The translations under genes and the position numbers were made by a program. A stretch of 34,298 nucleotides of DNA from IMG/VR virus record IMGVR_UViG_3300020042_004973, positions 1 to 34,298 of that record; one strand, 5' to 3'. Below the pieces are notes generated by a model. The model ran no database searches and was not told where the DNA came from. It worked only from the letters and a program-made list of their open reading frames with translations. This stretch comes from a virus (Duplodnaviria; Caudoviricetes). Each line of letters opens with the position of its first letter. Positions within the stretch are counted from its first letter, which is position 1. Positions 1 through 34,298 of the stretch are shown here, piece by piece.

Positions 1-121
1 ATAATTCTAGTACTGTTATTGGCTGGGGTCAGATTGGTTATAACTTGTACAAAACAGACGCTTCAATGTATGGAAAATACGTTGGAATCACAGTAACATC
101 ATCAAATCCCGGCTACGTTTA
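1..121. repeat. Terminal direct repeat, copy 1 (circular assembly overlap)
   Basis: Identical to 34178-34298. An ORF reads through the join in frame. Confidence 0.95.
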
Positions 122-164
122 TAACGGATTTGAATTTGAACATGAATTGAGAGTGAGGTTCTAA
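1..164 (+). CDS. 3' end of the tail nozzle/DNA-stabilisation gene that starts at 32347
   Basis: Reads ...YGKYVGITVTSSNPGYVYNGFEFEHELRVRF* with TAA at 162-164. In frame with ATG 32347 after circularisation (1995 nt, 664 aa). Confidence 0.85.
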   Translation, partial: NSSTVIGWGQIGYNLYKTDASMYGKYVGITVTSSNPGYVYNGFEFEHELRVRF

Positions 165-635
165 ATGGCTGTCCCAAATATTTTTGCTACGGCAACAACG
201 GCTATCCCGCTATCCCAATTGGATAGTAACTTTGCGACAGCCATTACACTCGGTAACACGGCTGTTTATCTTGGCAACACAACAACATCGTTGGGAAACC
301 TAACGCTTGTTAACACAACCGTTACCAATTACACCGAAACTCTGTTTAGCGTAACTGGAAATACGACTGTTGCGTTGACAAACGGTACTCTGCAAAAGAT
401 CACAACGTCTGGTTCTACAACAGTGACGCTGCCAGCGAGTGTTGCGGGTAAGAGTTTTACACTCATCATTGCTTATGCTGCTGCTGATGCGTTGACATTT
501 GCGGGTGGTGGGACGCTGAAGTTTGCGGGAGGTACTACTCCAACGCCTACAAGTGCTACAGGAAAATTTGATATTTTCAGTTTTTTCCAAGACGGTACAA
601 ACACTTACGGCGTAACTAACGGACAGAATTACTAA
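165..635 (+). CDS. Small tail fibre/virion structural protein
   Basis: Thr-rich beta protein. C-terminal LKFAGGTTPTPT...DIFSFF motif is typical of small phage tail-fibre domains. Lies in the tail module. Confidence 0.65.
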   Translation: MAVPNIFATATTAIPLSQLDSNFATAITLGNTAVYLGNTTTSLGNLTLVNTTVTNYTETLFSVTGNTTVALTNGTLQKITTSGSTTVTLPASVAGKSFTLIIAYAAADALTFAGGGTLKFAGGTTPTPTSATGKFDIFSFFQDGTNTYGVTNGQNY

Positions 636-636
636 T

Positions 637-3036
637 ATGCTAAGTGCATCTAAATCCGGTAGTGGATTAGCCACAGGCTACAACCTCACACGCTCGCTGC
701 GGTTTCGTAGCTCGGCTTCGGCTTATTTAAGCCGGACATATAGCAATTTACAAACAAACAATAAAATTCAAACTTTTTCTTGTTGGGTAAAGCGTGGAAA
801 ACTTGGCGTTCAGCAAGAAATTTACTCAAGATATGACGGTTCATCAACGGCTGCCTATATTGCTTTGTTTACTTCGAGCGACACACTTTCGGTTAATTTT
901 GGCGGGGCGGCAACTTATACAACAACTACAACACAAGTTTTTCGTGATGCGTCTGCTTGGTATCACATTGTTTTTTCTATTGATACTACTCAAGCAACTG
1001 CTGCAAATAGATTTATTATTTATGTTAATGGTGTGCAAGTAACGGCTCTTAGTGCGGCAAATTACCCAACACAAAACTCAGTAGCTCAATTTGGCGTATC
1101 TAGCTTAAATACAATTGGTACAATTTTTAACGCAAGCCAAGATTTTATTGATGCTTGCCTAGCCGAAGTTAACTTTATTGATGGACAGCAGCTAACCCCA
1201 TCATCTTTTGGCTCAACCAACTCGCTCACAGGCGTATGGCAACCCGCACGATACACAGGCAGCTATGGTACAAACGGTTTCTATTTACCGTTTACAGACA
1301 ATTCTGCGCTGACTACAGCATCAAACGTAGGATTGGGTAAAGACTTCTCAGGCAATGGTAATTTCTGGACTACCAATAACATCAGCATCACGGCTGGTGT
1401 AACGTATGACAGCATGACTGATGTGCCTACGCTGACTTCTGCTACGGCGGCTAACTTTCCTACTTTTAATCCATTACAACCGCATGATGGTGGGTACACA
1501 ACGTCCGTAACCAACGGAAACATGGCTGTATCAATTACATATAGTAGTGGCGCAAACATGGTGACTGTGCCATCAACTATTAAAACCTCACCAAGCGGAA
1601 AATGGTATTGGGAAGTTTTTATAACAAGTTCATTGGCTGGTGGAGTTACGGGTGTTGGTGTAATAACACCAGATTCTTATGTGGAAAGCACGGCTCCACC
1701 AACAAACAATTATTTGTACGTTCAAAACGGAAATAAATATACTAACGGTACGGGTACTGCATACGGCGCAACATTTACAAGCGGTGATTACATTGGCGTT
1801 GCTTTAGATGTTGGCGCAGGAACAATTACGTTTTACAAAAATAACGTAAGCCAAGGCGTTGCATTTACGGGTTTGGCTGCAACAAGTTATTACGCTGTTG
1901 TCACAAGCAATGCAACAGGTACTCGGTCTTACGCTATTAACTTTGGTCAACAGCCTTTTCAATACACCGCCCCCTCTGGTTTTGTAGCCCTGAACACATA
2001 CAACTTGCCGACAAGCACCATCGTCAAGGGCAACACGGTGATGGATGCTACGTTGTATACGGGTACGGGTGCATCGTTGTCTGTGACTAATGCGGCATCG
2101 TTTAAGCCTGACTTGGTGTGGGTTAAATCACGTTCTGCTGCAACCGACCATGCGTGGTATGACTCGGTGCGTGGCACAACAAAACAGCTTGAAAGCAATA
2201 ACACAGGCGCAGAAACAACAGAAGCAACAGGCTTAACCGCCTTTGGTAGCGCAGGATTTACTGTCGGTGCGTTAGCGCAAATGAACACAAGCGCAGCAAC
2301 CTATGTCGGCTGGCAATGGCAAGCAGGGCAAGGCTCATCATCATCCAACACCAACGGCACAATCACATCGACTGTGAGCGTTAATGCTAGTGCTGGGTTT
2401 AGTGTGGTGACGTACACGGGCACGGGCGCTAATGCGACTGTTGGGCATGGTTTGGGTGTTGCGCCTAGTATGGTAATTGCTAGAAACCGTCCGTCATCAG
2501 CAGATGCGTGGTGCATATACCACGTTGGTTTAACTAGCGCAGCGTTTTTCATTAAATTAAACGCAACTGACGCTCAAGCAAGCGGCGCAAGCGTTTGGAA
2601 CAGCACGGCTCCAACATCGTCTGTGTTTTCAGTAGGTTCGTCTACAGGTTCAAACGGAAGTACAAACGCAATGGTTGCCTACTGCTGGACACCCATAGCC
2701 GGATTCAGCGCATTTGGTAGCTGGACAGGTAACGCAAGTACGGATGGACCATTCGTGTACACGGGCTTTAGACCAAAATTTTTGTTAGTTAAAAATTCAA
2801 ACACAGGAAATGGTTGGGCAATTCTTGATTCTGCGCGTAATACATATAATGTTGCAGGAACAATACTAGTTCCCAACGCATCAGATGCAGAGGCAACGTA
2901 CTCACAATGGTATTTTGATTTTTTATCAAACGGATTTAAAGTCAGGGGAAGTTCTGCTGAAACCAATGGTTCGGGGAATACCATAATTTACGCAGCATGG
3001 GCAGAAAACCCATTTCGCAATAGCTTGGCTCGTTAA
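637..3036 (+). CDS. Tail fibre/receptor-binding protein with LamG (ConA-like lectin) and SPRY domains
   Basis: LamG-like TFSCWVKRG...WYHIV...IYVNG. SPRY-like GKWYWEV...GVALD...FYKN...NFGQ. Repeated YTGTG/PDLVWVK modules at the C-terminus. Confidence 0.8.
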   Translation: MLSASKSGSGLATGYNLTRSLRFRSSASAYLSRTYSNLQTNNKIQTFSCWVKRGKLGVQQEIYSRYDGSSTAAYIALFTSSDTLSVNFGGAATYTTTTTQVFRDASAWYHIVFSIDTTQATAANRFIIYVNGVQVTALSAANYPTQNSVAQFGVSSLNTIGTIFNASQDFIDACLAEVNFIDGQQLTPSSFGSTNSLTGVWQPARYTGSYGTNGFYLPFTDNSALTTASNVGLGKDFSGNGNFWTTNNISITAGVTYDSMTDVPTLTSATAANFPTFNPLQPHDGGYTTSVTNGNMAVSITYSSGANMVTVPSTIKTSPSGKWYWEVFITSSLAGGVTGVGVITPDSYVESTAPPTNNYLYVQNGNKYTNGTGTAYGATFTSGDYIGVALDVGAGTITFYKNNVSQGVAFTGLAATSYYAVVTSNATGTRSYAINFGQQPFQYTAPSGFVALNTYNLPTSTIVKGNTVMDATLYTGTGASLSVTNAASFKPDLVWVKSRSAATDHAWYDSVRGTTKQLESNNTGAETTEATGLTAFGSAGFTVGALAQMNTSAATYVGWQWQAGQGSSSSNTNGTITSTVSVNASAGFSVVTYTGTGANATVGHGLGVAPSMVIARNRPSSADAWCIYHVGLTSAAFFIKLNATDAQASGASVWNSTAPTSSVFSVGSSTGSNGSTNAMVAYCWTPIAGFSAFGSWTGNASTDGPFVYTGFRPKFLLVKNSNTGNGWAILDSARNTYNVAGTILVPNASDAEATYSQWYFDFLSNGFKVRGSSAETNGSGNTIIYAAWAENPFRNSLAR

Positions 3037-3045
3037 GGAAAACAA

Positions 3046-3567
3046 ATGTTCGCCATTATCCAAAATAATCTCATCGCCCTCCTAGTACCCGCTGGCACAG
3101 CCTTTGAGTGGGATTCAATCCAATATCCGGCAAATTGGTGCAACCTGTCTAGCCCCGAAGAAAAGGCGGCTATCGGCATGGTTGATGTGGTGTACGGTCA
3201 ATACCCTAACGACCAATACTACTGGATCAGCCAAGACGCACCTGTCTACACCGGCACGGTGGTCGAGATCAACTACACCGCTACGCCCAAAGACCTAGCC
3301 CAATGCCAGACTAACGCTGTCAACGCAACCAACGCTGCTGCCTATTCAATCCTCTTGCCTACCGACTGGATGGTGGTCAAAGCTGTTGAGACAGGCGGTA
3401 CAGTAGACCCCGCATGGAACACTTGGCGGCAAGAGATTCGTGACCAAGCGGGTACTCAAGTTGCGGCAATCAATGCTTGTACAACCGTTGCTCAACTTGC
3501 TGCGCTTCCTTCTGTTCAGTGGGCGCATGACCCTAACTACGTTGCACCAACGGGAGCCACAGCATGA
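3046..3567 (+). CDS. Tail fibre assembly chaperone-like protein
   Basis: Follows the fibre gene. C-terminal LLPTDWMVVK...WNTWRQEIRD...LPSVQW resembles phage tail assembly chaperones. RBS AAGGA. Confidence 0.65.
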   Translation: MFAIIQNNLIALLVPAGTAFEWDSIQYPANWCNLSSPEEKAAIGMVDVVYGQYPNDQYYWISQDAPVYTGTVVEINYTATPKDLAQCQTNAVNATNAAAYSILLPTDWMVVKAVETGGTVDPAWNTWRQEIRDQAGTQVAAINACTTVAQLAALPSVQWAHDPNYVAPTGATA

Positions 3568-3893
3568 GTACAAATGCTTTCACACAGTTTGGCAACACAG
3601 TCACGTTCTTGGCTGCTACGACTGCTCCTACGCCCGTACAATCCACGGCAAGCACACTTGGTGGCAATCAGTACCGCATCATCAATAGCGGCAACGTAGT
3701 GGTGTTTCTAGGCTATGGCACAACAGCAGCGTTGGCTACGGCTAATGCAACGATTGTGACTAGTTCACAGATTGCATTGCCATTGCTGCCCGGCACAGAT
3801 GAGATTCTTACGTTTGTCCCTAACGCATACTTTACAGGTGTGACAGCAACGGGCAACGCATCAATCTACATCACAAATGGGGACGGAATGTAA
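3564..3893 (+). CDS. Small beta-sandwich virion protein (paralog of 12475-12819)
   Basis: ATGA overlap with the upstream gene. Beta-rich composition. Confidence 0.6.
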   Translation: MSTNAFTQFGNTVTFLAATTAPTPVQSTASTLGGNQYRIINSGNVVVFLGYGTTAALATANATIVTSSQIALPLLPGTDEILTFVPNAYFTGVTATGNASIYITNGDGM

Positions 3894-4918
3894 TGCTCAA
3901 GACAGTAGCAATCACAAGCGGTGGTGGCGGTGGCAACGGCACAGTAACCAATGTGGCTACTGGCACGGGCTTGACCGGTGGTCCTATTACGACTACAGGA
4001 ACAATTGCGCTTGCCAACACTGCTGTTACGGCAGGGACTTACGGTAACGCATCAACTGTTGCACAAGTCACAATCAATGCTCAAGGACAGGCTACAAACG
4101 TAGTTAACGTAGCCATCAACATTGCCAATAGTGCGGTGACAGGCTTGGGTACAATGTCTACGCAAGATGCTAATAACGTAGCCATTACGGGCGGTGCAAT
4201 TAGCAACACCAGCATCACAGTCGCAGACAACGTATTCACGCTGCAAGACGATGGCGATACGACTAAACAAGCCAGATTTAATTTGGCTAGTATTTCAACT
4301 GCAACACTTCGCACTTACATCGTACCAAACCTTGACACAACACTTGCCGGACTTGCCGTTAGTCAAACATTTAGCAACACCAACGTATTTTCAAGCGGCA
4401 CAAACACATTTGGGTCAGCTACTGGTACGGGAACAAATGGATTTAGTTCAGGCGCAACTACCACAGGCAACACTAAAACTGTAAACATCGGCACAGGAGG
4501 TCTAAGCGGCTCGACCACAAACATTGCTATTGGCTCAAGCGTATCAGGTGCAACAAGCACAACTGCGCTTAATGGAATCACAACAGCAGCCGGTATTCGA
4601 CAAGCATTAGCAACCAAAAATGCCGCATACACGCTGACAACACTTGATTACACCGTGCTTGGTAATGCGACTACCGCATCGTTCTCTCTTACCTTACCCA
4701 CCTCTGTTGGCGCAACAGGACAAGTCTACATCATCAAGAAAGTAGACAGCACAGCCAACACCGTGACTATTACGACCACTTCATCACAGACAATTGATGG
4801 GACAGCAAATAAAGTTTTAAGTAGTCAGTATGACGGGTTTCAATTACAGTCGGATGGTGCAAACTGGATGATTATTGGAAACATTTTTGGTCGCAACGGC
4901 ACAACAGGAACATTCTAA
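3893..4918 (+). CDS. Second tail fibre/spike protein
   Basis: Gly/Thr/Ala-rich (GTGLTGGPITTTGTI; GLGTMSTQDANNVAITGG). C-terminal LTLP...GQVYIIKK...TIDG...SDGANW fibre domain. Confidence 0.7.
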   Translation: MLKTVAITSGGGGGNGTVTNVATGTGLTGGPITTTGTIALANTAVTAGTYGNASTVAQVTINAQGQATNVVNVAINIANSAVTGLGTMSTQDANNVAITGGAISNTSITVADNVFTLQDDGDTTKQARFNLASISTATLRTYIVPNLDTTLAGLAVSQTFSNTNVFSSGTNTFGSATGTGTNGFSSGATTTGNTKTVNIGTGGLSGSTTNIAIGSSVSGATSTTALNGITTAAGIRQALATKNAAYTLTTLDYTVLGNATTASFSLTLPTSVGATGQVYIIKKVDSTANTVTITTTSSQTIDGTANKVLSSQYDGFQLQSDGANWMIIGNIFGRNGTTGTF

Positions 4919-4919
4919 G

Positions 4920-5153
4920 ATGGATTGGCAGCAGATTATTAACCTTGCGTTTGGTGTCGCTTTACCTGTAGCGGGTTGGTTCTTTCGCCAATTGTGGGAC
5001 GCTGTGCAAAATCTTAAAGATGACATTAAAAAGATTGAGATTGATCTGCCGACCAGTTACGTTAAGAAAACCGACATGGAATCTCAGTACAACAAGATTG
5101 AAGCCATGTTAGAAAAGATATTTGATAAGTTAGACACCAAGGTTGATAAGTAA
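4920..5153 (+). CDS. Small membrane-anchored coiled-coil protein (possible lysis accessory)
   Basis: Likely start MDWQQIINLAF at 4920. N-terminal hydrophobic helix followed by a charged coiled coil. Confidence 0.6.
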   Translation: MDWQQIINLAFGVALPVAGWFFRQLWDAVQNLKDDIKKIEIDLPTSYVKKTDMESQYNKIEAMLEKIFDKLDTKVDK

Positions 5154-5497
5154 TGAATTTTGCAACCCTTTCTATTGTTAAGTTTGGCGATGTGGATTCA
5201 TTGGGCGAATTCTTGTTTGAAAACGGGGTTCAGCACCAATTATTTCGTGAAACCTTCATGGATGCGGGTGTTAGGGTTCCTGCGTACCCAATTACTGACG
5301 TAAACATTGATAATTTGGACGATTGGTTGCTGCCACATCAAGACGAACATCAGTCTTTTGCGTCTCTTTTAGGACTAAATAATCCATTTAATATGCTTGA
5401 TGTTGACTTTAATAAAGAAGATGATTTCTATGATTGGGTAGCATCACACCTATTTATTCATCAACAAATTGCTGCTGCGCTTAATTTATCGAGTTGA
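5153..5497 (+). CDS. Hypothetical protein with spaced His motifs
   Basis: Translationally coupled ORF containing HQ, HQDEH and HLFIH motifs. Confidence 0.65.
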   Translation: MNFATLSIVKFGDVDSLGEFLFENGVQHQLFRETFMDAGVRVPAYPITDVNIDNLDDWLLPHQDEHQSFASLLGLNNPFNMLDVDFNKEDDFYDWVASHLFIHQQIAAALNLSS

Positions 5498-5499
5498 AA

Positions 5500-5997
5500 A
5501 TGGAAAATCCTTCCCCCGCCACCAAAAAAAACGGTTTATCTGGAAATAATGCAGATATATTGGGTGTGCTTGCTCAAGATAAAGAAGGAAAATCCAGCAA
5601 TCAATTATCTACTCCTGAAATAATTAGGCAAGATGCACAAAGAAATGGATTTAATCCACAACAAATCCTTGAAACAATTGCTAAATTAAAAATAAGTAAT
5701 CAAAATATTCAGACAGCAAAGATTGGTAATACTGTATTTTTGCTTATGCGTACTCCTCCATCAACGGTTGAAGTGCATACCTTTACAGTAGATAACCCTA
5801 AAACAATGGTGTCTCACTTTAAACTTTTAGCTAAATTTCTTAAAAACGCAGGAATCAAACAAGGCTTTACTTATTCTGACCAGCCAATCTTTAAACAATT
5901 GGTTGAACGCTCTGGGATGCCCGTTAAAATTACTCAGACCACACAACAAATAGGCAACGAAATGAAACCTGTTTATATGTACACAATGGACTTATGA
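5500..5997 (+). CDS. Hypothetical protein, possibly GNAT-fold, preceding the ejection genes
   Basis: The ORF is intact. The fold guess rests on position and the EVHTF...F..L pattern only. Confidence 0.5.
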   Translation: MENPSPATKKNGLSGNNADILGVLAQDKEGKSSNQLSTPEIIRQDAQRNGFNPQQILETIAKLKISNQNIQTAKIGNTVFLLMRTPPSTVEVHTFTVDNPKTMVSHFKLLAKFLKNAGIKQGFTYSDQPIFKQLVERSGMPVKITQTTQQIGNEMKPVYMYTMDL

Positions 5998-5998
5998 C

Positions 5999-7009
5999 AT
6001 GGGCGGCTCTGCACGCACTTATGTAATGATTGGAGTTGCTGTTGTGGCGGCTGTAGCTGCGCCTTACCTTGCGCCATTTATTGCTGAAGGTTTGGGCACA
6101 GCATTGATAGGTGCAGAGGCTTTTGCAGTAGGTATTGAAGGAGCCATTACATCAATACAAGTAGCAAATGCTGTCGCTCCTGCTCTTGCTGGTGCGGCAA
6201 CGGGAGCTGCTGCGGGTGGTGTTAATGCAGAATTAAGTGGTCGTGACCCGTGGGAAGGTGCTTTTCAAGGTGCTGCTGCGGGTGGTGTTGGCGGTGCGGT
6301 TAGTGGTGCTGTTGGTGCTGCCCTTCCTGCCGGTACAAATCCATCGGTTGCCGCCGGTGTGAGAGGTGCTGCGTCAGGATTTACATCTGCTCAATTAAGA
6401 GGGCAAGATTTAGAAGAATCACTTACAGCGGGTGCGATTTCAGGTGGTACGGCAGGATTAACATCTGCATTGTTGCCAAGAGGATTTTTAAGTGACGGTC
6501 AAACAGCAGAAGATTATGTTACAGATGAAGAAGGAATGTTTGTCTACGACAATAAGGGTAATCCTGTATTAACAGAAGATGCTCAAACTGCTGCCAAACT
6601 TTCTGATATTGCGGAAAAGACTGCAAGAGGATTTGGCGGTGCGTACATTCGTCAAAACTTATCTAGTCTATTTGACCCACAAACAGGTGCAGACCAAGGT
6701 TCTACTACAACTTCAACAGCTAGGACTCCTCCAACTAGCGGCACAACACCGGGCAGAACAGCAGCCGGTGGCACAACACCATCTGTAAGATATACGCCTA
6801 GTGGACAAACTTATGAAACTGGTGGCGTTTATGCGTCCAGTTCTCCAACAGAAACTACAGCAAGCCCCGGCTCACAAGCATTGGCTCAAGCATTGCGTGT
6901 AGGAGACCCCGGTTCAGCAATCGAAAGTCCTGCGGGTTCTGGAGAACAACAGACCGTATGGAATACAGCGTCTCTGAGGTTCAAAGACGAAACAGGGAGT
7001 GATGTATGA
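5999..7009 (+). CDS. Internal virion/DNA ejection protein
   Basis: Hydrophobic Gly/Ala-rich N-terminal helices and a low-complexity C-terminus. First of four large coupled ORFs. Confidence 0.6.
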   Translation: MGGSARTYVMIGVAVVAAVAAPYLAPFIAEGLGTALIGAEAFAVGIEGAITSIQVANAVAPALAGAATGAAAGGVNAELSGRDPWEGAFQGAAAGGVGGAVSGAVGAALPAGTNPSVAAGVRGAASGFTSAQLRGQDLEESLTAGAISGGTAGLTSALLPRGFLSDGQTAEDYVTDEEGMFVYDNKGNPVLTEDAQTAAKLSDIAEKTARGFGGAYIRQNLSSLFDPQTGADQGSTTTSTARTPPTSGTTPGRTAAGGTTPSVRYTPSGQTYETGGVYASSSPTETTASPGSQALAQALRVGDPGSAIESPAGSGEQQTVWNTASLRFKDETGSDV

Positions 7010-8214
7010 GCAAGACTTTAGGTAAATCGCTAGGCACAGATATGGTTGCTCTAGCAGAGATGATACGTTCTAAAGGGCGTGGCAGAGATACGGTGCTTGC
7101 TCACATTACGCCTAAAGAAGCTGCGTTGCTTAAACGCCGTGGCGGTTCAGGAACAATTAACCCCGATACCGGGTTGCCTGAGTTTGAAGACGAAGATTTT
7201 ATGGGCGGTTTTGGCAACATTGATACTGGAGAAATTTACACGCCAGAACAAGTTGCTGAAGAATATCCGCAATATTATCCCGGTGGCGAATTGCCGCAAG
7301 AAGGTGAAGCAACTATATTTTATCCAAACGAACAGCCGGAATATATTCCTGAAGCAGGGAATTATGACTATTACACTCCGGCTCAACCGGCTCCTCCGCA
7401 ATATACTGAACAACAATTTAGACAAGCGGCTGCGGGTCAAATGCCTGCTGGAACTGGTAATTATCAAGCTCCAGAAAAATCATTTCTTGAAAAGTCTGGT
7501 GACGCATTATCAAAATTGTTAACGCCTGAAACTCTTGCTAGGTTAGGCATCCTTGGTGGTATTGGTGCGTTTGGTGCGAAAAAAGGTCAGCAATCAGCGC
7601 AACAAGGTGCTGCCGCTGCCGCAGAAGTTAAAGCATTAGCTCCTCCAGTGTTAGCTCGTAGTGAAATTGCTCAAACGCAATTGCGTGACCTTGGCGCAAA
7701 CATTCTTGCTCAAACCAGAATAAACGCCGCTGAATTGTCAGCGTTAGGTGCACCACAACGTGAGTTAGGAAAACAGTTAATGTCTCAAGCATTGTCAGGA
7801 ACATTGACTCCTGCCGGGCAGCGGTCATTGGCGGCATTAAAAGCACAAGCAAGACAAAACATTAGCAAGCGTGGTGGTGTAGGCGCAATGCAAGCTGGTG
7901 TTGCTGAATCTGAAGCCACAGCAAATCTGTTGCAACAACAATACTCAACAGGTATGGGCACTTATGGTCAAGGCGCACAATATGAATCGGCTGCTATTGG
8001 TATGAACCAGCAAGCACTTCAAGCTGCCAACGGTATGCAAGTTGCTGCAATTAACACAGGTTTACAACAAGCTGGAATTGCCGACCAATACACAATGGCT
8101 GCAATTAACCTTGCGTTGGCTAACGACAAAGCAACAGCAACATCATTGCAAAACTTGTTTGGTCAATTAGCGTCTGTTGGGTTTGGCGTTAAACCTACTG
8201 CACCGGCTGCTTAA
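7006..8214 (+). CDS. Internal virion/DNA ejection protein
   Basis: N-terminal GRGRDTVLAHITPKEAALLKRRGGSGTINPDTGLPEF motif, acidic linker, Ala/Gln-rich helical C-terminus. Confidence 0.6.
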   Translation: MSKTLGKSLGTDMVALAEMIRSKGRGRDTVLAHITPKEAALLKRRGGSGTINPDTGLPEFEDEDFMGGFGNIDTGEIYTPEQVAEEYPQYYPGGELPQEGEATIFYPNEQPEYIPEAGNYDYYTPAQPAPPQYTEQQFRQAAAGQMPAGTGNYQAPEKSFLEKSGDALSKLLTPETLARLGILGGIGAFGAKKGQQSAQQGAAAAAEVKALAPPVLARSEIAQTQLRDLGANILAQTRINAAELSALGAPQRELGKQLMSQALSGTLTPAGQRSLAALKAQARQNISKRGGVGAMQAGVAESEATANLLQQQYSTGMGTYGQGAQYESAAIGMNQQALQAANGMQVAAINTGLQQAGIADQYTMAAINLALANDKATATSLQNLFGQLASVGFGVKPTAPAA

Positions 8215-8223
8215 GGATAAATC

Positions 8224-9804
8224 ATGGCTGAAATACAAGCACCTACTGTTGATAAACCTACCGTTGATACACGGGCGTTAGATGACGCACTTAATACGCA
8301 AATGTCTGGATTACCTGCTGAAGTCCGTGCTGCGTCTAAGACTCGCCAATTAGCAGCTAAAGCACAATCAGATGTTGACCAAGCATTAACAGCAAAACAG
8401 CGTGAAATATATGACCCAATTGAATCTCGCTATAGAGAACAAGTTGTTTCGGGTCAAAAACAAGTTGGTGATATTGGCAAACAATTAGCTACACCATTTG
8501 AAGTGCCAAAAGAAACTGTTGCTGATTTTTCTGCGCTTGGTGGTCTTGTTGCGATTGCTGGTGCAATGCTTGGTTCATCTGGCAAACAATCTGCAAACAA
8601 TGTTCTTGCGTCAATGACAGGGATTGTGTCTGGTTACAAAAAGGGTCGTGCTGACATGATTCAGCAAGCCTTTAAAGAGTTTGAAACCAACATGAAGCGT
8701 CTGCAAGCATTGTCAACTAATGCACAAACGCAACTTGAGTTAGCAAGTAAGTTATCGGCTACTGATAAAGAAAGAGCTAAATTAGTATTTGATGAAATTA
8801 AAGCCAAATACAACGGTTCAATTGTTGCGGCTAAAGTTGCGGGTGAAGATGCGTTTACGGCTTTGACCGCTGCAAATACTATTAAGCAAACAAACATTGC
8901 TGCGGCAGGCAATGCTCAACGTATTAAAGAATGGAACGATGGAGCCGAAACAAGACGCTTGCAACAAGAAAAAATTGAACAAGAAATTGCAATTGGTAAA
9001 GGTGAAGTTTATGAACAAGGCGGTAAATTGGTTTATTTTGACCGTGTTACACAAACTGTAAAACCAATTGAAGGTTCTGAAGGCGCAAGAAAACCCGGAG
9101 CAAAAGGACAAATAGGCATTATTGGACCATCTGCGTTTTTACAATCAACAATTGGCAAAACAACTGGCGATGTAAAAATTGATGGAAAAATTGCTGACAC
9201 AGCAAAAGCTATTGTTGCGACTAATGATTTGCTTGAAAGATTAAAAGACCCAGAAATTAAAACTGGTTGGCTATTAACGCTTAATCGTTTTCAAGAACAA
9301 TTAAAAACTCTTAAGAGTGACAAGCGTGAATTGACCGATGCAGAAGTGCAAAGCATTGTTAATGGTTCTGTTAGCGCAACAACTAAAAACGCTACTTTCT
9401 TAAAAGACCAATTGTTTTTGCAATATCAAATTGAGAAAGAAGCTGCTGGCGGTCGATTGACTGTTGAGATGATGCGTCAAGGTGCTAAAGTTCTTGACCC
9501 TACTAATGTGACTAAAGATACTTACATTGGAATTATTGGTGGTCGTAGAAATGATTTGTATAGAAATTTACAAACTCAAAACTTAACACAAGCCGATATT
9601 GATAAACTTATTTCAACAATTGCTCAAGGTCCTCGTGCGGGAGGAGCGTCTGGTGCGCCTCCAGCGTCAAGTGCTGCTCCATCAACAACAAGTTCTGGCA
9701 ATGAGCAAGAAAAAGCAATTGCTGCTTTTGGTGCGTATGAACCAGACAAATATGAATACGGCACAAATCCAACTACGGGCAAATTTGCACGGAGAATCAA
9801 GTAA
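8224..9804 (+). CDS. Internal virion/DNA ejection protein
   Basis: 526-aa helical protein with one hydrophobic segment. Podovirus gene order. Confidence 0.6.
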   Translation: MAEIQAPTVDKPTVDTRALDDALNTQMSGLPAEVRAASKTRQLAAKAQSDVDQALTAKQREIYDPIESRYREQVVSGQKQVGDIGKQLATPFEVPKETVADFSALGGLVAIAGAMLGSSGKQSANNVLASMTGIVSGYKKGRADMIQQAFKEFETNMKRLQALSTNAQTQLELASKLSATDKERAKLVFDEIKAKYNGSIVAAKVAGEDAFTALTAANTIKQTNIAAAGNAQRIKEWNDGAETRRLQQEKIEQEIAIGKGEVYEQGGKLVYFDRVTQTVKPIEGSEGARKPGAKGQIGIIGPSAFLQSTIGKTTGDVKIDGKIADTAKAIVATNDLLERLKDPEIKTGWLLTLNRFQEQLKTLKSDKRELTDAEVQSIVNGSVSATTKNATFLKDQLFLQYQIEKEAAGGRLTVEMMRQGAKVLDPTNVTKDTYIGIIGGRRNDLYRNLQTQNLTQADIDKLISTIAQGPRAGGASGAPPASSAAPSTTSSGNEQEKAIAAFGAYEPDKYEYGTNPTTGKFARRIK

Positions 9805-11831
9805 TGGCTGATTGGGAAGATGCACCTAGCGCAACAACGACAAGCTCAACTACATCTTCTGTTGCATGGGAAGATGCGCCTTCTGCTCCTAAAAGCGGGT
9901 ATGACCAAGTTATTGAAGGAATTAAAGAAATTCCTTTGCCAAAAACAGGAGTTGTTGGTCCTATGTTTGCCGCTGGTGCTGGCGAAACAATAAAAGGTGT
10001 TGGTGCTTTAACAGAATTAGCGTTTCCTGAAACCGGAAAAAAGATTGCTGGTGTTGGTGAAGCACTGACTGAGAGAGTAAAAAAAGAATCTCCTATTGCC
10101 GGAACAATTGGTCAATTTGGTTCTTACTTATTGCCTTATAGCGCAGCAACAAAAGGCGTTCAGTTAATTACTGGAGGTCCTGCTAAAAGTTTGTTGCCCA
10201 AAATGTTGCAAACTGGCACTGCGGCAGGAGCTACAGGTTACGCAACAACACCGGACAAAGATGACCGCACAATGTCTGCGGTAATTGGAACAGCACTTGG
10301 CGTAGTTGGAGAACCCGTTGCTAAAGGATTGACCAAAGCATACGAAACATTAACAAAAGCATTTGGTGCTGATGCTAAAAAATTAGCAGAAATGTTGCGT
10401 GATTATGCGTCTAGGACTTCTGGCAAAGAAGCTGACAATGCTCGACGTTTAGCAGAGACAGCCGAATCAAGAGCAGCGCAAGCAGAAAGCCGTGCAGGAA
10501 TTGCTGAGACTGCCGCACAAAAAGCAGAACGTGAAGCGGGTCTTGCGTTAAGAGAGCAGCCGGGCGTTAAAACAAAACTTGAAGCTGGTGAGTTTAAACC
10601 CGTGCCAACTGAGAGTATTAACATTGGCACACGAATTAGAAACTATGCGGATGAGGTTTATACAAACCTTAAAAATGTCCGTGATAGAAATGCAAAGACG
10701 CTTAAAGAACAAGCGTTTAATGATGCGCTTGCAAAAGAACGTGCAGGGCAGCGAGTATCTCAAACAGATGTATTTGCTAAGTCAGTAAAAGATATTGATG
10801 AGATTATTAAAAACCCAGAAACGGGTTTAACTAATGTTGTTGGTGAAACTAAAGCAGCATTAGAAAAAGTAAAAAATCAATTGTCTGGAAAAATGGTTGA
10901 TGAAGCCACTGGCACAATTATTGAAAAACCATTAAGTTTTGAAGGTTTAGAAAACTTACGCAGGATGTTGCGTGACCGTGCCTATGGGTTGCCGCAGACA
11001 GGATTTGATGCAATTGGTCAACAACAGGCAGGAAAACTTGCTGCAAAAGTTGACGATATTATGAAAGACTTTTCTCCTAAGATGGAAAACTTCTTAAAGC
11101 AATACGCAAAAGATTCTGAACCAATGCGAGTATTCCAAAGCAAGATTGGCAAAGCATTGATGGATGAACAATTGCTTGGCAAAGGTGCTAATTACGCAAG
11201 TGTTGCTCCTGAAAATATTCCTAAGAAAGTTTTTGGTGATAGCGTCAGCTTTCAATCGTTTGTTGATGCAACAGGCGGCAATCGTGCGTTTGCTGAAAAC
11301 GAAGCTAAAAAGTATTTTGTGTCTCAACTCGAAAAGTTTTCTGGAGATTCTAAAAAGGTTGCTGACTTTATTAGAGACAACAGAACAATGCTTAACTTAA
11401 CTAACGCTGTTGAGACGGTTGAGGCTTATGCGGCTAGGGTTGCGGCTGCAACTCGCCGTGGTTCTGCTGCTCAACGTATTGGTGAGTCAGAGCGTGAAAT
11501 AGCTCAAGTACAAACAAAAGCGGCTGAAACACAACGAACAATTAGTCAAAAATATCAAAATCTTACGCAAGACTTGTCTGACCCAAATATTATTTCTCCA
11601 AAAGAAATTGCTCAAAGAGTCAAAACCTTTGCAGAAGATATGCGGGATAACAAGTTGATTACTCAAGAACAATTTTCTGAATTGAGCAAAAAATCTAATG
11701 ATGTTTTGTTGGCTTTAGGTCAAACGGCAGAAGCAAAACGAGAAGTTCTTTACAAAGTTATTCCTAAAATTCTTGGGTATGGCGGGGTTGGAACGGCAGG
11801 ATATTACGGTGCTAAAGGTTTAATGCCATGA
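9804..11831 (+). CDS. Large internal virion/DNA ejection protein
   Basis: 675 aa. N-terminal WEDAPSA repeated twice, Gly-rich amphipathic helices, coiled coils. Confidence 0.6.
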   Translation: MADWEDAPSATTTSSTTSSVAWEDAPSAPKSGYDQVIEGIKEIPLPKTGVVGPMFAAGAGETIKGVGALTELAFPETGKKIAGVGEALTERVKKESPIAGTIGQFGSYLLPYSAATKGVQLITGGPAKSLLPKMLQTGTAAGATGYATTPDKDDRTMSAVIGTALGVVGEPVAKGLTKAYETLTKAFGADAKKLAEMLRDYASRTSGKEADNARRLAETAESRAAQAESRAGIAETAAQKAEREAGLALREQPGVKTKLEAGEFKPVPTESINIGTRIRNYADEVYTNLKNVRDRNAKTLKEQAFNDALAKERAGQRVSQTDVFAKSVKDIDEIIKNPETGLTNVVGETKAALEKVKNQLSGKMVDEATGTIIEKPLSFEGLENLRRMLRDRAYGLPQTGFDAIGQQQAGKLAAKVDDIMKDFSPKMENFLKQYAKDSEPMRVFQSKIGKALMDEQLLGKGANYASVAPENIPKKVFGDSVSFQSFVDATGGNRAFAENEAKKYFVSQLEKFSGDSKKVADFIRDNRTMLNLTNAVETVEAYAARVAAATRRGSAAQRIGESEREIAQVQTKAAETQRTISQKYQNLTQDLSDPNIISPKEIAQRVKTFAEDMRDNKLITQEQFSELSKKSNDVLLALGQTAEAKREVLYKVIPKILGYGGVGTAGYYGAKGLMP

Positions 11832-12034
11832 GTAAGAAACAAAAAGGCATAAATCCAACACTTGAAAAAGCAATCAGTACGTTGCTAGAACAGGTGATGA
11901 ATGACCCGCAAGCGTCTTTAACCGACAAATGCCGGGTGCTGGACAGGTCTATTAACGTAGAGAAGCTCAAGCAAAAGATTTCTGATGATGAGTGGGGTTC
12001 TGGATTCCTTGCCCCAGAGGAAGATGAAGAATAG
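11828..12034 (+). CDS. Small helical protein (candidate terminase small subunit)
   Basis: ATGA-coupled 68-aa ORF with an acidic tail. Function inferred from position only. Confidence 0.45.
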   Translation: MSKKQKGINPTLEKAISTLLEQVMNDPQASLTDKCRVLDRSINVEKLKQKISDDEWGSGFLAPEEDEE

Positions 12035-12060
12035 AATAGATGCTTTACAAGGGGATATAG

Positions 12061-12279
12061 ATGAACGTAATAGCATTTGTTCGGTTGGCATTAGAAGTGA
12101 TGATTGGTAGGTTACTAGTGATTTTGTCCTTGTTCCTATCTTTTGGGTTAGCGTGTTGGGTAATGTATGAGCCGAGTTGGGAAAGACTGACAACGATGGC
12201 ATTTTTCTCAATATTTAGTTATCTTTGTATCAACATAAAAGAAAGGATTCAAGATGGAAAAGTTCAAGCGTCCGAATGA
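12061..12279 (+). CDS. Two-transmembrane holin-like protein
   Basis: Two hydrophobic segments and a charged C-terminus. RBS AGGGG. Confidence 0.55.
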   Translation: MNVIAFVRLALEVMIGRLLVILSLFLSFGLACWVMYEPSWERLTTMAFFSIFSYLCINIKERIQDGKVQASE

Positions 12280-12475
12280 TGTAGACCAACAAGTTGCTAA
12301 GTCTGTTCGCCCACAGCTCCCCCGTGATGGTAGCAAAGATGGCAACAATCAATTCAAAAGCGGTGAATTGCCTAAAGGTGGTTTTACTGCTGTGTGGAAT
12401 TTTAATGGCAACAGCAATACAAAAGACTCAGCGACTTGCAAACCGGGCAATGCGGGTGGTGGAAGGATTATCTAA
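12254..12475 (+). CDS. Hypothetical small hydrophilic protein
   Basis: RBS AAGGA upstream. Its stop overlaps the next ATG. Confidence 0.6.
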   Translation: MEKFKRPNDVDQQVAKSVRPQLPRDGSKDGNNQFKSGELPKGGFTAVWNFNGNSNTKDSATCKPGNAGGGRII

Positions 12476-12819
12476 TGGCTAACAACATTGCGTTTCAGCC
12501 TATGGGTAAAACTACTCGCTTGAATGTAACGACAACATCTGCTCAAGTTGCTGTTAACGCAGATAGTCCTTGCAATCAGGTGCGTATACACAATGGCACA
12601 GCCGGTGAGATGTTTGTGCGGTTTAGTCCAACTACGGGCAGCGCAGCGGTAATTCCTGCGTCTGGTACACCCGCTTATGGGATTGTTTTGCACAATAACC
12701 AAACGGCAGTGTTTACTGTGCCGCAGTCTTTTACTTCAGCAACCAATTCTTTGTATGTATCAGCTATTGTTGCAACAGGAACCGGCATTTTGTATATCAC
12801 GCCCGGAGAAGGTTTGTAA
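12475..12819 (+). CDS. Small beta-sandwich virion protein (paralog of 3564-3893)
   Basis: Likely start MANNIAF at 12475 (TAATG overlap, GGAAGGA upstream). Confidence 0.6.
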   Translation: MANNIAFQPMGKTTRLNVTTTSAQVAVNADSPCNQVRIHNGTAGEMFVRFSPTTGSAAVIPASGTPAYGIVLHNNQTAVFTVPQSFTSATNSLYVSAIVATGTGILYITPGEGL

Positions 12820-13184
12820 TGGACCCGCTAACCATTCTCGCCGCTTTGGGTCCTCTTGCTGTAGACCTTGGCAAGAGTTTGATTGGTAGGTTTATCCAGA
12901 CTGACGTATACAAGCCAACTAACATTAACGAATACACCCAGATGCGGAACACCGATTTGGAAATGTTTAAAGCGATGAATAGCGTAGGTAGTAGCGGCAC
13001 TACCTATCCGTGGGTTGAGAGCGTTGTAAGGCTTATGCGCCCCGCTGTTGGGGCTATTGTGTTGGGCACATGGTCGTTTATGATGCTAACAGGTCAAGAC
13101 AATGCCGCAGTTAATAACTTTGCCTCTGCTGTTGGGTTTTATTTGTTTGGTGACAGGACTCTTTTCTATTCACAAAAGAAATAA
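12819..13184 (+). CDS. Holin, 3TM gene-transfer-release-like family
   Basis: N-terminal amphipathic helix, WV..VVRLMRP followed by TM helices, ending YLFGDR. Adjacent to the endolysin. Confidence 0.7.
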   Translation: MDPLTILAALGPLAVDLGKSLIGRFIQTDVYKPTNINEYTQMRNTDLEMFKAMNSVGSSGTTYPWVESVVRLMRPAVGAIVLGTWSFMMLTGQDNAAVNNFASAVGFYLFGDRTLFYSQKK

Positions 13185-13186
13185 TC

Positions 13187-13618
13187 ATGTTTGCATTTTC
13201 TGAACGCTCATTAAATAACCTGAAAGGCGTACACCCAAAGCTGGTTGAGATTGTTCACCGTGCGCTTGAGTTAAGCCCGTGCGACTTTACAGTTTTAGAA
13301 GGTGTGCGTTCACAAGCACGACAAGATGAGTTGTGGGCACAAGGGCGAACCAAGCCCGGAGTTATTGTCACATGGGTTCAAACATCAGGAACGCACGGTA
13401 TTCAGGCAGATGGATATGGTCATGCTGTAGACCTCGCTCCTTACCCAATTGATTGGAACGATTTCAACCGATTTGACCAAGTGGCAAACGCTATGCTTGC
13501 TGCGGCTACAGAGCTTGGTGTAAAAATTCGCTGGGGTGGTAATTGGGACATGGATGACACCATTCATGAGCGTGGTGAATCCGATAGCCCACACTTTGAA
13601 TTGTTTAACTATTCATAG
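13187..13618 (+). CDS. Endolysin, peptidase M15 (L-Ala-D-Glu peptidase) family
   Basis: FSERSLNNLKGVHPKL, EGVRS..RQ..L..QGRT, H...GHAVD, IRWGGNW, DSPHFEL. Confidence 0.92.
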   Translation: MFAFSERSLNNLKGVHPKLVEIVHRALELSPCDFTVLEGVRSQARQDELWAQGRTKPGVIVTWVQTSGTHGIQADGYGHAVDLAPYPIDWNDFNRFDQVANAMLAAATELGVKIRWGGNWDMDDTIHERGESDSPHFELFNYS

Positions 13619-13625
13619 AGACGCT

Positions 13626-13859
13626 ATGGCTAAAAATCCTAATTTATCTGTTGGCAGGGGTGAGAAGTTACCCGTAAGCAGGGGTGCTGGGTTAACGGCT
13701 AAAGGTCGAGCCAAGACAAATCGTGCAACAGGTAGTAAACTTAAAGCACCAACTAAAGACCCAAAGAATCCTCGTCACAAGTCTTTTTGTGCAAGGTCTA
13801 AGTCTTGGAAGGGTGAACGTGGTCGAGCCGCTAGAAGAAGATGGGGGTGTAGCAGATGA
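13626..13859 (+). CDS. Small highly basic phage protein
   Basis: Likely start MAKNPNL. GLTAKGR...RHKSFCAR...RRRWGC pattern is common in aquatic phage late regions. Confidence 0.7.
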   Translation: MAKNPNLSVGRGEKLPVSRGAGLTAKGRAKTNRATGSKLKAPTKDPKNPRHKSFCARSKSWKGERGRAARRRWGCSR

Positions 13860-13999
13860 AAGCCGGACTATATGCAAATATTCACAAGAAACGTGCCAGA
13901 ATCGAAAAAGGTTCTGGAGAGCGTATGAGAAAGCCCGGTAGTAAAGGTGCGCCTACTGCTAAAGCCTTTCGTAAAAGTAAGCGCACAGCCAAGCGTTAG
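13856..13999 (+). CDS. 47-aa highly basic protein, not in the ORF track
   Basis: MKAGLYANIHKKRARIEKGSGERMRKPGSKGAPTAKAFRKSKRTAKR*. ATGA overlap with the upstream gene. Confidence 0.7.
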   Translation: MKAGLYANIHKKRARIEKGSGERMRKPGSKGAPTAKAFRKSKRTAKR

Positions 14000-14568
14000 A
14001 GTTTACGCAAAGCGTACTGATAGCCTAACAAGCACAGTTGGTTTTGCTCTGAGAACAGCGTAGTAAAGAAATCTACGCCTAGTTTGGGGCGATGCAGCAA
14101 GCCCGGCATATCTTGCCATAGGTAATCATCAAAGAGCATGATGCCGCCCTGTTTAAGCATCCCCCAAGCCATACAAGCGTCTGTCATCACATCGTAGGCG
14201 GTGTGACTGCCATCAATGTAGATAAAATCAAACTTGTAATTGTCGATAATCAATTCAGCCAGTGCGTCATAACTTTTGCCTTGTAAACCAAAGCAACGCT
14301 GACCTTCCTTGCGTACCCACTCAACATTAGTTTTCCAACGCTCAAAGAGACCGTCTAATTGCAGAAGGCTATGCTCCTCTGAGCCTTTGAAAGTGTCTAC
14401 GCAAACAATAGCTCCGTCTATCGGCAGCATATTCTCTAGCATCCAACAGGTTGCCCTACCTTCAAAGCAGCCAATCTCTAGAATACTGCTGCACTCTGGC
14501 AACATCTTAGAGATGATTTGAAAGTTAGGAATGTTGTGGCTAAACCAATCTTGAGTGAAGTTATTCAT
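13996..14568 (-). CDS. Class I SAM-dependent methyltransferase (Methyltransf_24-like)
   Basis: ILEIGCFEGR, VDTF, FDFIYIDGSH, LKQGGIMLFDDY. Confidence 0.88.
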   Translation of the reverse strand: MNNFTQDWFSHNIPNFQIISKMLPECSSILEIGCFEGRATCWMLENMLPIDGAIVCVDTFKGSEEHSLLQLDGLFERWKTNVEWVRKEGQRCFGLQGKSYDALAELIIDNYKFDFIYIDGSHTAYDVMTDACMAWGMLKQGGIMLFDDYLWQDMPGLLHRPKLGVDFFTTLFSEQNQLCLLGYQYALRKL

Positions 14569-15305
14569 GGTGCGGCTAGTAGCCTCCCTTCAAAAGCATA
14601 CGTTCCAATATGAGCTAATACCACCCACGGTGCTGCCCAGATTTGCCCACCCATTGCCCGATAGATTGAACAAAAGTGATAATCCTCAGACAGTAAGCGG
14701 TTAGTGGATTCTTCAATGCTTGTGGCAAAGTATTCATGGATAACTTCCTTTGCCCCAATCGTGTTTCCAAGGTCAGAAACGTCATTTGAATACGATGGGA
14801 CAGTAGGCTTAAGTTTATCGAACACTTCACGCTTTATTAGTAGAAACCCTGTACCCATGTTCTGCACTTCTACTGGCTGGTCTACTGGCACGGTAATAGT
14901 AGGCGCATAGTTGACTAAGTTCACGACAAAGCTGCCCGTGTGGTGCTTAAGCTGCTCATCAGGCACATCATTAGCAATCGCTTGCCTGACCGTAGCCCAA
15001 TTGATTTCTTTCTTGGGATAGATACCGCCTAGTACATCTTTGTCAGCCCGGAGCATCGTTACAACGTCATGCGGATTAAAGTTAATGTCAGCGTCAATAA
15101 ACATCAGGTGTGTGCAGTCAGTCTTTAGAAAGGCTTGCGTGAGAGCGTTCCTTGCACGGGTAATCAACGATTCATTGAACATAAAGCTCATCATTGATTC
15201 GATACCCTGCTCCCGCAAGATGTTGCCAAGGTTAAGCACACCTTGAGTGTAGCTACCCGTACACATACCCCCATACATGGGTGTTGCTATAAAAATCTTA
15301 GACAT
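14565..15305 (-). CDS. GT-A fold (family 2-like) glycosyltransferase
   Basis: Likely start MSKIFIATPMYGG. ESLITRARN, LMFIDADI (DxD motif), GTGFLLIKR, LSEDYHFC. Confidence 0.82.
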   Translation of the reverse strand: MSKIFIATPMYGGMCTGSYTQGVLNLGNILREQGIESMMSFMFNESLITRARNALTQAFLKTDCTHLMFIDADINFNPHDVVTMLRADKDVLGGIYPKKEINWATVRQAIANDVPDEQLKHHTGSFVVNLVNYAPTITVPVDQPVEVQNMGTGFLLIKREVFDKLKPTVPSYSNDVSDLGNTIGAKEVIHEYFATSIEESTNRLLSEDYHFCSIYRAMGGQIWAAPWVVLAHIGTYAFEGRLLAAP

Positions 15306-15513
15306 AAAAACTCCAATAAGTAAAAAGTAAACCGGATATAACGATGCAAGCAATGATTTTTTTGCCCCAATGCTTAAATTCTTTCTTAAGCGGAGGCAAC
15401 ATAGCTCTTTGCCATGCCAACATATCTGGGTCTGATTCTCTAGGTAATGGTTTGGTATAGCGACTACCTATCTTGACCCCTGTGCTAGTGGTGTGCGGCG
15501 TTTGCATCTTCAT
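15298..15513 (-). CDS. Small protein with a C-terminal transmembrane anchor
   Basis: Likely start MKMQTPHTTSTGVKIG with RBS AAGGGG. Hydrophobic C-terminus. Confidence 0.6.
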   Translation of the reverse strand: MKMQTPHTTSTGVKIGSRYTKPLPRESDPDMLAWQRAMLPPLKKEFKHWGKKIIACIVISGLLFTYWSFYV

Positions 15514-15655
15514 ACCCCTTGATAAGCTCAACCATGACATTGCTTAAGTGAACAAGCATCTGTGCATCTTGCTCAGCGATGGTATTGCAAGCACCAATAA
15601 ACCATTTAAGGTCAGCTTGTAGTGCCTTTGCTTCTGCTAGTAAGTGTTCGTTCAT
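15485..15655 (-). CDS. 56-aa hypothetical protein, not in the ORF track
   Basis: MNEHLLAEAKALQADLKWFIGACNTIAEQDAQMLVHLSNVMVELIKGYEDANAAHH*. RBS AGGGG. Fills the intergenic gap. Confidence 0.6.
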   Translation of the reverse strand: MNEHLLAEAKALQADLKWFIGACNTIAEQDAQMLVHLSNVMVELIKGYEDANAAHH

Positions 15656-15722
15656 TGCTATCCCCTGTGAGTGTTAGTCCCGGCTACTCTGAATACCATG
15701 CCGGGGATGGCTCGTAACAGCG

Positions 15723-16097
15723 TCAGAGTTCGCTACTCTCAGGGGCACTGAGAAGCTCTACAGCCACGATACATTTACCTCCTGCAATCGGTATACCCCT
15801 GCGTACCGAAACGTGACCTACTTGTTTATCATCATCAAATAACCCAGCGTCTTGCAAAGCATCTAAGACAGGCTTCACGCAATTATCAATATCCATTAGT
15901 CTCAAATTCCTTGGGCGCAATATGATATTGACTTCCACTATCGCCCCCCCAAAGGATTCTAATTGCTGCACTGCAACATACTCCTGTACCGCTAACTTAA
16001 AGTCACGACCACGCTTACTGATAAACCTTCTGTGACCAGAGGCTATCCAGTAATTGTTGATACTAGGCGGGTAAGGTAAGTGCAGCACATGACGCAT
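15723..16097 (-). CDS. rusA: RusA Holliday junction resolvase
   Basis: LPYPPSINNYW, DIDNCVKPVLDAL..AGLFDDDKQV. Confidence 0.9.
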   Translation of the reverse strand: MRHVLHLPYPPSINNYWIASGHRRFISKRGRDFKLAVQEYVAVQQLESFGGAIVEVNIILRPRNLRLMDIDNCVKPVLDALQDAGLFDDDKQVGHVSVRRGIPIAGGKCIVAVELLSAPESSEL

Positions 16098-16108
16098 ACG
16101 GGTTAACC

Positions 16109-16399
16109 CTAGAAAGGTACTTCGTTGTCATCTATGCTGTTTACTTCCTTGGGATACTGCGTAGGTCTACCGTCTTGATTCTTCCAAGCATCAGTTTCCT
16201 CTGCCACCTTAATCCAAGGCTTGCCTGTCTTAGTGGTCTGTGCCCACACTGCTAACTTGATTGTTTCCCCTGCCTTGTAGTCACGGGTGAGTACCATGCC
16301 ACCTTTAAACTCAGGAGCAAATTCACTCTTACGTTCTTTGACTTGAAAACAATATGCTTTCCCATCTGGTACTTTGAATTCGCCTTGATACTCAGCCAT
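16109..16399 (-). CDS. SSB-like single-stranded DNA-binding protein
   Basis: Follows the annealase. Acidic C-terminus DDNEVPF mimics the SSB tail. Confidence 0.6.
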   Translation of the reverse strand: MAEYQGEFKVPDGKAYCFQVKERKSEFAPEFKGGMVLTRDYKAGETIKLAVWAQTTKTGKPWIKVAEETDAWKNQDGRPTQYPKEVNSIDDNEVPF

Positions 16400-17222
16400 T
16401 TTGTTCTCCTGCATTAGCGATTGATTGATTTAAGACTGTTTTCTGGATACTGGTAAACGTCTCGATATAACCCTCATTGGCACGGGCGAGAGCTTTACAT
16501 TTCTCTTTCTTCTCCCCGCCATTAAGTTTTTTCGACTTTCCAATCTTTTCGCATAGTGTCGCAAACTGCAAAATCCATTCTTCTACGTCTACTGCGAATG
16601 AATATGCTTGCTCCATATCAGGAACCATAAGAGGAATCGTGCCAATGGCTTCAAAAGGCTCTAAAACGTCCTCTACGGCGTTTTCAGCCAGTTCGGGTAG
16701 TGGTTTTAAGGGTACAGCGTCAAAACGCCCCATATCCTTTGTTTTAGGTTCAAAGTCTTGCACTTCCTCTGGACTGTAGAAACCCGTCACACTGCCCGGA
16801 AACACAGTTCTAATGCCTTCAGAGATACAGCGTGACCTGAGCATCGCCCGTGGGAATTTCTGCCACCCACTGCCGGGCTTCACTAACCCAATGCGTGTGG
16901 CTTGTTCAATAGTCCATTCAATGCTAACTCTGCCGCCATTAGGGTGTGAGAAAACACCGACAACAATGGTATCGGTGTAAATAGTCCATTCCACCTTACC
17001 GCCAGCATTCTGAAACCGTGCAAGCATCGCATCTGCTTTGAGTGCGGGTCTACCTTGGATAATATGGAAATCTCTTGCTGCCGTGGCTGGGTGCAAACCT
17101 TCTGCTTGAGCTACTGCCATTAGTGCTAAGACTTCGTTTTCGTTCTTCATGCCAAATAGCCCTGACTTAGCTATAGCACTCGCCATACTTTGCATATCTT
17201 GAAACGGAATAATGTTACTCAT
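16392..17222 (-). CDS. RecT/Redbeta-like single-strand annealing protein
   Basis: HIIQGRPAL.ADAM, WQKFPRAMLRSRC.SEGIR..FP...G.Y.PEE. Adjacent to the YqaJ exonuclease. Confidence 0.78.
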   Translation of the reverse strand: MSNIIPFQDMQSMASAIAKSGLFGMKNENEVLALMAVAQAEGLHPATAARDFHIIQGRPALKADAMLARFQNAGGKVEWTIYTDTIVVGVFSHPNGGRVSIEWTIEQATRIGLVKPGSGWQKFPRAMLRSRCISEGIRTVFPGSVTGFYSPEEVQDFEPKTKDMGRFDAVPLKPLPELAENAVEDVLEPFEAIGTIPLMVPDMEQAYSFAVDVEEWILQFATLCEKIGKSKKLNGGEKKEKCKALARANEGYIETFTSIQKTVLNQSIANAGEQNG

Positions 17223-17232
17223 AATGTGCCCC

Positions 17233-18135
17233 TTATTTGACTAGAAACCGGCGTGAACCGGGCATTTCGACGATAAACTTTGTATAAACATCTGGCATCG
17301 CTGTTTTAAACGCATCTACAGAGAATCGCTTGCTACTTGCTGCACTTTTCCATGTCACAAGCGTAGTACCGTCTACACCACGAATCTCAGCCTTATCAGC
17401 CATTAAGTTGCGTATCTGTAATTCCACAACTTCCGCTTTTTGTTCAAGTGCTTTAATTTGACTCTTAGCCTGTCGCAAATAGTCAACGGCTTGTTCAATT
17501 GTTTGAGTAGCTGTAATAACTGTATCGGGTGATGAGGTTGGGTAGGCAAGTTTGGTTTGCTCAACACTTTCTGGGGTTGGCGTTTCGCCCGATACCACGC
17601 AAGCCCACAACTTAGCTTGTGCTTGAATGAAGGCATCTTTCTCTTGGTCACTAAAGTGAAAGTCGAATGTTTTGAACTCTTGACCGCCAAAGAGTACAGC
17701 CAGCACGACTTTTGAGACATTGTGTACAACAGCTTCATGTAAACACTGTGCGTAATCTGCGGCTGGTACACGGTTCTCGTCTTGGTCGAACTTGTTGCGA
17801 ACTTGGGCATTATAATTTTTGGCTTCAATAAGAGTCGTTCCATCGACCGATATGAAGTCGAAATGCGACTTAAGCCAAGCCTCTTTACTGTGAGAGAGCG
17901 CATAATCTGCTTCCTTAATTTCAAAGCCTAAATGATCTTGTGCAAGTCTGCCAATCAAGGGCTGCATGATGTGCCCCATGCGTACTGGCTCTAAATCGCT
18001 AATATCTTCACGTTCGTACTTGCCCTGCTTGATTAAGATAGCCTCTACAGCCTTACCATTAGCTGCCATGCGTGAATCACCAGACCACCATGCAGAGTTG
18101 CGTACTGCGGGGGCGAAATCGTCTCTATCGTTCAT
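17233..18135 (-). CDS. YqaJ-like (lambda-exonuclease family) recombination nuclease
   Basis: Likely start MNDRDDF. SHFDF...LIEAKN...Y.AQC.H...VLAVLFGG and a C-terminal TWK...SRRFLVK. Confidence 0.82.
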   Translation of the reverse strand: MNDRDDFAPAVRNSAWWSGDSRMAANGKAVEAILIKQGKYEREDISDLEPVRMGHIMQPLIGRLAQDHLGFEIKEADYALSHSKEAWLKSHFDFISVDGTTLIEAKNYNAQVRNKFDQDENRVPAADYAQCLHEAVVHNVSKVVLAVLFGGQEFKTFDFHFSDQEKDAFIQAQAKLWACVVSGETPTPESVEQTKLAYPTSSPDTVITATQTIEQAVDYLRQAKSQIKALEQKAEVVELQIRNLMADKAEIRGVDGTTLVTWKSAASSKRFSVDAFKTAMPDVYTKFIVEMPGSRRFLVK

Positions 18136-18331
18136 TTGATTGCTCCAAGTGGTATTGCGCCACAATCTTGCCGCTTGGCAGGATAAGTGTTTTGGTTTTT
18201 ATGTCATTACCTTGTTGGCGTAACTCTTTAATCCGTGCTGCTAAGCGAAAGCACCCACACCCTGCTAATGCTTCCATAGGTGTTAGTGGTGCTTGTTTGA
18301 GTTGATTGAGTATCCATGTGTTTTGTTTCAT
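18125..18331 (-). CDS. Winged helix-turn-helix DNA-binding protein
   Basis: LTPMEAL..CGCFRLAARIKELR..G..I motif. Confidence 0.78.
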   Translation of the reverse strand: MKQNTWILNQLKQAPLTPMEALAGCGCFRLAARIKELRQQGNDIKTKTLILPSGKIVAQYHLEQSNER

Positions 18332-18334
18332 GGC

Positions 18335-18520
18335 TTACTCCTTTGGCTCGAAGTATTTAGCAAGTTTGCCGCAACCAACGTAATCCCAACTTCGCTCACT
18401 TTCAGCAAATGTTGCAGCAACTTTAGGTAAGCCCGTGACTAGGCTAATACCGTCTGGTCGATAGCATTTAATGTCTTTCAGGTGTTTGCAATTGATACAG
18501 AATTTAGTTTCTGTTGTCAT
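18335..18520 (-). CDS. Small Cys-rich (possible Zn-binding) protein
   Basis: CINCKH...C...CG..AKYFEPK. RBS AGGGG. Confidence 0.65.
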   Translation of the reverse strand: MTTETKFCINCKHLKDIKCYRPDGISLVTGLPKVAATFAESERSWDYVGCGKLAKYFEPKE

Positions 18521-18567
18521 GATAGTGCCCCTATGTGTGAGTTGATATACGAATCAATACAGATGTG

Positions 18568-18596
18568 ACTTTATACTATTACTTATCGTGTTGCAA
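18568..18596 (-). promoter_or_regulatory. Putative sigma70 promoter for the recombination operon
   Basis: Minus strand TTGCAA-N17-TAAAGT upstream of the 18520 start. Confidence 0.45.
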
Positions 18597-18659
18597 GTGC
18601 TACTGTTGTATTTCTGCTATTTATCTTAATTTCTGTGTAAATACTATGTAGACCTACTA

Positions 18660-18905
18660 TGTTCCTCGCAAAAACCCCCCTACCCCAAAGAGTATGAAGA
18701 TAGGTGCGGTGTTCCTCGGCTCTTGCGAGCAGCTACATGGCAATATTGCTATTGTCCCCCTCGGCTTGTAGCTTCAACCAGCCGCCCTGATTCTTTCGGA
18801 TTTGCACCGGCTCACTAACAACATGGCTTACAGGGATTCCGTTTCTCGATAGCCGCCTGAATTGTGGGCGCATTGTTAACGCAATCGTTACGGTTGCAAT
18901 GGGTA
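18660..18905 (-). ncRNA. Putative structured RNA of unknown class ending in a G-tract
   Basis: Stems AGCUACA/UGUAGCU, CAAUA-GCAA-UAUUG, GCUC-GCAA-GAGC, AGCCGG/CUGGUU. Ends in GGGGUAGGGGGG. No credible ORF with an RBS. Confidence 0.5.
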
Positions 18906-18907
18906 AC

Positions 18908-19025
18908 AAAAAAGCCGCTTTAGAGTGCACCTTGTTGGTCGACCCACCTTTGGGGGCGGGACATTCTTTGATAAATCATCTCCACGACATTTATCAAAAA
19001 ATCAAGATACACACTAAAACGGCTT
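18908..19025 (-). ncRNA. c4-like antisense RNA (three-way junction, terminator-like outer stem)
   Basis: Outer stem AAGCCGUUUUAGUGUGUAUCUUG/CAAGGUGCACUCUAAAGCGGCUU followed by a U-run. Two inner hairpins. Junction GUCGACCAA is complementary to upstream UUGGUCGAC (19032-19040). Confidence 0.65.
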
Positions 19026-19052
19026 AGATTTGTCGACCAAGACAACGGCAAC

Positions 19053-19081
19053 ACAATATCACACCTTTTTTTAATCTGCAA
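19053..19081 (-). promoter_or_regulatory. sigma70 promoter driving the c4-like RNA
   Basis: TTGCAG-N17-TATTGT with an extended -10 TG. Overlapped by inverted repeat CACACCTT/AAGGTGTG. Confidence 0.6.
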
Positions 19082-19113
19082 GGTGTGCGCGAGGGGGGGT
19101 TGCAATTTATTTT

Positions 19114-19200
19114 CTAATCCTTTCCCCGGAAACATACGGCAACCATTAGCACCAACACGACAGCACAGTAGAAAAGAAAGACATAATCATAAATATTCAT
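19114..19200 (-). CDS. 28-aa single-pass membrane peptide, not in the ORF track
   Basis: MNIYDYVFLFYCAVVLVLMVAVCFRGKD*. RBS GAGG. Confidence 0.55.
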   Translation of the reverse strand: MNIYDYVFLFYCAVVLVLMVAVCFRGKD

Positions 19201-19274
19201 AAGTTACCTCTATTTGAAATAAGCCCTACAAGCGATTTGTTTATAAACCAATACCAATACAAGTACAAAGCAAT

Positions 19275-19296
19275 AAAAAAGCCCACAAGGGGCTTT
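19275..19296 (-). terminator. Intrinsic terminator ending the early small-gene operon
   Basis: AAAGCCC-CTTGT-GGGCTTT followed by TTTATT on the minus strand, just after the 19317 stop. Confidence 0.7.
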
Positions 19297-19316
19297 AAAT
19301 AGGTTTAAGAGTATGT

Positions 19317-19559
19317 TTATGCTGTCTTTTGCTCTTGGATACTGTTTAACAGTCTCTCAACGGCACTAACCATGTTGTCCATGATGTTCTCAATGTCTAG
19401 GTACTCGAAAGGTTCCCACACGGTAACAAGTGGTGCATCGTCCTCGTCCCTTTCGTCATCATTGTATAAGTCTAGTATTTCCTGATAAGTTAAATCTGGC
19501 GGGTAATCAGAGAGACATTGACCGATTGCAAAGTCTTGGGCTATCTCTAAGTTTGTCAT
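19317..19559 (-). CDS. Acidic early protein
   Basis: 80 aa, strongly Asp/Glu-rich. RBS GAGG. Confidence 0.7.
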   Translation of the reverse strand: MTNLEIAQDFAIGQCLSDYPPDLTYQEILDLYNDDERDEDDAPLVTVWEPFEYLDIENIMDNMVSAVERLLNSIQEQKTA

Positions 19560-19729
19560 GCTGTCACCTCATTTTGTTTGCGTACCTCTGCAATGGCTTT
19601 CTGTGCTCTTGACAACGTATCAGCATCAATTTTGTGACATTCGCTAGAGGGTTCTTGTTCGTCTACAAAATACTCAGCAAGAGTTAATGCAAATTCGATT
19701 GCTTGAAATTGCTCTTTTGTGATGTGCAT
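19556..19729 (-). CDS. 57-aa early protein, not in the ORF track
   Basis: MHITKEQFQAIEFALTLAEYFVDEQEPSSECHKIDADTLSRAQKAIAEVRKQNEVTA*. AGGGGCAC RBS and ATGA coupling. Confidence 0.65.
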   Translation of the reverse strand: MHITKEQFQAIEFALTLAEYFVDEQEPSSECHKIDADTLSRAQKAIAEVRKQNEVTA

Positions 19730-19738
19730 CATGTGCCC

Positions 19739-19966
19739 CTAGTTTACGATTAGGTTATCTGAGAGTTTGCCGATGTAGCAAGTACCGATATTGCTATAAA
19801 TAGCGCAGTAAACCCTACGCCATTTCCCGTTATATCGAACCATATACCGTGTAGGGATACGTTTACCGTAACCCGTTGCGGTATAGGTCAATCCCTTTTC
19901 TTGCCACGATAGCGGCATTTCTTTAGATTCAAGCTCTACTACAGATTCATTTTGTTTGATGTACAT
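19739..19966 (-). CDS. Early hypothetical protein
   Basis: TATGYGKRIPT.YMV...GKWRRVY...YSN.GT.Y. AGGGGCA RBS. Confidence 0.7.
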   Translation of the reverse strand: MYIKQNESVVELESKEMPLSWQEKGLTYTATGYGKRIPTRYMVRYNGKWRRVYCAIYSNIGTCYIGKLSDNLIVN

Positions 19967-19975
19967 AATATGCCC

Positions 19976-20080
19976 CTAGTTTGCGAGTATGTTTAATGAT
20001 TCGTTTACGAATACGAATGTAACGATAGCAATTGCAATCCATGCGAGTACGTTAGCTAAAATCTCTTGTTTGCGTGTCAT
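19976..20080 (-). CDS. 34-aa single-pass membrane peptide immediately downstream of the hammerhead
   Basis: MTRKQEILANVLAWIAIAIVTFVFVNESLNILAN*. AAGGGGCAC RBS. Confidence 0.65.
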   Translation of the reverse strand: MTRKQEILANVLAWIAIAIVTFVFVNESLNILAN

Positions 20081-20100
20081 ATAGTGCCCCTTAAGTGTTT

Positions 20101-20154
20101 ACGATAGACACCTATTGCTAGGTGTTTCGGATATTGAACCCTCATCAGTATCGT
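20101..20154 (-). ncRNA. Type I hammerhead ribozyme
   Basis: Minus strand reads ACGAUA CUGAUGA GGGU-UCAAU-AUCC GAA ACACCUA-GCAA-UAGGUGU C UAUCGU. Complete catalytic core, three paired stems, GUC cleavage triplet, intergenic and sense to the operon. Confidence 0.92.
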
Positions 20155-20162
20155 TTATGCCC

Positions 20163-20405
20163 CTAAAGTACGAAATTAGATAGTTTGTTACCGAAACAGT
20201 AGTCACCAGTAGACAATTTATAGAGTGGTAATGTTTTGCGGTAAAAAGGTGAGTACACATCTTCAACGTGCTCAAGACCAACGATTGTCCCTCTATCTAC
20301 TGTGCCACTCTCGTTAATAATCTTGCAATCAACCACGGCGGTCTTGAATAGTTTGTACTTACCTTGATTCTCTAAGTAATCTTGATGATTGAATATTTGA
20401 GACAT
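20163..20405 (-). CDS. Early hypothetical protein
   Basis: ORF with RBS AGGAG, tightly packed in the operon. Confidence 0.65.
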   Translation of the reverse strand: MSQIFNHQDYLENQGKYKLFKTAVVDCKIINESGTVDRGTIVGLEHVEDVYSPFYRKTLPLYKLSTGDYCFGNKLSNFVL

Positions 20406-20407
20406 AA

Positions 20408-20629
20408 TTACGCTCTCCTCTTTTCAACAGGGTTATGCTGCGTTAACTTAGTGGATAAGTCTGCAAGACCGAAAGCGAATAACTGGTCGTTCCAATTGTC
20501 ACGGTTTGCAGCGTGCCAGTTGCCGTAACTGCTATTTGAGCGAGTAATAATATATACAATGCCCTTGCAATAGCCGATGTATGCGCCATGCTTAAACACA
20601 GACTTTTCAATGTTTGGATAGGCTCTCAT
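20408..20629 (-). CDS. Early hypothetical protein
   Basis: ATGA-coupled ORF. Confidence 0.65.
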   Translation of the reverse strand: MRAYPNIEKSVFKHGAYIGYCKGIVYIITRSNSSYGNWHAANRDNWNDQLFAFGLADLSTKLTQHNPVEKRRA

Positions 20630-20898
20630 GCTTGCACCTTCGAAGCATCAAAACAGAATGTGTAGCCCTTACCGTCTGCGCTATCACCAAAGCGCATATC
20701 GTCTAAGCACCAGTCAAGCGAGTGTTTAGCCACAAGAGCCTTAACTGCTTCAAAGTGTGCCAGTTCGTATGATTCAGAGTAAGGGTAAGGGATAGTGGCT
20801 TCAAAGCCTTTGATGCTGCCTGAACCTACGGTATAGGCTTTAATGCGAGTGCCACGAGTGTTAGTAACTGGTATGCACTTGGTGTGAATTGCAATCAT
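20626..20898 (-). CDS. Early hypothetical protein
   Basis: AIHTK...TNTRGTRIKA motif. AGGGGCAC RBS. Confidence 0.7.
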   Translation of the reverse strand: MIAIHTKCIPVTNTRGTRIKAYTVGSGSIKGFEATIPYPYSESYELAHFEAVKALVAKHSLDWCLDDMRFGDSADGKGYTFCFDASKVQA

Positions 20899-20968
20899 AT
20901 TGTGCCCCTAGTGAGTGATGCTGCACCCTTTACGAGAGAGTGCAGCGAGAGAATAGTTTAATTGGCAG

Positions 20969-21181
20969 CTAAAACGTTCGCCGCCGAACAATTAAATGCT
21001 TGATACATTCTAAACAGCCACACTCTACAACATCAGTTTTAGCGGCTGCTCTAACCTCTGCCATTGTGTCGAACCCTCTAACGTGCACAATGTCATCGTT
21101 CCACCGAAAGCCATAAGGTAGGAAAACCATATAACCATCTTCGCATTGGTCAACGTCATTTTTTTTTAGCTTGTATTTCAT
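20969..21181 (-). CDS. First early gene, hypothetical (C-terminal CxCxxC)
   Basis: RBS AGGGG. Lies downstream of the early promoter. Confidence 0.65.
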   Translation of the reverse strand: MKYKLKKNDVDQCEDGYMVFLPYGFRWNDDIVHVRGFDTMAEVRAAAKTDVVECGCLECIKHLIVRRRTF

Positions 21182-21236
21182 TATGTAACCCCTAAGTAGT
21201 TAAATATGATGCACTGTTACGTCAGTACATATAGTA

Positions 21237-21264
21237 AGTATAACCTATCATATAGCATTGTCAA
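21237..21264 (-). promoter_or_regulatory. Strong sigma70 early promoter
   Basis: TTGACA-N16-TATACT pointing into the early operon. Confidence 0.7.
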
Positions 21265-21507
21265 TACATTTCGTTAGATTTTGTTGCTATATATACACTA
21301 CTCTATATAACTGTATTACATATACATACTATAAAGGATTATTTAGTGGTTACTATATATAAGAAATATAGTTTTTTATGTATAATCTGTTTTATATAAT
21401 AATTATAATAAATACTTAGGTACTCACTTTATCTAGTCTACCTATCTAATACTTAAGTATATATAAGGGATAGGACAATCGAAGTTTTAGGGTATTACCA
21501 CTAACCG

Positions 21508-21523
21508 TGTTCCACGTGAAACA
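21508..21523. promoter_or_regulatory. parS: parS centromere-like site
   Basis: TGTTCCACGTGAAACA matches the chromosomal parS consensus TGTTNCACGTGAAACA at all 16 positions. Intergenic. Confidence 0.8.
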
Positions 21524-21774
21524 ATATGGGCATGGGGTCACGAGCTGTATACACAATACTCATACTAGGTGTAATACGATGATGCACACTTATTGGACAT
21601 GGGGTACTGGTCACACAAGCGAATACCGAATAGCGCAACCAGTGTGCGGCAAAGACTTAGGGACATGGAATGGGTTTGAGTACGCCGGAGAGGGAGTCCC
21701 ATTCGTACCTCCCCCCAAAAAAAATATGGCTTTTCCTGTTTCTGATAATATAGACGTATTACGAGGAGTGATAT

Positions 21775-21996
21775 ATGTCAGATACATACGAAATAGATAA
21801 AGGTGTACAGTTAAGCCATAAACCAAGAGCATACGTTTACCCATACAATGATATGGAGTTAGGGGACAGTTTCTTTGTACCTAATGGGAAGATGCCAACG
21901 GTTAATGCGGCTAATTACCGTGCATTTAAGAGACTTGGGTGGAAATTCTCTGCCCGTAAGATTGATGGTGGGATTCGTGTATGGAGAACGGTATGA
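21775..21996 (+). CDS. Small putative DNA-binding protein
   Basis: IDKGV...YPY.DMELGDSFFVP...GIRVWR phage family pattern. RBS GAGGAG. Confidence 0.7.
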   Translation: MSDTYEIDKGVQLSHKPRAYVYPYNDMELGDSFFVPNGKMPTVNAANYRAFKRLGWKFSARKIDGGIRVWRTV

Positions 21997-22211
21997 TTAA
22001 CGGTGCTGCTGTCATTGACCAATTGGTTGAGAGTGCTGATGAGGCGTTTAAGCGTCAGTATTTGGATCGTGTGTGGGCGATGAGTAAGATGGATATGTTT
22101 AAAGAGCTTATGCGGGTGCATGGTGAAAGCACTAAGATGATGACTCAAGCACAAGCTGAGATTGATAACTTAAAAGCCGTGATTGCCCAATACTCTGAAG
22201 GTAAACTTTAA
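21993..22211 (+). CDS. Hypothetical coiled-coil protein
   Basis: ATGA overlap and GGAG RBS favour a start at 21993. Confidence 0.65.
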   Translation: MINGAAVIDQLVESADEAFKRQYLDRVWAMSKMDMFKELMRVHGESTKMMTQAQAEIDNLKAVIAQYSEGKL

Positions 22212-22396
22212 TGGCTGATTACCATATTGTTGATAATGGCGAGATGCTGGCTTGCGACTTTGTGGATAGCTTGATGCGTATACGCTTGCAAGAGATTGTC
22301 AAAGACTTGGAAAGCTACATTGAAGAAGGGATTGCTGACCCCGCAGATAAGAAGGTAATTAAGGCAGCAGAGGTTATTCTTGGATACATTACTTAA
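22211..22396 (+). CDS. Hypothetical protein
   Basis: TAATG-coupled ORF. Confidence 0.6.
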   Translation: MADYHIVDNGEMLACDFVDSLMRIRLQEIVKDLESYIEEGIADPADKKVIKAAEVILGYIT

Positions 22397-22589
22397 ACAA
22401 TACCTCTTTGAGACTCGCTCTGATCTATCTTTGCAGATGAGACGGGCATTGGCTTGCAAAACCAAGAAGCAGAAAATCAAACTAGCAGATGAGTGGCAAA
22501 AGAATTATTCTGAACTGATGTACAGAGAGTTAATCTCCTGTGCAAGAAACAAAGAAGTCTGTGTCAACATAGCAAATTGGGAGTTGTGA
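22380..22589 (+). CDS. Hypothetical protein
   Basis: TTG start with GAGG RBS. Fills the gap in the operon. Confidence 0.55.
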   Translation: MDTLLKQYLFETRSDLSLQMRRALACKTKKQKIKLADEWQKNYSELMYRELISCARNKEVCVNIANWEL

Positions 22590-23137
22590 TGGATGATGAA
22601 ATTAGTAATGATGACGTTGTAGGTCAAATGCTTTTTGAGAAAGCCCAAACAGATTACCCTTACCTTGCTGACAAAAACCTTGGGTTTAAATACTCTCCCG
22701 GCGAAGGCAGAGGATTACTTGAGTTTTATGGTCCTGACGAACCCGGCTCTCCTGAATACCCAAGACCGCAAGAGATTCCAATGGGTCAAGTTGGCGTACA
22801 AGTGTTTGACCCTAAAGCTCGACCAATGGATATTCTTGCAGACTACGTTAGTCATTACGGCGTTGAAAAAGACCCATACCTTAAAGAACGCTATCAACAA
22901 TTTTCTAGCTCTTTTACGCCTGAACAACAACAGCGGTTACAAGAACAATATCAGTGGTATCAAGAGCATCCAGAGTTTAAAGAAACCCGTGCTTATGAAG
23001 AATGGGCAAAAACTGTTGGTGTGCCCGGATACTTTCGCGGTTACACATTTGACCAATGGAAAGACTCTCAAGGTGCGTACACACCACAACAACTTCAATT
23101 GCTGAACCAAGTGCGTCAATATTTAGGAATTAAATGA
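22589..23137 (+). CDS. Hypothetical protein upstream of the terminase
   Basis: Likely start MDDEIS (TGATG overlap, GGAG RBS). Gln/Tyr-rich. Confidence 0.65.
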   Translation: MDDEISNDDVVGQMLFEKAQTDYPYLADKNLGFKYSPGEGRGLLEFYGPDEPGSPEYPRPQEIPMGQVGVQVFDPKARPMDILADYVSHYGVEKDPYLKERYQQFSSSFTPEQQQRLQEQYQWYQEHPEFKETRAYEEWAKTVGVPGYFRGYTFDQWKDSQGAYTPQQLQLLNQVRQYLGIK

Positions 23138-24912
23138 GCGCATTTAATCTTCAACACTTCTACAACTTCTGCAAGCAGCTCAAGATTGAAACCAAAGAAC
23201 AGGGCTTACGCAAGATGGATAACTTGCTAGGCACTCAAACCTACGTCATGGGTGAGATTGCTAAAGGGCTAGAAGAAGGTGTTCACTTCTTTACTATTCT
23301 CAAAGGCAGACAGCTTGGGATTACCACTATCTCACTTGCCCTAGACCTGTACTGGCACTTCATGAACCCCGGCTTGCAAGGAACGCTGACTACCGACACT
23401 GAAGAAAATAGAGATATGTTTCGTTCTACCTTGTCAATGTACATGGATGGGTTGCCCAAGGAATACAAGATTCCTCTGATTGCTCACAACCGTACCCAGA
23501 TGAGTTTGAAGAACCGTAGTCGATTGTTTTATCAGGTTGCAGGAACACGCAGCAAAGGAACACTAGGTCGTGGCAAAGCAATTACCTTTTTACATGGAAC
23601 AGAAACAAGCAGTTGGGGTGATGAAGAAGGTCTTGCTTCCCTCTTGGCTTCGCTTGCTGAAACTAATCCCATGCGGATGTACATCTTTGAATCCACTGCA
23701 CGGGGCTTCAATATGTTTCACGATATGTATACAACAGCTAAACGGGCTAGAACACAAAGAGCTATTTTTTGTGGCTGGTGGCGCAACGAGTTGTATTCAC
23801 TCGACCCTAAAGGTAAAACATACGAAGTTTATTGGGATGGCAAACTAACGGGTGAGGAAAAAGAGTGGGTCAAAGATATTAAGAAGTTGTACAACGTAGA
23901 AATCAATTCACGACAAATAGCGTGGTGGCGTTGGAAACTTCTTGAAGGGATTAAAGACGATTCACTCATGTACCAAGAGTTTCCTCCTACCGAGGACTAT
24001 GCCTTTGTGATGACAGGCACTTCTTTCTTTTCTAACGCACGGTGTACCGATGCCGCTAAAGCTGCCAAAAAACAAACCCCCGACTATTACCGCTACTCCT
24101 TTGGGGCAAACTTCCAAGACACCAACGTCCTTAAGTCAACGGAACGTCTTGCCTCACTTAAGATATGGGAGGAGCCTGTCGATACTGCTTACTACGTTAT
24201 CGGTGCTGACCCTGCCTATGGTTCTAGTGATTGGGCTGATAGGTTTTGCATACAAGTATATCGGGCGTACTCCGATGGCTTGGAACAGGTGGCGGCGTTT
24301 GCCACCTCTGAAATGAATACCTATCAGTATGCTTGGGTGATTGCCCACCTAGCCGGGGCTTACAGAAATTCCACGCTTAACCTAGAGGTTAACGGTCCGG
24401 GGCAAGCGGTCATCAACGAATTGCGTAACCTTAAGCGTCTAGCCTCTAACATGGGCAACCAGATGGGCACAGATTTAATGAACGTGCTGGGTAGCATGAC
24501 TTCTTACATCTGGAGAAAGAACGACAGCCTTGGTGGACTCTCGCAAAGTATGGGCTGGCTAACCACCTCTGCAACCAAAGAACGTATGCTCACCTACATG
24601 AAGGATTACTTTGAGCGCAACATGATGGAGATTCGAGACATGGATACCATTGAGGAAATGAAAACCGTTGTGCGAGACGGTGGCTCAATTGAAGCTACTG
24701 GCAGGAACAAAGATGACCGTGTGATTGCCTCAGCCTTGGCAGCAGCCGCCTATGCCGAGCAAGTCCAGCCTCAATTGATTGGCAGACGCATCTCTAGGGA
24801 CGTATCTAGAAAGCAAGAGGAGCTAACCCCTGAAGAAGTGGCTATGGGGCGCAATGTTAGCGAATACTTAAAGAAAATAGGCATCTACGGTGGAAACCAA
24901 CGTCATATCTAA
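23134..24912 (+). CDS. terL: Terminase large subunit
   Basis: Walker A ILKGRQLGITT, Walker B-like FLHGTE, motif III FESTARG, nuclease VIGADPA and KDDRVIA. Confidence 0.92.
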   Translation: MSAFNLQHFYNFCKQLKIETKEQGLRKMDNLLGTQTYVMGEIAKGLEEGVHFFTILKGRQLGITTISLALDLYWHFMNPGLQGTLTTDTEENRDMFRSTLSMYMDGLPKEYKIPLIAHNRTQMSLKNRSRLFYQVAGTRSKGTLGRGKAITFLHGTETSSWGDEEGLASLLASLAETNPMRMYIFESTARGFNMFHDMYTTAKRARTQRAIFCGWWRNELYSLDPKGKTYEVYWDGKLTGEEKEWVKDIKKLYNVEINSRQIAWWRWKLLEGIKDDSLMYQEFPPTEDYAFVMTGTSFFSNARCTDAAKAAKKQTPDYYRYSFGANFQDTNVLKSTERLASLKIWEEPVDTAYYVIGADPAYGSSDWADRFCIQVYRAYSDGLEQVAAFATSEMNTYQYAWVIAHLAGAYRNSTLNLEVNGPGQAVINELRNLKRLASNMGNQMGTDLMNVLGSMTSYIWRKNDSLGGLSQSMGWLTTSATKERMLTYMKDYFERNMMEIRDMDTIEEMKTVVRDGGSIEATGRNKDDRVIASALAAAAYAEQVQPQLIGRRISRDVSRKQEELTPEEVAMGRNVSEYLKKIGIYGGNQRHI

Positions 24913-25285
24913 GCAAGAGTTGCTCAGAACAATGAAATTGTTCTTTGCAGACCAGAATCGGGGCATAAGCATTGATTTGTTTGCAGATTTAGCAGGATTA
25001 GGTACAAAAACGATGGTTGAGGTGTTTATTAACCAAAATGCGCCATTATCGGAGTATGTGCAGCGTAGAACCAGCAAAGCATACAAAGCATGGCGTAATG
25101 GGGACGTAGCGGTGATGAAGAACCGTGATAACTCCAAATTTGTGCAGTACCGTAAGGAATCCAAGCCCAAGATGGTTCGTGGCTATGGGTTACAGGTAGT
25201 AGGTGGGGAAATTAAACTGAAATTGGGCGTAAAGAACCGGGCTGATTACGATTCAACGCTTGCTGAACAACTTGATAGGGGATAA
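24890..25285 (+). CDS. Hypothetical protein (possible HTH N-terminus)
   Basis: GTG start. GISIDLFADLAGL segment. Confidence 0.55.
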   Translation: METNVISKQELLRTMKLFFADQNRGISIDLFADLAGLGTKTMVEVFINQNAPLSEYVQRRTSKAYKAWRNGDVAVMKNRDNSKFVQYRKESKPKMVRGYGLQVVGGEIKLKLGVKNRADYDSTLAEQLDRG

Positions 25286-25852
25286 ATGATGGCTCGTATA
25301 CTTAGAGATTACAAATGTCAGGAGCATGGCTTCTTTGAAGGCTTTGAACCTACTTGTCCAGAGGGGTGCACCGATGAATTGGTTTTACAAGTCTTTCTTA
25401 AAAGTCCGGGCTTTGTTTCAGACAAGTCCAAAGCCGCAGATTCACACTTGCGAAGTCTTGCGAACGAATTCGGAATGTCTAACATCAAATCCACCCGTGA
25501 AGGAGAGAACCAATCAGGCTATCTCCAGCGCAACAACAAGTTCACGGAGAAAGAATACGCAGAAGCCGAAAAGTACGCTACCCCCAAAAAGCGTGGCAGA
25601 CCCCGCAAAGATTCCCAGAGCCAACCTACACCGCCGCCGCAGCCCCAAGAAGCCCGTGCTGGTGACTCAGCAATCTGGGGGGGCGGTTTCCAAGGCATGA
25701 ATATGGCTTCTGTCCTTGCTGGGCGTTTTGGTCAGCCTGTAAAAGATGAGACTGTGGGCTTGACACCACAAGCGGCAGGGATACAATCAGGACCTAGAAC
25801 TGACCCCAACGCAACAATGCGGGACCCCGATAACCTAAAGATTAACAAATAA
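25286..25852 (+). CDS. FmdB-like zinc-ribbon protein with a disordered C-terminus
   Basis: DYKCQEHGFFE...CPEGC. Contains KKRGRPRK (AT-hook-like). Lies between terminase and portal. Confidence 0.6.
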   Translation: MMARILRDYKCQEHGFFEGFEPTCPEGCTDELVLQVFLKSPGFVSDKSKAADSHLRSLANEFGMSNIKSTREGENQSGYLQRNNKFTEKEYAEAEKYATPKKRGRPRKDSQSQPTPPPQPQEARAGDSAIWGGGFQGMNMASVLAGRFGQPVKDETVGLTPQAAGIQSGPRTDPNATMRDPDNLKINK

Positions 25853-27480
25853 TGCGTATCCCACCAAACAATGACGAACGGGAAAACTTCTATTTAGAAC
25901 TCATGAATAAGTGCATGGTGTCTAGAGAAGAACGTAAGGCTGACTACAGCACGTTACGCTCTTACTATTTGTTTGGTGCGGCTCCTGAAGAACCTCCTGC
26001 GTACTTCAATAAGATTCATCCGCATATTGACCAACTTACATCGTTTTTGTATTCGGCTGAGACTACCCGTTTTAGTATTGCTATGGGTGCGTCAGTTCCA
26101 GACATGGAATATCGCAAGACTCCAGTTCTCACAAATGCTCTCAATGACGAATGGCTTAACTCTAATGCTGACCAAGTATTCTCAACAGCATTAACGTGGT
26201 CTCTTGTCTACAACACAACTTTTCTCAAACTTGTAGTCAGTGGTGGTATCCACCCCTACATGATTGAACCCGGCGCAATAGGCGTGTTGCGTGAAGATAC
26301 GCCTTACGTTGACCGACAAGAAGCTATTTGCCAACGCTACTACATTACAAAGTCTGAGTTGTTTGCCCGTCTGTATTCACACCCTAAGCGTGAGCAGATT
26401 GTAAAGAGAGTGACCACTAACATTAAGACTGCAAGCAGCGATGGTTCAGATGGTGGAGATGGTGTAGCCCGTATTGTTATGTCCGCTACTAACCCAACTA
26501 TCTATGGTCAAGTCAACATGGACTTGTACGGCATGAACAGGTACAACGCTCGTCTTGCTGAAGAAACCATTGAGATGCACGAATTGTGGGTCTGGAACGA
26601 TGAGATTGAAGATTATCAGGTTGTCACGATGGCAAGCCCTGATATTATTATTTACGACAGACCCGGTTCATCTTTGTTCTTAAAAGGCGAATGTCCTTTT
26701 GTCCAAATTTGTCCAAACCCTCAGTACGATTATTTCTGGGGACAGTCTGAAGTACAAAAAATGTGTCTGCTTCAAGGCTTGCGTAATAATCGCATGACTG
26801 AAGTACTAGACCTTCTTTCCAAGCAAGTCACGCCCCCAACAGCCCTCACAGGGTTTACGGGAATCTTGGATGAAAAAAACTTTGCACTGAACCGTGCTGG
26901 CGGCTTACTTTCAAGTGATATGCCAAACGCCAAGGTTGAACGCCTTGCGCCTGAAATGCCATCTAATCTCTTTGAAGTCATTCATGAGATTGATGCCATG
27001 TTCTCAGAAGTGTCTGGTATCTCTAACGTGCTTTCTGGGCGTGGCGAATCTGGTGTTCGCTCTCAGGGACACGCAAGTCAGCTTGCCCGTTTAGGTTCAA
27101 GCCGTGCTAAAAAACGTGCCCTTATTGTCGAAGATAGTCTGGAAAAAGTAGCTACACTTTATCTTAAATTGATGCAAGCCTACAACCCCACGCACTTCAA
27201 AGATACTGAAGGCACGCCTTTTATTGCTGAACAATTCACCAAAGACTTTGTGGTGAAAGTGGATGCTCACTCCAACTCTCCAATCTTTACAGAAGATACT
27301 AAGGAATTGGCGTTTAGTTTATTTAAAGCTCAAGCTATTGACAAAGATTCCTTACTTGATATGCTAGAGCCACCGGGCAAGCAATTGCTTAAAGAGAAGT
27401 TAAAGAAGCGTGAAGAAAAGGCTGCATCAGAACCCAAACCGGAACCAAAGCCGGGTAAAGCAGATTTAAAGGTAGCGTAA
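25852..27480 (+). CDS. Portal protein
   Basis: 542 aa after the terminase. CPFV...P...YFWGQSEV, EVSGISNVLSG patterns of P22/T7-like portals. Confidence 0.82.
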   Translation: MRIPPNNDERENFYLELMNKCMVSREERKADYSTLRSYYLFGAAPEEPPAYFNKIHPHIDQLTSFLYSAETTRFSIAMGASVPDMEYRKTPVLTNALNDEWLNSNADQVFSTALTWSLVYNTTFLKLVVSGGIHPYMIEPGAIGVLREDTPYVDRQEAICQRYYITKSELFARLYSHPKREQIVKRVTTNIKTASSDGSDGGDGVARIVMSATNPTIYGQVNMDLYGMNRYNARLAEETIEMHELWVWNDEIEDYQVVTMASPDIIIYDRPGSSLFLKGECPFVQICPNPQYDYFWGQSEVQKMCLLQGLRNNRMTEVLDLLSKQVTPPTALTGFTGILDEKNFALNRAGGLLSSDMPNAKVERLAPEMPSNLFEVIHEIDAMFSEVSGISNVLSGRGESGVRSQGHASQLARLGSSRAKKRALIVEDSLEKVATLYLKLMQAYNPTHFKDTEGTPFIAEQFTKDFVVKVDAHSNSPIFTEDTKELAFSLFKAQAIDKDSLLDMLEPPGKQLLKEKLKKREEKAASEPKPEPKPGKADLKVA

Positions 27481-27641
27481 TGGACACATCACAAGTTCAA
27501 CCCAAGGCAGACCAGCCCCGTGTAAGCACGGAGAATCTCAAGCGTGGCGAACAAGCCCCTGCTTTGCAATACCGCACTACAACAAAAAGTTTTAACCGTA
27601 GCTCTACACCAAGAAGCTACGGCAGAACCGTTCGGGGATAA
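27480..27641 (+). CDS. 53-aa protein with a basic C-terminus, not in the ORF track
   Basis: MDTSQVQPKADQPRVSTENLKRGEQAPALQYRTTTKSFNRSSTPRSYGRTVRG*. TAATG coupling to the portal gene. Confidence 0.6.
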   Translation: MDTSQVQPKADQPRVSTENLKRGEQAPALQYRTTTKSFNRSSTPRSYGRTVRG

Positions 27642-27656
27642 TACTAGGAGATGAAT

Positions 27657-27689
27657 ATGTATCGCAAAAGTCGCAAGTCACGGCGTTAA
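27657..27689 (+). CDS. Protamine-like micro-ORF 1 (MYRKSRKSRR)
   Basis: AGGAG 6 nt upstream of ATG. Paralogous to micro-ORF 2. Confidence 0.6.
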   Translation: MYRKSRKSRR

Positions 27690-27767
27690 AAATACCTGTT
27701 CAGGGTGTAGGGTGTGGCTTCCTTCCCTTAATAAATAGGTCGCCGCCTCTTAATACGGAGATGAAAA

Positions 27768-27806
27768 ATGCGTAAAGCTCGCAAAGGTCGTAAATCACGC
27801 AAGTAA
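27768..27806 (+). CDS. Protamine-like micro-ORF 2 (MRKARKGRKSRK)
   Basis: GGAG 7 nt upstream of ATG. Same GGAGATGAA leader as micro-ORF 1. Confidence 0.6.
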   Translation: MRKARKGRKSRK

Positions 27807-27887
27807 TTTTAGGGGTTAAGCCCTAGAATTATCGTGTAGCCAATAAGTCCTGCCGAGGGTCGGGAACCAAAAAAATTACTCCTCCTC

Positions 27888-27921
27888 TTGACAAATACTT
27901 GCATAGGATTATTCTATGCAA
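27888..27921 (+). promoter_or_regulatory. sigma70 promoter with an overlapping palindrome upstream of the head genes
   Basis: TTGACA-N16-TATTCT. Inverted repeat TTGCATAG-N7-CTATGCAA (27899-27921) spans the -10. Confidence 0.6.
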
Positions 27922-27940
27922 AATTACTTAGGGATTGATT

Positions 27941-28480
27941 ATGGCTGTGCCACCCGACCAGTTGATGAAATTAATGCAAAGTCAGAAAGATTCTGCCACT
28001 CCCGGTGGTATGCCTCCTGCTTCTGATGCCGCTATGGGAATGTCAGAGGATTCAACTCCTCCTATGGCAGCACCTATGTCAACGCCAGAACCCAAGATGG
28101 GAAACCGTGAAGCATCCATGATTAACCTTGGCATGGCGGCTGACCTTCTTGAGCAATCACTTCCTGCCCTTGGCAGTGAATCGCCTGAAGGACAAAAAGT
28201 CCTTAATGCTATTCGTATAGTCTCAGCTATTCTTGGTCCACGCAAACCTAAGACCAATGAATTGCAACAATCAGAAATTTTGCAATTGTTGCAGTCCTTA
28301 CCTCAAGCTGGCGGCGGCACACCTGAAGGTAAAGCAATGGCTAATGCTCCACAAGTTCCCGGTATGGTTCCACCCGGCGCACCTCCTCCACCACCCATCC
28401 CTCTGGGTGCTGGTGCGGGTCCTGTGCCCGGCGGTGCTATGCCTCCTCCTCCCGGCGGCGGTATGCCGCCACCAATGTAA
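27941..28480 (+). CDS. Pro/Met-rich head-assembly-region protein
   Basis: Central helical hairpin flanked by Pro-rich low-complexity tails. Confidence 0.65.
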   Translation: MAVPPDQLMKLMQSQKDSATPGGMPPASDAAMGMSEDSTPPMAAPMSTPEPKMGNREASMINLGMAADLLEQSLPALGSESPEGQKVLNAIRIVSAILGPRKPKTNELQQSEILQLLQSLPQAGGGTPEGKAMANAPQVPGMVPPGAPPPPPIPLGAGAGPVPGGAMPPPPGGGMPPPM

Positions 28481-28490
28481 AGGAATCACA

Positions 28491-28676
28491 ATGGATTTGT
28501 TCAAACCCCGTGGTGCTTCGGCTCCTCGTAATCCTACAGACAACAGCCAGAAAAATGGTCAGATTGTTAACACCCCACGTTATTCGCAATTCGGTGGTTT
28601 AACTTCTGCTCCAAAAGCAGGACACAAAAACATGATGACTATGAGTCGTCCCGGCGACACTAAGAAAGTCATCTAA
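28491..28676 (+). CDS. 61-aa basic disordered protein
   Basis: Start MDLFKPRG with RBS AAGGA. Confidence 0.65.
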   Translation: MDLFKPRGASAPRNPTDNSQKNGQIVNTPRYSQFGGLTSAPKAGHKNMMTMSRPGDTKKVI

Positions 28677-28694
28677 CGCATTTAGGGGATAAAT

Positions 28695-29228
28695 ATGAGC
28701 TTAGAAGATATTTCGCTAGAAGCCCGTGACGAATTAGCTTTGCTTGCAAAGCAGTTGTCGGACAATCCTGAAACACGCAAAGAATTTTTGCGCCTGACCC
28801 AGAGGGTAAAGCCAAACATGGTAATTCCCGAATTGCAACTTGAGGACTTTACAAACAAAAAAGTCAATCAAGCTGAAGAACGGGTTATGCAGCTAGAAAA
28901 CAAGTTGCGTGAAAAAGACATTCGAGAGCATCTTGAGTCAAAACGCCGTGCTTTAAAAGCTAACGGCATTGCTCGTAATGATGAAGATATTCAAGAGATT
29001 GAAAAAATCATGCTCGAACAAGGTATTACTAGCCACGACACAGCAGCGCAGCATTGGGAGTGGATGAAACAAGCCGCAACCCCAACACCTACTGGATACA
29101 ACCCAAATATTATTAACAAGTTTGACTTGTCAAAATATTGGAAGAATCCACAAAGTGCTGCACGAAATGAAGCGGCTACTGCATTGCAAGAAATTAGGAA
29201 CCAAGGTCGTAAACCAATTGGTGTTTAG
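28695..29228 (+). CDS. Capsid scaffolding protein
   Basis: Charged coiled-coil protein directly upstream of the capsid gene. Confidence 0.6.
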   Translation: MSLEDISLEARDELALLAKQLSDNPETRKEFLRLTQRVKPNMVIPELQLEDFTNKKVNQAEERVMQLENKLREKDIREHLESKRRALKANGIARNDEDIQEIEKIMLEQGITSHDTAAQHWEWMKQAATPTPTGYNPNIINKFDLSKYWKNPQSAARNEAATALQEIRNQGRKPIGV

Positions 29229-29271
29229 TGTTAAATGTCGGGGATAATTTTTTTAATCTAAGGAGCCTGCT

Positions 29272-30282
29272 ATGCCTATAGGCGGCGGAATTTTACCAGC
29301 ATCAGGTAGCTCACAATACAACGAGCTTACCTATGTCACAAGACGGGCGTTTATCCCCAAACTTGTGGTACAGCTATACAACTCAACCCCCCTAATGGCT
29401 GCTCTGATTGCAAACAGTCAACAAGCATCAGGTGGTGTGAGCCAAGTCACAGTTCCAGTTCAAGGCGCACAGTTTGTTAATGCACAATGGTCTGATTACT
29501 CTGGTTCATTTAACCAGCCATCAGTTCAGCAAGGTGCGTTTAACGCTGAGTTCAACCTTAAGCTAATGATTGCTCCAGTTCCATTCTTAGGTATGGAAGG
29601 TGCGGTTCAACAAGACTACGCAATTATTCCTCTGATTGAAGCTCGCATGAACGATGCGACCAACGTGATGATGGATGCAATGGCTACAGCCTTGTACACC
29701 AATTACACCAATACCCAACAGTTCATTGGTCTGCCCGGCGCAATTGACGATGGCACGAACATGACTACTTACGGCAACATTAACCGCACGACATTCACTT
29801 GGTGGAAGTCAAAGGTTTATAACGCTGGTAACGTCAACCCAACCCGTCAAAACATTCTTCAGTACATTTCTGGAACCGTGAAGAACGGCGCAGAAGTTCC
29901 TACTTTTGGTGTTTGCGGTTTTGGTACTTGGACTCTATTAGCTCAAGACTACGTTGGTCAAGAACAGTATGTCATTACCCCCGGTTCGGGATTTGATAGT
30001 GATGGTAACGGTCCTCAAGCAGCTTTTCGTGCGTTGATGGTTGCCGGTGTGCCAATCTATCCAGACCCATATTGCCCAGAGGGTACGGTCTACTTCATCA
30101 ACAGCAATTACCTTTCACTGTACATTCACGAACAAGGTTCGTTTGTGTTTACCGGCTTTGAATCAACTCTACCTAATTGGCAGATTGGTTACGTTGGTGC
30201 GGTGTTGATGATTGCGGAATTGGTTTCTACCAAGCCCAAGTCGATGACCCGTGTGTCTAGCTATAACTCAATTTCGATTTAA
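29272..30282 (+). CDS. Major capsid protein
   Basis: 336 aa, strong AAGGAG RBS. GLPGAIDDG..YGNINR....WW and GVPIYPDPYCPEG.VYFIN..YL patterns. Confidence 0.88.
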   Translation: MPIGGGILPASGSSQYNELTYVTRRAFIPKLVVQLYNSTPLMAALIANSQQASGGVSQVTVPVQGAQFVNAQWSDYSGSFNQPSVQQGAFNAEFNLKLMIAPVPFLGMEGAVQQDYAIIPLIEARMNDATNVMMDAMATALYTNYTNTQQFIGLPGAIDDGTNMTTYGNINRTTFTWWKSKVYNAGNVNPTRQNILQYISGTVKNGAEVPTFGVCGFGTWTLLAQDYVGQEQYVITPGSGFDSDGNGPQAAFRALMVAGVPIYPDPYCPEGTVYFINSNYLSLYIHEQGSFVFTGFESTLPNWQIGYVGAVLMIAELVSTKPKSMTRVSSYNSISI

Positions 30283-30294
30283 GGAGAAATAGTC

Positions 30295-30648
30295 ATGGCT
30301 CTCGGTCTAAACAAGATTGTCCTCGCAAGCGCAAGCACCAATACTCCCGGTGCTTATTGGCAACTTACTACTGTTTCAGCAAATAACACTACCGTTGTTA
30401 TTCCTGCTGGAACGTATTTGTTGTTCCCTACAGCAAACGTCACAATTGAAGCGGTGTCGGCTTACAACACCAATACCTCTTGTACAACTCCATCTACTTT
30501 TTCAACTCTCATTGGTAATAATACTGGTGGTGTGTTGATTTCTGACGGTGTGAACGTGCGTGCAAACGTGACTGTTGCTACGTTGACTACGGTTACTTTG
30601 GCTACGGTCAATGGTGGTCAAGCGGCAAGCGGTACTTACAACACATAA
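30295..30648 (+). CDS. Capsid decoration/minor structural protein
   Basis: Thr/Val-rich beta protein after the capsid gene. AAGGAG RBS. Confidence 0.6.
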   Translation: MALGLNKIVLASASTNTPGAYWQLTTVSANNTTVVIPAGTYLLFPTANVTIEAVSAYNTNTSCTTPSTFSTLIGNNTGGVLISDGVNVRANVTVATLTTVTLATVNGGQAASGTYNT

Positions 30649-30657
30649 GGAACCGTT

Positions 30658-31122
30658 ATGTCTAACGCAGATGCAGTTGGTCAGCTTTATCTTGACAGTT
30701 TCGGCAATGGTCGTATTGGTTTTGTTAGAGCAGCGTCTCTTGCAACGTCTGGCAATGCGGTTATTACCATCCCTATTCTTGGGGGTGGTTTAACTAACGC
30801 CGGAGCAGCAGCGGGTTCTGGTTCTATTATTGTTCGCCGTGTTACGGTGTCTAATGCAACCGGAAACGTAGCCACTGGAAACGTAGCAATTAGCGTAGCT
30901 AGTGATGGCAATATTGCTGCTGCTAATGCGGTAGTTGCAAACGTGGCACTTAGCAATATGACGGGTGCTGGTAAATACCAAGACCTAACTGTTGCTGGTG
31001 CTTACGGTGCAAACACAGCCATTACTGGTTTTACAACACAAGCCTTGTACGTCAACATTAACACAGCCAATGCAAACGGCACTGTTGATATTGCTGTTTA
31101 TGGCGATGTAGTGAGTTTCTAA
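30658..31122 (+). CDS. Minor structural beta-sandwich protein
   Basis: Ala/Gly/Asn-rich. Lies in the structural module. Confidence 0.6.
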   Translation: MSNADAVGQLYLDSFGNGRIGFVRAASLATSGNAVITIPILGGGLTNAGAAAGSGSIIVRRVTVSNATGNVATGNVAISVASDGNIAAANAVVANVALSNMTGAGKYQDLTVAGAYGANTAITGFTTQALYVNINTANANGTVDIAVYGDVVSF

Positions 31123-31458
31123 ATGTCTGTTATCTTTGTAACTAATAATTCTGACAAAGTATGGAAAGATGGCTATGCCGGTAAATTCTATACCTTTGGT
31201 AAAGGCGAAACGGTAGAGATACCGACTGAAGTAGCCATGCACGTTTTTGGTTACGGAGATGACAACAAAGAACCTTATTTGGCAAGGCTTGGTTGGATTA
31301 CAACTGCTAATGATTTAGAAAAAGGTTTAGAGCTTTTGTCTAAATGGGAGTTGTCCACCGAGCCTCCAAAAAAGAACCAATCGTTATCCCCGTTGGTGGA
31401 AAGAGTACCCCTAGAGGTTGTAAAATCTCGTGGGGGAAAAGTCCTGTCAGCAGCTTAA
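31123..31458 (+). CDS. Hypothetical head-completion-region protein
   Basis: ORF between the decoration and adaptor genes. Confidence 0.6.
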   Translation: MSVIFVTNNSDKVWKDGYAGKFYTFGKGETVEIPTEVAMHVFGYGDDNKEPYLARLGWITTANDLEKGLELLSKWELSTEPPKKNQSLSPLVERVPLEVVKSRGGKVLSAA

Positions 31459-31474
31459 AGATTATGGAAGGTAA

Positions 31475-32344
31475 ATGTCTCAAAATTTGTCGGGATACAT
31501 CACCCAAGTTAGACGTTTGCTGCATGATGCCAATGCCAATTTTTATACGGACCAGCAGCTAACAGATTACATCAATGCCGCACGTGCAAGAACGGTGCGG
31601 GATACTGGCTGTCTGCGTTCTATTCAAGTTGCACAATCTCCTGCTCCTGTTGCTGCCCCGCTTAATAACGCAACTGCCACAAACCCAACAGCGTGGGTTG
31701 CAAGTACACCGTGCAATTTAAATGATTTTGTTTTTTCAAACATTTTTATTTATCAAGTGACATTAGCAGGAACAAGCGGGACAACGCCCCCACCTTATCC
31801 TTCAGGCACAACAAACTATCCACCAAGCACACAATTTATAGATGGTGGCTGTGGATTAACGTATGTGGGAAACGTAGAACAGATTCCGTTTTCAACACTA
31901 CCTCAAGGCGCAAATACGCTTGATATTCTTAATGTAAACTTGTATTGGGGCAATAGTCGTGTGCCACTAAATTATTTGCCGTGGACAGACTTTAATGCCC
32001 GTATGCGTTTTTGGCAAAACTACATTGGTAGACCAGAAGCGTTTTCAATGTATGGACAAAATACTATTTACATTGGTCCTATTCCAGACCAAATCTATCA
32101 ATTAGAAATTGATACTGTTATTTTGCCAACAGATATGACATTAGCTAATCCTACTGTTGCTGACACAATTACTGACCCCTACACCACTTGTCCACAATAC
32201 TATGCTGCATATTCTGCTAAGTATTATGAGCAATCGTTTGGTGAAGCAGAGATTTTTAAACAAGAATACATAAGTTGCGCTAGAGGAGTTTTGAACACGA
32301 CATTTACTCGAAGGATTCCTTCAGCCTATAGCAGTCCATACTAA
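31475..32344 (+). CDS. Head-tail adaptor protein
   Basis: YITQVRRLLHD...TDQQLTDYINAA N-terminal helices, IYIGPIPD..Y, C-terminal YYAAYSA...EAEIFKQEY. Confidence 0.72.
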   Translation: MSQNLSGYITQVRRLLHDANANFYTDQQLTDYINAARARTVRDTGCLRSIQVAQSPAPVAAPLNNATATNPTAWVASTPCNLNDFVFSNIFIYQVTLAGTSGTTPPPYPSGTTNYPPSTQFIDGGCGLTYVGNVEQIPFSTLPQGANTLDILNVNLYWGNSRVPLNYLPWTDFNARMRFWQNYIGRPEAFSMYGQNTIYIGPIPDQIYQLEIDTVILPTDMTLANPTVADTITDPYTTCPQYYAAYSAKYYEQSFGEAEIFKQEYISCARGVLNTTFTRRIPSAYSSPY

Positions 32345-32346
32345 TC

Positions 32347-34298
32347 ATGGCAGCGGCAGAGCAAAAGAAAAGCTACAAAGTTGTTAAGCAATTTAAAGGG
32401 CTTAACACTAAGGCTAACCGCACAGCTATTGAAGAAGAAGAATTTTCTTGGGTTGAAAATGCACAACCTATTGGCTATGGTAATTTAAAAATTATCCCTA
32501 GCTACATTACGTCTAAAGATACAAGTAATAACGCTGTTGTCTGGGCAAATACGGTTACGCATTTAACGTCTTGCAACATTGACACAACAGATTTTGTGAT
32601 TGCGTTTCAAACAGACGGTAGCGCACAGTTTTATAACCTAGTCACTAAAGCGACAGGCAATGTGGCTGTTGCTAGTACGTTCTCTAACACTGGTGTTCTT
32701 ACAAGCCAATGGAAAAATGAACGTATGCTTATTCTTGACCCGACAAAGGGTTACTTTACTTGGGATGGCAACAATGTTGTATCTGTTGGTTCTGTCGGCA
32801 TTATTGCAGTTACTAATGGCGGTACTAGTTATACCAGCGAACCTACCGTTACTATCAGTGCGCCACTTAATGCAAACGGTACTCAAGCCAATGCAACAGC
32901 ATCCGTTTTATCTGGGGTCGTTGCGCTTGTTTCGTTAGATGATGCTGGTTCTGGTTACGGTGTCCCGCCCCCAACAATTACTATTTCTGGTGGTGGTGGT
33001 TCAGGCGCAACAGCAATTGCCGGTGTTGTTACGTTTGCGACAGGCACAGCATCAGCCGTTGTCGTAACAGGTGGAACCGGATATACAAACGCTGCTAATA
33101 CGGTTGTGACATTTGCGGGTGGGGGTGGTACAAACGCAGCCGGTACTGCCGTATTAGGCGGTGGTCAAGTCCAGCAAATCATTATGTCTAATCCCGGCTC
33201 TGGGTACACTAACGCTGCAAACTTAACGGTCACAATAACTGGCGGGGGTGGCGCAAATGCGGTTTGTAAAGGAATTGTTAATTCTGACCTTAATTGTGGC
33301 ATTTCTTCTTTTAGTGGTCGGGTCTTTATTGCTGCCGGGCGTACTATTTTTTATTCTGCTGCGGATTCCTACACCGATTTCACAAGTGTTTCTGCCGGGT
33401 CTTTTGTCTTAACTGACTCAACCCTACACGGCAACATTCAGCAAATATTGTCAGCAAACAATTTTTTGTACATTTTTGGTGATAATTCAATTAACGTCTT
33501 TTCTGACGTTCGAGTAGATACCAATGGTATTACGTTATTTACCAACACAAACGTATCTGCATCTGTTGGCAGTAAACGACCAAATGCTATTTTTCCTTAT
33601 TTTCGTTCTGTGTTGTTTTTAAACGACTATGGGGTATATGCGCTTGTTGGTTCTACAACATCAAAAATTTCAGACTCTTTGGACGGGATGTTTCCTAATA
33701 TTGACTTTACCTACCCAATTTATTCAGGTCAAGTATTACTGAATAACATTCTGTGTGCAGCATTTAATTTCCGATATTACGATGCTGAATTCACGCAATC
33801 GTATCGGTATGTCCAAGCGGTGTTTTTTGAGAAAAAATGGTTTATTACTTCTCAAGGTGATGCGCTGCAATATGTGACTTCTGTGCCCGTAAACGGGTTA
33901 GTGACACTGTTTGGTACATCAGGAAATAGCCTTTTCCAACTATACGGTAATGCGTCAGCATCTATTACATCAAGAGTTCAAACGGCTTTGTTGCCAATGT
34001 CTGACCCGATTCGCACTAAACAAGCATTAAAGATTGGCATTGAGGCTACGGCAAGTAATCTTAGCTCTATTACGATGCAAGCCACAGTAGATAGTGAAAA
34101 CCAAGAAAGTCCACCGTATTCGCTTTCTAGCTTGGTGACTTGGATTAACAACAGTTTGCAAGTCATTCCTTGGACTAATAATTCTAGTACTGTTATTGGC
34201 TGGGGTCAGATTGGTTATAACTTGTACAAAACAGACGCTTCAATGTATGGAAAATACGTTGGAATCACAGTAACATCATCAAATCCCGGCTACGTTTA
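32347..34298 (+). CDS. Tail nozzle/DNA-stabilisation protein (P22 gp10/T7 gp12-like), continues to 164
   Basis: MAAAEQKKSYKVVKQFKGLNTK start. Open to the window end. Missed by the ORF track because it wraps around the join. Confidence 0.8.
   Translation, partial: MAAAEQKKSYKVVKQFKGLNTKANRTAIEEEEFSWVENAQPIGYGNLKIIPSYITSKDTSNNAVVWANTVTHLTSCNIDTTDFVIAFQTDGSAQFYNLVTKATGNVAVASTFSNTGVLTSQWKNERMLILDPTKGYFTWDGNNVVSVGSVGIIAVTNGGTSYTSEPTVTISAPLNANGTQANATASVLSGVVALVSLDDAGSGYGVPPPTITISGGGGSGATAIAGVVTFATGTASAVVVTGGTGYTNAANTVVTFAGGGGTNAAGTAVLGGGQVQQIIMSNPGSGYTNAANLTVTITGGGGANAVCKGIVNSDLNCGISSFSGRVFIAAGRTIFYSAADSYTDFTSVSAGSFVLTDSTLHGNIQQILSANNFLYIFGDNSINVFSDVRVDTNGITLFTNTNVSASVGSKRPNAIFPYFRSVLFLNDYGVYALVGSTTSKISDSLDGMFPNIDFTYPIYSGQVLLNNILCAAFNFRYYDAEFTQSYRYVQAVFFEKKWFITSQGDALQYVTSVPVNGLVTLFGTSGNSLFQLYGNASASITSRVQTALLPMSDPIRTKQALKIGIEATASNLSSITMQATVDSENQESPPYSLSSLVTWINNSLQVIPWTNNSSTVIGWGQIGYNLYKTDASMYGKYVGITVTSSNPGYV
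34178..34298. repeat. Terminal direct repeat, copy 2 (circular assembly overlap)
   Basis: Identical to 1-121. Confidence 0.95.

What the first reader, a model, noticed from the sequence alone, without database searches (positions are those of the whole stretch)
18660..19088. c4-like antisense RNA gating a large structured RNA with a G-tract: candidate RNA-only replication origin
Seen, in order on the minus strand: a promoter (19081-19053), a 9-nt target UUGGUCGAC, a terminator-like three-way junction carrying the complement GUCGACCAA, ~240 nt of GNRA-capped hairpins, the tract GGGGUAGGGGGG (18686-18675), then AT-rich DNA. It sits just upstream of the recombination genes, where an initiator gene might be expected, and no initiator, primase, helicase or polymerase is recognisable anywhere. 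Established: P1/P7 c4 RNA controls downstream expression through short antisense boxes. ColE1 RNA II and mitochondrial CSB2 use G-tracts to form persistent R-loop primers. Inference: here the c4-like switch controls a primer RNA rather than an antirepressor ORF.
Basis: partly seen in the sequence, partly recalled or inferred. Interest (0 to 1): 0.85.

Follow-up and report, generated by a model that had tools for sequence, protein, structure and literature searches.

The report
Guide-bearing RNA at phage replication origin
In a complete phage genome with no recognisable replication-starting protein, a gene-free stretch holds an antisense-type switch followed by a conserved element predicted to fold into a doubly knotted RNA, two short segments of which repeat the DNA just downstream and change in step with it, so the RNA likely grips its own template strand and primes DNA replication.

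Summary
The window is a complete 34-kb phage with no initiator, helicase, primase or polymerase detected. The c4-like cassette is real: the leader/box pair covaries across about 30 box sequences in relatives. It is not an Rfam C4 member and has no second target. The downstream ~235 nt belongs to an uncatalogued family of ~125 members in phages, prophage-like regions and two plasmids. It has two pseudoknots and a T-loop (29 of 34 pairs compensatory); only two hairpins are GNRA-capped. New here: two segments inside the RNA are same-sense copies of the DNA directly after the G-tract and mutate in step with it (27 matched versus 2 one-sided changes; 12 versus 5). No partner inside the RNA explains the 7-nt one, so it likely pairs with the template DNA strand. 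Relatives swap in other large RNAs (one is Rfam Betaproteobacteria-1) and often carry only the C-terminal half of an O-like initiator. Best reading: a ColE1-like RNA-primed origin with built-in guides, gated by a P4/c4-type attenuator (~0.6). Nothing is shown experimentally, and exclusion with Rep genes is incomplete.

The parts
19053..19081 (-). Predicted sigma-70 extended -10 promoter (TTGCAG, 17 nt, TG-n-TATTGT)
   Evidence: sequence; kept in L001, L004, L005; below the scanner's threshold
19032..19040 (-). Leader target of the switch (seqA / a1-b1-like)
   Evidence: covaries with the box in relatives
18907..19025 (-). c4/CI-like three-way junction whose closing stem and U-run form a predicted intrinsic terminator
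   Evidence: fold z -10.2; swapped for a different cassette in 98%-identical L001-L003
18935..18943 (-). Antisense box complementary to the leader target
   Evidence: pairs with the leader in the fold of the nascent transcript
18660..18893 (-). Large structured RNA ('class A'), candidate pre-primer
   Evidence: family of ~125 members; 89.8% of cells paired, 29 of 34 pairs compensatory; no Rfam match
18836..18893 (-). 5' module with first pseudoknot, shared with sister RNA classes
   Evidence: covarying pairs 18887-84/18850-47 and 18859-58/18840-39; cross-hits to classes B and C
18797..18809 (-). T-loop hairpin (CGG-UGCAAAU-CCG); its invariance is partly built in, because it was a search pattern
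   Evidence: the label T-loop is recalled from tRNA and cobalamin-riboswitch motifs
18731..18785 (-). Second pseudoknot: stem 18785-80/18766-62 crossed with stem 18773-67/18737-31; GCAA hairpin 18755-18740 in its loop
18776..18779 (-). Guide A (GGTT), in loop 1 of the second pseudoknot; same-sense copy of 18676-18673
   Evidence: 58 of 60 own matches, permutation maximum 84 against 155 observed
18710..18718 (-). Guide B / repeat R1 (CGAGGAACA), directly after the GCAA hairpin 18729-18720
18675..18686 (-). G-tract GGGGTAGGGGGG, 3' arm of a wobble-rich terminal hairpin
   Evidence: present in every untruncated family member found by the T-loop-side pattern alone; 190 of 513 paired Gs are G-U in predicted folds
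18673..18676 (-). Site A: sequence identical to guide A; its template strand is the predicted partner
18660..18668 (-). Site B / repeat R2, identical to guide B; predicted RNA-to-DNA transition at or just after it
   Evidence: the transition is inferred by analogy with ColE1
18597..18659 (.). AT-rich DNA after the element (candidate unwinding zone)
   Evidence: sequence; family mean A+T 5-7 points above locus mean in the first 90 nt after site B
18568..18596 (-). Separate predicted promoter of the recombination operon
   Evidence: sequence; kept in L004, L005, L006

Best explanation
The stretch is a promoter-like site, a c4/P4-CI-like switch and a conserved ~235-nt element predicted to fold as a doubly pseudoknotted RNA, which likely acts as a ColE1-like primer RNA that starts phage DNA replication with host enzymes. 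Proposed steps. (1, shown in sequence and predicted folds) The nascent leader pairs with the box, which competes with the terminator stem. (2, inferred from P4 CI) The terminated short RNA binds new leaders in trans and restores termination, giving copy control or immunity with swappable specificity. (3, shown by covariation) The read-through sequence has the pairing pattern of two pseudoknots and a T-loop domain, and carries two short segments identical to the DNA directly after the G-tract. (4, inferred) As polymerase passes, the RNA's own copies of these sites fold away into the terminal hairpin; the guides pair with the template strand there, stop it re-annealing and nucleate a persistent R-loop into the AT-rich DNA. 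(5, inferred from ColE1) RNase H trims the hybrid near 18660, Pol I extends it, and a helicase is loaded on the displaced strand by host PriA or DnaA or, in relatives, by the stand-alone O-like C-terminal domain or a phage helicase.
For: Structure. Guides: exact R2 7-mer in own upstream region 84 of 114, against 139 of 11,786 in members with another R2. In 30 disjoint neighbour pairs on a tree built without these columns: 27 matched against 2 one-sided changes for B, 12 against 5 for A. No intramolecular partner tracks guide B (z -0.9 to 0.8). Switch: leader/box complement of 7 nt or more in 34 of 51 cassettes against 10.5% of cross pairs; nascent versus full fold. Context: the window and 4 DTR relatives scanned (123 ORFs of 125 aa or more) show no helicase, primase, polymerase or full initiator. 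Three complete GenBank relatives list none beyond one 124-aa C-terminal-only protein; two carry a recognised sister RNA and the third a terminator plus ~340 unannotated nt in the slot. 20 of 22 O-like genes beside class A are C-terminal-only. All 80 best homologs of that short protein are stand-alone, and 24 of 59 with enough flank have class A or C upstream. 85 of 90 regions behind two other cassette families match one of four large RNA profiles; 51 have the short protein within 2.3 kb, none its full-length form. DnaA-box-like 9-mers: 8 in the 300 nt after the tract against 1.3 expected; ColE1 has one 96 nt after its G-run. Precedent: ColE1 and MRB replicons (PMC5043065; PMC3035462); P4 CI gates replication genes (PMC4825925).
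Against: No experiment. L146 and L203 carry full-length initiators 1.2 and 3 kb downstream. Plasmid NZ_CP029827 and plasmid-like L141 also encode Rep. 17 of 116 loci have a primase or helicase nearby. No Rep-less plasmid carrying the element was found. The window has no DnaA box near the element, and the enrichment rests on 6 of 66 loci against a mostly coding background. GC skew shows no consistent switch at the element in 5 genomes. A 68-aa winged-helix ORF and a second AT-rich region (about 21190-21480) remain candidate origin parts. Guide A has a weak partner inside the RNA (z 3.9 with G-U). R1 was located by best match to R2, which favours identity. An antisense RNA, not DNA, could be the partner. 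No sequence similarity to ColE1 RNA II by profile.
Confidence: 0.6

Rival explanations
1. The RNA opens the origin but does not prime: the guides hold the template open so that a helicase and primase load, and DnaG or a phage primase makes the primer.
For: 7 of 116 loci have a T7-like primase-helicase and 10 an SF2 helicase and/or PriCT-2 protein nearby; DnaA-like boxes downstream in 6 of 66.
Against: Fits the same anatomy, so no call separates it from the best explanation; ColE1 precedent favours priming.
Confidence: 0.13
2. A regulatory leader or attenuator for downstream genes, in which the same-sense repeats pair with a counter-transcribed antisense RNA or drive a folding switch.
For: P4 CI controls downstream genes by termination; an ORF starts within 20-70 nt of the G-tract in several members; the terminal hairpin is followed by a T-run; guide A has a weak internal partner.
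Against: The downstream operon here has its own conserved promoter; downstream genes vary widely; guide B has no internal partner; it leaves replication of these genomes unexplained.
Confidence: 0.1
3. A DNA-acting ribozyme: the two guides position the template strand, like the two exon-binding sites of a group II intron, for a site-specific nick that starts rolling-circle or recombination-dependent replication with RecE/RecT.
For: Two adjacent 4-7 nt guides on a tertiary-structured scaffold, 7-9 nt apart at the target; recombination genes are adjacent. The group II and HYER comparison is recalled, not tested.
Against: No Rfam ribozyme or intron match; a nick in the template strand would give a 3' end pointing back towards the promoter; sister classes differ in their cores.
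Confidence: 0.07
4. The structure works as single-stranded DNA (an ssi/sso-type priming signal or a protein-bound cruciform with two direct repeats), and the promoter serves only the c4-like RNA.
For: Covariation cannot separate RNA from ssDNA (stated in PMC5737381); it co-occurs with Rep in plasmids, as secondary priming signals do.
Against: T-loop, GNRA loops and many G-U pairs all read in the sense of the promoter; repeats that must be identical yet vary between phages are hard to explain by protein binding.
Confidence: 0.06
5. A conserved small protein is encoded across 18733-18930, or an unrecognised initiator (such as the 68-aa winged helix) uses its own origin and the RNA has an unrelated role in trans.
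For: The ORF exists in the window; PF14090 match.
Against: Frame open in 13 of 66 members, spacing spread over all phases; similar small ORFs precede RecE in L004-L006, which lack class A; the guides match sequence in cis.
Confidence: 0.04

Closest known systems
ColE1 RNA II pre-primer / RNA I (PMC5043065 and PMC6317783, passages; record NC_001371)
   Same: Promoter-driven non-coding RNA, no initiator protein, G-rich run before an A/T-rich end, antisense control at the 5' end, DnaA box about 100-150 nt downstream in some members. ColE1 has two G6 runs 247 nt apart; their RNA-to-template pairing is recalled from Masukata and Tomizawa 1990, of which only the title was seen.
   Different: No profile match; ~235 nt against ~550 nt; two pseudoknots and a T-loop; two variable guides; control by a same-strand c4-like attenuator instead of a counter-transcript; found mainly in tailed phages.
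P4 CI RNA / P1-P7 c4 RNA (Rfam C4, c4-2, c4-a1b1, isrK; PMC4825925, PMC10111431, PMC2864571)
   Same: Short three-way-junction RNA made from the same transcript as its upstream target; variable specificity boxes; termination control upstream of replication functions.
   Different: No Rfam score; no downstream second target; no nested kil/icd/ant ORF; the gated product is a non-coding RNA.
Rfam Betaproteobacteria-1 RNA (RF02932)
   Same: Occupies the same slot behind the same kind of cassette in sister phages; the extended class also shows an identity-covarying repeat at its 3' end.
   Different: Class A itself does not match it; different core; no G-tract; listed by Rfam only as an sRNA.
MRB (pB1067) RNA-based replicons; ARRPOF, PAGEV and GEBRO motifs (PMC3035462, PMC5737381, passages)
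   Same: Protein-free origin regions of 250-500 nt with structured RNA; compatibility set by short variable antisense loops.
   Different: Plasmids of Vibrionaceae, Fusobacterium or Streptococcus; MRB RNA I is a counter-transcript; no Rfam match here.
Human mitochondrial CSBII R-loop primer (PMC6317783, passages)
   Same: Two G-runs split by a short spacer and followed by T's, downstream of a promoter.
   Different: No folded upstream scaffold or guides described there; here the tract has a pyrimidine-rich partner arm; analogy only.

Membership tests
c4 / P4 CI antisense RNA | Scores above the Rfam threshold for C4, c4-2, c4-a1b1 or isrK | tested here: not met
   window: 0 at gathering, nothing relevant to E 10; 40 related loci, none
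c4 / P4 CI antisense RNA | Three-way junction with a single-stranded box complementary to an upstream site in its own transcript | tested here: met
c4 / P4 CI antisense RNA | Second target downstream (seqC, a2-b2) | tested here: not met
   no second exact site; the one-mismatch sites nearest downstream are on the opposite strand
c4 / P4 CI antisense RNA | Nested regulated ORF (kil/icd/ant) | tested here: not met
c4 / P4 CI antisense RNA | Processing to a stable small RNA that acts in trans | not testable with these tools
   needs transcript mapping
ColE1-type replicon | Sequence homology to RNA II | tested here: not met
   class A model finds nothing in NC_001371 at E 1; only an 11-nt likeness after the G-run in 9 of 66 members
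ColE1-type replicon | No element-encoded initiator | tested here: met
   met for the window; not for all family members
ColE1-type replicon | G-rich stretch just upstream of the origin | tested here: met
   G-tract conserved; the origin position itself is inferred
ColE1-type replicon | Counter-transcribed RNA I overlapping the primer's 5' end | tested here: inconclusive
   no plus-strand promoter or terminator listed over the element, but that scan also missed the main promoter
ColE1-type replicon | Persistent hybrid, RNase H cleavage, Pol I dependence | not testable with these tools
   bench work
Betaproteobacteria-1 (RF02932) | Rfam score above gathering | tested here: not met
   not met for class A; met for five sister-class loci
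MRB / PAGEV / ARRPOF / GEBRO | Rfam or sequence match | tested here: not met
   Rfam scans; plasmid searches found only NZ_CP029827. MRB sequences were not compared directly.

The most novel reading that the evidence does not exclude
A widespread class of RNA-guided replication origins: a folded RNA scaffold presents two short, reprogrammable guides that base-pair with its own template DNA and so replaces the DNA-binding half of a phage initiator. It is one of a set of interchangeable RNAs (including the orphan Betaproteobacteria-1 motif) under swappable c4-like immunity switches, and may itself cut or position the primer end.
Probability: 0.4. Interest if true: 0.95.

Novelty: new variant of a known kind. 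Interest (0 to 1): 0.83.

Why it matters
It would explain how many small tailed phages with no recognisable replication genes copy their DNA, and extend RNA-primed initiation from a few plasmid families to phages. It would give a function to an orphan Rfam motif. A review read here calls the trigger of persistent-hybrid formation in ColE1 speculative (PMC5043065); this family offers guide/site pairs with natural compensatory variants, so the question can be tested by simple swaps. A ~500-nt protein-free replicon with swappable specificity boxes could also serve as a vector part for Betaproteobacteria.

Tried and rejected
Rfam: nothing on the window at gathering or at E 10. A gapped T-loop + GGTTGAAG pattern returned only the L001 group plus chance hits, and one more viral pattern added no new contig. 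Conserved ORF rejected. An internal RNA partner for guide B rejected. GC skew uninformative. Plasmid searches with three class A queries and one Betaproteobacteria-1 query found one true homolog. GenBank phage searches gave one partial hit for the window segment and none for a second member. No RNA holder was listed, which is no evidence either way. RNAalifold on the first alignment mispaired the 5' end with the G-tract and cannot draw pseudoknots, so mutual information was used. Not run: the 101 larger ORFs of G004 and G005 were not scanned in full (only phrog_270); 24 of 35 unresolved loci were inspected; no structure prediction. Not found in print by ten library searches. Unread supplements could already list the motif: the whole supplement of PMC5737381 and 3 files of PMC10690425.

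Full report
Setting. The window is a whole virus record with direct terminal repeats, rated complete. PHROGs on 59 ORFs finds terminase, portal, capsid, tail, endolysin, RecE, RecT and RusA, but no initiator, primase, helicase or polymerase. Pfam on 29 mostly small window ORFs adds a 68-aa winged helix at 18125-18331. A profile of O-like C-terminal domains finds nothing in six frames at E 1.

Observation. The cassette folds as a three-way junction closed by a long stem and a U-run (z -10.2). A transcript that stops at 18925, before that stem is complete, folds instead with leader paired to box. That is the geometry of an attenuator. Rfam has no match to the window.

The switch is real and modular. 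L001-L003 are 98% identical in RecE and nearly identical across the downstream RNA, but carry a different cassette with its own leader/box pair. Of 117 family members, 41 had too little upstream DNA and 13 no U-run. The rest gave 58 distinct cassettes, 51 with a strong closing stem. Of those 51, 34 have a leader/box complement of 7 nt or more, against 10.5% of 2,440 cross pairs, with about 30 different boxes. It resembles P4 CI, which blocks P4 replication genes by termination through seqA and seqC (PMC4825925 passage; PMC10111431 passages). It does not score against Rfam C4-type models in 40 related loci, has no downstream target and no conserved nested ORF. It works like c4/CI but is not a member.

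The downstream RNA. A 17-nt pattern on the T-loop side gave 47 viral loci. Across all stored loci, 45 of 57 matches had the G-tract downstream; 3 were cut by contig ends and 9 lacked the upstream family motif. So conservation of the tract was seen before it was used as a pattern. A T-loop-plus-tract pattern then gave 12 GTDB loci and 120 metagenome loci, 130 distinct sequences in all including a few chance hits. Record titles point mostly to Betaproteobacteria. Of 66 representatives below 88% identity, 60 were aligned; 6 with long insertions or divergent cores were left out. Mutual information picks out the helices. A 34-pair structure with two pseudoknots has 89.8% of cells paired and 29 pairs with two-sided changes, against 31-42% paired when partners are slid. 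The pairs were chosen from the same alignment, so the shuffle counts are not probabilities. The 65-aa ORF is not conserved.

Two same-sense guides. A 6-10 nt direct repeat flanks the G-tract hairpin: 7 nt or more in 110 of 128 sequences, against 4.5% in shuffles. After dropping 14 sequences without a clean register, the exact downstream 7-mer is found upstream in 84 of 114 own sequences, against 139 of 11,786 cross comparisons, over 29 distinct words. A second segment, in loop 1 of the second pseudoknot, copies the letters at the end of the G-tract in 58 of 60 sequences (sum 155, permutation maximum 84). On a tree built without these columns, 30 disjoint neighbour pairs show 27 matched and 2 one-sided changes for the 7-mer, and 12 matched, 4 one-sided and 1 unmatched for guide A. 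The upstream copy was located by best match, which favours identity, but it sits at a constant place after the last small hairpin. Identity that is kept while the letters change implies a shared complementary partner. None inside the RNA tracks the 7-mer (z -0.9 to 0.8), and guide A has only a weak one (z 3.9 with G-U, 1.1 without). The template DNA strand is the simplest partner; an antisense RNA is the alternative. The two sites start 7-9 nt apart in 59 of 60 members, so the RNA could hold about 15 nt of template just after the G-tract. The sister class containing Betaproteobacteria-1 also shows identity-covarying columns near its 3' end; class C showed none among its top pairs.

Context. 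In G001, G002, G003 (class A) and G019 (class D), 123 ORFs of 125 aa or more include no helicase, primase, polymerase or full initiator; G001 has a protein matching only the C-terminal part of initiator profiles. G001 has terminal repeats but CheckV rates it 42% complete. G004 and G005 were only checked for phrog_270, and G005 has an SF2 helicase nearby. Among 116 class A loci, many on short contigs, 38 have a replication gene in reach: 22 O-like, 7 T7-like primase-helicase (one shared with an O-like locus) and 10 SF2 and/or PriCT-2. Twenty O-like genes lack the N-terminal DNA-binding part; L146 and L203 are full length. Starting from the short protein instead, the best 80 of 590 confirmed loci are all stand-alone (expected in part, as the query is short). 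Of 59 with 2.5 kb of flank, 24 have class A or C upstream, 8 a partial hit and 27 none. About half of 24 unresolved loci inspected hold further classes, one of which is Rfam Betaproteobacteria-1. Starting from two other cassette families, 85 of 90 distinct downstream regions match one of four RNA profiles, 51 have the short protein within 2.3 kb, and none its full-length form; other initiator families were not screened there. The two closest GenBank genomes by terminase list no initiator: one carries class B, the other an unassigned ~340-nt segment behind a terminator. Against strict exclusion, a Burkholderia plasmid and a plasmid-like contig carry both the RNA and Rep. DnaA-box-like 9-mers are enriched downstream (8 against 1.3 expected, in 6 of 66 loci) but absent here; I looked for them after reading two earlier notes of this scan.

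Mechanism. Shown: the layout, the covarying switch, the covarying fold, the two same-sense segments, and the lack of detectable replication genes. Inferred: transcription, trans action of the short RNA, pairing of the guides with template DNA, a persistent R-loop, RNase H trimming near 18660, Pol I extension and helicase loading. The model follows ColE1, where RNA II forms a persistent hybrid that is cut by RNase H and extended by Pol I (PMC5043065 passages), downstream of an essential G-rich stretch (PMC6317783 passages). ColE1 shows two G6 runs 247 nt apart and a DnaA box 96 nt after the second. That the upstream run pairs with template DNA is recalled, not read here. The class A model does not find ColE1. 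MRB plasmids show that RNA replicons arose more than once (PMC3035462 passages).

Novelty. Ten library searches found no description of this family. Papers seen: passages of PMC2864571 (plus supplement hits), PMC5737381 (supplement unreadable), PMC6312765 and PMC10085705; for PMC10690425, the listing and a supplement search with no hit, three files unsearched. Earlier notes of this scan describe similar swappable RNA modules in other genomes; they are unreviewed and not independent support. A word search for covarying guide repeats returned nothing.

Verdict. A real, conserved, uncatalogued structured element in the replication slot. It most likely works like a ColE1 primer RNA (0.6; 0.73 for any origin-opening role) but belongs to neither the ColE1 nor the c4 family. 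The paired guide/site covariation is the distinctive result and gives a direct test. Interest 0.83.

Noticed in passing
window 16109-16414 (-): 101-aa ORF after RecT ending in an acidic D-D-N-E-V-P-F tail typical of SSB proteins (recalled motif); no PHROGs or Pfam match above threshold. Probable phage SSB.
   Followed up: partly
window 18125-18331 (-): 68-aa winged-helix protein, PF14090, E 1.7e-10, two genes after the element.
   Followed up: partly
window 21190-21480: Very AT-rich gap (31% GC in its 500-nt bin) between the divergent early and late arms, with a strong TTGACA/TATACT promoter at 21264-21237.
   Followed up: no
window 18522-18532, 19727-19749, 19964-19986, 20077-20091, 20895-20912: Repeated AGGGGCA-type ribosome-binding motif before many early minus-strand ORFs.
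   Followed up: no
L486 (ColE1) 1175-1203; L086, L146, L154, L157, L163, L165, L203, L232, L260: 9 of 66 class A representatives match 10 of 11 letters of the ColE1 sequence that follows its origin G-run. ColE1 also has a 9-nt direct repeat at 1099 and 1195. Chance or remote kinship; covariation in ColE1 relatives was not tested.
   Followed up: partly
L449 and L457, behind the cassette: Unassigned RNA class with a T-loop-like hairpin, a G-tract and a 9-nt direct repeat flanking it; the class A model does not find it in L449.
   Followed up: no
L048 about 2400-2600: Same cassette as L005 but followed by a pyrimidine-rich segment, a G6-TAA-G6 tract and an ORF that looks like an HNH nuclease by eye.
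   Followed up: no
L004, L005, L488; L007, L041, L043, L044, L052, L054; L040, L050, L051, L058; L287, L333, L341; L273, L280, L298; L487 1-340: At least five further large non-coding classes behind c4-like cassettes; those scanned have no Rfam match. Class C shows strong helix covariation.
   Followed up: partly
L140 1940-2260 (-), L141, L150: Burkholderiaceae members lack the c4-like cassette and have a single hairpin between promoter and RNA.
   Followed up: partly
L143 6103-12793: Class A RNA in a tRNA-integrated, PICI-like island: integrase, cassette, RNA, HTH_39, AAA_25 helicase.
   Followed up: partly

What the first reader, a model, noticed from the sequence alone, without database searches (positions are those of the whole stretch)
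27642..27806. Two tandem protamine-like micro-genes (MYRKSRKSRR, MRKARKGRKSRK) between portal and scaffold
Seen: both ORFs follow the same GGAGATGAA leader with good SD spacing. Both are built from RKx triplets and are 60-67% Arg/Lys. They use differing synonymous codons (CGC/CGT/CGG, AAA/AAG), which suggests selection on the peptide rather than a simple DNA repeat. They are too short for gene callers. Established: tiny basic peptides neutralise packaged DNA in other viruses (adenovirus mu, phiX174 J). Inference: they are DNA-condensing or charge-neutralising virion peptides for a tailed phage, or Arg/Lys-sensing regulatory uORFs for the head operon.
Basis: partly seen in the sequence, partly recalled or inferred. 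Interest (0 to 1): 0.8.

Follow-up and report, generated by a model that had tools for sequence, protein, structure and literature searches.

The report
Protamine-like micro-genes of tailed phages
A large group of uncultured short-tailed phages keeps unannotated 10-16-codon genes for almost purely Arg/Lys peptides among its virion genes, here flanked by two predicted RNA pseudoknots; the peptides likely act as phage-made counter-ions for packaged DNA, a job tailed phages were thought to leave to small ions and polyamines.

Summary
Confirmed and extended. MYRKSRKSRR (27657-27689) and MRKARKGRKSRK (27768-27806) behave as real genes. All 84 of 84 distinct portal-to-next-gene intervals of related phages hold 1-3 such SD-led ORFs, against 0 in 1.2 Mb of flanking strands. 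dN/dS is 0.22-0.37. They persist in 66 of 88 loci whose portals are under 35% identical. Arg replaces Lys as GC rises while charge stays constant. In one lineage they sit behind a tail gene as coupled arrays of 3-5 copies. Best reading (0.5): abundant, charge-only peptides that neutralise DNA in the head, working like adenovirus VII/mu or microvirus J/VP8 but belonging to neither. The Arg/Lys-sensing uORF reading is unlikely. Translation and virion location are untested, and 2 of 4 whole records checked show no copy. The scan noted the same system earlier on other DNA (e1-3263717); ten literature searches found no description.

The parts
27657..27689 (+). Micro-gene A, MYRKSRKSRR* (net +6), SD AGGAG at 27646-27650
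   Evidence: paralog class dN/dS 0.22 over 62 disjoint pairs
27695..27704 (+). Small hairpin after the ORF-A stop (tetraloop hairpins at this place in relatives)
   Evidence: sequence; spacer alignments; read by eye, pairs not counted
27709..27744 (+). Predicted H-type pseudoknot PK-A: stem 1 AGGG/CCCU, stem 2 of 8 positions (6 paired in this genome), ending about 20 nt before the ORF-B ATG
   Evidence: 88% of cells paired, 57 double changes vs 16.7 shuffled; position; coordinates
27768..27806 (+). Micro-gene B, MRKARKGRKSRK* (net +8), SD GGAG at 27757-27760
   Evidence: dN/dS 0.37 over 81 pairs
27807..27828 (+). Hairpin directly after the ORF-B stop
27848..27884 (+). Predicted second pseudoknot PK-B (long-range stem better supported than the short stem)
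   Evidence: 76% paired, 34 double changes vs 14.3 shuffled; stem 2 82%, stem 1 65%
27888..27915 (+). Sigma-70-like promoter box TTGACA-N16-TATTCT ahead of the Pro/Gly-rich gene, scaffold-like gene and major capsid gene
   Evidence: -35-like hexamer in 163 of 171 distinct relatives, -10 match in only 43
27480..27641 (+). 53-aa gene coupled to the portal stop, with a basic C-terminal tail (net +6); context
25852..27480 (+). Portal protein (SU10/P22-like); context
28695..30282 (+). Probable scaffold (28695-29228, by position only, no family hit) and major capsid protein (29272-30282); context

Best explanation
These are conserved late-operon micro-genes for 10-16-residue Arg/Lys peptides that likely bind DNA by charge alone and would enter the head with the genome as phage-encoded counter-ions, a peptide substitute for polyamines. 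Shown: the genes exist, are under purifying selection, keep about 60% basic residues whichever of Arg or Lys is used, sit in the virion operon, vary in copy number from 1 to about 5, and the last copy carries a covarying 5' pseudoknot and a 3' structure. Inferred: high expression. Neutralising half of the 68,600 phosphates needs about 4,300 copies of a +8 peptide (arithmetic), roughly ten times the capsid protein of a T=7 head (T number assumed). That would explain gene duplication, strong SD sequences and structures at both ends of the message. Inferred, weaker: PK-A ends at the 5' edge of the initiating ribosome's footprint (footprint size recalled) and would either stabilise or enhance the message, or serve as the site where surplus peptide shuts off its own synthesis, as the T4 gene 32 pseudoknot does.
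For: Presence: 84 of 84 distinct portal-selected intervals, with 0 on the reverse strand and 0 in 1.22 Mb of flanking strand-bases; 66 of 88 loci with portals under 35% identical, against 2 of 114 on the reverse strand. A pattern with no SD or ATG in it hit the 3' end of an SD+ATG micro-ORF in 117 of 119 loci. dN/dS 0.22 and 0.37. Composition of 206 distinct peptides: 64% R+K, 0.4% D+E, almost no hydrophobics; small residues (G, A, S, T) and H/Y/M fill the rest. R/(R+K) rises from 0.49 to 0.75 with GC (rho 0.51) while the basic fraction stays 0.60-0.63. Relocated, stop/start-coupled arrays of 3-5 Arg-rich ORFs lie behind a tail gene in L533, L546, L548, L598, L600, L534 and G004, so they stay with virion genes rather than with one downstream gene. 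Portal (-12) and capsid protein (-6) are net acidic. Precedent: adenovirus VII, V and Mu bind DNA in the virion (PMC4189039, passages); SpV4 VP8 and phiX174 J lie inside the capsid (PMC11281519, passages).
Against: No test of translation, virion location or DNA binding was possible. Of 4 records without a portal-proximal copy that were read whole, 2 show no convincing copy anywhere (G001 79% complete, G002 97% complete), so the peptide is not universal in the family. Tailed phages pack DNA densely; one paper states there is no evidence that basic proteins contribute much to neutralising phage dsDNA and little room for them (PMC3281028, passages). Motor-packaged phages lack R-arms (PMC7096446, passages). 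A condensing polycation left 30% of wild-type genome length inside opened lambda capsids (PMC3632124, passages), so full condensation could harm ejection. Positions are not wholly free: the RKxRK spacing and the final K or R are kept, which could reflect a specific partner. Sequences are related, so counts are not independent events.
Confidence: 0.5

Rival explanations
1. The peptides act in the infected cell and are not packaged. They coat or compact progeny DNA before packaging, or bind host nucleoid, RNA or ribosomes late in infection, and are stripped off by the motor.
For: Same charge-only signature and late-operon position; avoids the ejection penalty of condensing agents (PMC3632124); absence from some relatives suits an accessory role.
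Against: Persistent linkage to head or tail structural genes across portals 30% identical, including after relocation; none found in the window's early, minus-strand region.
Confidence: 0.2
2. They are assembly cofactors that bind the acidic inner face of the procapsid, portal or ejection proteins at a fixed low copy number, like the basic tail of a scaffold or the capsid-bound part of microvirus J.
For: Adjacent to portal, scaffold and capsid genes; portal and capsid protein net acidic; conserved RKxRK periodicity.
Against: No hydrophobic anchor (2 of 206 peptides have a hydrophobic residue in the last three positions); free Arg/Lys exchange and variable length; tandem arrays suggest dosage rather than a stoichiometric site.
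Confidence: 0.12
3. They are membrane-active polycations that help DNA entry or lysis by loosening the outer membrane.
For: Strongly cationic (median +8); in one lineage placed behind a tail gene.
Against: No hydrophobic residues, which membrane-active peptides generally need (established knowledge, recalled); usual position is the head module, not a lysis cassette.
Confidence: 0.06
4. They are regulatory leader peptides whose translation senses charged tRNA-Arg/Lys or stalls ribosomes, tuning the head genes through the pseudoknots.
For: Short ORFs interleaved with conserved RNA structures upstream of the capsid genes.
Against: Arg and Lys interchange with GC; common codons; no plus-strand terminator-like site; a conserved -35 box downstream; spacers of 65-88 nt with no fixed frame; relocation and 3-5-copy arrays; PK-A lies 5' of the ORF it accompanies and does not overlap it.
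Confidence: 0.06
5. The functional unit is a structured RNA and the ORFs are secondary.
For: Two covarying pseudoknots plus hairpins within 250 nt.
Against: dN/dS well below 1; most distant relatives keep the ORF but not these folds (PK-A-like in 12 distinct sequences under 40% portal identity); the whole-region fold is only modestly stable (z -2.1; pseudoknots not modelled).
Confidence: 0.06

Closest known systems
Microviridae DNA-binding protein J / VP8 (phiX174, SpV4)
   Same: Tiny Arg/Lys-rich phage gene product beside capsid genes, implicated in genome packaging (PMC11281519, passages).
   Different: Microviruses are ssDNA, T=1 and have no terminase. SpV4 VP8 is 38 aa with a buried C-terminal Phe. 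These peptides are mostly 10-16 aa, end in R or K (203 of 206) and belong to a terminase-portal dsDNA phage.
Adenovirus core proteins VII and Mu; baculovirus P6.9
   Same: Small Arg-rich viral proteins that bind and compact dsDNA in the particle (PMC4189039; PMC3281028).
   Different: Eukaryotic viruses; pVII and pX are processed by the viral protease, whereas these are primary products with their own SD, ATG and stop, and are shorter.
Polyamine neutralisation of phage DNA (putrescine, spermidine)
   Same: Same proposed physical job in tailed-phage heads (PMC3281028, passages).
   Different: Here the counter-ion would be a ribosomally made, phage-encoded peptide of charge +6 to +10.
T4 gene 32 translational operator pseudoknot
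   Same: H-type pseudoknot 5' of the ribosome-binding site of a phage gene for a nucleic-acid-binding protein (PMC535899, passages).
   Different: Different sequence; about 20 nt instead of over 40 nt of UUAAA-rich leader before the start; binding or repression is not shown here.
Sperm protamines (recalled, no call)
   Same: Short, Arg-clustered, acid-free peptides; the GC-rich members here are 60-70% basic and mostly Arg.
   Different: No Pfam match for six 22-39-aa members; much shorter; mixed Arg/Lys in AT-richer phages; resemblance is compositional and probably convergent.

Membership tests
Microviridae J/VP8 | Encoded by an ssDNA T=1 microvirus | tested here: not met
   Terminase, portal, SU10-type adaptor and 34 kb genome
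Microviridae J/VP8 | Arg/Lys-rich small polypeptide | tested here: met
   60-67% R/K; 64% over 206 peptides
Microviridae J/VP8 | C-terminal hydrophobic residue buried in the capsid protein | tested here: not met
   203 of 206 end in R/K; 2 of 206 have a hydrophobic residue in the last three; feature from PMC11281519
Microviridae J/VP8 | Located inside the virion | not testable with these tools
   No cultured member; only two GenBank phage records match the portal, both environmental
Adenovirus VII/Mu-type core proteins | Released from a precursor by the viral protease | tested here: not met
   Stand-alone ORFs with SD, ATG and stop
Adenovirus VII/Mu-type core proteins | Binds and condenses dsDNA in the particle | not testable with these tools
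   Needs binding assays and virion proteomics
Protamines (features recalled) | Match to a protamine family profile | tested here: not met
Protamines (features recalled) | Arg-clustered, acid-free composition | tested here: met
   Met in GC-rich members (R/(R+K) 0.75); mixed R/K in the window's clade
Attenuator leader peptides | Run of one sensed amino acid kept across homologs | tested here: not met
   R and K interchange with GC
Attenuator leader peptides | Downstream terminator whose folding overlaps the ORF | tested here: not met
   No plus-strand terminator-like site in 27300-28800; structures lie outside the ORFs
T4 gene 32-type operator | Pseudoknot 5' of the RBS | tested here: met
   Computational only:
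T4 gene 32-type operator | Autogenous repression by the gene product | not testable with these tools
   Needs toeprinting or reporter assays
Any Rfam RNA family | Score at the gathering threshold | tested here: not met
   0 hits in the window and 8 loci; best E 0.053, far below threshold

The most novel reading that the evidence does not exclude
A widespread, deeply branching group of short-tailed dsDNA phages packages its genome with its own protamine-like peptides of only 10-16 residues, made in thousands of copies from pseudoknot-bracketed mini-messages and dosed by gene duplication or self-repression. This would show that motor-packaged phage DNA can be neutralised by encoded peptides, missed so far because gene callers ignore such ORFs and trypsin destroys the products.
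Probability: 0.4. Interest if true: 0.9.

Novelty: new variant of a known kind. Interest (0 to 1): 0.74.

Why it matters
The standing view is that tailed phages neutralise packaged DNA with metal ions and polyamines, not proteins (PMC3281028; PMC7096446). A conserved family of 10-16-codon Arg/Lys genes in the virion operon of hundreds of phage contigs makes that view directly testable with cheap synthetic peptides and non-tryptic proteomics. It also exposes a blind spot. The two annotated GenBank relatives omit these genes and call antisense hypothetical ORFs over the same DNA, six longer members are absent from a 15-billion-protein collection, and trypsin would cut the peptides to pieces. The two pseudoknots are RNA motifs with no Rfam match.

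Tried and rejected
Simple DNA repeat or chance ORFs: rejected. Promoter inside the portal 3' end (27338): a full promoter-like pattern in only 9 of 86 relatives, rejected as a conserved feature. Stop-codon readthrough or frameshift fusing the two ORFs: spacers of 65-88 nt keep no frame. Rfam family: none. My first unanchored pseudoknot score separated real from shuffled spacers only modestly (means 28.3 vs 23.3 and 30.5 vs 22.5; the reverse complement of the downstream region scored 28.1), so the case rests on covariation. RNA evidence: freshwater metatranscriptome contigs bridge both ORFs (X3 27597-27885 with no differing letter; X4 27630-27936; X1 27516-27760 covers ORF-A). These are contigs from runs chosen for this region, the control stretch 3001-23000 also had patchy cover (8-11 of 30 bins), and strand, level and translation cannot be read, so this is not counted as support. 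Host: the 8 genome-collection hits are short contigs (2-43 kb) in MAG bins of mixed taxa, so unresolved. Spread to unrelated phages: of 58 micro-ORFs from an Arg-rich pattern, 36 lay by a family portal or capsid gene, 5 were the relocated arrays, 7 were one sequence in a siphovirus tail-gene region (likely incidental), and the rest were distant-portal or unexplained single cases; no clear case outside podovirus-like relatives. No solved structure helps. No complex prediction was run: the peptides are too short and the partner would be DNA. Fremin et al. 2022 (small phage genes) is not held, so its text and supplements could list these ORFs unseen.

Full report
Observation. The window is a probably complete 34.3 kb phage genome (121-nt terminal repeat) with terminase, SU10/P22-like portal, major capsid protein and SU10-type adaptor, that is, a podovirus-like phage; near-identical sequence occurs in freshwater RNA libraries. 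After the portal come a 53-aa gene, ORF-A (27657-27689, MYRKSRKSRR*), a 78-nt spacer, ORF-B (27768-27806, MRKARKGRKSRK*), about 130 nt of non-coding DNA, a Pro/Gly-rich gene, a 61-aa gene, a probable scaffold and the capsid gene. One of 2000 shuffles of this interval gave a single comparable ORF.

They are genes. Searches fetched 158 loci by portal or capsid similarity alone. Of these plus the window, 121 held the portal end and a downstream marker; they reduce to 84 distinct intervals. All 84 hold SD-led ATG ORFs of 8-25 aa with at least 45% R/K (22 with one, 58 with two, 4 with three). The reverse strands hold 0, the remaining 1.22 Mb of strand-bases hold 0, and 1660 shuffles hold 8. One peptide is spelled by 12 different DNA sequences, and 147 of 150 end in TAA. 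An independent pattern for the peptide tail and stop only, without SD or ATG, hit the end of an SD+ATG micro-ORF in 117 of 119 loci (the script's 118 of 120 includes one GenBank locus). Disjoint pairs chosen by flank similarity give dN/dS 0.37 (last ORF, 81 pairs) and 0.22 (second-last ORF, 62 pairs). Caveats: same-length genes were compared without alignment; the set includes pattern-selected loci, which biases the last ORF but not the second-last; and the composition filter itself favours conservation. The two annotated GenBank relatives carry the genes unannotated, with antisense hypothetical ORFs called over them.

Breadth. The portal family has 273 clusters at 50% identity with E below 1e-30. 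Searches seeded from a distant sub-alignment and a capsid alignment gave 114 distinct usable loci. With slightly looser limits (8-35 aa, at least 40% R/K) a micro-gene lay within 1 kb of the portal stop in 17 of 17 loci at 60% or more portal identity, 1 of 2 at 45-60%, 7 of 7 at 35-45% and 66 of 88 below 35%; the reverse-strand control gave 2 of 114. Pooling everything gave 255 of 279, with controls 1 of 279 and 1 of 191, but that pool contains pattern-selected loci. On a tree of 75 representative portals, carriers occur in all major branches and the 16 non-carriers are scattered or form a few small clades. Four non-carrier records were read whole. G003 has the gene further down the same operon, 1.3 kb before the capsid gene. 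G004 has an array behind a tail gene. G001 (79% complete) and G002 (97%) show no convincing copy. An Arg-rich pattern search found more of the relocated type: L533, L546, L548, L598, L600 and L534 carry 3-5 basic ORFs of 11-53 aa, many stop/start-coupled, behind the homolog of window gene 32347-34296, which follows the adaptor. L598 has four in a row.

What is selected. Over 206 distinct peptides, R+K is 64% and D+E 0.4%; G, A, S, T, H, Y and M fill the rest, and aliphatic residues, Phe and Trp are nearly absent. R/(R+K) climbs from 0.49 to 0.75 with GC (rho 0.51 over 301 genes, not phylogenetically independent) while the basic fraction stays at 0.60-0.63. Median net charge is +8, and 203 of 206 end in R or K. 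This is the signature of a peptide kept for charge and flexibility rather than for a fold or a sensed amino acid.

The spacer holds a small hairpin and an H-type pseudoknot (PK-A, 27709-27744). On 59 of 62 non-redundant spacers (three short, divergent ones left out), 88% of cells pair, with 57 double changes against 16.7 in shuffles, and both stems covary. I derived the structure by eye from these sequences, so the slid-partner control is lenient, and related sequences inflate the counts. In this genome stem 2 has two mismatches where most relatives have tandem U-G/G-U pairs. PK-A belongs to the ORF downstream of it: a detector scored it before 90 of 113 last ORFs, 27 of 37 single ORFs and 8 of 125 non-last ORFs, against 21 of 240 shuffles. 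It ends 16-25 nt before the ATG in 118 of 119 distinct cases, inside a 12-30 nt window that I allowed, and recurs with fully changed stem 1 in phages with portals about 30% identical. After ORF-B lie a hairpin and a second pseudoknot (PK-B, 27848-27884); on 33 of 46 non-redundant sequences 76% of cells pair, with 34 double changes against 14.3, and the short stem is weaker. A TTGACA-like hexamer follows in 163 of 171 relatives, with a clear -10 box in only 43. Neither structure matches Rfam. Most distant relatives have other hairpins before the SD (by eye).

Mechanism. Most likely the peptides are abundant DNA counter-ions that enter the head with the genome (0.5). The steps shown are gene status, charge-level selection, linkage to virion genes, copy-number variation and the flanking structures. 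High expression, DNA binding, packaging and the role of the pseudoknots are inferred. Half-neutralising 68,600 phosphates needs about 4,300 copies of ORF-B peptide, a demand that would explain duplication and a message protected at both ends. Against this: dense phage packing is said to leave little room for proteins (PMC3281028, passages); spermine leaves part of the lambda genome unejected (PMC3632124, passages); and some relatives lack the gene. Partial screening is therefore more plausible than full condensation. The rivals are an intracellular nucleic-acid-binding role (0.2), a capsid-lumen assembly cofactor (0.12), membrane activity, a regulatory uORF, or a mainly RNA function (0.06 each).

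Comparison and novelty. It would work like microvirus J/VP8 and adenovirus VII/Mu, but fails their defining features (ssDNA host and hydrophobic C-terminal anchor; protease-cut precursor). The leader resembles the T4 gene 32 operator in layout only (PMC535899, passages). Ten full-text searches (listings and abstract starts seen) found no description of such genes in tailed phages; three returned nothing at all. A 2024 review of phage small proteins (PMC11323111; part 1 of 4 read plus term search) has no occurrence of 'basic' or 'capsid'. PMC10450192 (two passages) added nothing on polycations. Fremin et al. 2022 is not held, and its supplements may list some of these ORFs. The scan noted the same micro-genes and the spacer pseudoknot on another genome (e1-3263717); I had reached that reading before the look-up. 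The distant clades, GC-linked Arg/Lys exchange, relocated arrays, PK-B and the tie of PK-A to the downstream ORF are not in the lines of that note that I could see.

Verdict. Real, conserved, unannotated and apparently undescribed; function inferred. New variant of a known kind; interest 0.74.

Noticed in passing
L533:3513-4190, L546:3513-4133, L598:3514-3740, L600:3513-3712 (+); L548 and G004:C1:14000-15130 (-): Tandem, translationally coupled arrays of 3-5 Arg-rich micro-ORFs behind a tail gene in GC-rich relatives; none of six tested is in the 15-billion-protein collection.
   Followed up: partly
window 13856-13999 (+): A 47-aa very basic ORF at the end of the plus-strand late block; no Pfam hit, present in gene-called collections without a name.
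   Followed up: partly
window 27480-27641 (+): 53-aa gene coupled to the portal stop with a conserved PKADQPRV-like motif and a basic tail; widespread in the close clade, absent in the distant loci L280-L287.
   Followed up: partly
window 27898-27922: Inverted repeat overlapping the spacer and -10 box of the predicted head-gene promoter; possible operator or minus-strand terminator.
   Followed up: no
window 27941-28676 (+): Pro/Gly-rich 179-aa gene and 61-aa basic gene precede the scaffold-like gene in close and distant relatives alike; no family hits.
   Followed up: no
L555, L571, L568, L616: Phages with much more distant P22-like portals (E about 1e-5 to the family profile or weaker) also carry an SD-led Arg/Lys micro-gene about 550-630 nt after the portal.
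   Followed up: partly
L369:1476-2140: Cluster of four Arg-rich ORFs of 15-33 aa after the portal in a 38 kb contig binned with a Chloroflexi MAG.
   Followed up: no
window 1-121 and 34178-34298: 121-nt direct terminal repeat: the contig is probably a complete circularly assembled genome.
   Followed up: no
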